Part shown: one piece after another, positions 1-64,000 of the stretch
How the letters are laid out: every line of letters starts with the position of its first letter
How positions within the stretch are numbered: position 1 is the stretch's first letter
DNA from: Macrostomum lignano
Taxonomy: Eukaryota
Reading direction: 5' to 3'
DNA: 64,000 bases
NCBI GenBank assembly: GCA_002269645.1
Contig: NIVC01000862.1
Location: forward strand, 1 to 64,000
Program-made: the position numbers and the translations under genes
Notes under the pieces: model-generated
Seen by the model: the letters and a program-made list of their open reading frames with translations, nothing else
What the model was told of the DNA's origin: nothing
The model's database searches: none

Positions 1-1399
1 AGGTCAGGATACGCTGTTTGAGGCTGCTTGCCAGCAGAGCGGCCATCTGCAGACCTTGGAGAGGATTCAGGCAAGAATGTTCTTCTTGCCGGTGTAGCTC
101 TGCTGTCTTCAGGTCCTGCTGAGGCTCGAGTATTGGGCTTTTTGGTTGAAGCGACCACCGGCGACGAAGTGTCTCGAGCTGGCCTCTTTCCGTTGTCAGT
201 GACTTCCATTTCTTCTTTAATTGTGTCATGACAATGCTGAGTAAGTTTACTAATTAATATAATGCTATTAGAGGTAGAGAGTCAAAGTAAAACTATGAGT
301 CAGTTCAGCAATGTAAAACGGAATGCAGAACTTGTAAAACTAGGGCAGTTCAATATAAAAATGTAAAACAGTTAATAAATGGAGCAGTTCAAATGAATTG
401 GTAGATAGTGGCAGTTCAAAGCAGTTGTCAGAGCAGTTAAATACGTCCACAAGCCTCACACGCACTGTCTCGATTGAAAGAAAAGAAAGTGAAAGAAACC
501 CGGGAAATTGTAAATAAATTAATATAAATCAAGTTAAATTTTTAGATATAAAGAGTGAAGAATAGCGAAAAACCTGTAACTAAGTATTTAACGAAAAGTA
601 GGCAGAATGAGAATTAATCTTAAATTAAAGAAATCAGATCGAAAATGAATTAATTAAATTTTAAAGTTGTTTAAAAAATACTGCAAAAGCGAACAGCAAG
701 AGAAACTTGCAAAAACGATCTAAAATAAACTAATTAAGAAAAATTTGGGCAGGGGTTTCCCCAAGCCGAAGCCAAAAATTTTTACAAAAAGAGCTAAATA
801 ACTGAAAAATAACTAGCTAGCTAACAGGACAGCGCGTCCTAGACCCAACCCTTAAAGAGGAACCCTAAGTGCTAAAGAGCCCGAAAATAAACAAATAAGA
901 GAGCAAAAGAAGGGAGAGGGAGTCTCAGGGCAGGCGAGACTGGGACAGCAAACTAGCTAAAGAATTTAGTCCCTAAGACATTCTATGGGCCAAGGAAATG
1001 AGAAGAAAATTAAAATTTAAACGAAATAGAAAATAAAGAAGAAATTTACAGTCGACTTACTTTCAGTAGATTTGAAGCGTTTTCGTACAGAACTCAGACC
1101 GACCGGGACGATGGCAGTGCGCGCAAGGCTTGGGGGAGGGAGCTAGAGCTTTTTGAAGCAAGAAAATGTTTATTTATTTATAGTTTTGCTACTGGCGCTA
1201 CACGTTATAAAAAGTTTATTTCAAGGCATTAATCGCGCCCAATGATTCACCTGGAGCGTCAGGGCAGCGGAGCCAGGTAAAGCGTAATTATTCCCTCAAC
1301 ACTTGGGATTATGGGCTTGGCTGAGAACTTTAGTGACCGCAAGGCTTAATTTTATTTGATTAGGGATTAGTAAAAGTCTTGAAATATTTTCTGCATTTT

Positions 1400-1575
1400 T
1401 CGCTCTTGCAATAAAAAATCGGGTCCGTTGCATATCCACGGCATGCTACTAATGTGAGTAGGTGAAATTGCGTGTTTTGCCCTAAATTATAATTAATTTA
1501 CGAAAAGTAATATTTTAAATCGAAAAAAGGGGTATTTGATAAATTATAATACAGAATACGTATCTTCAGATTAGA
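1400..1575. repeat. Dispersed repeat, diverged direct copy at about 3940-4105
   Basis: Shared blocks such as aaaaaatcgggtcc, gcatgctact, gtaggtga(a/g)(a/t)ttgcgtgttt and ggggtatttgat...ttataatacaga...tcttcagat occur in the same order in both places. Confidence 0.7.
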
Positions 1576-4423
1576 ATACATTTTTAAAAATAATTAGGGA
1601 TTAAATTTGATTATTTGGAATAACTATTAACTGAGTCTATATAACTGAATGTCTATATAACTGTGTCTCTATATAACTAAGTCTCTATATAACTTATTCT
1701 ATGTAATTGAATCTCTATACAACTGAATCTGTATCTACTTACAAATGAAATTACAGAATCCTTAGTGAAGCTCTCCTATTGATTGCCGCCCCCGCTCCTG
1801 GCTTGTTGAATTGTAAGGATCACTGGCCAATTATAAGTGTTTTCACGGCCTCAAAAACCGTTTTTGGAGCCTAAAAAACCGTTCCTATAAGCCTCACGGG
1901 TAGTCGAGTCTTCATCAGCCTTGTATTTTACAAATATATAATGTTCTTATGATGTCTAGTGAGTTAATTAACATTTAGAGAGGATCTATTTACGATTTCA
2001 GTGCATTTCTTTTACATATCGAAAACAAGCCGAAAGTTAACAAGCCGCAACATAATGTTTTACGCCTTCACACCTGCATGCAGCTGAAATGTATCAATAG
2101 TAGAGCTAACAAAAAAGGGGGAAGAATTCGAACCCCCCACTGGGCATGCAGCTCAGCTAGGCACTCATTGTTGGCCGGTTTGTGCTATTTTTAGAATCAG
2201 TCGAGTTGAGACTCCACAGGTGCGCCTGCGGCTGTTGCTGAGGCCAGCTCCGGGATTTTCGATCCGATTCGAAAGCTCGACTTCAAAGGTTGAGACCGGT
2301 GAGGCCGGAATATACGCGTTGTTCACTGGGGCCTTTGAGTTTGTGCTCTCACTTTCTTAAGATAGATGTCTAGCGGTCTAAGGTTCGTACAGCTCTAATT
2401 TCTCCGATCAGGCCGTAAGAGAAACCGTATAAACTGACGGGATCTGCTAGTATCTAAGCTGAGTTTGAGTCTCTCTCGGATTTGATCTGCGCGACAATTA
2501 AGACAAATAATTATATTGAAGACTTGGATTTGTGCCAACTGGATAATCCAGAGACTGATTCAATGGAGCAATTCGAGATCAAAAACTGCGCAGAAAAAAA
2601 CGAAGCGCCGCTCCAGTTTGAGATGAGCGTCTATTTATACCAATTAGCATTTTTGGCCTCCCCCGCCGCCGGTGGGGTGTCTTCGCGTTGTTAGCAACGG
2701 CGGGGGGGTTGAGCAATAACAATCTGGGACACAGACCCCTAGTTGTACATGAATTTAGTTAGTTCTAGTAGGTTGCAGGTTGCTAAGTGTGAGGGTTAGA
2801 GATTATTCGGGCTTTCGCAAATCTATGTGTTGAGTTGGATAAAATTTAGGATAGAAAGATTATAGAAAAGTACTTAGTTTTCCGTCTCTTGACTCTGTCC
2901 ATTGATGATTAAACAGTCCTTTGTTTCTCTCGGTTGTCAGGCAGCTTGGGGTTGATCTCGCCCTCTTGGGCCACTTCAGATTGGATAGGAGTCTGTAGGT
3001 GGGCCTCACTTTTCTCCCTCAGGGTGCGCCAGAAGATGCCGCGTGCCGCGTTGTTCTCTAAGCTGGGCCACTTCTCTCAGCCAGTTTAATCGGCATGGTT
3101 CCTGCGGCGGGGTGTCGTGGCTGACTGGAATGGGAAGGGGCTTAATTGGATTCGAGATTCAATTTGATTGACAGCTGTGTAATTATCTTAGAGCTGTTTC
3201 TATTTGCTGTTCTCTTACTAACTAAAGGTTCCATTGTGCTTTTCTGCCTCGCCCTTCACTGCGTCTGGACTTTTCATAAATTTCTATCTATCTTCTTTCT
3301 GAGAGCAAAACTTCAGATTTCTAACTCTTATACGGAGAGGCCGATGGCTGCAGCCGGAGACAGCTGCTGTCCGTTGCCAAGTGGTTTCCTAGCGAGCGGT
3401 TTTCGAGCGGGAATTCGCGGTCGCCTCTCGGCCAGCCTAGGTGGCTCCGGTTGATGGAGCGACAGGGATTCGGGTTGCATGCCGGAGTTTGGCAGGTTTC
3501 TGTTGCTGCGCGACCTGTCTCCGTTCTCCAGCTATCTATCTATCTGGGGGGGAGGGGTTTCTGCTTTGCAAATAGAAACAAAAATGGTCGGTACGTTTGT
3601 TTGTCTGTTATAAAGTAAATCTAAACCTAATCTATTTTCTAATTGTATTTACAAGGGTGAAAATTTTACTGTTTGTAGAAAGCATGACAGCATTACATTG
3701 CCTGTCAAGGCTTGTCATTTTGACGGGGTACCACTGACAGAATTGATTTCGGGATGCCACTTAATTTTGATGGATCTCAATGCGATTTGATTTCCCGTAC
3801 TCTGAAATAGACGCAGAAGCGATCCCCATTAAAATCCAGGTCAATATGTAAGCCTGTGGCGTCCAGAATGTCGCTAACTTGTAGTGTAACTCTCCTATGT
3901 TGCTGCTCAAATCTATGGGCATCTATGATTTTTTGTTCTTGCATAAAAAATCGGGTCCTTGGCATACCCTTAGCATGCTACTGTGGTCAGTAGGTGAGTT
4001 TGCGTGTTTGCCCCAAAATTATAATTAATATAGAAAAAATTCATATTTTAAAGCCAAAAAGGGGTATTTGATTAATTATAATACAGACTACAGATCTTCA
4101 GATAATCAAGGCGGCACTTCGGTCACATGAGGAGGCAATATTCAAAAGTTTATTTTGAGGCATTTGTCGCGAAATTCTGTTTTATCCTCAATCATTATTT
4201 GTGGGGATTCCTGATCAACAACGAGGCCCCTCACAAAAGTGTGCAAAAACCCTCTTAAAAGCGTGCGATTCTCCTCTTATAAGCGTGCGATTCCCCTCCT
4301 ATAAAGGTGTGAAGCCCATTTACAAGCGTGCGAGGCACCTCTCAAAGATGTGCAAAGCCCCATAAAAGCCCCATCTTCAAACCGGCCCTCATCCTTAATC
4401 AGAATTTTCTGGTGGTTTCTGCC

Positions 4424-4466
<43 letters not shown>
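4424..4466. repeat. (ATCT)n microsatellite
   Basis: Direct run of atct units. Confidence 0.95.
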
Positions 4467-4486
4467 CATATATCCATATATCTATC

Positions 4487-4862
4487 TAGAGGCCACGAGA
4501 ACGGTATTTGAGGCCCTGAGTACTGTTTTTGAGGCCGTTAGAGCGGCTGAAACTAAAAACAGAAAAGTGAGCTCTATAACCCTGAGAACGGATTTTGAGG
4601 CCCTGAGAACGGTACTTAAGGCCGTTAGAGCGGCTGAAACTAAAAACAGAAAAGTGAGCTCCATAACCCTGGGAACGGTTTTTGAAGCCTTGAGAACGGT
4701 ATTTAAGGCCCTGAGTACGGTTTTTGAGGCCGTTAGAGCGGCTGAAACTAAAAACAGAAAAGTGAGCTTCATAACCCTGAGAACGGTATTTGAGGCCCTG
4801 AGAACGGTATTTGAGGCCGTTAGAGCGGCTCAAACTAAATACAGAAAATTGAGCTCCATAAC
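4487..4862. repeat. Compound minisatellite: 4 copies of a ~60-bp core interleaved with variable ~21-bp subunits
   Basis: The core gaggccgttagagcggctgaaactaaaaacagaaaagtgagct repeats 4 times; the tttgaggccctgagaacggta subunit varies in number. Confidence 0.9.
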
Positions 4863-6198
4863 AATAAATTTCCAATTCTCTTTGAAACAACAAGTCAAGT
4901 AAAAGACTGATCAATGTCATCACCAGGATTTGGTCGAATATTGATTGTATCCGTGGCCAACCTGTTCCGACTTATTGAATTGAATAAGATTTATTGTTGC
5001 CACGTGTTGTTGCCTTTACCTTCCTTTATCTCACACATGAAACTTATCTATCTGTTTTACATGATAGGAAGCAATTATTTACATTACATTATTTACATTA
5101 CATTACATTTTACATTACATTATTTACATAAGAAGCAAAATTTCAAAACAAAAAAATACAAAAACTGGAGAATTGTCGAGCCTGAAGGCATAAAACATGC
5201 AACATGAAAATCAAGTTTAAAACATGAATTATAAAACAAGAATGTAGAAAACCGTCCGCATAAGTAGTGAATAAAAAGTCTACTAAAAATACAGTCTAAC
5301 CTAAGCATTAAGTCTATGTACATCTGCAAACCTACTATTTAAAAATATACAGGCGCAAGAGCCAATCTTTAAAACGGCTGACGCGCGCCAGGGAGTGTTG
5401 GCTTGACACTCCCTCGGCATACTTATTAAGGAACGAAGTGAATAAAAAGTCTAGTTGAAGAAATTATAAATGTAGTTCACCACATTCAACGTAAAAAAAT
5501 CTGCGGCTGCTGGGCTCTGCATGCGTCCTCTTCTTTCCTTGCTCAAAATTCTTCTTATTACCAACATAAATATCTTGATAATAGCCCAGAAAGCTACTTC
5601 GGCAATCAGAACATAAATGTTGGCATCAAGCTCGAAATGCATTTGGCCGTTACGTTTAGTCGTTAAGTTCACACGAAATAGAGGGTCGTGACCTGTCATA
5701 TTCGTAAAGTTAAACACGAATAAGAACGCAGAACATGTCACATAATTTTTTAAAAATAGAAATGCTTCCTCTTCTAGGCTAGGTTAATTATAAAAAGAAG
5801 GAATAAGATCCAATACAGTCTCTTCTGATAATATACAATTTTGTACTAATGCCTCTTTTTAACAAAAATTAAAGAAGTATATAATAAATACTTACCTATA
5901 CTCGGTGAAGACGCTAGAGATGAAAATGTACAGCAGAAAATAGCCGCGCATGCTTTGTTTTTTAGTCTGGGAATGTCTGGGAATAAAGAATGTTCCGAGT
6001 GACTATGACTGAGTGCAGAGGTCTTGAGTTTTCTGCGAGTATATATATATATATATATACCGGTCTGCAGCAGCCGCGCCCACCAGTGAGCAGGCCGCGC
6101 CGCTTGGCAACGGAGCTGAAGCAAGAGTTTCGGCCCGGCGACTCTTAACACCTGTGTACATATGATGACTAGCTTGATCTCAACCGCTCAAAAACAAC

Positions 6199-6980
6199 AG
6201 AGTCTCTATATAACAGTCTCTATATAACTGAGTCTCTATATAACTGAGTCTCTATATAACTGAGTCTCTATATAACTGAGTCTCTATATAACTGAGTCTC
6301 TATATAACTGAGTCTCTATATAACTGAGTCTCTATATAACTGAGTCTCTATATAACTGAGTCTCTATTTAATTGAGTCTCTATAGACTTAGGAATAAACT
6401 TTGTAGAATTCTTTGGAAAGCTCTCCTATTAGTTGCCGTCCCCTGCTTCTGGTTTGTTGCTATATTAAAAAAACGCTGAATAATATCTACTCATCATTTC
6501 GGCAAAAGTGGGGTTTACTTAAGCCGCACAAAAGAGCTGTAAGCATTGCGCAATGTGGTTGTATTTTGTAGTTATTTCTGGTGGCTCTGTGGGGAGCAGA
6601 TGAGCAATTGCACTCAACTCAACAAGTGGGAATTATGGATGTGGTGGCCACGTAGAATGCAGAATGGGGATGGTACTCAGCACGTGGGAATTAGAGATGT
6701 TCATTTTCATAATCCTAAATCAAAGCATATTTATTGTACAAGCCTCAAAGGTGCAAAAATAAACCCTAACCTCGGCGTCTGTATTTGAGTGTTTACTTTC
6801 GCCTTTTAGTCTTTACTTTAACCTATTTTACTTTTTTGATCATTTATACCCCACTCAAGCTTTAATCCTCAATGTTGTCATTGGCTCCATACCTAAGTCT
6901 ATAGGGACTCAGTTATATAGAGACTCAGTTATATAGAGATTCAGTTACATAGAAGAAGTTATATAGAAGAGAGACTCGGT
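6199..6980. mobile_element. Foldback/MITE-like element with arms of 16-bp tandem repeats
   Basis: About 11 copies of ctgagtctctatataa (6199-6392, ending tctctatagacttagg) are mirrored by cctaagtctataggga + ttatatagagactcag units at 6891-6980. A related arm lies at 1632-1810. Confidence 0.6.
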
Positions 6981-7766
6981 TCAAACTGATTCAATTAGTT
7001 TCTCATAGCAGTCAACTAAACATGCTCAAATAAAACAAAGCCGCCTTTAACACTTAATTATTTTCAGTACAATTTCCATGAGTTGCGCAGCTCAACTCAC
7101 GAGGTAGCCAGCTCGCTCACACTTAGTGTTACATGTGGTCTAGATCTATACCCAAGGCTACTTTCCCTATTCTGTTTCTACTCCAAGAAATCCGAATTAT
7201 GTAAATATCCTCAATCATAACTTGTGGGGATTTCTGATGAACAAACGCCAGCCAATATCAACAGTGCGTACTAGCCCTTGGAGTGTTGTCAGTTAAGCTC
7301 CAAGCCAAACATTGGCTACACAAAACTTTCAAAATGAAAATGGAGTAAACACAGACAAGTTCAGATACTGGATAAATGACTAAGAAAGTTTGTGCTGCTT
7401 TTCATGAGTGTGAAAAACGATAAGTCGCAGATAACGTTGAGAGGGGTTGGCCGTGGGAGTTCAATTAGCGTCGCGAGATCACGCCACAAGGTCCAGAGCC
7501 CACTCACCCAGCCGATTTAGTCTGGAAGCGAAGAGATTGCAGACAGGGGAGGGAGGGGTATCTGCATTCTGATTGGCTGTTTAGTGGCGTGGGTTGACTG
7601 CTGGTGATTGGGGTGTCGGCTTGACTTTTTAAGTCAAAATTATTGCAAATTGTGATTTTTAACCTGCTATTTCTACTGAAGTATTTTGCACTGCAAAACT
7701 TTTAGAAGCTCTTTCTATTTTCTAAGTTTTGTTTATACTTTGTTAAAACTGAACAACTTAGCAACA

Positions 7767-8989
7767 ATGGCGTCTACAATCACCAAGAAGATTAGGATTA
7801 AAATCTCCGGCCTGAACTGGGCTACATGAATACAGCGGTTACTGGCCTTGTGACCGAGTTGAAGGAGACCAGGTCCTACATGAAGAACGATGTTCGTGGC
7901 GAAGTTTTTTCATTCGTCTTGGTGGACGACTCGGCTGAGATGAGAGTCAGTCAGATGAGAGAAAGTTTGTAATACTTCCGATGCTGTTCGCGTAGCCGGC
8001 GGTATGGTAAAGACTTCGGATCCGAGATACTGGTACAACTGAACGAACAATCCTATGGAGGTATCTCTTTCAGTTGACTCCAAGGGATCAATATATCGAA
8101 GCAATGAAGTTCCGACTGTTATTGAACGGGCGTGTAACTATACTGAAATAAGCGACCTTCAAAACGTACGCCTGCAAGGGTGAGTTGCATTGTATCTGTC
8201 TACTTGTATGTATTGTATAGACAGACAGTATACAATATTATTATATGTACAATAGACATAATAGTATAGACAATGTGAATTGTATATGCAATCGTGTAGC
8301 ACTGTAGTGTATGTTCGGCTTTTATAAATTATTTTGACTAGATTAGCAATCCAATCTATGCCTTCATCCCTTTATGTTGGCTAGTCTAGCAGTCCATTAT
8401 ATTCATTCGACCATTGATGTAGGTAGGATTCAAATGAACTTCAAAAAGCGTTTTAAGGTTTTAAAATACTTTTCAAATTGTCCCCTCTTCATTGCCTTTT
8501 ATTAGAAATGTTGATGTCCTTGGAGCAATCGACACACTGCAGCAGTCCGAGAAAGTCATGACGAAGGCTGGGAAGCGAATAAACGTAGCTAAAGTGACTC
8601 TTGTTGACCAGTCCTGTCGTTCTGTCTCCTGCACGTTTTGGGGGTCGTCCTCCGATCAAGCTGTCAATTGGAGTGTCGGCGACATTTTGTCGATACGACG
8701 AGCAAAAGTACAGGAGTACGCCGGCGCTGTTGTACTTGGATGTACTTGCTCTGAAGTTCGGCTCAACTCGGACGACACCGAGGTTACGACTTTGACTGAC
8801 TGGTACACGAATGCTAAGCAGAGCGATACTGAGTTTCAACCTCTGGGTGCTCCGTGTCCATCAGGCGCGGTTGGCGGCTCTTCTGACCAAAGGGGAAACA
8901 ACAGGCGAGTTTTTATGCAACTACCGGTTTCGCACGAATCCTTCCGGGATGTATACGAAATTATCTTGGACTTTGGAGAAGGAATAAAG
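7767..8989 (+). pseudogene. RPA70-like OB-fold gene (DBD-A/DBD-B-like), two exons 7767-8179 and 8506-8989, exon 1 disrupted
   Basis: Exon 1 encodes LVTELKETRSYMKNDVRGEVFSFVLVDDSAEMR (RPA70 DBD-A-like) with a stop and frameshifts. A phase-2 GT-AG intron joins LQG|NVDVLGAIDTL. Exon 2 encodes KVTLVDQSCRSVSCTFWG (DBD-B-like D-x-S...V...T-x-WG). Confidence 0.7.
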
Positions 8990-9464
8990 GTGCGCGTGTT
9001 CATTGTATATGTAACTTATTTAATGTTTAGTATCTTTCTTCTGTAGTACAGATCTATGCACTCTAACTTACTACAGTATTGTGCTAGCCCTTATGGTTCC
9101 TACTGAAATTATCTCACCAAGTTGCTGCAGTTCTTTAGTTCTAACTTCTCTATCCTATAAATTGTCACTAATATATCTACTTTGAGTAGCGTTGGCAGCC
9201 CTACTCTATGACTCTTTCCTAGAGATTTCTAATTTCACACGGTTTCCTAGAACCCTTGTAATAGCGTGTAGTGCCCGAGCGGTAAGACACTGTCTAATTC
9301 CCTAATTCAGTTCGAAAGTCTAGCGTTTTCCGAGGATCAAGGGTGTCCAGCAGTAGCCAATCTATTCCCCTAATGCCTAATCCCTCAACACCTAATGTCT
9401 ATTATAAGCCTGTACGGTTTTCTTAGGATCTGTACGATCTCGATCTCCCTACTCCGGTTTCTAT

Positions 9465-9665
9465 TCTTGGGTCTCCACGACCTCAAGTTTCCTATTCAGA
9501 TCCTTAATCTTGGGTCTCCACGACCTCAAGTTTCCTAACCAGATCCCTAGTTCTGGTCTCCACGACCTCAAGTTTCCTAACCTGATCCCTAGTTCTGGTC
9601 TCCACGACCTCAAGTTTCCCTATTAGGATCCCTAGTTCTTGGTCTCCACGACCTCAAGTTTCCTT
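9465..9665. repeat. Tandem repeat, 5 copies of a 42-44-bp unit
   Basis: gtctccacgacctcaagtttcc recurs at 9471, 9514, 9556, 9598 and 9642. Confidence 0.95.
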
Positions 9666-10738
9666 ATACAGTAAATAAATTTTAAGGTTGAACTTCAATT
9701 ACTAAAAGTTTCTCACAAAAGCGATTGCCAAACAAGCAGAGAAGGTTGTTTTATTTTCATTTCATTTTTTTCATTTGGTAAGTTGGGGCTATCAAGGGGC
9801 CCTGCGCATCAGCCCTGGGGAGGGCTCTTACGCAACTAATTTGTTTTAGTTTCCAGTTTGAGCGATACATTTAGTATTTTGTTGGAGAAATAAAACAAAT
9901 ATTTTCTAATAAATAATACAATAATGCCATTTAAAAACTTAAAACAAATAATAGAGTACAATTAATCAATATAGAGTCAATTTAAAGCAAATGGTTGAAG
10001 TATTGAGTAAAACAAATAAATATAAATAAATATGATTGATAAAACTAAAACAAATATTGGGGTGTAAATATGTACAATGAATCACAAAGCAGTAATGTTT
10101 TGAGTGTTTTGGTTTAAAAATGGAGGCCAGCTTCTTCACTACTATTGAGAGTAGCTAGACACGGCTATGATATAGGAACCTGCCTATGTTAGTTAACCTT
10201 ACGAAAACGAAGGATTCCCTGGGAGGACTTGGAGAATACCGTAAGTAGAGAGGTCCCTACCCACAGGTGAGGGTTTTGCAAATTTTGTTAATCGGCAAAC
10301 CGGACGCAACAGCATCCCAACAAAGCAAGCCCAACTGGTAAGTTCAGCATTCAGATATCCTTTCTTAGTGATAATTATAAGTAGTGGACCTGGCCCCACA
10401 ATAAACAGCATTTTGGGTGAATAATGTAAAACATGTTAGAGAAGTATAAAAGATAATACTGTGAGAGGGTGTAAACGTTAAAACAGAGTGTGATTGGTAC
10501 TGTACTTTGAATGTCAAGTAATTAGCACAGCATTACATAGAATCGTAAGTATTCCCGACCCCGGACAGAGGCGCTCGAGTTATAAATTGAATCACATTTG
10601 CGTAATCTGTCTGAGTTTAGTAGTAAAGGGGACCCTGAACCCAGGTCTGGCCTATTCTTTGGTGTCATTTTTGAACCCATGGATTTCACTCTCCAGGGCT
10701 TTTTTGTACCATTTTTTAGCAAGATTGAGGAGTCGATC

Positions 10739-12609
10739 CTAAACCATAGGCATCTTGGTGACCTGGTGTAAGAATGTGATTTTAGTATAAGGCGGAGCAT
10801 CTATAGAGAGGCGAAGAGCCTTATTTTGCAGAATTTGTAACTTGTTGACAAGGGATGCCAGTAGATTGATGAGCACTGGAGCGCCGTAAGTCATTGTGCT
10901 CTCAATGTAAGATCTATAGATGAGGCGAAGAGCCAGTTGCGAAATCCTGGAGTTCTTAGCCATCCTAGCTAGCGCAGCCATTTTGGCAGTCGAAGACCAA
11001 GCTACCTTGTCGATATGGGCCCTAAAGTTAAGCTGTTTGTCAAGAACCATCCCTAGGAAGGTGACGGAATCATAGTACTTGATTTTGTCTTGTCCAAGTT
11101 TAATTGGAGGATCGTCTGGACCTGTTTTGTTCCCATTAGCTTTGAAAAAGGAAATGGCTTTACTTTTGGAGGGATTGATGACTATGCCCAAATTGTCAAG
11201 CCACTTTTTGAGGACAATGAAGTATGAGTTAAGCCTTTTAGCGGACATAGTGGATTTTCTGGCAGAGGCCCATACTGCTAAGTCGTCAGCGAACTGACTA
11301 AAGCGGACCTTGCTGTCAGTGGGCTTGGGTATAGAGCTAGCGAAGATGATAAAGAGCAGGGGCGAGAGCACCCCACCCTGCGGGACACCCGCCGTTGGCT
11401 GAAAGACCTCGCCCCGGGCTCCTCCAACTATAATTCGTGTCATGTTGTGCGGGATTTTACTTTTCCAGATTTTATATTTAAGGTAGTCCAGCCAGACTCC
11501 ATCAAAGGCTCCTTTGACATCAAAGAAGACCCCCAACGTGTACTGCCTCAACTGAAGCATTTTCAGCACATCGTCGGTGAGTCTTACTATATTGTCATAT
11601 GTGCAGTGATCGAATCTGTAGGCACATTGTTCCTCATTAATAATTCCTAGGTTTTCTAAGATAATTCTAAGGTTTTTAGCTAGAATCTTCTCGTAAAGTT
11701 TACCAACACAGGAGGTTAGGCTGATGGGTCTATAGCTTTCCACGAGATTTTTGGATTTGTTTGGTTTAGGGATCATCTTGATGATGGCCTTTTTCCATTG
11801 TTTAGGGAAGTATCCTATGAGAAAACTAGAGTTGTAAATTTTTGCGAGCACTCTGATGGAGTCCGGGCTGAGACCATATTTCAAAACCATGTTAGGAATT
11901 CTATCCGGACCGGGAGCTCCTCCTGACCTAAGTTTTCTGCTCTCCCAGAGCACGTCCTGGTCAGTAATGTTTAGGATATCGCTTTCGATATCTTCTTTAT
12001 CTGGATCAATCGGGTTCGCGTGCTCTTTATGGTATGAAAGTGCCGCGATTATATTTTTATGGGGTTTGAAGATCTCATGATCTTTGTACTTGCTGACTTT
12101 TTTCGTAGATAAGCGAGTCTTGGTTGGGGTGAGATTGCATTTGATCTTTTAGAAAGTCGCTGAAGAGTGAAGCTTTTTCTGCCTCAGTCTCGGCATGCGA
12201 ATCCTTGTAGACTAGAAGGGGATAGTTGATCATTTTGGACCTTTCTCCTGTCATCTTTTTGATGTCAATCCAAAATTTTTTGGGTTTTTTTTGTAACTAG
12301 TTTTAGCAATTTTGTGGCATAGATCTTCGAATTTCCTATATCTATGCATACGTATGGCATTTCGTATTTCTTTAGCTGCTTGATTGGCTTGAACTCTGAA
12401 GTCGTCTATTCTAGTTTTTTGAATAATTTTCTAATTTTCCTCCTATGCTTAATTTTGTTAATAATATCTGGGGGAAGCTGCTCCCTAGGGTCCCGGTTGG
12501 GTACAACATCCTCAATGGTGTCATGAATGCACTGATTTAGCAGATCAACCGCTTTATCTAGGTCCTCAGGTGTGGAGAATCTACAACTGAGAAGCTGTTG
12601 GTTGCTAAG
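10739..12609 (-). pseudogene. LINE ORF2, reverse transcriptase part (open 10739-11953; several frameshifts in 11953-12500)
   Basis: Motifs GAPGPDRIPNMVLK, WKKAIIKMIPKP, YRPISLTSCVGKLYEKI, FFDVKGAFDGVW, GVPQGGVLSPLLF, SQFADDLAVW, FLGMVLD. No RNase H follows. Confidence 0.92.
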
Positions 12610-12913
12610 TGTTGTGTCGTGACTAGGAGCCCGTAAAAGGGCCGTTCGTCTAACTAACCTTTTCTTACTTTTTCTTACTACTCTACTTTAAGTAGTGCAG
12701 TTAATAAATTATTCGTATATTGTATTGTGAAACGTATTTTTAATCACGTGACATTTTGGCGGTTAAATTTATCGATCGTGTAACAATTTACTGTTAAATA
12801 TCAAATATAAGCACGGGTTGCCCTAAGTGGAGCTCATACCTTTTTCCCGGCAAAAAAAGTCTTACCTGCCACGTACTCGTGTTTTCCTGTGTTAGTCTGT
12901 TGAGACACCACAT

Positions 12914-12927
12914 TGGCGACGAGGATG
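12914..12927 (+). promoter_or_regulatory. Primer-binding site complementary to the 3' end of tRNA-Ser(GCU)
   Basis: TGGCGACGAGGATG lies 1 nt after the 5' LTR and is complementary to ...CAUCCUCGUCGCCA (tRNA sequence recalled, not looked up). Confidence 0.75.
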
Positions 12928-14854
12928 AGCGGACCCAGCCTTCCAGCACCAGCGCCTTTTCTTCCCGTGAGCGGCCAACCGGCAGTCCTGTGGCCAAGAT
13001 GGCTGGACGCGTTCGAATTCTTCTACACGGCATCCCAGTTTCGGGAGTCGGAGGGGCAATCCGAGGCGGAACCCACAAAGAGGAATCTGCTGCTCCACCT
13101 GCTCGGATTCGAAGGCCAGCGCATTGCCAAGGCGAGACAAGCACTCACGGAGGGAGATTCCTTCAAGGAGGCGAAGGCAAAGCTGGACGGGCGGGATCTT
13201 CGGAGAGAAGCCCAACGTGATGGTGGCTCGCTTCCGATTCCGCCAACGACACCAGCTGCCCGGCGAAGACGCAGAGTCCTTCGTGGCCGCGCTCAGGGAG
13301 CTGGCCGAGCCCTGCGAGTACGGAAATCTCCGAGACCAGCTCATCAGAGACCAACTGGCAGAGAAGACTGGCAGCGCTCGCATCCGAGAGCGACTGCTGA
13401 CGGAAGACGCGGCTACTCTCACGCTGGAGAGGGCCCTCGCCATCGCCGTCACCATCGAGAAGGCGTCAAAGGGCTGTCAGGCTCTGATGGAGACGGAGCC
13501 CGTGCACGCGGTCCGGCAGGCGCAGAAGCCAAAGGCGAAGTGGAGCGGCGCGGCGGAGCCAGCTAAGAAAGGCCAGCAAAGTCGACCCGCCGCCAAGGCC
13601 TGCTCTCGCTGCGGACGCAGTCACGGCGACGGCAACTGCCCAGCGAAGGGGCAGTCCTGCAACAGCTGCGGCAAAATGAACCATTTCAGCCGTTGCTGCC
13701 GGAGCAAGGCGCTCCAAGTGACCGGCCAGGCTCAGGACGGCCCGGACGAGGCGGTCACTATATACGCCGTGCAGGGAGACGGTGAGATCCGTGCGCAGCT
13801 GCGGTTCGGACAAGCAGAGGTGCCGGTCAATACTCTGATCGACTGCGGCGCCAAGGTGTCACTGTTGAACGCCGACACGGCCGCGCTCCTGACCGAGGTG
13901 CTACCTCAGCCGACAACGATGAAGCTGCGCGCATACGGCGGCAAGCTGATCGATCTCGTGGGCCAAGCGGTGGTCCCCGTTAAGCACAACAACCGGTCGC
14001 TGCAACACCTATTCTACATCGCGAAGCACGGCGACAACATCGCAGGCCGAGACCTCATGGATAAGCTCGGTTTCCATGTGAGCCTCTCCGAGGACGTCAG
14101 CGAGGTGAACAGCGTCGTGGAGCAGCTGGAGAGGCAGTTTCCAGCGGCCCTTAGCGAGCAGATCGGCTGCTGCAGCGGAGCCGTGCACAAGCCCGTCATC
14201 GAGCAGCAGCTGGTGGAGGCCGAGCTCGACAAACTGGAAGTGGCTGGCAGCATTCGAGCGGCCAAGGAGGACTGCACGCCGCTGTCCGACGCCATCACCC
14301 AGTTCCTGGAGGTCTACCGGAGCACGCCGCACAGCCTGACGGGCAGGAGCCCCGCCGAGCTCATGCTAGGGCGATCGATGCGGACGATGCTGACTGCCCT
14401 GGCGCCGCCCAAAGACATCAATGAGACGGACGAAGGATGGCGACTGCGCGAGACCATCTACGACCGGCAACAGCGGACCAAGCGCTACACGGACCTACGC
14501 CGCCGGGCGCGAGTCAGCGACCTCCGACCAGGCGATTGGGTCCGAGTGCGGCGGCCCATCAAGAAGGGCAAGCTGGCCACGAGACTGTCCGGCCCGCTAC
14601 AGATCATGACCAAGGCCGGCGCCGCGTACCGGCTGAGCGACGGCACGACCTGGAATCAACAGGCGTTGGTCCCCACAAGCGCTAGGGCCTACGGCGACCA
14701 GGACGCCGAGCTCGACCCGCTGGTGCATGGCGAACTCTGCGGTGACAGCGATGCGGCGGCGACGGCGCAGCCGGCGGGGCTTCCCGGCGCAGTCCGACCA
14801 AGGCGCTCGGCCAGGGCCCGACGACCTCCGGAGCGGTACCAAGCGGGACTGTGA
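12925..14854 (+). CDS. Gag-protease fused in frame to the integrase C-terminus (one frameshift near 13190; RT, RNase H and IN core deleted)
   Basis: Gag WPRWLDAFEFF...RFRFRQRHQLPGED; zinc knuckles CSRCGRSHGDGNC and CNSCGKMNHFSRCC; protease LIDCGAKVSLL; then YRSTPHSLTGRSPAELMLGR and PGDWVRVR...SGPLQI. Confidence 0.85.
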
Positions 14855-15183
14855 TGTCCGTGCTCTCGGGAGGGGGGAAAATGTTGTGTCGTGACTAGGA
14901 GCCCGTAAAAGGGCCGTTCGTCTAACTAACCTTTTCTTACTTTTTCTTACTACTCTACTTTAAGTAGTGCAGTTAATAAATTATTCGTATATTGTATTGT
15001 GAAACGTATTTTTAATCACGTGACATTTTGGCGGTTAAATTTATCGATCGTGTAACAATTTACTGTTAAATATCAAATATAAGCGCGGGTTGCCCTAAGT
15101 GGAGCTCATACCTTTTTCCCGGCAAAAAAGTCTTACCTGCCACGTACTCGTGTTTTCCTGTGTTAGTCTGTTGAGACACCACA

Positions 15184-15962
15184 CTAAGTTTATCCTGAAG
15201 GGTCCCTCTAAAGGTTTCCCAGTCAGTGTTCCAAAAGCTTTTAGAGGGTTTTTCGCTCAACTTACAGTTAGGATCTAAATAAATTTTAATGATAATGGGA
15301 AGGTGGTCGCTATCTAGATCTTCTCCCACAATAACATTGCTGGTATGTTTAATAAGCTCCGGGGAACAAATTCCTAAATCAAGCACGTTCCTAAGGACTG
15401 AGCCGCTACGGTAGCTAACTCTGGTACAGTTCTCATAATCGTTAAGTATGGTTGGTGGGTTTGGATGAGAATCAAGCCAATCAAACAGCTGCTTGCCTGG
15501 ATAGTTGAATTGGGAGTCACCCCCAAGGGCTGGGTGGTTGCAGTTAAAGTCCCCGATAACTAAGGTCGAGGGTTTAGAGAATAGATGGTCAAGAAGTTGG
15601 GTGTTAAGCCGTGTTGGGGTTGGGTTCCTGTAGAAGAGGACCACATTAAGCTGTTTAAGTTTGTTATTTTTAAGATGAACTTCAAAACTGATAAGTTCGT
15701 GGTTGCAGTTGTCGAAAATTTTTTCAACATTCATAATTTCTAAATGATTTTTATAGACAACTGCAAGTCCTCTTCTACAGTTGGGAACATCAAGCCGGAG
15801 TGTGGCATAATCAGGTAAGTAGAATATATTGTTTTCCTTTAGGCAGGTTTCAGAGAACATTCCTATGTCTAGGTCTTGCTTGCTGACCCAGGAAGAAATC
15901 TCATAAAATTTGTTGCTTAATCCATTGCAATTAAGGTGCCCTATGTTTAGTGAATCCCGCAC
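15184..15962 (-). pseudogene. LINE ORF2, apurinic-type endonuclease domain
   Basis: LNIGHLNCNGL, MFSETCL, LVIGDFNCNH, LDLGICS and DSDHLPI are APE motifs. Removing the gypsy and one CTAAG gives the continuous reading QDKLS-NQQLLSC. Confidence 0.93.
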
Positions 15963-16058
15963 AGCAGACTGATCAGCGTGCCCATTAGTTTGAGAAAAAT
16001 TAAGGGGAGTTTTGAATGTTAACGGACAGATTTACGCTTAACAATTTGATATACGGGT

Positions 16059-16629
16059 TCAGGTTCCACCTCCGCTCGCTTGCGCGGCTTCGGTGTCTCC
16101 TGCCCCAGAAACAGGCCTCCCTCGACCCCTGAGCGCCGCCAGAACTTCAGTTACCGCCTGGATAGCGAGTTGCCCCGCTTCCCATTCGGTAAGCATCTGT
16201 CCCGGGTTGGCACCCATGAGTCGGGTGAGGGCCCGAAGTACCACCTCGAGCACCCCCATCCGGGAGATCAGGCCCCTCTCACTTGAATGATTGGCAGATG
16301 GGGCGGCGTCAGCTTCTTGATTGGGTGCAGACTGAGAGGCAGATTCAGGCACGGCTGCAGTCAGCGAAGACAGATTGGCTGAGAACGTTGAGGTCTCCTG
16401 GTTGGCCGGAGGATTGGTCAACGCTTGCGGGGCGGCAGCGGCAGCGGCGGCAGCTCGGTTCGAGTAGGCAATCGGTCCGAGGGTTGGCTTGCTAAGTCCA
16501 GGTCGCGCCGAATCGGCGTAGGAGAGGGGACCTGGGACGCCAAATGCCTCCCCCAGGGACTGACTACCAAATATGTCTTGAGTTAATTTGTTTGTGTTTT
16601 GTGCTCTGATTTTAGCGTGTGCTTTTTTA
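16059..16629 (-). pseudogene. LINE ORF1, C-terminal part (downstream of the CMC insertion)
   Basis: Removing 16630-25649 restores KEANEIAI-KKAHAKIRAQNTN in frame. Confidence 0.85.
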
Positions 16630-17000
16630 CCCGCCTGGATAAGTGGTCCGGCAGTTTGTCCGTATACACGTCCGGGTGTCATCCGGGGTTGTAATGTATT
16701 TTTCCCATTTGATTCGTCCGGAAAAAACCGGAGGAAAAGTTTAAAATCGGACCAAAATGTCTGGAAAAAAACCGATTGGTCCGGTTGAAATCCGGACTGT
16801 CATCCGAAAACTTGTCCGGAAGTTCATCCAGAATTAACCGGACCACATGGCGGGTTATTTTCCGGACAAAACCGGACGACTGCATCAGACGAGTAAACCG
16901 GATGACTACCCGGATCAAAAAGCGGACGAAAACCGGGCAAAGAGAGATTCACGTGATCCGGACGAAAATCCGGGAGAACATCCGGATGGAAAGCGGAAGT
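16630..17000. repeat. Subterminal TCCGG/CCGGA motif array (mirror array at about 25300-25647)
   Basis: Many tccgg/ccgga motifs in both orientations next to each TIR, as expected for CACTA-type subterminal repeats. Confidence 0.8.
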
Positions 17001-17199
17001 ACATACTTAGTACACTGATGAAAGTCACGCTGACTTTAATTCATGGCAAGGCCTTTAAATGCAGACGCGAAATCCAACGAGATTTGTGTTGAAATGTTTT
17101 AAATAAAAAAGAAGCTTTACAAAGACATATTCACGACTGGTTTCCAGTAACATTTTTTGTTTCCAAGTGGCACAGCTGAAGCTGCTTGTACGAAACTGG

Positions 17200-17659
17200 A
17201 GGTGAAAGGTTTTTTCCTAGAAGTCGATATAATGATTTCTTCAAACTTTTTACTCGAGCCACAGTCGTGTCCGAGATGGACGAATTTGGACGGCCTTCAC
17301 GTTCATCATCGTCCAGCTCCAGACAGCCGGAGCGGAATCGACCGAACCACTTGTACACCATCGTCTGGGATGGGGCTTCACTCTCAAGGGCCTTTTGAAG
17401 CGTCTGCAAGCATTCGGAGGCAGACAGGCCAAGCCGGAATTGGACCAGAATTGCGACTCGCCTGTCGCGCTCAGTCAGGCGCAGCACTGGAGCGGGGGTT
17501 TCATCACTTCTTCGGCCACTGCGTCGCAACATTTTGGCCAAACTGGCTGAAAATTTGTGTGAAAGGTGCCAATATCCTAAGGAAAAAGTTCATAAAATTT
17601 CGTTTGATTCGCTTGAAGATAAGTTTGGTTTTCCGCGAACTTATTAAGCAGCCCTCGTA
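17200..17659 (-). mobile_element. Truncated mariner element (5' TIR + Mos1-type HTH) nested in the CMC element
   Basis: The minus strand starts TA-CGAGGGCTGCTTAATAAGTT (mariner-type end). The protein RVAILVQFRLGLSASECLQTLQKALESEAPSQTMVYKWFGRFRSGCLELDDDEREGRP matches the mariner N-terminus. No DDD domain or second TIR is seen. Confidence 0.8.
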
Positions 17660-18076
17660 GTTATGCTGCACGAACACCCACAGCAGGGGCTTAAACCGGC
17701 AAGAACACTTTGTATTTTACGAACATTCATCATCATCACATCATCGACTCGACACATCTCACAAAATGCTAATATAGTAGGTGCAAAAAGTCACACTGAC
17801 CACAATCACCTCTCAAATCACGAAATACAAAAAGTTGGTGCATAAAGTCACACTGGCCACAATCCCCTTACCCCAATCCTCAAAGGGCCAGAACCACCCT
17901 GCTCCAATATTCTCAAATGGCCAGAACCACCCTGCTCCAATATCCTCAAATGGCCACAATCCCTTTCCCCCAGTCCTCTCTCCGTCTATCTCGAGATCTG
18001 TCCATGTCTGTGATCTGTCCCCGTCAGTCAGCTCTATTGATCACCAGCAATTCACGACCCTGTTCGTCCCTGATCA

Positions 18077-20000
18077 TCAATCGTTCAGCATCTCCAGCAA
18101 CAAGTCACTTGGACGACTGTCGCCGTCCACGTCGCCTGCGCTGAGAAACTGCGTCCCAGTGTTATGAGACTCCTCAGTCTGTTCGGTAATTATGCGCAGA
18201 ACATGTTCTGCAGAGGTGGTAGCCTTCGAGCGAGATGACTGGCCAGGTGTGCGGGCCGCAGTCGAACGCTTGGGTCGGCTGCGCTTCGGCAGTCCCAGCT
18301 GCAATCTCGCCGTCTCGCCGCACCGAGTGAATGCGCGATGCAGTTCGTTGCGGTAAATTGGCACCTCGGCGTTCTGCAGCCACTGCCTCGCGACAGCAAC
18401 TTTGGCCGGGTTCGCCGGCGCCGAAACGTACCCAGCAATTCTTCGGCCTGACAGGGATGAGTTCGCCAATTCTTGCGACGTAAAGACAGCCCTAAAGACA
18501 GCACGCAGTAGCGCCAAGCGCGTAAAGCGCCGCATGGCAACTGCGTCTAGGTCGACCGCCTGCTGATCTTCCATCGCCTTCTTATATTCTTTGTGTCGGT
18601 CTTCAAGTTCAGACCGGAGTCGCAAAGGTACAGAAAAAAACTTCTGGCTGTCGGAAAGGGCGACCAGTCCGCCGGTAGCAGAGCTAGTGGCGGTCCCTTG
18701 CTCCGCGTCACATGCGCGGATTAACGCGCGCGTTTCGGCAACAGACAGGTTGCGATCAGCGGAGAAGGTTGCCTGGTCGCCAAATGCGTCATCGTCAGCA
18801 GACTCGTCCGCGGAGGAGTGCGCGCTAGAAACAGCGTCACCAAAGGTATCATCGGGGCGCACATGTGATGCAGCTGCAGCAGCACCTGAAGTGGTTGCAC
18901 TTGCGGCCGGCAAAAGGCAATTTGATGCCCTGGCGAGCAGCGCGTTGGCGGTGTCGACATTACGCAGTAGGCAATTGTTGCGCGCTTCGGCCTGCTCGAC
19001 CTGCATGACCAGCTTCCGCTCCATTTTGGCCTGCACACTCGTCTTGTGCAGGAGCGTGCGGTTCTGTGCCAGCAGGTTGGTCTCAGAAGTACGGAGGAGC
19101 TTAAGTTCGCCACCTGCGTATGTATTTGAATTGGAAGGATTGACAGGTGAATCAGCTAACTTATGGTTTGCTTCTGCTTATATATGTGGACGGAATGCGT
19201 CAGTTGATGAATCTAGATGCATGCAGAATACGACAATGCAGATCGATCTGATGACCCCATGAGTAACTTAATCAGAAACTTACGCAGGGATTCGGTCAAG
19301 GCCTTCTCCCTTTGGAGCTCAAGCACGAGACCGCGACAGGAGCTGCAGGACCGCGGCAGCTCGGCGGGTGCCGCGTGGACGTTAGTCAAGCTGGCAGCAC
19401 CAGCAGCCTCCCTTTTCTTGTCGAATGGGCCCTTTATTAGTGTGCCCAGATAGCGCCGGGCCGTGCTACGCTTGCTCCGAGCTGTCACGACAGCGACTAC
19501 GGCGCCGGTGTTTAGAGGCAGCTGCACATCCGACCGATGCGAAATGATGGCACTGGTGGACATCAGGCTGGAGTCTGTTGACACTACCTCTGTTCGCTGG
19601 TGGAAGTCGGTATACTGAAATACAAAAAACCGGGCCTTGGCTTCGGCTTTAAACGGCACCATTTCAGGTTCGTTATCTTCTTCAGCGGCGAGTCGATTCC
19701 GCGGAATCGGAACTTCTTCCGAATGAGCAGTGCTATCGATGGCAGTCGGATTAGCGACGCTTAATCCACCTGGCGGATTTAAATCCGCATCTGCCACAGC
19801 TGCGGCGGCGGCGGCGGCGGCGGCTCCAGTCGGGACGTTGGCACCCGAATCGGTTGCCGTAGCCCGAGCCGACACCTTGGCGACACTGAATGGTACTCCT
19901 ATTTTCTTAGAAACACCAGACGGCTTCTTTATTGTTGCATGCGTTTTTTTGCCTCTTTACGTCTTTCTTTCTCCGAAGCGTCGCGACACGTGCGGCCCAT
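18077..20000 (-). CDS. CMC accessory gene: coiled-coil + BEN-domain protein (intron 19114-19283; start uncertain, probably ATG 20000 with a 1-nt slip in an A7 run near 19945)
   Basis: Donor CTGC|GTAAGT and acceptor TACGCAG|GT join TESL-R-GELKLL in frame. BEN-like segment LLRAVFRAVFTSQELANSSLSG...ANPAKVAVARQWL at about 18302-18535. A CxxC (CSSC) precedes the coiled coil. Confidence 0.7.
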
Positions 20001-20225
20001 GATGGCAGTTCTCGTGCACGCTGGAAAAGATATGACATGAGGTTTGCATTTCCGCGAGATCTGTACAGGAGTCATCGTCTCTGATCCTCGAGCACTATAG
20101 GTGACTGAGTACTTGGTTATGTACAACGGGTTCGTAAGGAGTTAGCAGCGGGACGGAATGAAATAACAAACAAGACTGACGGATATCACAAAGCCAAAAA
20201 AGCGCCGGTCCTTTTATATGTGTTT

Positions 20226-20325
20226 GCACTACAGCAACCTCGACACCATTGCACTTCAGCAACCTCGACACCATTGCACTTCAGCAACCTCGACACCATT
20301 GCACTTCAGCAACCTCGACACCATT
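20226..20325. repeat. 4 x 25-bp tandem repeat
   Basis: gcacttcagcaacctcgacaccatt x4 (first copy has one mismatch). Confidence 0.95.
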
Positions 20326-20582
20326 CAACTAAAAAGTTTAAACTAAAACTAAATACTAAAAATTCAACTAAAACAGAAATCGTCAACACAAGTAGAAAAA
20401 GTGTGGAAGGATGAAACAGCATATGAACAAGAGTTGCGCAGCAGTTCTTCTAATATAAAAAACGATTTCACCTGTCCCCACATGTGGGGAAATATTTCTA
20501 TCCCTATCCCTATGATATCCCTATCCCCATCCCTATTTCAACTAGTCCCCATGGCGCGACCATGGTGGGGAACCAAAGCAAT

Positions 20583-21353
20583 TCAATCCTTCTTTGCAGA
20601 CTTAGGTTTCGGCGCATCATAGGGAGCAAGGCCGCGAAGGGGCCGCATACGGCGCCTGCCTACTCTCATCAGCTCCACCGGAAGTGGTGGCGGACTGGGG
20701 GGCATGTCGATGGAAAAAAAGTTTGGCGCCTGGATAATCGGACGATGCCGATGGCGCCCATGGCGCTGCAGGCGCTGGTTGCGAACTTCGGCGGGCAGGT
20801 TGGCGTACCAGGCTTCACAGTCTGGGCAAGTTTGCGCAGGAAGGCGCTGCCTGTCATACCGCCGGCGTGAGTCGAACGTCGGCGGCGGCTCGTCCGGAAG
20901 CCTATTGTAGTCAGCAGCGTACTGCTTGCGTACTTGCGTACTTGCGTCAACTTGCGTACTGCTAGCGACTGGCGTCGGACGGCGGAGCTCTGAGGGCGAC
21001 AGGACTAATTCCTGGATCTCCTCCTGCGCAACTGCATCTTCGGACTCCACGGCTTGTGGAGACGAGTCCCAGGCCTGACTGTCCAACTGCTGGACATGGG
21101 CGACCGGTGAGCCTAGAGTAGTATGTGTGTCGTCCGACTCGACATCCGAATCTACCTGGGCGGCGGGTGAGCCTAGAGTAGTATGTGTGTCGTCCGACTC
21201 GACCTCCGAATCTACGGAATCTCCTAGTAGCTCATCAACCCCTTCGCCGATAAGTCCGTCCAAAATCAAGGACCAGTCTGGAGTCCCGGATAATTGACCC
21301 GTGCGCCGGGACATGTAGCTGCAGTGTAAGGCGGTGGAACCCTTTGTACTCAT
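20583..21353 (-). CDS. CMC accessory gene: 256-aa protein with a CtIP/Sae2-like C-terminal domain
   Basis: Intact ATG-to-stop ORF with an acidic S/T-Q-containing N-terminus. aa 163-220 RRRYDRQRLPAQTCPDCEAWYANLPAEVRNQRLQRHGRHRHRPIIQAPNFFSIDMP align without long gaps to the recalled human CtIP segment [58 protein letters not shown]. Confidence 0.8.
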   Translation of the reverse strand: MSTKGSTALHCSYMSRRTGQLSGTPDWSLILDGLIGEGVDELLGDSVDSEVESDDTHTTLGSPAAQVDSDVESDDTHTTLGSPVAHVQQLDSQAWDSSPQAVESEDAVAQEEIQELVLSPSELRRPTPVASSTQVDASTQVRKQYAADYNRLPDEPPPTFDSRRRYDRQRLPAQTCPDCEAWYANLPAEVRNQRLQRHGRHRHRPIIQAPNFFSIDMPPSPPPLPVELMRVGRRRMRPLRGLAPYDAPKPKSAKKD

Positions 21354-21990
21354 ACGTGCTAAGCAATTACTTGAACAACCGTTTGCAACCCGTTAGTGCA
21401 TGTACAAGAGGGCTGCAGAAAAGAGGAAAAACGTATACATAGTTACAGTGCAGCGGCAAATACAACTGTATTTCTAATTAATCAGTTATACACATACGTA
21501 TACGTAAGTAAACCAAACATTCAGTAATATGGAAACCGGTAAGGTATGAAATAGTACTGCAACATTCGTGCAGACGTATCAATAATAATTTAAGTGATTA
21601 TGAAATTATACTGCCTCATGTGTAATGTTTGCGAAACGAAATATTTATTATGATAATGAGATAATTAGTAGAACAATTTCAGTGCAGCTGACGTCTTCAA
21701 TTATATACTCGAGTATTGGGGGATCACAAGCTGAGAGGAAACAAATTCCAAATTTGCCTCTAAATTAGCTAAAGAGTTGAGAGCGCGACACAAGAATCAT
21801 CGATGAAACAAAATCGTCCGACATGCAAAAAAAGCGACAGTCGCCACAATATTATAAAGGGAATTATGTGCTTGAAATGAAAATTTTACACTACTTTCAT
21901 GGACCGCTATTTTCAATTCCATTGATATTATACTTATACTATTGAGGCGGTGATGATTAAACAGAAGCAACAGCTAATTAATACTGGAAG

Positions 21991-24815
21991 CTACTGGAAG
22001 CCGATCTGCGGGTGTGGCATAACGCATATTTTTGTGTCCGAAACGACGCACGACCCAACGATGGCAGTGGCGTGAACTCGAACGGTGCGCTCATGTGGTA
22101 ACGGACCGAATGGATTGACTAAGAGGCCTCGGATGTGCGCAAATCTGGCACCTCGGTTCTCCGAGTTGGCATGTACGGCACACAAGGCCTCCAGTGGGTC
22201 CACGACAGCGTCCTGTACGGGTAGGATGTGAAGGTTGACATACACCTCATCGTTGTCGCACTCGATTGCTAGAACGCGGCCGAACTGAAAGCTCGTCGGC
22301 TGGCATCCGGCAATGGCTACAAAGGCAGATGACGCCCGCGTCTCAATCTCCGGTAGATACTCCTCGAAATACAACCCTGACGGGAGAGACGCCGAACGCC
22401 AGCCGTGGGCCATGTTGTTAGGACGCCGTAGTAGAATGCCAGACGCCGCGCGCATGCATGTCGTTCTGTGCCGCGCGCGTGGCTGCTGGTCGTTGTCGCG
22501 GAGAAGCTCCTCAGCCTGCATGACTGCCAGCTCGCGCTCAACGGCTCCGACAATCTCCACATCCGTGCGGCGGGACCCGTGAATCTGGCGACGCAGTCTG
22601 GTATGCATCGATTCAAACAGCCCGGCGGATTGACGGTTCAGAGGACCTGCCAGTATGGCATACGGCAGCATGTGGCAGCAGACTTGATGGGCGTTGTATG
22701 ACAGAAATCGCAGCGAATAAAGGCGCGACAAGTTCGCGTGAAAGTGTCTCAGCCCGATTTCAACGTGGCGCAATTCTGCACGCGGCGCACCTTCTAAGGA
22801 CATCCAGAAGATGCACGTGGAGAGGATTAAAATGTGCCAGTAGTGTTCCTCTGGCAGGAAGTCATCAAGGACGAAAGGCGCGAACGCCAATAACCACATT
22901 GCGTATTCGTGGCCGCGCATGTGTCTGATGTCCTTGAGAAGCCTGACAGTGTGACGCTGAACAGTGCGAGGAACGCGAATGCGCCGAAGACGCTGGTCGA
23001 TGTGGCTCAGCCGCGCGTGCAGGTCCGGACAATTTGTGGCGCCTCGATCCGGTTTTTCATGACGCACGAGGAACAGCTGGTACAAAATATTGCGTACCAG
23101 GCCGGAGCACAACTGGTGCAGGAAACACGGTGGACAGCCGCGGACAAAGTCAAACCCGTGCAGTCGAGACAGCGGTGACAGGCCACGGACACCGAGGACG
23201 TCAGTCCGAATGTCGCCACCCTGCTGTGCGTGCTGCTCAGCGAGAGTGTGAGTGTCGCTGGTCGACCGCACTACAGTCTGAACGCATCCTAGACGTCTGG
23301 CCTGATTAAGCATCGCGTCAGTAACCCCGACGCCGTAGACTCGTCCATGGCCTGATGGATGCAATGATGTCCGGATGTAGCACTTCTCGCATCCGTAGAT
23401 AGCCGAGAAACGCTTCATGCACAGAGCGTCCGCTCTCGCTGGAGCGTCGAACAGCGCCATTAGCGGATGCAGATGCAATCGACGCTGAACCCCGAGGCTG
23501 TCGATATACTGTACACCATCGAAGCGCAGAGTATTCAGTGCATTTACGACGATTGGCAGAAAGGCGGCGGCATGGACCTTTTTCTTGCCGGCCCACACGC
23601 CACACTTCATCACGAATCGGAGCTTCAGCCGCTCGTGCACTTCGTTAATACTCAGATAGACGGGGCACACCTCGACATTGCTAGTGCAGAAAAGAGTAAA
23701 TCCGTCTGCACAGATGGTGTATGTAAGGTCGCTCCGAGTCTCGGGTTCGATGTTCTCGAGAAACGACTTGTACAGTTCGCTGTTGGCAAAGTGCAGCTTC
23801 TCTTCGTCCAGTGCAAGCCGTTCAATCGGAAATGTTACGCTCTGTAGAAGACCGCGAGATTCAACGAATGTTCGGATCTGCGCAGGTATGTCGAATAACC
23901 AGAAGTTGGCCACATTTTCCGACGTACAGTGCGCACAATTAGAGTTTCCTGGATCGCAGCGCTGCTCGGAATGTAGATAACAGTCGTTGCAGACAGTGTA
24001 ACATGTTGACGACCCCGAGATTGTTCCCCTCTTCTTCAAAGTTTCACGCAATGTTCGTCCGTGCTGAGGAAGGCGGTTGTCGGGTACTAGCCTGTGCAGT
24101 AGTGAAAGCAGCCTTGTCGTCCCGCTAACTGTCAGGTTCAGTTCCCTCGCGCAGGAGCTGACCTCCCAAATCGCCTCTCCGAGCGAAACGGGCAGAGCGT
24201 CGTGCCAATTGACTCCTGGAAACCCCGGGACGTCCTCGTCGTTGTCGGAGTCTGTGCTCTGGCCGTCAACAGACTGCGAACCTGGGAGGAATATATTGTG
24301 TGTGGTGAGCGTAGTGCGCATGTGTTCGGTGGACAGTGTGAGTGCAACGTGCAGGTAACACAAAAGTATCAAACATGAGCCATTGGGATGGATCCACAAT
24401 CCACGATAAGCCAACTCTCTGACTGGGACTCACCACTAGAGGAAGAATCCCCGTCCGAAGTGCTGTCAGAGCTCGACACCGGGTCCCCATTGCGGCCATC
24501 GGCCTGTGCGCCACCGTCGTCGGACTCTGGATTGTCTATAGGCAGGTATACAGACTGCTCATCTCGAGATCGAGATACTGTAGATGTAGAGGCGGATCCG
24601 CTTGCAGCTGCGACGACTGCAGCAGTCCCACTGGTGCCTGCGCCGCCGGACTGGACTTCGCCGGAGTCGACATCTGCAGAAGTTCCTGCGGTTGGACGCA
24701 GAGGTGATCGCGAACCTTCTTGTCGACTATTTGAATTGGCCAACGCACGCTGCCGCATGTACTCTCGCATGTACTGCCTCCGCTGTAACCGCGGCGGTAA
24801 ATCTGAATTGTCCAT
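21991..24815 (-). CDS. CMC/EnSpm DDE transposase, two exons (24815-24434, 24281-21991), about 890 aa
   Basis: A phase-1 intron (AGTG|GTGAGT ... CTCCCAG|GT) fuses the 148-aa and 807-aa track ORFs. Transposase_21-like motifs ICADGFTLF, CPVYLSINE, FDAPARADALCMK and YGCEKC, then CFLHQLCSG, GHEYAMWLL and YNAHQVCCH. Confidence 0.9.
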
Positions 24816-25649
24816 GCAGTTTGCGAGTCGTGCAGTACTGAAAGAGATTGGGTTGGTTTATGATGTCTAGATGCGCATATTCACTGTAGCACTATCTGCT
24901 GTGTGACCTATTCATCTATCCACGTATAGAATGGACGACATGTTTCTGAATTTCTGCATTTCAGTAACAACTCGGACGAGACCAATTTTGTCCAACAATA
25001 CCCGCTGTTTCCAAGACCTCTATGATCCCTATCTAACATAGTGTACTATCTAATGTGTTGCACACATGCAAAAGATGCGAAGGCATCGAACAACATCGAA
25101 GTCTCCCATCAAAATCAGAACGTGGGAAATGTCATACGGAGAAGTATATTTTTCTGTAGAACTTGGAGCATAAGAAATAGAACACGTTGTGCTGCTGTTT
25201 CTGGAACATGTGTTACAAACTGTGGGCATACAAGTAGGAGAAAGGTGCCATTTTCCACTATTCAATTCCACGTGCTCCACTATCACCCGGAAACATATCC
25301 GCTCTTCGTCCGGTTGTTAGGCGGGCGACAGCCCGGATTAAAATGCGGATGACTTTTCGGACGACAGTGACAATTCATCCGGCTAGTCATCCGTAAAGTC
25401 ATCCGACGCTTCATCCGGTTTTTGTCCGGGTAAACAAGCGGATATAATTCCGGACTAAAATGGACCAATTAAGTAAAAAAATCACCACTTTGTCCGGCTC
25501 TGATCCGGAAACTGGCCCGCTACTTTGTCCGGCAGCTTAAACCGGATGAATACCGGACGAAAAGCTGCATTTGTCCGGAATCGACCACCAAACGCGGACC
25601 AATGCGGACGACGGCCGGACGACAACCGGATCGGCTATCCAGGCGGGTA

Positions 25650-27717
25650 ATGGCAATTTCGTTCGCTTCTTTTACTTTACTACATCTATATAAGTAAGCT
25701 GGGTGTTCTTCGCCGCAGTTTGCGCATTTAAATTTGCTTTCTTTCGGGCAGTCTGCAGAATAGTGATCTCCCGCACATTTGTTACACCTGTAGGTTGCTG
25801 TGCATCTGTTTTCATGATGCCCTAATCTCTGACATTTTTTACATTGGATTGCTTTTACCGGAGCTAAATTAATAGACTCTTCGCATTTAAATTTGCTGTA
25901 ACCAAGGTAGACTCCATGCTGGATGCATCTTTCCATCGTGCCCTTGCTCTTAGTGAAGAGGCGGATGTGCGGAGTAGGTGCACCAGTTGCCCTAGAGACA
26001 ATGCGCACAGCGCCGTCAATTGGTAGTTGCTGCTCTGAGTCTGCCAAGTGTTTGGCTAGCATGTGTGCGTCTACGGTGATTGGCACATGTTTTACGATAA
26101 ACGAGTACGTTGTTGGTGATTTTAGTGGAGCACGCGCCTGATCATCTCCTTGTCTTATTGGCCTTTTGGCTGCTGTGCGTCGCGTGACTTCGTGGTTATT
26201 AATTTTATTTATTTTGAGAATAGCTGTTAATAGTGTGTTGAAGTCCTTAGGGTGATCTGGAATCGCGATGTAGCCGGAGCTATGGTATAGGTCCTTAACC
26301 GACCTGATGCGAACGTCTGGGAAATTTGTTTTCAGAAACCATTCGAATTTGATGGGATCTTTGCCTTCTTGGTCGATTTCAAAGATGACAGGTGCTGAGT
26401 TAGTAGATTTTTGAGTATTATTAGTTTTAGGATGGTAGTTTAGAGTTGTAGAGTTTAGTTGGCTAGATTGGTTAGATTGGTGAATGTTAGGTTGCTGAGT
26501 AGCTGGCAGCTTGTAGTTGTTAGGTGGTTGAGTTTGGTCGCCTGATTGCTGAGTGTCTGAAAGTGTCTGCTGATTGTTTGCATGTGGTTGCAGAGTTGCT
26601 GAGTGCTTCGGCAGAGTGCTAGACTGAGTGGCTGACTGTAGTGTACCTGATGGCTGATTTGACAGAGTGTGCCTGCTGAGTGTTTGTTGAATGTTGCTGA
26701 GAGCCTGATTGAGTGTGTTGTTTGGTGCTAGACTGAGTGGCTGACTGCTGAGAGCCAGTGAGCTGGTTAGCTGTTTGAGATTGCTGAGTGCTTGATTTGT
26801 GCCCCGAAGTGCAGCTGTTCGAACGTGATCTGATCTTTTTCAGATTTTCGGCTTCTTGCTCTGCTCTGCGACGAACCGAATTTTCGTCGTCCAGATCGCA
26901 GGTGATATCGTTGTCAAGAGGCTGCACGCAAGGGTTTGCAAGAGCAGAAGCAGGAGCAGGATCAGGTGGGATTCTGCTATCATACGTTAGCCTGAATGTT
27001 AGATTTACTCTTGCCTCTTTGACTTTTAGGTCCTTAAGGACGGCGTGCTGGAAGTGTGCCTGTGTCGCACCCCCCATTACCAGCAGAGAACCACTGGCGA
27101 GTTTTTGGGACCAAGCGATGTTGGTGGAGCCTTTGGTTCGTAAGTGGAAGTCACGTGCGGCACCAATAGAGATAGAGGCTATGGTCGGATTAGCCCCTAG
27201 TTCGTCTTCATCGTCTGAGTGCCAAGGAATGTGCACGGACCCATCTTTGTAATAATTTACGAGGCATGAGTTGAAGACGGGTAGACCAAACTCAGCGCTC
27301 AGCCAAGTAGCAAGACTAGTAACCAACGGGTGCCAGTCGTCATTGGCCGGAATCTTAGTTCCCCCGTAGCTATATTCTGGCCTGAACCATACAATTTTGC
27401 GGGCTTCAGGACGGCCTTTTGTGAGATGGTGAAAGGCTTTTGGCCTGGATTTCGTCGGTTAGTATTTTGAGTATTTGATTTTCCGAGCTCTTAAGAGCAA
27501 CCGGGTAGTAGCAGATGTTGCTGTTGTTTGGCAATGTGACAGTTTTCTCATCAGTCTTGTCAGCTATTGGAATTCGTATTATAGTTGTTTTACCATGTTC
27601 TTTTCTAACCTCTAAACTGTCCCTTTTAGGGGGAGGCAAAGGCTCAGCCCGCTCACCTTTGGACGTGCCGGTTTGCGGAGGCGTCTCGGGCAGCGGCGCG
27701 TTTGATGGAGACAGCAT
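25650..27717 (-). pseudogene. LINE ORF1, N-terminal part: AlkB dioxygenase - Q/S/T linker - gag-like region with three CCHC knuckles (two 1-nt frameshifts near 27435 and 26660)
   Basis: AlkB: RKIVWF..EYSYGG, FNSCLVNYYKDG, WHSDDE (HxD), FQHAV (H), RVNLTFR (R..R). Knuckles: CKKCQRLGHHENRC, CNKCAGDHYSADC, CANCGEEHPAYLYRC. Confidence 0.88.
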
Positions 27718-29339
27718 GGTCTTAGGTTCGGATCTTCGGCTTGGACCAGCTGAGTCTCGGTGATTGGCTTTTTTTGAGTTCGCAATTTTTTTTTTGAGTC
27801 CGTGTCGCGGGCACTGCGTTTGCTGTTACACTCAACGTTCATTGACCTTAATAAAACAGTGGCCTATTTTACAAGAAAAAATCCTTAGAATATAAAACTA
27901 TTAATAATAAAACTTATAAAACTTAAAAAATACTACTGATAGTAGGTCAAAGTAGACTAAATACAAGATAAGTCCTTAAGCTATCCTGGCCTGTCGCTTT
28001 AGGAGCAGATTCGCGCGAGACCGGCCGGCCGATGAGGAAGCCGCTGAGCGAAGCCTCTGACTGTTTTTACCCTGGCTGTCTCTCTGGCAGCTTGTCTAAG
28101 GGTTGTGCGCAATCCGATTGGCCTAGCCAATTCTTAAGGGTCCGCCCCGGAGGGGCTGTGCCCATTACAAATACTAAACCCTATTCTTATTTCTAACCAA
28201 TTTTTTTTGGCCCTCGGCCTTGGTTTAGGGGGGGGGTGCCCGGAGTGAGTAGGTTCTCTGGACTGCAGTGTGGCTAGGACGGGACTGAGCCCCCCGGTCG
28301 AACCCGCCCTGCAGGAAAGAAAGACCTATTCACAAAGGTGTACGGTAGACCCAGTAGCATGCCAGCCCTGAGGCTGAGCACCCGGGCTGCAGGCCGGCAA
28401 GCTGCCTGCTTTAGGGCTATGGTGCTCCTCCCCACTGCCATTCTTTTTTTCTGGGCTGGCATCCCAGCGCGGTTTTATCCCCTGCTTTTATCTAGTTTTA
28501 GCTTAATTAGGCCTTGAGCCAAATCCAATTTCTCTGGAGTTATGAGCTCTGCCCTCGCCCGGTCCATCTTGCCCTGTCCTCGGGTCCATCTCCTGGCTCC
28601 TGCTGTAAGGTCCCTGCTTGCGTGTCTCTGGCTCTCATCCTGACAGTGGATTGGTGTCCTGGGAAGGATGTTCGTCCCGTACCGGGGACAACCGGCTGAG
28701 TCCGGAGTCCTCTTGCCCTGGGTGCCTCTTCTCCCGACCCCTTGGCCTGGCCCCCAATAATGAGCTGGATAGGCGATGCCCTTGGGTTGGCAGCAATAGA
28801 GGTGAACGGTCTTCCCGCCTGGAGTCTCCCCCTCGGATACAAGCCTTCCAGACTCACTCCAAAATAGAGCTGGGTAGTGAAAAGCCTTGAGGCTCGAGAC
28901 CTACAGTTGACGGGTGCTGTATAGGATCGCTCTTGGTAAATTAGCTGCCCAGACTCGCTCCAATAGTTTAAGCCATTTCCAAGGTTTAGGAGTAGTTCCT
29001 CACTTGGACCGCTTTCAGTAGTATCCCAAACTTTTCGTTTTCAAATTTCTCTGCGCACACCCAAAAGACTTGCTGGCTGGGGGATGGTCTGGGTGGATTC
29101 GGTCCTAGCACCGTCCCTGATTCCACTGTTGGTTCGGCGGTGTCTTGTACCATAGGCTTGAAGTCCCTCGCCCTTTCCCTAGCTTTAAGCTGGGGCCCAA
29201 CTAAATTGGTGTTTCGGGTATCTCGGGTACACAGTCTTATCTGTGCCCTTGGCAGTGCCCTCTGCGGCAGAGCCCCTCCCAGGGCTGATCCGCGGGTAGC
29301 AAAGCTTCCCACCCCCGTTTAACAACAAAGCCGTGGCCG

Positions 29340-29530
29340 AGTCGACGAGCCGTTGCCGAGCCGCCGCTGGCTGCGTCACCGAGCCGCGCCGCCTAGTCGC
29401 GCCGCCGCCGCCGCGCCGGACCGCCTAGCCGAGTCGCCGAGCCTGGTCGAGCCGCTGGTCGAGCCGAGCCGAGCCGAGCCGAGCCAGAAGCCGAGCCGAG
29501 AGCCGAGTGCCGTCAGAGAGCCGCCAGTCG
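29340..29530. repeat. GC-rich (GCCGA/GCCGC)n low-complexity tract
   Basis: Runs of gagccgagccgagcc and gccgccgcc. Confidence 0.85.
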
Positions 29531-30288
29531 CCAGGAGATTGTAACGACCCAAGTGAGTAAGTTTGAAATTGACAAGTAGGTATACGTCGCCCCACACTGT
29601 GGATAACGATTATAGCTTGTTGTAAAATGCTTGCTTGTCACCGGAGAGGCTACAAAACAAGCAAAAAGAGGCCCTACAAAACAAGCAGAGAAGGTTGTTT
29701 TATTTTCAGCGCCGACCGCATCCTTTATATACTAAATTTTAGGGGAGAAAGATTACATTAAAACAAAATTGATGAGTTAAACAAAACTAGAGAAATTATT
29801 TGATTGGTGGAGAAATTTTGCTCGCGTTTAACTACTGTTAGTAGAGATTACCGGGTAATTAATTTCTGCCTCAACTGGCTTCCCTTACTTAAATTTTCGA
29901 ATAAAAATATGAGTGAAAAAATTTAACATAGTATTATAAGTAGTATACAAATGAGAATCGGTAAGGATATATACATTGAATATACGCACGTTCGAGAGTA
30001 TTAAACAATAATAAGTATAGTGAGCAACGCAAAGAAGCAGGATTATTATGAGTGTGAGCATAATCAATAAGTATGAGCAATAAGATAAACGAAAATAAGC
30101 GAGATAAGCAAATTAAGCAATAGGTATACATATTAGCAATAGGTAGGTTATAAGCAAAATAAGCGATAGGGGCACATAAGCAGTAAGTTCATATAAGCAA
30201 AGTGAGCAAAGGCATATATCAAATAAGCAAATAAGCAAATAAGCAATAAGTAGTAATAGAGCATGTTGTCAAAATGAGTAATAGTTAT

Positions 30289-31016
30289 TTAGTTATTAAC
30301 GTTCATTCCGAACTCAACCGGTAGGCTGTGCCGGACTGGCCAGCCGATGAGCTCTGCTGTCCAGCAGACTTCATGGCGTAGCTGCAGTTGCTGGTGCGCC
30401 CACCCTGATTGCATGATTGACTGCAATGCATACATGACCGCTCGCCTCCAGGCGGCTACGGCCTGTTCGTGGCTAAATGCGGCCTGCAGTTCGCGGAGCG
30501 GGGTCTCGGCCTCGTTGGTTTGCGGCAGAAAATCTCGGCCGTCCAACCTTAATAGCGCCACTCTCATGTAATAAGTTTTGAGTCGGCCGATCAGTTGCTT
30601 GTAGGTATCGTGCTTGCTGCCGGGGATTTCTGCCAGAATGCTTGAATAATTGGCGCCATAGGCCATTAGTTCTTGTGATGCCGGCCGCCGATTGACGTGC
30701 ACCGCCGGCGGAGTCGCTGGCGCGGCGACGGCGGTCTCGATCTCGCTGGTGTCGGCGGCTCCCGCTGTGGCGGCTTTGGCTGGATGAGCCGCTGTTTCTT
30801 CGCCGCAACGTATTGAGTAGGAGTCGACCCAGCTGGATATCGCTTAATTAAAGATGCTTTGGGCACCACCGGTTTCTCTGCCTGCCGCCTTAGCAGAGCT
30901 TGCCGCGCCTCAGGGTCGTGCGGCACGGGCGGCATCCTTTTGATCACGACTGACTTCAGCCTTGTATTTCGCTGATTGTCCACCACTTCGTTTGATGAAG
31001 CATGTACTGTATTCAT
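30289..31016 (-). pseudogene. Orphan ORF with one frameshift (basic, Pro-rich N-terminus; helical C-terminus), probably a TE accessory gene
   Basis: Two overlapping track ORFs (30666-31016 and 30289-30702) in a GC-rich island within AT-rich flanks; no family recognised. Confidence 0.35.
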
Positions 31017-31049
31017 AATATAATTAACATCGTACTTGTTTTTTCCGAG

Positions 31050-31450
31050 GCATACCTCATATGAAAGTTACCAGATGTTACCAATTTATTTGAAAAGTTC
31101 CCAAAAGTTTCCGTACGTAATGAGTCATGCAGGGCGCTCGCCACTCATGAGGCCACTGATAAGTTACCATAAGTTGCCGAAAATTCCCTAAAACTCACCA
31201 AAAAGTGCCAAAAGTTTCCAAAATGTTGCCATTTTTTACCTCTTTAAAAAGTTACCAAAAGTTACCATTCGCCGCGCTCAATGTTCCTAAAAGTTGCCAA
31301 ACAGATAGCCAATCAGTGCACGCCACGGCGGCGCCCACCTCTTCAACTTGAAAAGTAACCACGAGTTACCAAAATTTACCACTATATTTAGCCATAAATT
31401 GCCATAAGCTACCAAATGTTCCCACAAATTGTTCCCATAATTTTTCAACG
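31050..31450. repeat. Array of short gttacc/gttgcc motifs, resembling subterminal repeats
   Basis: Repeated gttacca(a), gttgcc(a) and aagttcc motifs. Confidence 0.55.
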
Positions 31451-32089
31451 GGCAGACTGGTGCCGTCTGGTGAGAGCCAACTCGAGTCAACACGAATCGA
31501 CTGGGGTACGCAGGCGGATGAAACAAGCAGAATGTCATGCGAAGATTTCTCTGGCGGTTCAAGAAATCAGTGAGTTATTGAAGCACATGTGTTGAAAAGC
31601 CATCACAAGTAAATTTTAGCATTTACAGAATTGCTACCTTGGCCCTACATGCTAAAATTCCTGCTGCATTGGCATTGAATGAATATGAAGTACCTTTAGA
31701 TTGGGTGCGTAAGTCAAATTTGGAGACTAAAATTTAGGATATGGGCTATTTAAGATATATAGGTAAAACTTGATTGTAGTTTTGGTACCCCAATGGTCTA
31801 ATCTAATAACATTCTAAGAATTTCTTTAATGGACATTCTGAGAATTTCAGCTAATGGGATTTCTGAGATTTTCAGCTAATGGGATTTCTGAGATTTTCAG
31901 CTAATGGAATTCTAATGGGCTAATGGCCCGAATGCCCGATGATTCACCTTAGGAACACCTTGTTAGAGGCACCTAAGCGGTTGAGCTGCCCGATACAGTC
32001 GAGGACTGTACGCGAACAGTTGGTGGTGCGCTCAAGGGCGTGAATCGCCGCTTGACTGTCTGAGTGGAGGGTAATTTCATTCCCCCAGA

Positions 32090-32620
32090 CGCTTGATTAT
32101 ACAGCTCCATGGCACAGGAGCTAATGGCGAGAACTTCGTTCTGGAAGACGGTGGAGCAGGTGCCGGTGTGTTAGGAGAAGGTCGCCACAGTTCTCCCTCC
32201 AGACACGATGCAGTAGCCGTAGCCAGAGGCGGAGTTGATTTGGGACCCATCAGTGAAGCAGTGGATTTCATGGGGTTTCCAGTTGTCTCTTGTTTCATGA
32301 CGTGGTGGAATGCTGGTTTTGAATTTGAGCGGAGGGCAGAGCGTGGACGGGATTCCGTCCGAGAGGGTCATCAGGCCTCTCGCTGCTTCCAGGTCTTGCA
32401 GGCTGAGGTCGCCATGCGGCCGGAGGTTCCGCTTTCTGAAAACGAACTGCTTCTGGATTAGGACACCCGCGTCAACCTGAACTAGCTGAACAAGAAGGAG
32501 TTCATGCCGGCGAAGGGCGTAGTGGGAGCCGCGCTCATGATAGCTCGACAAGCGCGGCCTTGCACCCTATTTAGAACCTCAAGAACCCCTTTCACCTCTA
32601 GGGCACTATTCCAAATGAAA
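32090..32620 (-). mobile_element. Non-LTR retrotransposon fragment (RT-RNase H connection and RNase H start)
   Basis: VQGRACRAIMSAAPTTP followed, after a stop, by HCFTDGSQINSASGYGYCIV (RNase H-like D-G-S motif). Confidence 0.7.
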
Positions 32621-34493
32621 TTGACTTGACAAGTGAAATCGATTGGCGCATTACCTGTTGATTCCCAAAGGCAACGAAAGCAGGCTTGATAATCAGCTTG
32701 AGCCTTACCAGACATCAAAAAGAAGGCAAGTGGTACCTGCCTTTCCTGCCCATCAAAGCGAATTGCACCGTGTACACTGTAAAGCTGTTTCAAAGTTGCC
32801 TTGACAATGCTAAAAGTTCCGTCGCACTGCAAGATTCGTCGGGATGATAATATTTCTCGCTGAGTTGTTGTCATGAAGACGAAGTGTCGCCCGTTTGTCT
32901 CAGGAACTGTCACATCCTGCAAATGAAACTGGGCAGGTACATGTCTAGGATCAACTTGGAAAGGTATGTCAGCAGGTTCCATGGGGCGATCTTTTGACAA
33001 CCTTCATCAAAAAGAAGGCAAGTGGTACCAGCCTTTCCTGCCCATCAAAGCGGTTTGTCTCAGGAACTGTCAAATCCTGCAAATGAAACTGGGCAGGTAC
33101 ATGTCTAGGATCAACTTGGAAAGGTATGTCAGCAGGTTCCATGGGGCGATCTTTTGACAACCTTCATCAAAAAGAAGGCAAGTGGTACCAGCCTTTCCTG
33201 CCCATCAAAGCGATTTGTCTCAGGAACTGTCACATCCTGCAAATGAAACTGGGCAGGTACATGTCTAGGATCAACTTGGAAATGTATGTCAACAGGTTAC
33301 ATGGGGCGATCTTTTTTGCGACTGTAATGACAAGTGAAATCAATTGGCGCATTACCTGTTGATTCCCAAAGGCAACGAAAGCAGGCTTGATAATCAGCTT
33401 GAGCCTTACCGGACATCAAAAAGAAGGCAAGTGGTACCTGCCTTTCCTGCCCATCAAAGCGAATTGCACCTTGTACACTGTAAAGCTGTTTCAAAGTTGC
33501 CTTGACAATGCTAAAAGTTCTGTCGCACTGCAAGATTCGTCGGGATGATAATATTTCTCGCTGAGTTGTTGTCATGAAGACGAAGTGTCGCCCGTTTGTC
33601 TCAGGAACTGTCACATCCTGCAAATGAAACTGGGCAGGTACATGTCTAGGATCAACTTGAAAATGTATGTCAACAGGTTCCATGGGGCGATCTTTTTTGC
33701 GACTGTAATTAGCATTGCGACTTAATGACTCAATACTAAGCACCTCCTGCACTTCTGGTGAAAATTCTCTTACCTTCTCCTCTACAATAATTCTAGCAGA
33801 AGTAAACAACATGCGCTTTGCTCCCTCCTTTACCTCCTTTGCTGCCTTTCTCTTCTGAGCTGGCCGATCTACTGGATCGCATGTGTGCGGGGCAAGGGCT
33901 TCTATGGTTCCATCAGCCCGGCGAACGGCGGAGCCATGACAGTGCAGTGATAAACGCTTAGTGCAGCGATAGTACGTGTTGCCATTTCGCCGCGTTTTTG
34001 CATCCATCAGGTGGCCAAGGTCTCGTTGGACGTACTGCCCTAGAAGGTCTTTTCCGTGACTGCATCCCGCACCTGTAAGAATCTCAAAGGGCTGGGGAGG
34101 TGGGCTGCGGGGCGGTGCAAGCTCTGCTGGAGGAATTTGAATGGATTCTTCCAGAGCTGGATCAGGGTCGTTGAAATCTGCATACTGGTAAAGAACATTT
34201 TCCGCTTGTGCCGGAATCAGATGCACTGGTTCTGGATTTTCAGCAGGTACAGCTGCTGGTCCAGCATTTGGGGCTTGTACCACTGCAGCCTCTGCAGGTT
34301 GGGACACTGCTAAGTTACCTGCAGGACCCCGTCTATTGCACTGATTGCAAAGCCAGAAAAACTCACCCACATTTCTCATTGCAGCATACTGAGACATTGT
34401 GACACGACTATCACATGCACGGTGCTGCCAATTCAGGCATTGAGAACACTCAATTGCTTCTTGTCCATCGAGAACCGGCTGCAGACACCACAC
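32620..34493 (-). pseudogene. Mutator-like (MULE) transposase with N-terminal PHD and FLYWCH fingers; truncated, with tandem internal duplications
   Basis: PHD: CLQPVLDGQEAIECSQCLNWQHRAC...FWLCNQC. FLYWCH-like: YYRCTKRLSLHCHG...APHTC. MULE core: ILQCDGTFSIV...QLYSVHG...VPLAFFLMSGK...DY. The anchor catggggcgatctttt recurs at 32980, 33140, 33300 and 33681. Confidence 0.85.
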
Positions 34494-36744
34494 ATGGATA
34501 TGCGCCTGCCATTTTTGTATCTGAGTTCTTAGACTGTTTGTTGTCAGTGAATGAAACAGATGAATTTTAAACAGGCATAAAATTTACCCTGTTTTTATCC
34601 CTTTTAAACAAGTAAATTAGTCTCAACCAATAAGGGAAGAGAAACTATAACTGGTTTTAGATGAAGAAGAAATAGAGATTTGTGTATTACGAAATATGTT
34701 AACAACTTTTTAGGTGCCTACTGTAAGTAGGAAATTAAGACCCGTAACCATTTTTGTCTTTAACCCAATTACTAATAAAATTTTCTGACTGTCTGTCTAA
34801 CCCCCCCTTGCAACCCCACATCTGCCCTCCCCATTCTATCCAATAGTAAACCAGTTGTCATTTTCTGTGACCCCCACCCCAGCTGTGGCCATCTTGGTCT
34901 TACACCATAGCAACAGGCCTAAACACTAAATAGCAAATGATTGACAAATAACTAATGACATAACATAAGATATTATTTAGTAGGTCTGGTATAATAGTAG
35001 GGGTAGTAGACAAGACAATGCATTGGCTAGACAATGGAATGGCCAATATTGGCAATAACTCACAATAATTGTAATAAAAAGCTAGCTCATCCAAATTCCA
35101 AAGTTGGTTATTTATTCCTTATTTCTCTAATTAGAAATTATTAGAAAAGGTATTAGAATTAGAATTAGAAAAATTAGTATTAGAAAAAAGGCAATAGACA
35201 TTTTCTACCTGGCAATATGGAAAAAGAGCTGATGCTAGGTCTACCGCTAAGCCCCAATGCAAAAATGCAAGTGATGAAAGCAAAGCAAAAATCACAAGGT
35301 CACATCACATGATGAAGAATCACATGGTTGCTTCAAGGACCTAATTAAAAATTAAAAAATGGTGCGAACAAATTTTCAAAACTCATTTTATTTTCATAAA
35401 TTAAGTTTTAATAAAAAAATACATTACGGCTTCATTATTTTCTTAGCAAATTTTGTTAAATTTCACGTTTTTGTGAATATTCCGCAAAAGCACCCTCATC
35501 AATAATTCATTTTTTTCTAAGAACCTTTGAAATTCAAAAGAGTTAGCGCAAAAAACAGTTACATTAAATGAGAAGTTATTATTTTTTTGAAAAGAATCAT
35601 CCCCGTTGCCTGAATTTGCGAAAATCGTTAAAAATATGATATGAATTTGTGAAAAGTCAGTCAACTAACGAGGTTCATTTTTAGTATATAGAAGATTGCA
35701 GTGTAAGATGGTTTGATTAGTTGATTGCATGTGCGCAAGTTTACTAGCCCGTATGTACATTTGTTCGCTGTACAATCATAATATATGAGTGCCTTGGCGC
35801 CCTGGGCAGCCAAGAGTCGGTCTACGCCTAAGCCTATTTCTCGTATTCGCTTGTTCTTAAACAGTAATTTGATTTTTAATACATAATCATGAGCATCGAC
35901 GAACATCGTATTCGAACAATTAAGGCACGAAAAGTATCTTGGCGGCTTCTCGTACCCTGATACCGATGGCCTTATTGATATTGTATCATGGAAAGGTGCG
36001 CCATCTGCTGTCGGTGAACAACTCAGCATCGAGTATTACGGAAGCCAGCAGTTAGTAAAGGTGCTTTGGATGTCAGGTAAGAGTATGTTTTTGTATCAGC
36101 TTGTTTGCAGTGCGGTGTAGGGATCAGTAAATATGGACATGTACATGCTTTTTACATTTTTTCTCAAGTTTTCAACTGCCGATTACCTAAAATTGGTTTT
36201 TGCTAGTCTGAAAATTTAGAAAACCAAAGCGCTGTTCGACAAAGTGGCTACGACTCTGGCTCATCAATGCAACCTCGCGCCATTGTCACGGAAAAGCAGA
36301 GACGAGAGAATGGTAACAAAGACACAAATGGCGGTTTTCTGGAGGTTTCTGCGACTACTAGATCAATGCAGTAGCAGCAAAGGTTTTTGAGTGCTGGCAA
36401 GAAAGCAGTGAAGAGACCTCAGCAATCGAGTGCCCAATAAAAAGCATAAAAGCAAAAATCGCGGCTGGACGCGCTAAATCGTCTGAATCTGCAACAGTTA
36501 TCAGAATTGTCGAGCCCGGCTCTCAGCAATCACAAGCAGTGTGTCAGGCGTCAGCAGCAGCTGACCATCTTGATCGAGTGCTAGAGAGTGTCTAAAAATT
36601 ATCAGCTTTAACCAGTCTAAGAAAAATGACACTTTCTTAGTCATGAACAATCTGATTGCCGAACGCCTGAGGACATTCGGTATTTTGCAAAGCTGCTCTC
36701 GCGACTCGAGTCGTGGGTTCGCAAGGTACCCATTGCAAGGATCG

Positions 36745-37100
36745 TTCCCGCCAAGAATTGCCCGCCGAGATTTGCCCGCAATGTTTTTTTACTGCAGCGC
36801 ATTTGACAGCTAGATTCTGTCTGCATTGCCCCCCCCCCCCAAAAAAAATACATTTGATATGCAGTTACTATCAAAACGTTTTGATCGTGTAAATATTTTT
36901 ATTAAGACTTACTAAGCATTGGGGAGGCAATGCAGACAAAATCTGCCGCGTGGTCAAATGCGCTGCATGAAAAAAACATTGCGGCCAAATTTTGGCGGGC
37001 AATTCTTGGCGGGCAAATCTCCACGGGCAATAACTCACGGGCAAAATGCACTGCGGGCAAATCTCGGCGGGAAAATCTCAAGGGGCAAATCTTAAAGACC
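36745..37100. repeat. Imperfect inverted repeat/foldback rich in (T)TGCCCGC motifs
   Basis: 36745-36840 is the approximate reverse complement of 36921-37020 (aattgcccgcc...atgttttttt...gcagcgcatttgac...tctgcattgccccc versus ggggaggcaatgcagac...gtcaaatgcgctgca...aaaaaacatt...ggcgggcaatt). Confidence 0.75.
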
Positions 37101-37276
37101 GCTACATGTAGACTTAGCGGTCTTGGGTAATTAAAATCAAAGTATCTTGCATGGAAGTCCAAACGAAACAACAAATTAGCTCGTAGTACAAGTTCTTTCG
37201 CTCTTAGGAATCTGACCTTAAATCATGATTTTCTGCTATTTCTCGGGATACAATTGCGTGCCACATGCAATTTCAG

Positions 37277-40200
37277 AGCATCGAGTTCCAAGCAGTTGTA
37301 ACACGAAACGAGACTCACTCATACGCCATTTTCAACTACGTTGACTTCCACCTGCCTGTGCCGAGAATCTTCAACTTGAGCTCTCAAATATGGGACCTGA
37401 AAGCATTCTCAGGATTCACGGATAACGTTATTGTTCGAAAAGAGCTGCCATTCAGCCTGCGCCCCGACTGGCCCGAGCTGCCTAACTTGAGCCCAGGAAG
37501 CTCGGGAAGAACCGGACGTAACGTGATGCAGCTCAGCAGCTGGTACCAACAGACCAACGATTCAACAAAGTGCAGCAGGTGGATCTTAGCAGCCAGGGCC
37601 AAGGTTTCTGTTAGCCCGTTCCCTGGCTGCTTCGACTGTCCATTCGATTTTCGCACAGCAGTCCTTGACAGGCGGTACATTCCGTACGAATTTGAGTGCT
37701 CCGGTGGCAGCATCCGGATGTGCTTCCGCAACACCACCTACCAGTGCGCTCAGAGGTTCAGTCGTTGTTCGTCTTATTATTCTCAGGCCTGCAAGCTTGA
37801 GAACTGCCGTCACCTGGTGTCGACCAGGTGCTGCTACAGAATGTCATCGGCAGCTGCTGGCAGCGAGATCCGTGAGCTGTGCAATAAAATATACGGCATT
37901 TGGAGGATCCGGAACATCATGCGAAGGATTATGTTCGATAGGGCTACCGGTGAGCTTAATTTCTACATATCAATGAGGGGCTCATTGAAAGCTTTAGTTC
38001 ATTGAATTGTTGTATCCCCTAATCCCTAGCCTACCCAGTCTGTAGGGTGGGTGGTAGAAGGGCGCAGGACACACCTCTGTTGTACGGGTCTCGCCTGCGT
38101 CAGGACGCGAGTGTTCACAATTACCCAGCGTCTGCAGCATCGGGGCGCATCCACGTGACTGTCACCCGCGTCAGGGCGCTGGAGTGCCAATTACCTTCAG
38201 CAGGGCTTAAGGACGCACAGGTTGGCGTGCGATACAGTATGTACCGTACTAATGTCTTCCTCTAACCTAGCTGAGTCGGCAGGCAAGACACACGACTCTT
38301 CACAGCCGTTAGGCAACCGGAAAAGGAATGCAAAACATCGCACTTAACGTACCTGACAATAGTGGCTGAAGCCCGGAGCCGTTACGTACTGGTGGCCTTT
38401 CCGATGTTTATTTATTTGACTGAGTTTGGACCAGTATTGTAGCAGACTGCAGTAAGAGACCGTCAACACCTTTTCACTTTCAGTTTCAAACATCCTGCAA
38501 CGAATTTAAACTTTCTGGCATCCCATTTCGTCACTTTTTGGCTGTCAATCTCGCAGCCAATCAGAGAGCGCCAACTGGCTGAGCCAGCGCCGGGGGTACA
38601 TTGCAAAGGGCTGGGCGGGTTGAGAGCACAACAAGAAAACAAAATGGGGCTACTCTGACCGAGCCTCATTAGCTTCAGGTCTGTCCCGGAGGGGACACAG
38701 CGGGAAGGCGCGGTCACCCATTCCGCTAACTGACTGAGCCTCCGCCAATCAGGCACCGGGAGGCTTACGCTAGCGCCAGAGGGGTGGGACAGAAATATAA
38801 TGGGCGACGGAGAAAGAAAAGGACAATAGGGGGGGGGGGGGTTAATAGAGTACGCAAGGTCGAATGACTCACAAACAAGTAGTGTCGAATTAAATAGTGT
38901 CGGGATTGAATTTGCGGAATGAAATTTTCAACCGGAAAAATGATATACCAAGCTCTTACTACCCCACTTGACGGAATTGGTTGGCAGTTGTTGAAACTGA
39001 TCGATTGTTTGTTGGAAATTTATGCCAACTGTCGAATTTGGACGAAACTGTCCCAACCAAAAACCGTCGGAATCGGATGCGAGAAAATTAAAATTGGTTG
39101 CCGGTAGTTCAAACTGAAAATGAAAAGGTGTAGTGAACTTCACCAAAACGCAGAGAGGAGACGCAGAAAGAAAAGCACCGCCTAAAAACCCGGCGGGAGC
39201 CGCAAAATAGCCATTGCCTGCGGAGAGGGAAGACCACAAGCCCACCTACCACCCAACCACCGATCCAGCCAAACACCCCGCCAAGGGGAGAGCAACTCAA
39301 GCAGGGGTGGGGTGACTCATACAGTCTGGAGGACAGGGTGCACACAACAGAATTAATAAAACAGCATCATTTGCAGCTGGCCACCTCATCAGCAGCAGCT
39401 CAGACGGTGCCGGACACGCAATGTACTTCTTTCGGAACAGAACAAGTGATAAAATTCGATATGGCTTCTGGTTTCGTCAGGATGAATTATATGGCCAAAA
39501 AATCTGCTCAGCTGCCGGAATGATGTCCGCTTATTCTGCCGTAAGACCCGTGTGCACCAGCCAGCACTACCAACCACCAGCTGGAGGTAACTGCTTTGCT
39601 TTAACTTTAGATCTGGGTGCACATATATTGAGTAATTTCATTTATTTATTCACTTTTGGCAGCTCCAGCGTATTGCGGCTCAACTGTTTTAGGACATTTT
39701 TAAGCATCAAACCAAAACCTGAGCAACTAAGCATCAAACCAAAACCTGAGCAACTAAGCATCAAACCAAAACCTGAGCAACTAAACATCAAACCAAAACC
39801 TAAGCAACTAAGCATCAAACCAAAACCTGAGCAACTAAGCATCAAACCAAAACCTGAGCAACTAAGCATCAAACCGAAACCTAAGCAACTAAGCATCAAA
39901 CCAAAACCTCAGCAACTAAGCATCAAACCGAAACCTAAGCAACTAAGCATCAAACCAAAACCTGAGCAACTAAGCATCAAACCAAAACCTAAGCAACTAA
40001 GCATCAAACCAAAACCTGAGCAACTAAGCATCAAACCAAAACCTGAGCAACTATGCATCAAACCAAAACCTAACCAACTAAGCATCAAACCAAAACCTGA
40101 GCAACTAAGCATCAAACCAAATCCTGAGCAACTAAGCATCAAACCAAAACCTAAGCAACTAAGCATCAAACCAAAACCTGAGCAACTATGCATCAAACCA

Positions 40201-42454
40201 AAACCTAAGCAACTAAGCATCAAACCAAAGCCTGAGCAACTAAGCATCAAACCAAAATCCTGAGCAACTAAGCATCAAACCAAAACCTGAGCAACTGAGC
40301 ATCAAACCAAAACCTGAGCAACTAAGCATCAAACCAAAACCTGAGCAACTAAGCATCAAACCAAAACCTGAGCAACTAAGCATCAAACCAAAATCCTGAG
40401 CAACTAAGCATCAAACCAAAATCCTGAGCAACTAAGCATCAAACCAAAACCTAAGCAACTAAGCATCAAACCAAAACCTAAGCAACTAAGCATCAAACCA
40501 AAACCTAACCAACTAAGCATCAAACCAAAACCTGAGCAACTAAGCATCAAACCAAAATCCTGAGCAACTAAGCATCAAACCAAAACCTAAGCAACTAAGC
40601 ATCAAACCAAAATCCTGAGCAACTAAGCATCAAACCAAAACCTAAGCAACTAAGCATCAAACCAAAACCTAACCAACTAAGCATCAAACCAAAACCTGAG
40701 CAACTAAGCATCAAACCAAAATCCTGAGCAACTAAGCATCAAACCAAAACCTGAGCAACTAAGCATCAAACCAAACAACCAACCTCCGATCTCCAGGCTT
40801 CAACCGAGGCGACCCCCACATGAGCACGCTCTCGAACCGCACCTACACATTCAACGGTCACTGCGAGTACCACCTGCTCACCAGCGAGAGGTGGCTGGAC
40901 TCGCCGATGCTGCGGCTGCAAGCGCGCACCGCGCCAGTCAGCGGTGGAGGCGCCACGGCCTTCGTCGGCGTCGCGCTGAAGTCCGGCCTCAACGAGCTGG
41001 CCGTGTCGGTGATGCGCAACGAAAGCTCCGACGACCTCGACGTCTTTAGCAGCGACGGACGTCGGATCGGCAGCGTCAGGGGCGAGCTGGCGGCGCTGAG
41101 CAACGCGACCAGACTGGACAGCTACCGGCTGGAGGTCCCCGACAACAGCACCATCGACATTGTCGACGAGTCTACCGGCGTCAGCGTCACCGTTACCATG
41201 GAGACGAGCTCGCTCAGAGTCGGCGTTCAACTGGACTTGGCAGGAAAATACCCGAGCGGACTGGACGGGTTGCTAGGCAACAGCTACTCGAGCGGATTCA
41301 GACTGAGAAACGGCAGCGTCCTGCCAGCTGGCAGCTCCGAGAGGCAGCTGTTTGAGTTCGGGAACAGCTGGAGACTTAACAGCTCAGAGCCGAGCTACCT
41401 GCACTACCCGGCTGGCAAGGGCCGAGCTGACTTCTGCAATCTCAGCTTCGTACCGACCTTTGCCGAGGACTTCAAGGACAACATGCTAGCGCTGTTCGGC
41501 GGGAACGCGAAGCTCAAGAACGCTTCGGAAGAGGTGAGTGGACAGGACAGAATAGTTAAAATTTGTTAATGCGGACATATGCGAGAGGAATAACTATTTT
41601 TACCTTAATGCGACCTGCTGTGGATCCATTGGGTCAGCTGACCCTTGGGGGGTAAGTTTCTTGATGAACGCTCATGATCCCATTTTCCAGCGAAAAAAAC
41701 ATCGTACCTGTAGTGGTAATTAAATAGCACTGAAGACTCTCCAAATGTACCCCTGATTAAATAAAACGGCCCAATAACTTGACAACCATCCTCGATCCAC
41801 TCCTTAATGTAGAACTTGACACGTTGCATTTGAGACTAAATTTCGTGTACTGACCCTCTCACTGCTTTTTCCCCGGCAGGTGTGCGGCAGCTCCGGCTCC
41901 TCCTACCTCACCTGCATGTTCGACGCCGCTCAGCTTCGCTCGGTCGCAGCCGCTCAAGACGCGGCCGTCGCCATTCGAGACGAGACTCGAACCCGGGTCG
42001 TCCTGGCTAACCGACCACCGCAGTTCGTGAGCGCCCCGAAGCAGCTGCGAGTGAACGGCAGCAGCAGCGTCGGTGTCACCTTCTCCGTGACGGATCCCGA
42101 CGGCGCCTCACCGAATGTCACCGTGCTGGAGGCCGTCGGGGGGACCGCGAAGCTGGAGGCTGGGGCCAGCGGCAGCTGGCAGCTCGTGTGGCAGCCCGTC
42201 GACAACTGGCGAGGCGACATCAAACTGCAGCTGGTGGCGGTAGACGAGGTCGGAACCGTCACGGTGTGGACTCCCAGGATTGTGGTGTGCGACTGCGGGA
42301 GCAGGGGCCGCTGCTGCCCTGACTGCGGCATTGCTGACGACACGGGTGAGTAGCTGACTGACTGACTGACTGACTGACTTGACTGACTGACTGTCTGACT
42401 GACCTGAGTGAGTGGGTGACTGATTGACTGACTGACTGACTTGAGTGAGTGGGT

Positions 42455-42505
<51 letters not shown>

Positions 42506-42645
42506 TGACTGACTGACTGACTGACTGACTGACTGACTGACTGACTGACTGACTGACTGACTGACTGACTTGACTGACTGACTGTCTGACTGACCTGAGT
42601 GAGTGGGTGACTGATTGACTGACTGACTGACTTGAGTGAGTGGGT

Positions 42646-42696
<51 letters not shown>

Positions 42697-42826
42697 TGAC
42701 TGACTGACTGACTGACTGACTGACTGACTGACTGACTGACTGACTGACTGACTGACTGACTGACTGACTGACTGAGTGACTGACTGAGTGACTGACTGAC
42801 TGACTGACTGACTTGAGTGAGTGGGT

Positions 42827-42877
<51 letters not shown>

Positions 42878-43195
42878 TGACTGACTGACTGACTGACTGA
42901 CTGACTGACTGACTGACTGACTGAGTGACTGACTGAGTGACTGACTGACTGACTGACTGACTGACTGACTGACTGACTGACTGACTGACTGACTGACTGA
43001 CTGACTGACTGACTGACTGACTGACTGACTGACTGACTGACTGACTGACTGACTGACTGACTGACTGACTGACTGACTGACTGACTGACTGACTGACTGA
43101 CTGACTGACTGACTGACTGACTGACTGACTGACTGACTGACTGACTGACTGACTGACTGACTGACTGACTGACTGACTGACTGACTGACTGACTG

Positions 43196-43270
<75 letters not shown>

Positions 43271-43636
43271 CACTCACTCACTCACTCACTCACCCACCAT
43301 TGCAGCCTACTATCACCGTGAAGAGTGCAAGTGCGATCTGGGATTCACGGGACCCCAGTGCGATCAGTCAGTGAAAATCTGTCTGACATCTGACTGCCAG
43401 GAGCCGCAGGGTGAGCAGCTGCTCAGTAAATTACCGGATTGCAGGAGATTCAACAGCCTCAAAGTTATTTTCCTAAATTCTCCACTTCAGACAAGGGGGA
43501 TGAAGAGGATGGCAGAGTCGATGACGAGTGGTCAGGAGTTTTCAAAGTGGGCAGGTCGGTGCACGGGAGGTCCGGCTTCACCACCTCTGTCGGTGCCGTG
43601 ACGTCACTGGTGCTTCTGCCATTCCGGCTCAACTGA
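37277..43636 (+). CDS. MUC4-like paralogue A, 3' part: exons 37277-37949, 39377-39586, 40797-41533, 41880-42345, 43306-43410, 43491-43636 (NIDO end, AMOP, VWD, EGF, hydrophobic tail)
   Basis: All introns are GT-AG with compatible phases. NIDO FQAVVTRNETHSYAIFNY; AMOP-like CPFDFRTAVLDRRY and RP.CTSQHYQPP; VWD GDPHMSTLSNRTYTFNGHCEYHLL; CMFD...NRPP; EGF CKCDLGFTGPQC. AATAAA near 43735. No 5' exons found upstream in the window. Confidence 0.85.
39701..40773. repeat. 27-bp minisatellite (about 39 copies) in an intron
   Basis: Unit gagcaactaagcatcaaaccaaaacct, with occasional 28-bp variants (aaaatcct). Confidence 0.97.
42354..43292. repeat. Intronic (GACT)n microsatellite grading into (ACTT)n and (ACTC)n
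   Basis: Direct reading; includes a duplicated ~180-bp interrupted block. Confidence 0.97.
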
Positions 43637-44958
43637 GCGACGCTTCGATGCTATGAAAAATTGAAAAAATTACGACAGGAAAATACTTTGTGAAGTTTCT
43701 TCAATCACACTCAGTGTGTTCCATATTAATCCAGAATAAACTGTACATTTAAATACAATAATTGAGTTTTTATTGAACTCCTCTCTGTGTTATCACTTTT
43801 TATCAGAAACGAAAAATACGTCGTTAATTTTGTGCCATTTCAGAGACAGCTTAAGTAAAAAAGTGTGATTCGTTTTACTAAACATTTTGTTGCCATCATT
43901 TTCACTATAAATTTTTTTGCTGACAGAAGCTAATTACGAAGTAGTAATTAATGATTTTCAGTTGACAAAATACAAAGTGAAACAGCATATTAAATGATTC
44001 GCAAGCCATAGACCATGAGCCTTGGGGTTAAAAAAGCCTAATTAGCAGAAACTGATGGAATGGGCGTGTCCTCGCGGTTAAGCTACTGGTTTCTATTGCT
44101 AAGGATTATGAGTGGATTATTATCTGCGGTACTGTTTTAATGTTTGGTAGTTCGCTGCCACCAGGTTCCTGCTGTTCCCTAATTCTAGCTTTAGTTTTAA
44201 AGAACTGAGTCAGGACACCGATAAGTTAGTTAACACAAAAAGTTTTAATAAAGAAGTAATTTACGGTACAAAAGTTAGTTTGCTTTACATTAACTCCCTA
44301 TTTCCTTATTCCCGCTATAGTGCTTTTTGGGCAAGACTCCCAGTTTATAGATTTAGAGGCAAGACTCCTCTGTGCAAGCCTAAATTATATTTCCCCTTCT
44401 TACCACTTTCCTTGTGAAATTTCAAGTTCGAGGACAGGAGAAGACACTCCAACAAACAGTTTTTTCTTACCCAAGAGCCCAACTGCTCTGTAGTTCTAAA
44501 GGAACCCCAATTTTATCCACTTACCCCCGCTCTAATTATTTTCCCCGGGTTGAACTACTGATAGTAGGGTAAAAGCATAATTGGACCCACAAAATTTCCC
44601 GTTCCTAAAATAATGCCCTACTACACTGATATACCGTATATACTGCTGCAATATTGATTTTTAACGCTGATCTCATCAGCAGTGGAACTACCAAGAGAAC
44701 TACCAGAAATTTTTTTGCTGCGCCGTATTGGAGTAACGCAGGCACACGATATTCAAGAAGATGGGCTAACTTTGTTGTGCACCTTCTCAAACAAGAATCA
44801 AGTCGCCAGCCCTCCAGACCGTCGAGATATTCGACGATTCTGCCAGAAGGTCGGATGTTTGCCATAAGCGCCAGTGTATTCAGTACACCTGTGCGCCAAT
44901 GAGCACTGCGCCTCAGTTCAGCCTTGCCAAGCCTCCAAATTTCATCAGCACGTCGACC

Positions 44959-45721
44959 CAGGGGCGTAGCCAGGAATTTTGATTGGGGGGGGGGGGCGTG
45001 AGTTAGGGGGCGCCAGTTTCTTTTAGGGGGGGGGCGCCAGTTTCTTTTAGGGGGGGGGGGCGCCAGTTTCTTATAGGTGGGGGGGCGCCAGTTTCTTTTA
45101 GGGGGGGGCGCCAGTTTCTTATAGGGGGGGCGCCAGTTTCTTTTAGGGGGGGGCGCCAGTTTCTTTTAGAGGGGGGCCAGTTTCTTATAGGGGGGGCGCC
45201 AGTTTCTTTTAGGGGGGGGGCGCCAGTTTCTTTTAGGAGGGGCCGGGGGCACCAGTTTCTTTTAGGGGGGGGGCGCCAGTTTCTTATAGGGGGGGGGGGG
45301 GGGCGCCAGTTTCTTTTAGGGGGGCGCCAGTTTCTTTTAGGGGGGGGCGCCAGTTTCTTTTAGGTGGGGGCACCAGTTTCTTTTAGGGGGGGGGGGCGCC
45401 AGTTTCTTTTAGGAGGGGCCGGGGGCACCAGTTTCTTTTAGGGGGGGGGGCGCCAGTTTCTTTTAGGGGGGGGCGCCAGTTTCTTATAGGGGGGCGCCAG
45501 TTTCTTTTAGGGGGGCGCCAGTTTCTTATAGGGGGGGCCAGTTTCTTTTAGGGGGGGCGCCAGTTTCTTATAGGGGGGGGGGGCGCCAGATTCTTATAGG
45601 GGGGGGGGGCGCCAGTTTCTTATAGGGGGGGCGCCAGTTTCTTTTAGGGGGGGCGCCAAGGCCAGAGTTGGTGATTGGGGGGGCCACGGCTCCCCTTGCC
45701 CCCCCTCTGGCTACGCCCCTG
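44959..45721. mobile_element. hAT-type MITE filled with a G-rich ~22-26-bp minisatellite
   Basis: TIRs CAGGGGCGTAGCCAG / CTGGCTACGCCCCTG; 8-bp TSD CGTCGACC at 44951-44958 and 45722-45729; about 28 ggcgccagtttct(t)ttagggggg units. Confidence 0.93.
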
Positions 45722-46039
45722 CGTCGACCGCATGTGTCTGCAGCAGCTCTGCCTTCGTTGGTCACTAGCCTTCATCCAGCGGGAGCTTCTGGACCTTTCG
45801 TCGAGGCTTGATCAGCGAAACTAGAGATATTCGCATCATTCTGTTCATAGTCACCTGGTGCCACCTGTTGGAAGTCCAGCGGTTAAAAACTGAAAAGACT
45901 CGCCTCGGCTTCTCTGCAGCAGTTGCCTCCGCGGCAGCAGTGCTCCCCAGGAGGCAATCCGGCGCACACTGGAACTGTCATCCGGATGCCATCAGCCCAG
46001 TGGGGCAGGGGACTGGCCAGCCTCCTGAAGCGATGCCAG

Positions 46040-46900
46040 CGAAGGTTCCAGTCTGCAGCACAGGAGAGTGAGGTCGGATAGGATACTTTTCAGGGTGCAT
46101 GATCAATGGCCCGAAGACGAGCTCTTTGCGGCATTGGGCAGAGAATCCAATCAAGTCGGGTGTCGCAACCTTTTGGGCTATGAAAGGTTGGTAGAAGGGC
46201 AGCGCCAGGAATTCCATCCTCAGCATCCTGCTCGCAGGGCACCCTGGCATTGTGAAGATATACCTGAAGGCCAAGGATTATTTCCACTGGCCGGGCATGC
46301 GCAACTGCATCGAGCAAACAGTCAGCCAGTGCGAGGCCTGCCAGCGGAACATGAAGGCGCAATCAAAGGAGGCTCTGAGGTCTGTGGAAATGCCGACTTC
46401 CCCTTTTTCCAATCTTCTCGACTGTTTTATTTGAGTACAGCGGTGCCTCATACCTGGTGTACGTTGATGCATGTAGCCGCTGGCTGAGCGTCACTCAACT
46501 GCGGTCAACAACCAGCATGTCGTGGTGCAAGTACTGTAAGGACCACTTCCTGAGAAGTGTGCCTGAGAAGCTCATCAGCGATGGTGGCCCGCAGTTCTCA
46601 GCTCGAGAGTTCTACCAACTGATGAAGAGGTTCAAGATCGAGCACAGGACGTCAAACCTAACATATTAAACGGCAGAGCAGAGCGGTACGTGCAAACTGC
46701 GAAGAATCTTATAAATAAGTGCAATGAGACTGGCCAAAGCCTGGAGATAGCACTCTCCTGAAACACTCCTCTTGGCAGCGACTTTCCAAGTCCAGCTGAA
46801 ACGGCATTCCAGCCGAAGGCTTCGATGCGACCTGCCCACGACTGTGCAGTATCTGCGACCTGGAGAGACTTATGTCCACGACAGCATCGAAGCATTTCAG
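46040..46900 (+). mobile_element. Degenerate Ty3/gypsy integrase fragment
   Basis: GHPGIVKIYLKAKDYFHWPGMRNCIEQTVSQCEACQ (HHCC finger), YVDACSRW, LISDGGPQFSAREF and NGRAERYVQT, with frameshifts and stops. Confidence 0.85.
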
Positions 46901-48029
46901 AAATAGCGGATCCGAGCAGCACAACTGTAGAAGCGCGGTGCACGTCTGACGCTGCAGCGAGTCAGTCTGGCTTTAGCGTGGGTGGCTGCTGAGATCGACA
47001 GCAAAGTAGGCGACACTCCAAGATTTTACTGAGTCCGCACGGAGACCGGCCAGCAGCTGAGGCTTATCGGCGCTTCATCCGACTTCGCAAGTTGGGCGTT
47101 CCCTTCTTCGAAAGTGACATTGCAGCTAACGAGAGCATTTTCGACATGGAAGCTGCACTGCATCTCGGCGATCAGCCGGCTATCCTGCTGCTGCGAGTGA
47201 CAATAAGCAATAACTTGTTTATTACACACAGATCTTATTAGAAAGCGCTATTTTAGCAGGTGTGATGATAACTTTAACTAATCGAAATCGCAGACAGTGT
47301 CTGTTGTTTATTTGTGTTCTAGGAAGATACTGAACTTTATTTATCAGATACGGCTGTATGAGCACGGTCTGGAGTTATGAGTTGTGCAGCTTCTGCTAAA
47401 TTCAATTCAACCAGTCTAAAAATAGAAACGACAAGTTCACTACCAAAAAAGAAACTGGTTAAATAGAACGCTTGGATGGTGAGAGTCTAGAGAGTTAAAA
47501 ACTCTTAAAAATTCAGATAAATTGGATATTAATAATAATTAACTATACTGCCCCAATGGGCAGATGTGTACCCGACAGCTCAGCCGCAGCTATTGCGCGG
47601 CGCATCTGAAGGCTGCGTACGCCTCCTCAGTCCAAGGACGCCACGCACACACCCACACCCTCTCAATTACCCCAGCTAATTGTCGCATCATTTTACAGCT
47701 GGGTGAACTGAAGCCTTCTAAAATTTGTTGCTAAAAATAGAAACAGTCTCTAAACGGCACCAGTCGAAGCAGACCAACTTGATGCTAAATTGAATTTCCG
47801 CGGATTTTACTTTGACGAAGTTCCCTTAAATTTAATTATTTAAACCCCTGAGTGCCGCCCAAGGCCGACTGAAGTAATCCATATATCTCTTCAATCTACT
47901 TACGTAGTCCTTGGTGCCGCTTCAGGAAACCGCGAGGTAAAAAACGTTTGTCCTGCATCAGTTGGACCATCATTGAAGATTAACCTTTTTTGAAACTTGC
48001 ACCACTTTTGACAAGAATTAGAAAGCATC

Positions 48030-50345
48030 ATGAGACTAAGATATGCTTTAGTCAACGGTGACTTTGGCCGGCAACTATTGTGTCTGTTTCTGCTAATCGT
48101 TGTGGGAAGCTGTTGCATCTGCAGCAACTACAAGACAGGTGAGCTGACATTATACTTTGTGATACTCTAGCTTTTAAATGTGGCCACTTCATGTCAAATG
48201 TCGAAAAATGAGTTTGCCTAGGCCAGCCACCTGTTTCATCTGATGATTTATTGCCTGTTCTTTAGGTCATTTTCTCTATTTTTCTGTACGCACAATGTAC
48301 TCTAAATTATCTATCTTTCCGCCGACCACCCAACCTTTTCCACCCTGTGATTTCCACCTTCGTTTTTCTTATCACCAGTCGCAATCAAGAATTCTCGGTT
48401 TATCTTGTAGAGTTGTTTTAGCTACAGCTGTTGGTTTTCACGGACTATACTTGTAAAAACAAACATGTTAAGAATTTTGTTTCAACCGTCACAATATCGT
48501 ATAATGGCAAATGATGAAACTGTGACGTACTTCATGATCCAACCAAACGGGCATCCATAACTCGGAAAGGTTTTCCTTATTTTTTAACGGAATTAGTTGG
48601 TGTATACTATTCAATAACTGACGAAATTTTGAGGTTGTACAATGCATTTACGTGCAGTGCGACTTAAGTTTGTGCTTAAAAAATTCTACCGATTTCTTTA
48701 AACATTCCAAAAACATCAACGACTGTTTTTCAGAGCTATGCGGTCTGTACGCGACCTGCACAGACGCGCGGGGGTCGTACAACTGCACCTGCATCAATGG
48801 ATTTCAAGGCAACGGAAAGGATAATTGCACCGGTGGGTTAAAACTTTTGGTTTTGGTTACTAGTTAGAAAAAGCACTTATGTTTGTATGAGATCGGCCAT
48901 AAACTGAACAGTTCAAGATGTCAACGAGTGTCTCAGCAGCTCCAATTCGATGCCCATGCTGACTGCATCAACCTGATCGGCTCATTTGATTGCATTTGCA
49001 AGCCGGGTTACTATGGCAACGGGACTGTCTGCTATCGTGAGTTTACATAATATATTTGTAATATAATTTGGCTGAAGGACTTTGTCTCAATCCCGGATGC
49101 ATTTGCAACTCAGATGCTCCTATCGACAGTAAATGCAACAAATACGAGCAAATCGGACTATGACATTGTGCACGCACCACGCGGCGTTCCGTTTCTGATT
49201 GGCAGTCAGGAAAGTTCGTCTTTTCAAGTGATTCCAGTTCCGCATCATCTTACTTTTTGTACAGATTTGAGCTCTAACTTCAAATTAACAGTTGCTTCCA
49301 CGAGCTGAGGAAAAATATTCTAAGAAAAAACCTTAATTAAGAAGAATTAACTCCACGATCCTTTAAATTTGTCTGTTAACTGAAATTTAAAAACAATCTC
49401 AACACCCAGGTCAGTAACTACGGCGCCATCAGTTTCTCTGGGTATCTATGGTATTTACCGTACAACTCCATCACGGACAGTATCAACTTTCCTGGAGCCG
49501 TCGTGGCGCCTTACTGGTTCGTTAATCCTCGCACCTACCGAAGCAGTTGGACTCCGAAGGTGTGCTACGAGCTGCTGAATTCGTGGAACCACAGCTCCGG
49601 GTCGAACTGGCGCGCGGTCAAGCAGATCATTGAGCAGGAGATTCGACCCGAGTTCAACCCTCTGACGGCGCTCATCGTCACTTGGCGCATTCTGACGCCG
49701 TCACTGCCATCACAGAGCTCTTGGAATCGATCATCAGAATGGTCAGAATCGTCAGAATGGTCAGAAAATGTTATTCTAGGCCTTGGAATGAGACGAACGG
49801 CTACATCGACCTCTGCCGGGGTCTGTGTTCTCGAGCCAAGGCGAATGCTCTAATTGGGGAAATCTCTCTCAAGTGCCAGAGTTTTTTCTAATGACCATAA
49901 TCTGCACTTCTTGCTGGCGATGACCCGCGGATGCAAATATATAACCTACTTACTAACAAAATATTCTAAGTAGCTGTAGTTTAAAATTCTGCTTCAGCTT
50001 TTACTTTATATCTGAAAAAAGAAAAAGAAAACCAAAACATCAGAATGTTTGTTTTTCTGTAGAAGGTCAACCGTTTTGCATGCACTTTTTCATACTTGAG
50101 TTAGATTTGCTTCATGAAGATATTACTATAGTTGGGTATACTAAGTCTTATCGAAGCAACTACTTACGAAATCACAGTTTTTACGAAATTATAAATATGA
50201 CCTCAAGTCAAGCTTGTCAGCTCTTTCTCATAAAACTGCATTCTGCATGCAATTTCAGAGCATCAAGTTCCAAGCAGTTGTAACGCGCAATGAGACTCAC
50301 TCATGCGCCATTTTCAACCACGGTGACTTCCACCTGCCTGTGCCT
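48030..50345 (+). pseudogene. MUC4-like paralogue B, 5' half only (signal 48030-48138, EGF 48734-48832, cbEGF 48918-49036, NIDO exons)
   Basis: Homologous to paralogue C. The cbEGF exon is 119 nt versus 120 nt (frameshift). An acceptor is AG>AA at 49107-49108, a donor is GT>CT after AATGCT near 49850, and there is a frameshifting duplication near 49740. Truncated at about 50345. Confidence 0.85.
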
Positions 50346-50497
50346 CGTAGTTTCATAAGCGGCGTTCACCTTACCTACAGTTTCTATAGCAACAGTGTCC
50401 TTAGCTACGGTTTATATAGCAACAATTGCCCTCGTCTTACTGTATCATAGAGCACTACAGCTTACAGAGTGTCAGCCAGAGTGGTGCAGCGAGCCTC

Positions 50498-50757
50498 GGC
50501 TACGGCGAGGCAGGCCAGATTTTGACACGGAAAGCGGGAGCTACGGCGAGGCAGGCCAGCTTGGCACAGGGAAAGCGGGAGCTACGGCAAGGCAGGCCAG
50601 CTTGGCACAGGGAAAGCGGGAGCTACGGCGAGGCAGGCCAGCTTGGCACAGGGAAAGCGGGAGCTACGGCGAGGCAGGCCAGCTTGGCACAGGGAAAGCG
50701 GGAGCTACGGCGAGGCAGGCCAGCTTGGCACAGGGAAAGCGGGAGCTACGGCGAGGC
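50498..50757. repeat. 41-bp tandem repeat, about 6 copies
   Basis: ctacggcgaggcaggccagcttggcacagggaaagcgggag recurs at 50541, 50582, 50623, 50664 and 50705. Confidence 0.95.
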
Positions 50758-50759
50758 AC

Positions 50760-51260
50760 CACTTCATAGCTGTGCAGCTGAGGAACTCCATGCTGCTGGA
50801 GGAGCCAGGCAATGGCCGCCCGGCTGACGGAGTCAAAAGCTTTGCAGAAATCTACAAAGACAACTGAGACCACATTGCTGGAGAGGCTCACAGGTGTCAA
50901 TGATAAACCGGATCGCTGCGATTTGCTCTTCTGTTGACCGTCCAGGTCGAAAGCAGCTCTGGATGTTGAGAAGCCCTGGTTGATGATGGGTTGAATGCGG
51001 TTTCGAAGAATGGTGTTGAGGACTTTGGTCAGAGTGCACTCCAGGGCGATGTCACGCAAGTTGTCGAGGCCGCTAGAGTTCTCCATCGCTCTGGGGCACT
51101 AGCAGTTGAGTCCCCGCCCAGACAGCAGTAGCGGTTGAGGATTCCGGTGATGATAGGCAGCAGCTCGGGCTCTTCAGGACACGCGGTGGGATATCATCGA
51201 TTTCCGCTGCTGCATCAGCCCGCATGGTTCTTAGGGCCTTGGAGACTTCATCCATGGAGA
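50760..51260 (-). mobile_element. Decayed non-LTR (RTE-like) reverse transcriptase fragment
   Basis: EVSKALRTMR..AAAEIDDIPP, LRDIALECTLTKVLNTILRNRI, FRPGRST.EQI..IR and VFVDFCKAFDSVSR, spread over shifted frames. Confidence 0.75.
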
Positions 51261-54200
51261 TCGGAGCGCAATTGATGACGAATTGGCAGGTAGGTCAGCG
51301 AGTCAGCGAGTGATTCTTAACCATCAAGTAGCTGTAATTTAGCCCCTTTGGGATGTGATTTATCGTAAAAACTAGGAATTTTTCTTCCATAGCCGACGCA
51401 CCCCCCCCCCCCCAAAGACCCGTCGGGGTCGGAAAGATGTCCGCTCGAGCCTACTTTTTACACCAGGGGGCTACTGGTTCGATCAGTGGACGAATTGGCT
51501 GCAAATCTGCACTTTTTTAAATACAGGCTCGCCTGGACTGTCTTTCAGTGAGGCACATCTGACGCTTTGCATGACTGCCAGAGGGTGTCGTGGCAACTTC
51601 ACCTGACAAGCTACATCGTCTGTACCGAGTCGTACTGTTCACAGCCGGTGCAGGTGCTGTTATTTGCACCTGCCTTCGAGGGCAGACGCCCCTGATGCCA
51701 GATGTAAGAGGCCTTGAGACGCGCTTTGCAACGCTGTTTTGTTCATAAATTTCGTTGCTCTGATACATCTTAAAAACTAAACAGCTCTGGGTAAATCATT
51801 CAATCAATATGCTTACTGCGAGTTTAACAATATTTATAAAGTTTCATGATATATTATTGCTTTAGCAAACACAGAACCAAGTAAATTTTAAGTGCAAAGC
51901 TCCCGCTTGGAGCGAATATAAAATATCAGAGCAGATTTTTACTAAACTGCTTAAGATGGGCTGCATGGCCCATTATAGTCATAGATGTTTCAATAAAAAG
52001 CCACTGCTCCAGAGTAGCCTGGAGCAGCGTACCGAGTCTCTCTGTATGAAGATCTTTAATCAAACAGCGATGCTGGGGTAGAAAGAAAAGTATTCGGTTC
52101 GGCAGGGCTGCTAGAAAGGCAACGGCTTCAATGATGCTCTACTCCTTAAACGTACAAGGAATCTAGTTTCATTTTGCTGCTCATTATATAGGTGGATTCA
52201 AGTTATTCGAACGCTTTAGAAAATATTTTGTTAAAACTCTTTTAGGGCTTTAGTACTCTGCCCCTCCATTCCAGCTATTCAGCCTAGCCTTGAGAAATTT
52301 GTCGGTCTTTCCGCTGCTCAAGTATTCGTCATTGTCTGACGTCCAGGCCCCTACATCTGTTTTGCTCCACTGCCTGTCCTGTCAGGTGTGCTATCAGGTG
52401 CCCTGTCAATTTGACTGCTTAAGTTTTGGGAAACTGGGGTGTCTGAGTACGGCTTTGAGTTTTGAGTTTTGCAGCTGCTTCTGAATCAACAAGTCTAAAA
52501 ATAGAAACAAGCTAGTTATCACCAAAAAGAAACTGGTTAAATAAAATACTTCGAAAGTGCAAGTCTGGAGAGCTGGAAACTCGAAAATTCAGATGAAAGG
52601 CAAAGATTTTAAAATGAGCAGGCCAAACATTTTTATCGGACAAAACGTAGCAATCGTGAATGACATGTCAAAATTTACAAGATATAGAGCTCAGAAAACA
52701 ATGGCATCGGCTTATTTGATTAACTCTATTGTCCTGTTGAACCACGGCACTCACGACAGCGTTTGGAAACAATCGACTACTTTTTTCAAAGCCTTCTTGG
52801 CCATTTATTTGCAAATCTGGATTTATAATTCGAATTTTATTAGCTATAGAAAGAAAGCTTGTTTGGGAATGCAAAGTCTGCTCAGAGGTTTACAGCAAAG
52901 TGGCACCTGCGCATCTGTTGCTAAAAAATAGAAACAGTCTCTTGAAACGGCGACAATAGGAACAGACCACCTTGCTGCTAAAAATAGAAACAGTCTCCGT
53001 AAGCATATGAGAGAAGTGCTTACATCGCAGTGAAAATAAAGCAGCCTCCTCTCGTCTCGAATGGGGCTATGCGGTCAGACCAGCTCTACACTAAAGGGCA
53101 GATAACAAAGCTGAGGTTTGAAGGCCAAGCCAGCAGCCTGCGAGCGCGTGACGCAGTTGACTCGCAGCAAATGCTTTGGGGGTGATATGGTTGCTTAAAA
53201 ATGGCACAGAGAGGGACTGCTTGAACGATTACCCTGCCAAGCTCAAACTATGCATTGCTCTGCATTTTGTCGGCTAACCTGCCTGCTTGCTTGACTGTAA
53301 AATACAGTTAATAAGAACTCTGAGATACGAGCCTCACACTCATAATAGGGCCTGTTATAGTCTCACAGGGAATATTGCTATGGTGTCAAGGCTCGTGGGA
53401 GCATCGCAGCAAGACTTACAAGTGGAGTTTCTGAAATGTAAAATTGGGGAGGTGCTGAGATTTTAAGGTCCATTGGAGAAATTGCTGTGATGTCAAGTCT
53501 TACGGGGTGAATTGCGTAGACGTCAAAGCTCACGGGGGATCGCAGAAATACTATGGCTGTTAGGGGAATTGTTGAGATGCTAATACCACCGAATTCTGTG
53601 CATAAGACTCAGAGGGAAACGCTGAAATGCTGAGGCTCATAGGGGTGCTGAGATGCCAAGGGTCAATTTGAAGTTGTTGGTTGGTACGAGTATATCAAAG
53701 GGAGAAATAGGGTTAGACACTGCCAACACTGCCAACGGAGCGGATTTCGTTCGCTCCCAGGCTCTGCAGCGCGCCATCTGACGCGCCCTGCTCTAACTGT
53801 GACCTTTTGCATGCGGGGTCGCGTATTTTTGTTGTTGTTGTTGTAAAGGAAGTCTTTGATGCCAAAGCTCACAGGGGACGCTGCTTTAGGCCAGATAGCT
53901 GGCTTTCAGGGCCGTTGCTTTATGCATTTTAGCATAGTTTTTCTTAGGATTCTGACCATGGCAACTATGCATGCAAGATCGAATCTCCATGTAGTTTATT
54001 AAAAATATTGTAATACTTTATCCTTTTTGTTGCAAAACGGAAGGCGCAGCTTACTAGTTTGTTGCTTAAAATGGAAACAGTCTCTTGAAGAAACGGCTAC
54101 AATAGAAACAGACCACCTTGATGCTAAAATTAGAAACAATCTGGGTGAGACTCAACTCATCTGTAGTCGATGGAATTGCCGCGGATTTTCTGCAACAAAG

Positions 54201-54336
54201 TTCCCTTAATTTTTTCATTTAAACCCCTGAGTGCCGCTCTAGGAAACCGCAGAGTGAAAGCCTTTTCCTGCATCAGTTAGACTTTCATTGAAAATAAATC
54301 CTTCTGTTAAACTTGAAACCTCACTTGCAAAGCACC

Positions 54337-57300
54337 ATGAGACGAAACTTTGCTTCAGTTTCAGTCGCTGGAGACTTCGGCTGGCAACTACTGTGTCTGT
54401 TTCTGCTTGTCGGTGCGGGAAGCTGCAGCCTCTGCAGGGACAGCAAAACATGTGAGCTGGCATTATACTTATTGATACTCTTGTCACTTTATTTGCGTTG
54501 TTTTAGCTACAGCTGTTGGTTTTAATGACAAGCATGTTAAGCATTTGGTTTCAACTGTCCGTAAATCAGAAGAGCTGTTCCTTATTTTTAACCCAATTAT
54601 TAAACTCAAATATTCAAGACCAAAAAATTGTTCACTATGTTTATACAGTCATTGACTTGACCTGCGACTATTTTTGTACCTTATAAACTCCGCTTGTTTA
54701 AAAACTGCAAAAAATCAACGACTGTTTTTCAGCGCTATGCGGTTTGTACGCTACCTGCACCGACACGCCGGGGTCCTACAACTGCACCTGCTTCGATGGC
54801 TTTCAAGGCAACGGAACTGATAATTGCACCGGTAAGTGAAATATTCGACTTCATTAACTTACAAAAATCGTTAACTTGTAGCTACACATTTATTTTTGCA
54901 AGCTGTTGAAACCCGCGGATTTTGAGCCCGCTAAATTCCAAGCCCCGGAACTATTTTTGCATTCATTCTAAAATCTGAAATCATACCTAAACAAAATATT
55001 GTTAACAGTTAACTTTCTAATCTCTGCTCCTTTATCTACTCTCTCCTTTACTCCTTTCTCTCCTCTCTCCTCTCTTTCCCCTCCCCCTCTCCCTTCTCCT
55101 CTCGCTTCTCTCTTCCCTATTCTCTCTTCTCTCTACTTTCCTCTCTACTCTCTTATCTATCTATCGTCTTTCCTATTTTATCTCCCTCTCTTCTCTCTCC
55201 CCCTTCTCTCCTCTTCTCTCTTCTCTACCTCCCTTCTATCTTATCTCTCCACTCTAATCTCCTCCTCTTCTTTTTCCTAACTTTTCTCTTCTCACTCCTC
55301 CCTCTTTTCTGATCTCTCTAATCTCCTCTCCTCTCTCTCCTTTTTCTCTCATCTCTAATCTCTACTCTCTCCTTTTTATTTATCTTTCGTCTCTCATCTC
55401 TACAATCTTATCTCTACTCTCGTCTCTCTGCTCTATTATCTTTCCTCTTTATCCTCCCTTCTCTCTCCTTTTCTCTCTCTCTTCTCCTCTGCTCTCACAT
55501 CTCTCCTCTTTTCTCTACTCTCTTCTGTCTTCTCTCCTCTTCTTTCTCGTCATATCTCTCATCTCCTCTTCATCTGTCACCTCTACTCTCTTATATATCG
55601 TCTCTTCACTATACTCCCCTCTCTGCTCTCATATCTCGTTTCTCCTAGCTTCTCTCTCTTCTCTTTTTTCTTCTATCTTATGTCTGATCTCTCTCTAGTC
55701 TACTTTGTACCCCCTCTCAATCTTGTCTGCTCTCTCATCTCTCCTCTCCTCTCTTATTTCTTCACCTCTACTCTCTGATCCACCGTCTTTCCTCTATACT
55801 CTCCTCTCTGCTCTCTTATCCTTCCTCTCCTATCTTCTCTTTCATCTACTCTCTACTCTCTTTTCTCTTACTCTTATCTCTGGTCTGTACTAAATTTTAT
55901 CTATCAACTTTCTTCTCTCTCTCTCTCTCTCTTTTTCCTCTCTTCTATTGTCTCTTTTCTTTACTATCTTCGTTTAACTCTCTCTTGTGTTCTCTCTCGT
56001 CTCATGTTTTATCACATTTTTTCTCTATTACCTTTAATTTCCTTTCTCATCTGGCCCGCAGCCATGAGCTGAATTCTCTATAGGACCCTCGAGGCAAATA
56101 AATGTAAGACTCAAACCTCCAGAGAGTAGCAGCAGGTTGATATCCAGTATGCTAGTCTGTCGCCTTAGTGGCCAGAAGCCAGTGCACAGTATCACGGATG
56201 TCCCGCAGCTGACTTTTCCGAGTCACAGGACGCGCCATCAGACACGGTTATGCACTTCACCGATGCTGCGCGAATTCACTCGATCCTATAGCATCAGCTC
56301 AAGTGCTTGGAAAGCCAATTTGTGGGGACAGAAGACTCAATCAGATAGTAGGGCAGTGGTTAGAATTCTCACTAAACTGCTATGGCTAAAGTTAGCCCAC
56401 CGAAACTTAGCAGAGAAGGCTTTAAAAAAGTGATTCCAAAACACTGTGCATTTGCTATTTACACTGAGCCCTATCACCTGACCCTTGGTCTGGGGAAATA
56501 AATAAGTGGCTCAAACACCAGAAAAAGCAGACAAAATTACCATGCTTACAGTTTCCGTCCTGATGGAGTAACAAAGTTGAGACTTTACATTTAGACAGAA
56601 ATTGAGCCAATGAACAATTGCGTAAAGTTTGAATTCAATCGCTTCACGTGGAGCAAACTTATTGCAGCCGAAGGTTAGCCAATTTTAAAACCCTCTTTTC
56701 CACAGCTTGACAAAAAAAGGAGAGAGAGGCGGAGGTTGGGGTGCTTGCTACCTGACAAAACAGTCTAACTTAAACGTGAACAACGCCGTTCAGGATTAAC
56801 TTTAGAGATTCCAAAGGGAGTGTCAACTTAAGCGCTAGAATGGAGCCCAAAGCAAGGCTCCAGACCAAACCGACTGGAATCGATAACCATGACGGTGGCA
56901 GCTGTTTAAATGATTCAAAACCTGGATGCGCCCGGTTGTACTTTGCCATCGAGTTCTTGATAACAACGTCTAATCGGCTGCGCTCGCTGAAGCCGGCTGA
57001 CTGCAGTCACTGATACGGTTCGTGCCTCTCGTTAACACATTTGTCCTGCTTGATGGCAGCAAAGCAGCACTCAACCACATAGCAGAACATAGTGGCACAG
57101 CGGATGTCTCGGCGATTCTAGTTACCTGGTCCGACCAGTTATCGATACAGGTCGGTTTGGTCTGGAGCCTTGCTTCGGGATCCATTCTAGAGTCTTAAGT
57201 TGACATGAGATCCCAATTTTATCCCCTTTATCCCCTGGGACCCCAAGGAAGGGACCCGGATGGGATGTCTCGGCGATTCTAGTCACCTGGTCCGACCAGT

Positions 57301-60054
57301 TATCGATTCCAGTCGGTTTGGTCTTTCTTTGGCCTTGCTTTGGGCTCCATTCTAGCGCTTAAGTTGACACCCCCTTTTACACTATTGTGTCCAAATTGTT
57401 AAAGAGTGTGTCAAAGTTGAAGAGGATTGAAAAAACTGGAGCGGCGCTATGAGCATGGAGGATTTAGTGAAGAAATCCCGCATTTTTAGCAGTTTTTTGC
57501 TTTTTAGGTAGAAAGACTTGTGTTTAAAAATATTAAGGTGGCCTAAGACATTCTCCGTAGTGAGTAGTGTGGTTGAAAATTTCGATTCAATTTGGTTAAG
57601 CGGTTTGGGAGTCCAGCAAACAATTACACAGATAGACAAACAGACACACACACATGTTTATACGTATAGATAAAATCGGTGATAACCTGTATTTAATTAA
57701 AGATGTCAACGAGTGTCTCAGCAGCTCCATATGCGTTGCCAATGCCGACTGCATCAACCTGATCGGCTCATTTGATTGCATTTGCAAGCCAGGTTTCTAT
57801 GGCAACGGGACTGTCTGCTATCGTGAGTTGACATGATATCTTCGTATTATAACTTGACTGAAGTCGCTCCAATTGTCTCAATCCCGGATGCGTTTTGCAG
57901 CTCAGATGCTCCTATCGACAGTAAATGCAACCAATATCTCGGACTATGACATTGTCCACGCACCAGGTGGCGTTCCGTTTCTGATTGGCAGTCACGAAAG
58001 TTCGTTTTTTCGAGTGAGTCCGTCTGAATTTGCGTACAAATTTATCTGCGAATTAACAGTGCTTCTTAGAGCTTGGGAAGACAGTACTCTTAACTCAAAT
58101 CAGTCCTTTGTTGCGCTTAAAGACTTATTCATTAACTTGAAATGGAAAAAATATCAACAGGTCATTGACTACGGCGCAGTGAGTTTCTCTGCTTGTCATC
58201 TGCAGTATTTACCAGACAGTGACATCGTGGTCAGGGCCAACTGTACTGGAGCCGTCGTGGCGCCTTACTGGTTCGATAATTCTCGTACCTACGGCAGTTG
58301 GACTCCAAAGGTGTACTACGAGCTGCTGAATTCGAGGAACCACAGCTCCTGGTCGAACTGGCGCGCGGTCAAGCAGATCATTGAGCAGGAAATTCGATCT
58401 GAGTTCAACCCTCTGACGGCGCTCATCGTGACTTGGCGCATTCTGACGCCGTCACTGCCGTCACAGAGCTATTGGAATCGATTCAACTGCGTCAGAAACT
58501 GTAGTTCTAGGCCTTGGAACGAGACGAACGGCTACATCGACCTCTGCCGGGGCCTGTGTTCTCGAGCCGAGGCAAATGCTGTAAGTGGAGAATCTCTTTG
58601 AAGTGACAGTTCTCTTGCCAATGACCATAATCTGCACTTCTTGCTGGCAATGACCTGCAGATGCAAATAAATACGAGTATCGTACTTACTAAGGACGACA
58701 CCGGCCCTATGGGTTAGTAACGCATACTATAGGATTCTTGCAACTTAAATGACAAACCGCGCTATCAAACAATTTCCAAAATGATTGTAAGGAAATAATA
58801 CAAAGAACTGATTGCTTTTTTTAATAAAATGCCAAACATTTTCATGCACTTTTTAGTTGCTTTGCGAAAGCAATTAGGTATCATACTTGAATTAGATTTA
58901 TTTCATTAGGATCTGACGATAGCCGGAAATGCTAAGTCCAACCGAAGCAACTACGGGCTAATTACGAATTTTTTTCATCTTTAGACATCTGATCGCAAAC
59001 CAAGCTTTTCAGCTCTTCCTCATACAACCGCTCACTACGCGGAATTTTAGAGCATCGAGTTCCAAGCAGTTGTAACGCGCAACGAGACTCACTCATACGC
59101 CATTTTCAACTACGGCGACTTCCACCTGCCCGTGCCGAGAATCTTCAACTTGAGCTCTCAAAAGTGGGACCTAAAGGCATTCTCAGGATTCACGGATATT
59201 ATATTCGTTCAAAAGCAGCTGCCATTCAGCCTGCGCCCAGACTGGCCCGAGCTGCCCAATCTGAGCCCCGGAAGGTCGGGAAGACCCGGACGTCACGTGC
59301 TGCAGCTCAGCATCGGGAAAAATGGTACATCTGAGTGCGGCAGTTGGATCGCAGCCGCCAGAGCCAACCAGAGCAGCTCTGACTTTCCAGGCTGCTCCGA
59401 CTGTCCCTTCGATTTTCGCACGGCAGTCCTTGACAGGCGGTTCAGTCCGTACGAGCTTGAGTGCTCTGGTGGCAGCATCCGGATGTGCTTCCGCAAAAGC
59501 AGCTACCAGTGCGCTCAGAGCTTCACAGGAAGCAGTGCGAGCGGTTGTAAGCCGGAAAATTCCTGGAGATGCATAAGCTACTGCCGTCACCTGGTGTCGA
59601 CCAGGTGCTGCTACAGAATGTCATCGGCAGCTGCTGGAAGCGAAATCAGTCAGCTGTGTCGTAGAAGTCATGTCCTCGGTTATGTGATAGATGTCATGCG
59701 ACGGATTATGTCCAACATGCGATCCAGTGAGTCAGAACATGAGCATTGAAGAGTTGAATAACCTGATAACCTGTTAACCTGATAGCAAAATATAATTGAG
59801 TTTTAGCCCATGGAATTAAAAAAAATCATTTTTTGCAGCTGGCCCCCTCATCAGCAGCAGCTCAGATGGTGCCGGACACGCAATGTACTACTATCGGCGC
59901 AGCACGTATGATTATGATTTTTTTGGCCTCTGGTCTCCGCAGTATCAAAATGAATTGAACGGTCTAAGAGTCTGCTCATCGGTTGGAATGATCTCCGCTT
60001 ATTCGGCAGTAAGACCCATGTGCACCAGCCAGCACTATCAGCCACCAGCCGGAA
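54337..60054 (+). CDS. MUC4-like paralogue C, 5' part: exons 54337-54451, 54733-54831, 57703-57822, 57901-58013, 58161-58580, 59051-59726, 59839-60054 (probably continues beyond the window)
   Basis: Signal peptide MRRNFASVSVAGDFGWQLLCLFLLVGAGSC; EGF ATCTDTPGSYNCTCFDGFQGNG; cbEGF DVNEC...CINLIGSFDCICKPGFYGNGTVC; NIDO AVVAPYW...KVYY...ALIVTW...FQAV...YAIFNY; AMOP. Canonical splice sites with matching phases and no stops. Confidence 0.88.
55019..56050. repeat. Degenerate polypyrimidine (CT-rich) low-complexity tract in an intron
   Basis: About 1 kb of almost purine-free ctct/ttct sequence. Confidence 0.95.
56813..57377. mobile_element. MITE with ~70-bp TIRs and a duplicated right arm
   Basis: tgtcaacttaagcgctagaatggagcccaaagcaagg...ccgactggaatcgataac (56821-56888) is the reverse complement of 57298-57369. 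A second right-arm copy lies at about 57100-57206. Confidence 0.8.
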
Positions 60055-60256
60055 GTAAGTGCCTTTTCTGCTTGATCTGTTGCTCTTACTATCATGTTTG
60101 AGTACTTTAATAACTTATTTACTCTTGGCTGCTATGTGGCGGCTCAACAGCTTTAGATCATTTAACGTAGCAAACGTTGACATAAAGTTCTTGATACTCT
60201 GGTCACTTAATTGAATTGTTTTAGCTGCAGTGTTGGTTTTAATGACAAATATTAAG

Positions 60257-63200
60257 TGTGGGGCAGTGTACATCTGCCTCCCTCTCTCTCTCCCTCGCTC
60301 ACTTGGTCCAGCGCTATTACTGCCCCGTACAAGTACGTACAGCCAACCACTCACTTCAATAATTGATTTATTACAAAGGAAAGGATCAAAGGATACAAAG
60401 GATCAAAGGAATGTCGCATTTTGTAATCACCGTGAGCAAGAACTGCTGCAAGACTCCGTTCTACGTGATGGAAGGGCGGGGTGCCACATTACTCGGGCGC
60501 CAGGCCGCCTTTGAACTCGGTTTGCTCGAAATTCGCCGGCGGAAGCAGCTCGCCGACGTCAGCGCTGTCGAAGCAAACCTTCCGAATGATCCACAACTGA
60601 GGACAGTCTTGCAGAAGCCCAAGAATGTCTTCACAGGGCTCGGCTGCGTCAGAGGCGTCGAGGTATCAGTGCGACTCCAAGAAGATGCCATCCCGGTCTG
60701 CCATCCACCAGCCCGAGTTCCGGTCCACCTAAAGACAGCAGTGGAAAAAGAGCTGCAGGGTTTACTGGACTTAGACGTCATCGAGCCGGTAACCGGTCCC
60801 ACACCGTGGGTGTCTCGCATGGTCGTTGTACCGAAGTCGTCTGGTGGCGTCAGAATATGCCAAGACCTTCGAGACCTCAACAAATTTGTGATCCCGGAAG
60901 AGCAAGCCATACCCACCTTGGACGAGGTCACAGAAGAGATGGCCGGAGCAACCCTATTCAGCGAGCTGGACATCTGCAAAGCATTCTACCAAATACCGGT
61001 GGATGAAGAAAGCCGACACCTTTTCACATTCAGCACCCCCATCGGATTGATGCGGCTAAAGCGACTGAGCATGGGGTTTACAAGTGCCTCTGAAATCTTG
61101 CAGCGGATCATGTCAGGAGTGCTCAGCGGCCTTCCCGGAGTCCGGTGGATCCATGATGACGTCATCATATATGCAGACAGTATGCAGCAGCACAATCAGC
61201 GCCTTGACGACTGCCTCACTAGGCTCTCAGAGTGTGGACTCACGGTCAACCCGGAAAAATGCAAGTTCGCCAAAAGTTTCATCAGCTTCCTCGGCGTTAC
61301 ATTATCGGCCAAGGGCATTTCGGCGCCAGCTGAGAAAATCCAAGCAGTCCAGGATTTTCGACCACCAACCAACGCATCCGAGACTCGGTCCTTCCTGGGA
61401 CTGGCGAATTATGTGTCAAAGTTCATCCCGAGCTTCGCCGACCTGACAGCCCCACTGCGCGAGCTAACCAAGAAGTGCAAGCGCTGGGAATGGACGACTC
61501 AGCATGCAGAGGCCTTCAACGCGTTGAAAAGCGCTATCAGCAAGCCAGAAACGCTGGCCTTCTTTGATTGCAATCGGTCCACAGAACTTGTCGTCGATGC
61601 TTCACCAATCGGACTGGGCGCAATTCTCAGCCAGAAGCAACCGAATGGCACCGTCAGGCCCGTCGCCTACGCCAGTCGAGCTCTGACTCCAGTTGAGCAG
61701 CGCTACTCACAAATAGAGCGCGAGGCTTTGGCCGTAAAATTCGGCTGCCTTAAGTTCGACTTCTACTTGGCTGGCAATTCGAATTTTACCATCGTCACAG
61801 ATCACAAGCCTCTGATCCCGCTTTTTAAGCCGGGTTCACGGCCGCCGCCGAGAATTGAGCGAATGGCGCTCCGCATCCAACATCTTCAGTTCAAGCTCGA
61901 ATACCGGCCCGGCGCATCGAACCCGTCGGACCTTCTAAGCCGACAGCCGATGCCAACAGATCTGTCTCGTGCTATCGGTGAAACTTTGGACGCCGCCTAC
62001 ATCAACGCAGTGGTCAAAAGTGCTGTCCTACGCGGTCTATCTCTAGAAGACTTCAAAACAGCTACCGGAAGTGACATGGACATCCAGGCTGCCATCACCG
62101 GCATCAAGACGCAGCATTGGAACCAGCACAGCAGTACACAGCGAACCTTCAAAGGAATCGAGCACGAGCTATCAGAAAGCGACGGAGTTCTACTCCGCGG
62201 TGACTTGATCGTCGTGCCTTCATCGCTGCGGCGGCAGGTCTTAGCACTGGCACACACTGGACATCTCAGCGCCGAGCGGACACTCCAGCGGCTGCAGACC
62301 AAGGTGTGGTGGCCAGGAGTTCGAGCCGACTGCAAGGCATTCGTTCAAGCTTGTCTGCCATGTCAGGCCACATCCCACGCTACCCACCATGCGCCGCTGA
62401 GGCCTACAAAGATCCCGGATGGGGTCTGGCTCCTGCTAGGAATGGACTTCTATGGGCCCATCCAAGGACAGATGCTTCTCGTCACGACGGACCTGTTTTC
62501 TAAATATCCTGAAATCAACTACGTCAGCTCAACATCAGCAGCAACAGTTATTCCTCACATACGACAGCTCTTCGCCCGCCACGGGGTCCCGCTGGAGCTA
62601 ATCACAGACAACGGGCCGCCTTTCAGCTCGCACGAGTTCCACGCTTTCCTGACCTCGTTCGGCGTCAAACACCGCCTCATCTGCCCGCTGCATCCTGAAG
62701 CCAACGGTGCCACCGAACGCGTCAATCGCTCAGTGAACAAAGTTGTCAGAGCCGCTATCGCTGAAGGTCGCTGCTGGAAAGAGGCGCTGGATGAGTGGCT
62801 CCTCGCATTCCGGGTGACGCCGCACAGAGCCACAGGCAAAGCGCCGGCTGAACTTCTGATGGGTCGCAGAGTTAACGACGTCATTCCATCGGTCAGAACA
62901 TCACGGCGAGCCAGCTGGTCTACCAGTGACATCAAGAACCGGCACAACCGCTACAACGACAACATGAAGGCCGGCTTCGACAAGACCAAGCGGGTTCGAC
63001 AGCACAGCATCCGGCCGGGTGACCGAGTCCTTCGACGGCAGAACAAGTCCAAGCTGCACACCCCGTTCAAACTGGAACCCTGGGTGGTCGAGTCCGTCAA
63101 AGGCGACACATTCACTCTGCAACGGCAAGGACAGTCGTGCATGCGTCACCTGGTGCACATCCGGCCGGTTTCACAGCCGCTGCATCCGCCTGAAGCAGCG

Positions 63201-63829
63201 GCCGGCCAGCCGCCAGCCAGCGCGGGTCCCTCAGAAGCAGACGGCGGCGAGTCAATCGCAATGCGCAGACACCCGAGAAGAGCGCGAGACGCAGTGATTA
63301 ACTACAAACTGTGATTTAAAAGGAACTGACTGTCTAATATCATTAACTGTCGCCGCTGCCAATCGTTTTTTTGCGAATTCGTAGTCAGTTCAATATTTTT
63401 GTTTTAATGTCCCCATTACAAATATCTCTTTTTGTCTCAACGCGTCCCACGACTAATATTCGCGCATTTTGTAATACTATGCGTTTGCTACATTTTTACT
63501 ATCCACAGATTTTTTTCGCTCGTACTTACTTCGGCATTGCAATTTTTCGAATTTCTCTTTTGTCGTTCAAGCAGAAACTGCGTTTCTTTTCCGTTTGGGG
63601 AGAAATGTGGGGCAGTGTACATCTGCCTCCCTCTCTCTCTCCCTCGCTCACTTGGTCCAGCGCTATCACTGCCCCGTACAAGTACGTACAGCCAACCACT
63701 CACTTCAATAATTGACTTATTACGCAATTACTCATAGCCAAATATAAGTCGGCCCTGCTAAGTGCAAGCGGCCCTTAAGTTATTCTTCATGCCTGCCTAG
63801 CACCATATCGCGGCATTAACTTTTCTACA
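60257..63829 (+). mobile_element. Ty3/gypsy LTR retrotransposon lacking gag, in an intron of paralogue C
   Basis: 3' LTR 63606-63829 (TG...CA) preceded by the PPT ggggagaaa. The 5' LTR is truncated (60257-60374). The 5-bp TSD TTAAG is at 60252-60256 and 63830-63834. Confidence 0.92.
60363..63314 (+). CDS. Gypsy pol (protease C-terminal remnant, RT, RNase H, integrase); uninterrupted ORF, first ATG at 60411
   Basis: TLLGR (protease end), GGVRICQDLRDLN, WIHDDVII, VVDASPIGLGAILSQ, YSQIEREALAV, HTGH...CLPCQ, GMDFYGP, TDNGPPF, NGATERVNR. Confidence 0.95.
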   Translation: MIYYKGKDQRIQRIKGMSHFVITVSKNCCKTPFYVMEGRGATLLGRQAAFELGLLEIRRRKQLADVSAVEANLPNDPQLRTVLQKPKNVFTGLGCVRGVEVSVRLQEDAIPVCHPPARVPVHLKTAVEKELQGLLDLDVIEPVTGPTPWVSRMVVVPKSSGGVRICQDLRDLNKFVIPEEQAIPTLDEVTEEMAGATLFSELDICKAFYQIPVDEESRHLFTFSTPIGLMRLKRLSMGFTSASEILQRIMSGVLSGLPGVRWIHDDVIIYADSMQQHNQRLDDCLTRLSECGLTVNPEKCKFAKSFISFLGVTLSAKGISAPAEKIQAVQDFRPPTNASETRSFLGLANYVSKFIPSFADLTAPLRELTKKCKRWEWTTQHAEAFNALKSAISKPETLAFFDCNRSTELVVDASPIGLGAILSQKQPNGTVRPVAYASRALTPVEQRYSQIEREALAVKFGCLKFDFYLAGNSNFTIVTDHKPLIPLFKPGSRPPPRIERMALRIQHLQFKLEYRPGASNPSDLLSRQPMPTDLSRAIGETLDAAYINAVVKSAVLRGLSLEDFKTATGSDMDIQAAITGIKTQHWNQHSSTQRTFKGIEHELSESDGVLLRGDLIVVPSSLRRQVLALAHTGHLSAERTLQRLQTKVWWPGVRADCKAFVQACLPCQATSHATHHAPLRPTKIPDGVWLLLGMDFYGPIQGQMLLVTTDLFSKYPEINYVSSTSAATVIPHIRQLFARHGVPLELITDNGPPFSSHEFHAFLTSFGVKHRLICPLHPEANGATERVNRSVNKVVRAAIAEGRCWKEALDEWLLAFRVTPHRATGKAPAELLMGRRVNDVIPSVRTSRRASWSTSDIKNRHNRYNDNMKAGFDKTKRVRQHSIRPGDRVLRRQNKSKLHTPFKLEPWVVESVKGDTFTLQRQGQSCMRHLVHIRPVSQPLHPPEAAAGQPPASAGPSEADGGESIAMRRHPRRARDAVINYKL

Positions 63830-64000
63830 TTAAGCATTTGGTTCCATCTTTCAGTGACTCAGAAAGACTTTCCTTGATTTTATCGCAATTACAACGCGTA
63901 TTTGGTATATAATATTCAAAACCAACAAAATCTTAAGTTATGTTCAAACAGTGATTTGGTGTGACCTGTGACTATTTTTGTGCGTAATAAACTCCGCTAA

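What the first reader, a model, noticed from the sequence alone, without database searches (positions are those of the whole stretch)
16630..25647. Candidate new system: a 9-kb CMC/EnSpm transposon carrying its own CtIP/Sae2-like and BEN-domain genes
Seen: perfect TIRs, TA TSD, subterminal arrays and three co-oriented genes (spliced transposase, CtIP-like ORF, spliced BEN gene), all essentially intact. Established: CtIP/Sae2 activates the MRE11-RAD50-NBS1 nuclease on blocked or hairpin-capped ends; the related Transib/RAG and hAT transposases leave hairpins on donor flanks; BEN domains bind DNA and organise chromatin. Inference: a cut-and-paste element that encodes a module to steer host repair of its excision break, plus a DNA-binding partner analogous to CACTA TnpA. 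I know of no description of a CtIP-like gene in such elements, but could not search the literature.
Basis: partly seen in the sequence, partly recalled or inferred. Interest (0 to 1): 0.92.

Follow-up and report, generated by a model that had tools for sequence, protein, structure and literature searches.

The report
DNA transposon carrying a CtIP-like gene
A complete 9-kb cut-and-paste transposon, probably in a flatworm genome, carries an intact gene copied from the tail of the host DNA-break-repair factor CtIP, but its only known relative lacks that gene, so it is an acquired cargo whose usefulness to the transposon is unproven.

Summary
The anatomy is real. The element spans 16630-25647. 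It has 12-bp perfect ends (CCCGCCTGGATA), a TA duplication, phased CCGGA arrays at both ends and three intact genes on the minus strand. Deleting it plus one TA restores a 586-codon LINE ORF1 frame, so all 9 kb moved as one unit.

The middle ORF (20583-21353) is a true homologue of the CtIP/Sae2 C-terminal domain. Evidence: phmmer E=1e-25 to a Macrostomum lignano host gene; E~4e-4 to vertebrate CtIP among 1.8 billion proteins; hhalign 98.7%. It keeps the CxxC and RHR motifs, but it falls below Pfam's SAE2 cut-off and lacks CtIP's N-terminal domain and the T847 site.

Two labels were not reproduced. The transposase has no Pfam hit (no Transposase_21) and its ends are CCC..GGG; it fits the CACTA/Mirage/Chapaev/Transib (CMCT) clade only by motifs read by eye. 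The BEN assignment is inconclusive.

The only sister element found, a marine metagenome contig with 47%-identical transposase, keeps the transposase and the third gene with the same intron, but has no CtIP gene. CtIP is therefore lineage-specific cargo, not a core module. Function versus passive capture is undecided and needs other genomic copies. I found no published precedent.

The parts
16630..25647 (-). Whole transposon (9018 bp), genes on the minus strand
   Evidence: TIRs. Removing it plus one TA restores a 586-aa LINE ORF1 frame.
16628..16629 (.). TA target-site duplication, left copy. The wider context T-TA..TA-A implies a TTAA-like target.
25648..25649 (.). TA target-site duplication, right copy
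16630..16641 (+). Terminal inverted repeat CCCGCCTGGATA (the 3' end relative to the genes)
25636..25647 (-). Terminal inverted repeat CCCGCCTGGATA (the 5' end relative to the genes)
16642..17000 (.). Subterminal array of CCGGA(Y)(G)A motifs in both orientations, spaced mostly at about 11-12 bp or multiples. Presumed protein-binding sites.
   Evidence: The same motif forms arrays in sister element L001.
25290..25635 (.). Subterminal array of the same motif at the other end
24434..24815 (-). Transposase exon 1 (ATG at 24815, donor G|GTGAGT). A strong 3' splice acceptor ends 22 nt before the ATG.
21991..24281 (-). Transposase exon 2, including the stop. Candidate catalytic and zinc motifs in the 890-aa protein: D320 (ICADGF), D406 (FDAPARA), C425-x2-C428, C513-x2-H516, H581-x3-H585-E586.
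   Evidence: 47% identity to P0001.
21413..21430 (-). Pyrimidine tract plus CAG (3' splice acceptor) 59 nt before the CtIP-like start codon
20583..21353 (-). CtIP-like ORF, 256 aa. It has its own ATG and an acidic N-terminal half with an in-frame 60-bp duplication (21097-21215).
   Evidence: It is the only frame without internal stops across this interval; the other five have 5-11 stops.
20616..20939 (-). CtIP/Sae2 C-terminal homology region (aa 139-246): C176-x2-C179, R200-H201-R202, NFF 211-213. A209 stands at the position of human T847 and S220-P at that of T859.
20224..20325 (.). 25-bp x 4 tandem repeat in the spacer upstream of gene 3. Role unknown.
19961..20000 (-). Tentative first mini-exon of gene 3 (ATG at 20000; an acceptor ends 20 nt upstream)
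   Evidence: In-frame model only; not verified.
19284..19898 (-). Gene 3 exon encoding the conserved N-terminal domain and a CxxC (donor C|GTAAGT, the same as in L001)
18077..19113 (-). Gene 3 last exon: a coiled coil plus a conserved C-terminal helical domain with the motif FTSQELANSSLSGRR (only weakly BEN-like)
17131..17660 (-). Nested fragment of a mariner-type element (TIR-like end plus HTH_48 domain) between the gene 3 stop and the left array. A secondary insertion, not part of the system.

Best explanation
Shown:
- This is a complete, apparently autonomous cut-and-paste DNA transposon inserted into a LINE ORF1.
- Its family is defined by CCCGC...GCGGG ends and phased CCGGA subterminal arrays.
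- The family has two conserved genes: a DDE-type transposase, and a 540-aa coiled-coil protein with a conserved C-terminal helical domain.

Inferred:
- The transposase belongs to the CACTA/Mirage/Chapaev/Transib (CMCT) clade. This rests on motifs alone (D...D, C-x2-C, C-x2-H, H-x3-H-E).
- The coiled-coil protein is the factor that binds the subterminal arrays, as TnpA does in En/Spm.

The CtIP-like ORF:
- It is a third cistron specific to this lineage. It derives from the C-terminal MRN-activating (Sae2) domain of a host CtIP/RBBP8 gene of macrostomid-flatworm type.
- It has been rebuilt as a stand-alone gene with its own ATG and a splice acceptor just upstream, like the two core genes.

Most likely mode of action (inferred, not shown): the protein engages MRE11-RAD50 at the breaks that transposition creates, meaning the gapped donor site and/or the transposase-capped ends of the excised element. 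It lacks the oligomerisation domain and the T847-type switch. It therefore acts as a free-standing C-terminal module that either triggers MRN clipping locally or competes with host CtIP. In either case the effect would be to bias repair in the element's favour.
For: Element and boundaries.

Family and core genes: sister element L001 has the same end sequence (CCCGC), the same CCGGA arrays, a 47%-identical transposase, and gene 3 with the identical intron position.

CtIP homology:
- phmmer gives E=1.2e-25 to M. lignano PAA54340.1 and 4.2e-10 to P0004. P0004 itself passes Pfam SAE2 at 37.6 bits.
- phmmer gives E=3.5e-4 and 6.2e-4 to vertebrate CtIP in a library of 1.84e9 proteins.
- hhalign gives 98.7% probability, E=2e-16. 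BLASTP gives 2e-12.
- All seven family-invariant residues are kept.

The source is a host gene: the M. lignano homologue lies in conserved synteny (acetyl-CoA synthetase - CtIP-like - EMP24) on two contigs, with no transposase nearby.

Hints of constraint:
- Against that gene, codon positions 1 and 2 are 60-64% identical but position 3 only 32%, with pS=0.79, which is saturated.
- The ORF has accumulated no more unique changes than the host gene relative to five outgroup CtIPs.
- It is the only frame without internal stops across this interval.

Integration into the element's expression plan: all 5 start codons (3 here, 2 in L001) lie 4-59 nt after a strong 3' splice acceptor. The background is 0.8 such sites per kb, so about 0.055 per gene by chance. 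M. lignano uses spliced-leader trans-splicing and operons (PMC8629364).

Mechanistic plausibility:
- Phosphorylated Sae2/CtIP stimulates the Mre11 endonuclease on hairpin-capped or protein-blocked ends through a Rad50-Sae2 interaction (PMC11662671).
- In yeast, no Ac/Ds excision revertants were recovered without Mre11 or Sae2 (PMC3299998).
Against: - The only sister element lacks the gene, so transposition in this family does not need it.
- Only one copy carrying it is known. Copy number, expression and selection among copies are untested.
- Intactness, motif retention and rate parity would all follow trivially from a recent capture of the window species' own CtIP exon.
- The ORF is below Pfam's SAE2 cut-off.
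- The T847-equivalent residue is Ala. The N-terminal tetramerisation domain is absent: the ORF aligns only to CtIP C-termini and no N-terminal domain is detected.
- Hairpin formation by this transposase is not known.
- Superfamily placement rests on motifs read by eye. There is no Pfam or PDB hit and the structure models failed.
Confidence: 0.45

Rival explanations
1. Passive transduplication. The CtIP segment is a host gene fragment picked up by this one transposon lineage, as CACTA and Mutator elements often do. It is carried as a passenger with no benefit to the element, and it looks intact only because the capture is recent.
For: - It is absent from the sister element L001, whose spacer is about 1 kb against about 2 kb here. 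The difference is close to the size of one CtIP cistron.
- Only the last ~110-150 residues of a host gene are represented.
- No other transposon-borne CtIP turned up in any search.
- The copy is old enough to have acquired a nested mariner fragment, so it need not be an active, optimised element.
Against: - The ORF extends about 100-140 codons upstream of the homology with no stop and has its own ATG. An in-frame TAA lies between the acceptor and the ATG, so it is not simply a captured exon read through from its intron.
- It is sense-oriented and has the same acceptor-plus-short-leader layout as the core genes.
- Synonymous sites are saturated against the closest known host gene while protein motifs are kept.
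- There is no excess of unique substitutions.
- None of these points excludes a recent capture from an unsampled host gene.
Confidence: 0.4
2. Decoy or inhibitor. The stand-alone CtIP C-terminus blocks host MRN-CtIP. This would protect the transposase-bound ends of the excised element, which resemble the protein-blocked ends that MRN-CtIP clips, or suppress resection at the donor break. This is a sub-case of the functional reading and is scored separately from the activator version.
For: - The protein lacks the N-terminal domain, and Ala stands at the T847-equivalent position. In CtIP/Sae2 this CDK-phosphorylated residue is needed to stimulate MRN: the yeast equivalent sae2-S267A is deficient in MRX endonuclease activation (PMC11662671; alignment).
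- Mobile elements that disarm Mre11-Rad50 have precedent: phage N15 TelN (PMC12624138, listed).
Against: - The M. lignano host gene also has Ala at that position. Its loss is therefore a lineage trait, not a decoy signature.
- S220-P remains at the T859-equivalent position.
- There are no binding or activity data.
Confidence: 0.2
3. The ORF is not a separate gene. It is either part of another nested mobile element or a chance open frame.
For: It falls below the Pfam gathering threshold. The first word-indexed search found no homologues.
Against: - There are no TIR, TSD or direct-repeat boundaries around it.
- Homology to CtIP is highly significant by three methods.
- It is the only frame without internal stops across this interval.
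- The whole 9 kb excises cleanly in silico as one unit.
Confidence: 0.03

Closest known systems
CtIP/RBBP8 - Sae2 - Ctp1 (C-terminal 'SAE2' domain, Pfam PF08573), the cofactor of the MRE11-RAD50-NBS1 endonuclease
   Same: - A homologous C-terminal domain with the CxxC and RHR motifs and an NF(W/F) motif.
- The same order and spacing of these motifs.
- Closest to a Macrostomum lignano host CtIP-like gene (48-55% aa identity).
   Different: - Only the C-terminal ~110-150 residues are related.
- There is no N-terminal coiled-coil or tetramerisation domain.
- Ala stands at the T847 CDK site.
- It scores below Pfam's cut-off.
- It is encoded inside a transposon, not at a host locus.
CMC/CMCT DNA transposons (En/Spm-CACTA, Mirage, Chapaev, Transib and the fungal ESTA lineage with TA duplications)
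   Same: - Large cut-and-paste element with short TIRs, a 2-bp TSD within the 2-5 bp range, and long subterminal arrays of a short motif.
- Two co-oriented genes, a transposase and a second protein, as with En/Spm TnpD and TnpA.
- The transposase shows D...D, then C-x2-C and H-x3-H before an E, which is the motif set that defines CMCT (PMC12730594).
   Different: - The ends are CCCGC..GCGGG, not CA..TG, CAC or CACTA.
- There is no Pfam Transposase_21 hit at any threshold.
- The catalytic E is unverified.
- No solved or predicted structure was available to confirm the fold.
Helitron-encoded RPA-like proteins and fungal transposons encoding TET/JBP dioxygenases (host DNA-metabolism genes captured and retained by transposons)
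   Same: A host DNA-transaction protein domain sits as an extra gene inside an autonomous DNA transposon, and only some lineages of the family have it.
   Different: Those captures are conserved across many families and copies. Here only a single copy is known, and the captured function, a double-strand-break resection cofactor, has not been reported in a transposon.
Pack-MULE / CACTA transduplication of host gene fragments
   Same: A fragment of a host gene (the last-exon region) lies between the ends of a DNA transposon and is absent from a related element.
   Different: - The carrier is autonomous.
- The fragment is a complete functional domain in the sense orientation, with its own start codon and an upstream acceptor.
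- It shows no decay.
Phage Mu Gam (a Ku homologue). This comparison is from my own knowledge and was not tested here.
   Same: A transposing element encodes a homologue of a host double-strand-break-end factor that acts on DNA ends during its own life cycle.
   Different: A different protein family, a different domain of life, and a demonstrated function.

Membership tests
CtIP/Sae2 C-terminal domain (PF08573) | Score at or above Pfam's gathering cut-off (19.8 bits) | tested here: not met
   15.0 bits for the whole ORF and 17.3 bits for the C-terminal 136 aa. The M. lignano host homologue also fails, at 13-14 bits.
CtIP/Sae2 C-terminal domain (PF08573) | Statistically significant similarity to bona fide CtIP proteins | tested here: met
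   phmmer against 1.84e9 proteins gives 1.2e-25, 4.2e-10 (P0004, which passes Pfam SAE2 at 37.6 bits) and 3.5e-4 / 6.2e-4 (vertebrate CtIP). hhalign gives 98.7%, E=2e-16. BLASTP gives 2e-12.
CtIP/Sae2 C-terminal domain (PF08573) | CxxC and RHR motifs in the conserved order | tested here: met
   C176-P-D-C179 and R200-H201-R202. The columns invariant across 7 sequences are R, R, L, C, C, H, R.
CtIP/Sae2 (full-length cofactor) | CDK phospho-site equivalent to human T847 / yeast S267 | tested here: not met
   Ala209 in 'QAPNFF'. The M. lignano host gene has the same. S220-P is present at the T859-equivalent position.
CtIP/Sae2 (full-length cofactor) | N-terminal coiled-coil / tetramerisation domain | tested here: not met
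   The ORF's N-terminal 138 aa are acidic repeats with no domain hit, and homology is confined to aa 99-246, matching only CtIP C-termini. P0004 and P0009 do have N-terminal coiled coils.
CMC/CMCT transposon clade (EnSpm-Mirage-Chapaev-Transib) | Transposase recognised by the Transposase_21 profile (PF02992) or by similarity to a classified member | tested here: not met
   No Pfam hit at E<=10 for the window protein or P0001. The profile finds nothing in the PDB, which I expected (not checked here) to hold RAG1/Transib chains. The only homologues are unclassified.
CMC/CMCT transposon clade | [quoted passage not shown] | tested here: inconclusive
   D320, D406, C425-x2-C428 and H581-x3-H585-E586 are present. 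They are conserved in P0001, and the first three also in P0002. They were assigned by eye, and the catalytic roles are unverified.
CMC/CMCT transposon clade | Termini 5'-CA..TG-3' (CAC/CACTA) | tested here: not met
   The ends are CCCGCC...GGCGGG here and CCCGCTG...CAGCGGG in L001.
CMC/CMCT transposon clade | Short TSD of 2-5 bp | tested here: met
   A 2-bp TA duplication. Frame restoration works only with a 2-bp duplication. No TSD is visible at the ends of the L001 metagenome contig.
BEN domain (PF10523) | Profile or sequence similarity to known BEN domains | tested here: inconclusive
   No Pfam hit at E<=10. No PDB hit with the two-sequence profile. hhalign against BEND6/Insv/BANP sequences taken from the PDB gives 5.8% probability and a pairwise E of 0.0066 over 26 columns, centred on the hallmark '..LF..eELA..SLsGk' motif. 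The AF2 model was too poor to use (pLDDT 45).
Passive transduplicate (Pack-type capture) | Host-derived fragment that is absent from related elements and evolves neutrally | tested here: inconclusive
   Absence from L001 is met. Neutral evolution is not indicated, but it cannot be tested without other copies or the same-genome host gene.

The most novel reading that the evidence does not exclude
The CtIP-C cistron is a transposon-adapted regulator of MRE11-RAD50. It would be the first mobile-element-encoded homologue of a eukaryotic end-resection cofactor. Selection would maintain it because it either recruits MRN to process the ends the transposase makes (hairpins or protein-capped ends, favouring copy-restoring homologous repair) or shields the excised transpososome from MRN-CtIP clipping. 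The carrier would also represent an undescribed CMCT-like lineage with CCC..GGG ends whose genes are matured one by one at splice acceptors, perhaps by spliced-leader trans-splicing of a polycistronic transcript.
Probability: 0.3. Interest if true: 0.85.

Novelty: new variant of a known kind. Interest (0 to 1): 0.6.

Why it matters
Cut-and-paste transposons depend on host double-strand-break repair, yet they are generally thought to leave the choice of repair pathway to the host. A transposon that carries its own copy of the MRN-activating domain of CtIP would be direct evidence that elements manipulate the resection step.

It would also provide a naturally minimised CtIP C-terminal module: about 110 conserved residues with no oligomerisation domain. 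That module could be used to dissect how CtIP switches on MRE11-RAD50.

The element looks intact and probably comes from a macrostomid flatworm. Macrostomum lignano is, to my knowledge (not checked here), a laboratory model in which transgenesis has been established, so the element could be tested directly and might serve as a vector.

If the gene proves to be a passive capture, the finding reduces to a new, uncatalogued family of DNA transposons with an unusual passenger.

Tried and rejected
- The word-indexed homologue search with the whole CtIP ORF found nothing. This was a false negative: exhaustive phmmer found six homologues.
- A search with a CtIP C-terminal alignment returned mostly vertebrate (largely fish) CtIP C-terminal fragments and no transposon-borne copy.
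- Three collection scans found no relatives: JGI metagenomes with the transposase alignment, JGI metagenomes with the CtIP alignment, and viral contigs with the transposase alignment.
- An exact-product look-up of the window ORF gave no record. P0002 also has no record.
- AlphaFold2 models were unusable: gene 3's last exon had pLDDT 45 and the transposase had pLDDT 35 with a 3-sequence alignment. I therefore ran no fold searches.
- PDB profile searches for the transposase and the BEN-like domain returned 0 hits at E<=10.
- Pairwise dN/dS against the M. lignano gene cannot be computed because synonymous sites are saturated.
- A piggyBac-like TTAA duplication was considered and rejected. The flanks are TTTA and TAAT, and only a 2-bp duplication restores the LINE frame.
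- A fusion of transposase exon 1 to the CtIP ORF through the 21413 acceptor was rejected by my own reading of the sequence. It is out of frame and meets a stop, and an in-frame TAA also lies between the acceptor and the ATG.
- A nested-element origin for the CtIP segment was rejected because it has no boundaries.
- Rfam and tRNA scans of the window were empty.
- Yuan & Wessler 2011 could not be retrieved. The CMCT signature is cited from PMC12730594 instead.

Full report

Yes, as anatomy.
- The sequence CCCGCCTGGATA lies at 16630-16641 and, inverted, at 25636-25647. At up to one mismatch the window holds 3 matches against 0.22 expected, and no shuffle out of 100 reaches 3.
- Both ends are flanked by TA, in the wider context T-TA|element|TA-A.
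- An independent test of the boundaries came from the flanks. They belong to a minus-strand LINE. Deleting 16630-25647 plus exactly one TA fuses them into a 586-codon stop-free frame that runs through a CCHC-knuckle ORF1. Leaving both TAs, or removing 3 or 4 bases of the flanking duplication instead of 2, gives only 401-412 codons.
- The 9018 bp therefore arrived as one insertion with a 2-bp duplication.
- Both subterminal regions are packed with TCCGG/CCGGA: 22 in 371 bp and 17 in 358 bp, against 0.43 per 200 bp in the window. The extended core is CCGGA(Y)(G)A, and spacings are mostly about 11-12 bp or multiples.

**2. Genes**

All three genes are on the minus strand and intact.
- *Transposase.* It is spliced: exon 1 is 24815-24434 with donor GTGAGT, and exon 2 is 24281-21991, giving 890 aa. 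The junction aligns without a gap to an unspliced homologue.
- *CtIP-like ORF.* It spans 21353-20583 (256 aa) and is the only frame without internal stops across that interval.
- *Third gene.* It is split at 19284/19113 and probably has a 40-nt first exon starting at ATG 20000.
- *GC content.* GC3 is 0.60-0.64 in all three genes, while the spacers are 35-44% GC.
- *Nested fragment.* A mariner fragment (HTH_48, E=3e-9) lies at about 17131-17660, between the gene 3 stop and the left array. This copy is therefore not brand new, but no gene is damaged.

**3. A sister element defines the core**

The transposase has only two detectable relatives among 5.8 billion proteins.
- P0001 (47% identity) lies on a 10.2-kb marine-metagenome (Tara) contig, L001. 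L001 is a complete element of the same family:
  - Its ends are CCCGCTGAAAAAATCGTCCGG, inverted.
  - It has CCGGA arrays at both ends.
  - It has the transposase and then the third gene, with its intron at the identical position (C|GTAAGT).
- L001 has no CtIP-like sequence, by tblastn at E<=10 and by an unfiltered profile search of all six frames (best E=5.7).
- Its spacer between the transposase and gene 3 is about 1 kb against about 2 kb here. The difference is roughly one CtIP cistron.
- The family core is therefore two genes, and the CtIP gene is an addition in the window's lineage.
- Scans of JGI metagenomes and viral contigs gave no further members. The window's own genome is not in the searchable collections.

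**4. Is the ORF really CtIP-like?**

Yes.
- Pfam SAE2 scores only 15-17 bits against a cut-off of 19.8.
- Exhaustive phmmer against 1.84 billion representatives gives four informative hits:
  - E=1.2e-25 to Macrostomum lignano PAA54340.1.
  - E=4.2e-10 to P0004, which has an N-terminal coiled coil and passes Pfam SAE2 at 37.6 bits.
  - E=3.5e-4 and 6.2e-4 to vertebrate CtIP.
- A profile of the window ORF plus the M. lignano protein matches a profile of eight bona fide CtIP C-termini at 98.7% probability, E=2e-16.
- BLASTP to a fish CtIP gives 2e-12 over the block RRKxxRxxL..C..CE.YYA.LP.E....L...RHR......NF.
- The seven columns invariant across the family are all kept, including C176-x2-C179 and H201-R202.
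- Three features differ from a canonical CtIP:
  - Nothing resembles the N-terminal oligomerisation domain.
  - The residue aligned with human T847 is Ala209.
  - The T859 position is S220-P.
- The M. lignano protein shares the Ala, so that is a lineage trait.

**5. Where did it come from?**

- The M. lignano homologue is an ordinary multi-exon host gene. It lies between an acetyl-CoA synthetase and an EMP24 gene on two homeologous contigs, with no transposase or gene 3 homologue nearby.
- The window probably comes from a related flatworm. A ~165-bp interspersed repeat at 47548-47714 matches four places in those 46 kb of M. lignano at 75-82% identity. The CtIP ORF's best hit is also M. lignano, as is one of the transposase's two hits (P0002, 35% identity).
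- The ORF is therefore best read as derived from the last-exon region of a macrostomid-type host CtIP.
- Against the M. lignano exon it is 48% identical in protein over 152 codons. Codon positions 1 and 2 are 60-64% identical and position 3 only 32% (pS=0.79, saturated).
- Relative to five outgroup CtIPs it has no more unique substitutions than the host gene: 14 v 10, 5 v 10, 4 v 9, 7 v 5 and 5 v 5.
- There is thus no sign of decay. The same pattern would follow if the capture were recent and came from the window species' own gene, which has not been sampled.

**6. Is it wired into the element?**

- Each of the five start codons in the two elements lies 4-59 nt downstream of a strong 3' splice acceptor, defined as at least 9 of 11 pyrimidines followed by CAG.
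- Such sites occur 0.8 times per kb. That gives about 0.055 per gene by chance and about 5e-7 for all five.
- The CtIP ORF shares this layout: the acceptor ends at 21413 and the ATG is at 21353.
- An in-frame TAA at 21395-21393 separates them. The ORF must therefore start at its own ATG and is not simply a captured exon read through from its intron.
- The layout fits either 5'-UTR introns or spliced-leader processing of a long transcript. M. lignano has spliced-leader trans-splicing and operons (PMC8629364).
- No repeat or TIR boundaries mark the segment as a separate nested element.

**7. The two contested labels**

*Transposase.*
- There is no Pfam hit at E<=10 for it or for P0001, no PDB hit, and the AF2 model was unusable (pLDDT 35).
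- By eye it has D320 (DGF), D406 (FDAPARA), C425-x2-C428, C513-x2-H516 and H581-x3-H585-E586.
- The 2-bp duplication lies within that clade's 2-5 bp range. The ends are CCC..GGG rather than CA..TG or CAC.
- I call it CMCT-like and unclassified.

*Gene 3.*
- There is no Pfam BEN hit and no PDB hit.
- I retrieved real BEN sequences (BEND6, Insv, BANP) from the PDB using a consensus written from memory. hhalign then aligns only 26 columns around FTSQELANSSLSGRR at 5.8% probability, with a pairwise E of 0.0066.
- The register is the expected one, but the result is inconclusive.
- Its conservation across the family, its coiled coil, and the phased arrays make it the natural candidate for the end-binding factor, as TnpA is in En/Spm. 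This is inference.

**8. Mechanism**

*Shown:* an intact transposon that moved as a unit and contains an intact, homologous CtIP C-terminal domain gene.

*Established elsewhere:*
- Phosphorylated Sae2/CtIP activates the MRE11 endonuclease on hairpin-capped or protein-blocked ends through a Rad50-Sae2 interaction (PMC11662671).
- In yeast, no Ac/Ds excision revertants were recovered when Mre11 or Sae2 was deleted (PMC3299998).

*Inferred:*
- The protein meets MRN at the breaks made by transposition.
- As a monomeric C-terminal module without the T847 switch, it could be a local activator. That would open or clean the ends and favour resection and homologous repair from the sister chromatid, which restores the donor copy.
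- Alternatively it could be a competitor that keeps MRN-CtIP off the transposase-capped ends of the excised element.
- I put about 0.45-0.5 on 'retained because useful', about 0.4 on 'passive capture', and I cannot rank activator against decoy.

**9. Novelty and verdict**

- Three full-text searches returned nothing relevant. Combinations of CtIP-like, Sae2-like, PF08573 and transposase gave no paper at all.
- Host DNA-metabolism genes inside transposons are known in kind, for example TET/JBP in fungal elements (PMC12730594) and, from my own knowledge, RPA in Helitrons. A resection cofactor is new as cargo, and the carrier family seems uncatalogued. That makes it a new variant of a known kind.
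It overreached on the family labels and on treating the three-gene layout as a system, because the single available sister contradicts that.
- Interest is 0.6. It is well worth a copy census and an MRN assay, but it rests on one locus.

Noticed in passing
window 25650-26838 and 16059-16627 (minus strand), with 15066-15962 and 10739-11953 downstream: The transposon sits inside a minus-strand non-LTR retrotransposon. Its gag-like ORF1 (three CCHC knuckles) is restored in silico. The APE endonuclease (Exo_endo_phos_2) and RT (RVT_1) ORFs follow further downstream.
   Followed up: partly
window 26619-27326 (-): An AlkB-type 2OG-Fe(II) oxygenase ORF (PF13532, E=6e-29) lies immediately upstream of the start of the LINE ORF1 frame, on the same strand and overlapping it. 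It may be a host exon, or an AlkB domain belonging to the retrotransposon, which would be unusual.
   Followed up: partly
window 17131-17660 (-): A 5' fragment of a mariner-type element (TIR-like end plus the HTH_48 domain of the transposase) is nested in the 3' untranslated part of the transposon.
   Followed up: partly
window 47548-47714: A ~165-bp interspersed repeat matches four sites in two Macrostomum lignano contigs (L002, L003) at 75-82% identity. This is the best clue to the window's taxonomic origin.
   Followed up: partly
window 8492-9046 (+): An ORF with a replication protein A OB-fold (REPA_OB_2, E=9e-14). It could be a host RPA exon or a Helitron-type captured RPA.
   Followed up: no
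window 39701-40775, 42354-43290, 45006-45658, 50499-50758: Large tandem arrays: 27-bp x 40 (read as an ORF it gives the repeat KPKPEQLSI), (CTGA) x 232, 23-bp x 27, and 41-bp x 6. The strong strand composition skew at 54-56 kb was not examined.
   Followed up: no
window 60363-63314 (+) and 13124-14854 (+): A Ty3/gypsy-type pol ORF (RT, RNase H, integrase; 983 aa) and a separate gag/integrase-like ORF. The window is largely a mosaic of mobile elements.
   Followed up: no
L001 800-3900 and L001 ends (~97 and ~10043): The marine sister element has about 3 kb of AT-rich non-coding DNA between its left array and the transposase, where the window element has about 0.5 kb. No target-site duplication is visible at its ends (flanks AT and CC), possibly because the metagenome assembly collapsed several copies.
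   Followed up: no
P0002 (Macrostomum lignano, UniRef 'Guanylate cyclase domain-containing protein'): A 1018-aa annotated M. lignano protein contains the N-terminal half of a transposase of this family (35% identity). This is probably a gene-model fusion with a transposon fragment, and it shows that related elements exist in that genome.
   Followed up: no
window 20224-20325 and 17876-17956: Two tandem repeats inside the element: 25-bp x 4 just upstream of gene 3, and 33-bp x 2.5 downstream of it. Their role is unknown.
   Followed up: no

Follow-up and report, generated by a model that had tools for sequence, protein, structure and literature searches.

An apparently intact DNA transposon of the flatworm Macrostomum lignano carries an open reading frame whose C-terminal portion, judged by homology, is a genuine CtIP/Sae2-type domain. 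The gene lies within the 64,000-nucleotide stretch of DNA analysed here (the window). Homology and phylogeny together show it to be a host-derived, N-terminally truncated CtIP paralogue.

In line with the original prediction of a CtIP-like C-terminal domain, profile and exhaustive searches agreed on this assignment. BLASTP against a vertebrate CtIP C-terminus gave 47.8 bits and 37% identity over 60 residues. A word-indexed search for homologues of the 256-aa ORF returned no match and an exhaustive search was required: phmmer found 11 matches among 1.84 billion proteins. One of them, P0015, is a fragment of a fish CtIP; of the other ten, which were new, eight pass the Pfam SAE2 threshold, and three of those eight also contain CtIP_N. 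With hhalign the ORF alone matched an eight-sequence CtIP profile at 98.0% (E 2e-13), and the ORF together with its closest relative P0079 did so at 99.0% (E 5e-18). The Pfam SAE2 (PF08573) score of the ORF is 15.0 bits (E 0.052), under the gathering cut-off of 19.8 and covering profile positions 7-38 only; the host orthologues P0079 and P0089 likewise fall under this threshold. Nine columns do not vary among 13 members of the family, and the ORF preserves every one of them, including those of CxxC and RHR. A calcineurin match obtained in a search of solved structures was spurious.

The interval 20694-20867, from which the CxxC, RHR and NFF motifs had first been read, corresponds to residues 163-220 of the minus-strand ORF 21353..20583, and the three motifs are indeed present there on that strand. 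The ORF shares its strand with the other genes of the element, begins at its own ATG and stops five residues past the stop of the host protein P0079; none of the ORFs overlapping it on either strand matches Pfam. Homology is confined to the C-terminal ~115 residues. For residues 1-140 AlphaFold2 gave mostly pLDDT <50 (block means 42-53) and no secondary structure; the earliest helix is a single 3-residue turn at 146, and helices of at least 4 residues start from 165. The N-terminal 140 residues are predicted by this model to be disordered and devoid of a coiled coil, as had been anticipated. No similarity was found between the N-terminus and CtIP N-termini, and homology between the first 141 residues and the upstream region of the host protein was rejected, since 155 of 500 shuffles reach the score. 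Two further features needed correction. The two STQ motifs noted earlier (residues 133 and 139) exist, but within an 8-bp tandem repeat that has no counterpart in the closest homologue P0079 in the alignment. The basic tail is also real, but its proposed pairing of PYDA with human PYNA is not, the conserved element being RRxRPL aligned to KRRQPY.

Table 1. Coordinates of the transposon, its genes and the features of the CtIP-like ORF (window positions).
Feature	Position	Strand	Basis or remark
Whole DNA transposon, 9,018 bp	16630..25647	minus, all four genes	perfect inverted termini, TA/TA flanks, subterminal repeats
Target-site duplication TA, left	16628..16629		TA flanks; LINE frame
Target-site duplication TA, right	25648..25649		TA flanks; LINE frame
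Terminal inverted repeat CCCGCCTGGATA, element 3' end in gene orientation	16630..16641	plus	
Terminal inverted repeat CCCGCCTGGATA, element 5' end	25636..25647	minus	
Subterminal region rich in CCGGA / CCGGAC / CCGGAT, left	16642..17000		
Subterminal region rich in CCGGA / CCGGAC / CCGGAT, right	25280..25635		
Transposase exon 1	24434..24815	minus	ATG at 24815; donor G/GTGAGT
Transposase intron, 152 nt, phase 1	24282..24433	minus	GT..AG
Transposase exon 2, to stop codon	21991..24281	minus	
orf3, conserved accessory ORF	19213..19875	minus	40% identity to L001 7869-8198, same order and strand; no Pfam match
orf4, conserved accessory ORF	18077..19036	minus	30% identity to L001 8758-9279; no Pfam match
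Mariner-type HTH fragment in element 3' region	17131..17541	minus	Pfam HTH_48, 3e-09
CtIP-like ORF	20583..21353	minus	256 aa + stop; no intron evident
CtIP/Sae2-type C-terminal domain, residues 142-243	20625..20930	minus	homology searches and alignments
CxxC motif (CPDC, C176-P-D-C179)	20817-20828	minus	
RHR motif (R200-H201-R202)	20748-20756	minus	
QAPNFF	20715-20732	minus	
S220-P	20691-20696	minus	
Basic tail RRMRPL	20637-20654	minus	RRMRPLRGLAPYDA runs from 20654 downwards
8-bp tandem repeat (CTTGCGTA x4.2)	20925..20960		encodes both STQ motifs
60-bp tandem duplication	21097..21215		encodes acidic repeat VDS(E/D)VESDDTHTTLGSP in the disordered N-terminal half
25-bp x4.1 tandem repeat	20224..20325		between CtIP-like ORF and orf3

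The CtIP-like ORF sits 4 kb in from either end of the element, and its suspected residence inside a transposon was borne out by the element boundaries. The exact 12-mer CCCGCCTGGATA occurs twice in the whole window, at the two element ends and in opposite orientation, and complementarity reaches 15 nt when the flanking TTA/TAA are counted. When 16630-25647 and one TA are excised in silico, the flanks rejoin into a LINE ORF1 of 335 codons without interruption. When duplication lengths of 0-5 bp were tested, the LINE ORF1 frame came back with 2 and 5 bp, and a direct repeat was present only at 2 bp. Duplications of the piggyBac-like TTAA or Harbinger-like TTA/TAA type were rejected, because TTTA / TAAT and TTA / TAA are not direct repeats and 3 and 4 bp miss the LINE frame.

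Splicing of the transposase gene yields one 890-aa ORF free of internal stops, which aligns to P0001 over the junction (residues 111-889). For exon 2, identity is 47% to P0001 across 92% of the query and 35% to a Macrostomum lignano protein. Putative D237, D323, CxxC 342-345, Hx4H 576-581 and E601 (807-aa ORF numbering) are invariant between the window protein and P0001. This putative pattern, whose catalytic residues were picked out by inspection, would fit the CMC/CMCT signature (PMC12730594). The transposase has no Pfam match, Tnp2 and Transposase_21 included, and its AlphaFold2 model, built from a 3-sequence alignment, has a mean pLDDT of 33.9 and is unusable for fold comparison. The element is apparently an intact, TIR-bounded, TA-duplicating, CMC-like cut-and-paste DNA transposon.

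A complete homologous element with the same gene order was found at 97-10043 of L001, a marine metagenome sequence. It shares the CCCGC start, and the CCGGA motif class fills both of its ends; its flanks are AT / CC, with no duplication. The CtIP-like ORF was sought in this element, the only other family member found, and is absent, indicating that the CtIP gene is an acquired passenger and not part of the core. In the window element the gene is placed between the transposase gene and the accessory ORFs orf3 and orf4, and the corresponding intergenic gap measures ~2.1 kb versus ~1 kb in L001. The mariner-type HTH fragment, probably a nested remnant, has no counterpart in the L001 element either. 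The presence and intactness of the CtIP ORF are documented in the single copy of the element examined: the window holds no second copy, no record of the exact ORF product was found, a 15-billion-protein collection contained none of ten start-codon variants of the element ORFs and the AlkB-like ORF, and no relative of the transposase or of the CtIP-like domain turned up in scans of metagenomes and viral contigs.

The closest relative of the captured gene is Macrostomum lignano BOX15_Mlig004387 (PAA54340.1 / PAA88737.1), the host CtIP orthologue, with 53-56% identity over ~110 residues. In the phylogeny with host CtIP that the original prediction had proposed, the two are sisters with 100% bootstrap. 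Mlig004387 occurs as two syntenic copies, each flanked by acetyl-CoA synthetase and EMP24 genes. The derived motifs CPDCEAW, QAPNFF, MPP[ST]P and RRxRPLRxLA are common to the host protein and the transposon ORF. In contrast, the host gene is split into at least three exons and encodes a helical, coiled-coil-like N-terminal region as well as a long disordered middle, and it lies amid ordinary host genes with no transposase nearby. Amino-acid divergence between the transposon ORF and its nearest known relative is 44-45%. The dN of 0.41 against the M. lignano gene is far under the synonymous divergence (pS 0.82), which as a test of constraint is suggestive at most, because of saturation at synonymous sites and because the host CtIP that served as donor could nearly equal the captured copy.

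The original prediction had placed Ala at the position of the human CDK site, T847. BLASTP, MAFFT and hhalign, all of which anchor NFF on NFW, put Gln208 under T847 and Ala209 under P848. The Ser/Thr-Pro is missing from this column by all three methods, as had been claimed, but Ala does not lie under the Thr. The absence holds under either alignment, because the residues separating RHRHR from NFF include neither Ser nor Thr. A T847/S267-type Ser/Thr-Pro is retained in P0080, P0083, P0087, P0088 and vertebrates. An adaptation specific to the transposon is not supported, as the QAPNFF of the closest host CtIP is identical; the simplest reading is thus that the loss of the site came with the gene from the donor host lineage. 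Going by these alignments, the lost site is probably a lineage trait, and the donor probably a macrostomid-type flatworm CtIP in which the T847/S267-type CDK site had already been lost. Nor does uncoupling from the cell cycle follow: the ORF contains seven Ser/Thr-Pro sites, including S220, which occupies the T859 (human)/T279 (yeast) column and precedes a Pro, not a Gln. In the alignment this column is [ST]-P in the two closest relatives, P0079 and P0080, as well.

As a whole, our best explanation for the captured gene, held tentatively and with a little under even confidence, is that it encodes a local activator or adaptor of MRN. The mini-CtIP would be expressed from the element as a monomer that is largely disordered. 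Its conserved module (CxxC, RHR, NFF, the Ser-Pro at the T859/T279 column and RRxRPL) would represent the Sae2/CtIP segment responsible for contacting RAD50 and turning on the MRE11 endonuclease. Docking to host MRE11-RAD50 at breaks made by the transposase, it could cause ends that are hairpin-capped or blocked by protein to be clipped or opened, and repair of the donor site would be helped. As the tetramerisation region is missing, this would require a high local concentration or recruitment via the acidic N-terminal half.

Work on Sae2 and CtIP bears on this proposal in both directions. For Sae2, the C-terminal domain as a monomer is the least that promotes MRX activity, at about one-third of the full level (PMC6167383). 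Hairpin or protein-blocked ends are cleaved by Sae2-MRX, and the RAD50 interface of Sae2 comprises pS267, pT279 and the last 23 residues (PMC11662671). Counting against an activator, the residual activity of the monomeric fragment is largely lost in yeast S267A (PMC6167383), and human CtIP 790-897 alone does not support single-strand annealing in cells (PMC7261161). The N-terminal half, which matches nothing and holds recent tandem duplications, and the absence of the gene from the only other family member, with a single copy examined, also speak against it. The claim in its full form, that an active animal transposon encodes a stand-alone, MRN-activating mini-CtIP, free of tetramerisation and of the canonical CDK switch, so that host MRE11-RAD50 opens or clips the hairpin- or protein-capped ends left by a CMC-type transposase, is unlikely as it stands. 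If true, a transposon would itself encode control over how the ends of double-strand breaks are processed.

We favour a local activator or adaptor over the decoy suggested originally. As a decoy, the monomeric domain would fill the CtIP site on RAD50/MRE11 but neither activate nor bridge, blocking resection and diverting excision sites to end joining. Such a dominant-negative role appears improbable. It is consistent with the missing oligomerisation region in the AlphaFold2 model and the missing phospho-acceptor at the T847/S267 column, and the S267A result, the need for Sae2 oligomerisation in vivo (both PMC6167383) and the inactivity of CtIP 790-897 in cells (PMC7261161) can be read in its favour. 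However, the host orthologue also lacks the T847 site, so its absence in this lineage does not imply inactivity. Cut-and-paste elements, moreover, gain copies through sister-templated restoration of the donor copy, which a block to resection would stop. That the ORF is not part of the transposon at all, being instead a host gene, a separate retrocopy or nested element, or a chance resemblance to CtIP, is very improbable. The sub-threshold Pfam SAE2 score and the wider intergenic gap, which implies that something was inserted, would fit it, but this reading is largely refuted by the homology established through profile and exhaustive searches, by the position of the ORF deep inside both ends and by an element excision that restores the LINE ORF. 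A nested element was rejected because the stretch around 19850-22050 showed neither TIRs nor LTRs nor duplications, and a retrocopy because a sense-strand poly(A) tract is missing 3' of the stop.

Gene capture by DNA transposons is common, for example in CACTA-type elements and Pack-MULEs. Fungal examples have been described as well (PMC12730594, PMC4289320). The gene could accordingly be an inert passenger, a transduplicated piece of host CtIP (roughly the last exon) that has no function for the element and is intact since the copy is young. This is possible if on balance doubtful, and an inert captured fragment is about as likely as the activator and decoy alternatives of the original prediction, which did not consider it. 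It would explain why the gene is missing from the related complete element in L001, why no second copy exists in the window or any searchable collection, and why only the C-terminal part has homology while the remainder is unmatched and carries fresh tandem duplications. With its perfect ends and intact genes the element looks young and recently active, and an intact CtIP ORF therefore says little on constraint. Against an inert passenger, the ORF is complete, with its own start and a stop close to that of the host protein, shares its strand with the other genes of the element, and keeps every family-invariant residue despite its amino-acid divergence.

If the protein is functional, this would be the first known transposon to bring its own MRE11-RAD50 nuclease cofactor, tying cut-and-paste transposition to repair-pathway choice. 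As a natural minimal CtIP, reduced to the C-terminal domain and without the canonical CDK site, it could reveal what suffices for MRN activation. If it is an inert capture, it is an ordinary case of transduplication. The T847/S267-type site is regarded as essential in yeast and human. Apart from the transposon, the M. lignano CtIP orthologue lacks this site and instead carries a Ser/Thr-Pro in the T859/T279 column, which suggests rewired cell-cycle control of resection in the M. lignano lineage. This could be tested in M. lignano itself, a tractable regenerating flatworm.

Compared with the CtIP/RBBP8-Sae2-Ctp1-COM1 family (PF08573), the transposon protein has the same domain order (RRRxDRxxL, CxxC, helix, RHR, N-F-[WF], the T859/T279-column Ser/Thr and an RRxRP[LYF] tail), and the domain is C-terminal as in all family members. 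It differs in having Gln-Ala and no Ser/Thr-Pro at the T847/S267 column, Phe in place of the Trp of NFW, and Ser-Pro rather than Thr-Gln at the T859 column. It is also a transposon-encoded protein of 256 residues, lacks an N-terminal oligomerisation coiled coil and scores below the Pfam threshold. The nearest parallels in architecture are Sae2 deltaN169 (170-345) and human CtIP 790-897, which similarly consist of the C-terminal MRN/MRX-regulatory domain without the oligomerisation domain. These engineered fragments retain the CDK site, which must be phosphorylated for what activity they have left, whereas the transposon protein has no site at that column and bears a 140-residue acidic disordered extension.

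The element resembles CMC/CMCT transposons (EnSpm/CACTA, Mirage, Chapaev, Transib, Plavaka, ESTA), especially the lineages with 2-bp/TA duplications, in its 2-bp target duplication, short TIRs, subterminal repeat arrays and ORFs additional to the transposase, a likeness of ends and added ORFs rather than of phylogenetic placement. Its 12-15 bp perfect TIRs and TA/TA flanks fit the TIRs and 2-5 bp target-site duplications described for the group (PMC12730594). The ends are CCCGCC..GGCGGG in the window element and CCCGCT..AGCGGG in L001, in contrast to the 5'-CA..TG-3' usual "in most cases". The searchable literature yielded no report of a CtIP/Sae2 domain within a transposon. Like other passenger-carrying transposons (fungal TET/JBP dioxygenase elements, KolobokP with its His-Me endonuclease, Helitrons with captured genes), the element holds a host or foreign non-transposase gene in a TIR-bounded unit, and in some family members only; unlike them, its passenger is a domain of a double-strand-break resection cofactor.

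As originally predicted, the CtIP-like domain lies inside a DNA transposon. The window contains only two exact copies of the 12-mer CCCGCCTGGATA, one at 16630-16641 and the other, in inverted orientation, at 25636-25647; TA flanks both ends of the 9,018-bp element, and the ~350 bp inward of each are rich in CCGGA/CCGGAC/CCGGAT motifs. The insertion splits the gag-like ORF1 of a LINE. In-silico removal of 16630-25647 together with one TA yielded a single open 335-codon ORF, which was not restored when 0, 1, 3 or 4 flank bases were deleted in place of one TA. On the minus strand the transposase is followed by the CtIP-like ORF, a tandem repeat of four 25-bp units, orf3, orf4 and a mariner HTH_48 fragment that is probably a nested remnant.

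Features of the transposon, its target and the host CtIP loci (window positions unless a locus is named)
Feature	Position	Strand	Details
Target LINE	10739-16629 and 25650-26086	minus	CCHC ORF1 split by insertion; endonuclease ORF 15066-15962; RT ORF 10739-11953
Transposase gene	intron 24433..24282	minus	two ORFs, canonical 152-nt GT..AG phase-1 intron; 890 aa, no stops
CtIP-like ORF	21353..20583	minus	256 codons
Tandem repeat	20224-20325		25-bp unit x4.1, 98% matches; between CtIP-like ORF and orf3
orf3	19875..19213	minus	
orf4	19036..18077	minus	
Mariner-type HTH_48 fragment	17541..17131	minus	3e-09; element's 3' region; no counterpart in L001
M. lignano host CtIP orthologue loci	L002 9720-13072; L005 10001-13315		

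The spliced transposase aligns across the exon junction with P0001, a relative of 47% identity encoded on the 10.2-kb Tara Oceans contig L001. A Pfam search with the transposase gave no match. Putative D237, D323, C342xxC345, H576x4H581 and E601 are invariant between the two proteins, and a D/D/CxxC/Hx4H/E pattern of this kind is known from the CMC/CMCT clade, whose target-site duplications are 2-5 bp long and in some lineages TA (PMC12730594). The AlphaFold2 model of the transposase (mean pLDDT 33.9) was too poor to serve as a fold test.

The target LINE is also interrupted by a unit between 306-bp direct repeats of 99% identity (12607-12912, 14879-15183), which contains a 576-aa ORF with no Pfam match. 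Just outside the transposon, directly upstream of LINE ORF1 and on the same strand, an ORF at 26619-27326 (-) encodes the C-terminal half of an AlkB-like 2OG-Fe(II) oxygenase domain (PF13532, 5.9e-29) and then a Gln/Ser/Thr-rich tail; it may be a host exon or belong to a mobile element. Elsewhere the window holds two long short-period tandem arrays (39701-40775 and 45006-45658), the former of 27-bp period and ~95% identity and overlapped by an ORF (39421-40263) with a marginal DUF6470 match, as well as an intact 983-aa LTR-retrotransposon pol ORF (60363-63314, +) with RT, RNase H, and integrase zinc-binding and core domains.

Positions 20694-20867 encode residues 163-220 of the CtIP-like ORF, and the strings on which the domain had been recognized (TCPDCEAWYANLPAEVR, RHRHRPIIQAPNFF, RPLRGLAPYDA and two upstream STQ) are all present. 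The ORF scored 15.0 bits against the Pfam SAE2 model, below the cut-off of 19.8, and a word-indexed homology search returned no match. At the level of sequence, homology to the CtIP C-terminal domain was settled by more sensitive tests, which support the domain assignment. BLASTP against a vertebrate CtIP C-terminus gave 47.8 bits (37% identity over 60 residues). With hhalign and an 8-sequence CtIP profile, the window sequence by itself reached 98.0% (E 2e-13), rising to 99.0% (E 5e-18) when its closest relative was added. Searched exhaustively with phmmer, a set of 1.84 billion representative proteins yielded 11 at E<=1e-3. Eight of the ten newly returned pass the Pfam SAE2 threshold, and three of these eight have CtIP_N as well; the remaining one of the 11, the fish CtIP fragment P0015, has a precomputed SAE2 hit. 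All nine invariant columns of the 13-sequence family alignment are retained in the window ORF.

Two relatives have features of their own. One is P0080, a JGI metagenome protein that is a short CtIP and has an N-terminal coiled coil; its gene is intronless, and the ~20-bp tandem repeats on either side of the gene share GTCGGCGAGAGCAAC (L003, 1-60 and 1450-1603). P0081, on the Logan contig L004 (SRR31628425), is 47% identical to the window domain; its stop codon occupies exactly the position of the family's NFW Trp/Phe, the basic tail can still be read in frame beyond this stop, and an FHA-like stretch lies upstream in a different frame.

BLASTP, MAFFT and hhalign, anchored on NFF/NFW, agree in placing Gln208 under human T847, Ala209 under P848 and Pro210 under E849. 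The proposed pairing of TP with AP was therefore one column off; its substance held, as the T847 column lacks a Ser/Thr-Pro and the interval from RHRHR to NFF contains neither Ser nor Thr. Seven Ser/Thr-Pro sites occur in the ORF, of which S220-P, in MPPSPPP, falls at the T859 column of vertebrates (FPSTQ), where the two closest relatives also have [ST]-P. The suggested match of PYDA to PYNA was not upheld: the conserved basic tail is instead RRxRP[LYF], RRMRPL in the window. Both STQ motifs are encoded by an 8-bp tandem repeat (20925-20960) and are missing from the closest homologue, so they do not form a conserved SQ/TQ cluster.

The top phmmer match, P0079 (56% identity, E 1e-24), is M. lignano PAA54340.1 (BOX15_Mlig004387g2), and P0089 (PAA88737.1) is its 90% cluster mate. 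The two genes are multi-exonic and sit on different contigs, each with an acetyl-CoA synthetase gene on one side, an EMP24 gene on the other and no transposase nearby. A coiled-coil-like helical stretch (..LTDLAQQIDSLTAENRRLKFALES..) opens P0089; its equivalent is present just upstream of the annotated start of P0079, the PAA54340.1 gene model omitting this exon. Mlig004387 thus has the architecture of a host CtIP orthologue. All 300 bootstraps (100%) of a neighbour-joining tree grouped the window ORF with the M. lignano protein. The sequence is VQAPNFF in both host copies, with no T847/S267-type Ser/Thr-Pro and a Thr-Pro at the T859/T279 column, and the predicted transposon-specific loss of a CDK switch is not supported. 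The more distant P0080, a thrips RBBP8-like protein and vertebrates keep [ST]P at the T847-type position. Loss of the site is most simply a trait that the donor lineage already had and that came with the captured gene. Besides the CtIP domain (82% over 62 nt), the only nucleotide-level link to the M. lignano genome is a ~165-bp repeat (47548-47712) with 79-88.5% identity to four places in the two M. lignano loci; none of the window ORFs is itself recorded in the public protein collection.

L001 contains a complete homologous element (97-10043) with 33-nt TIRs beginning CCCGC, CCGGA-type subterminal repeats, and transposase, orf3 and orf4 homologues in the same order and strand. Its 1-kb transposase-orf3 gap holds no CtIP-like ORF, nor the CxxC...RH[RK] pattern in any frame. 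Therefore orf3 and orf4 belong to the core of the transposon family, and the CtIP-like gene was acquired in the lineage of the window. A separate nested insertion was rejected, as the ORF has no TIRs, LTRs or duplications beside it in the element and no sense-strand poly(A) tract after its stop. The L001 element is flanked by AT and CC (95-96/10044-10045), without a target-site duplication despite its clean TIRs, and may have been assembled chimerically from several copies; the window element has TA/TA. Identity, context, origin and architecture of the CtIP-like ORF are established.

The predicted lack of a coiled coil was borne out by AlphaFold2 (13-sequence alignment), which modelled no secondary structure in residues 1-140, at low confidence (10-residue block means 42-53), and short helices only at 165-170, 177-182 and 188-197. 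The N-terminal 141 residues did not match the upstream region of the host protein significantly (155/500 shuffles reached the score). A 60-bp tandem duplication (21097-21215) encodes an acidic repeat, VDS(E/D)VESDDTHTTLGSP. CK2-type SDT/SXT motifs of MDC1 and Ctp1 bind the NBS1 FHA domain; we take the SDDT core of the repeat to resemble them, and it could stand in as a means of recruitment.

The monomeric Sae2 C-terminal domain is the minimal MRX-promoting unit, with about one third of full activity; it is still phosphorylation-dependent, its activity being largely killed by S267A (PMC6167383). Ends blocked by a hairpin or by protein are cleaved by Sae2-MRX; in the modelled interface with RAD50, Sae2 uses pS267, pT279 and its 23 C-terminal residues (PMC11662671). 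Of these three contact elements the window protein keeps two, a phosphorylatable Ser in the T279/T859 column and a basic tail at the C-terminus; its host relative evidently works without the pS267 element. We infer that the protein is expressed and binds MRN. Our tentative reading, held with rather less than even confidence, is that it acts as a transposon-borne monomeric module whose C-terminal part would dock on MRN at breaks made by the transposase, where it would more probably aid end clipping or hairpin opening than block either.

That the ORF is an inert transduplicated fragment of host CtIP is only slightly less probable. CACTA-type elements commonly capture host gene fragments; on the other side, dN of 0.41 from the M. 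lignano gene against saturated synonymous sites (pS 0.82) suggests constraint, a comparison confounded because the M. lignano gene may not be the true donor. The dominant-negative decoy of the original prediction is a less likely but live alternative. Human CtIP 790-897 alone does not support single-strand annealing in cells (PMC7261161).

The CCC..GGG termini of the window element differ from the CA..TG usual in CMC/CMCT transposons. Passenger and accessory genes are known from transposons, including TET/JBP in fungal DNA transposons, a His-Me endonuclease in KolobokP and Helitron captures (fungal examples: PMC12730594, PMC4289320). In the literature searched, no transposon was described as carrying a CtIP/Sae2 domain; the present gene is described from a single element copy.
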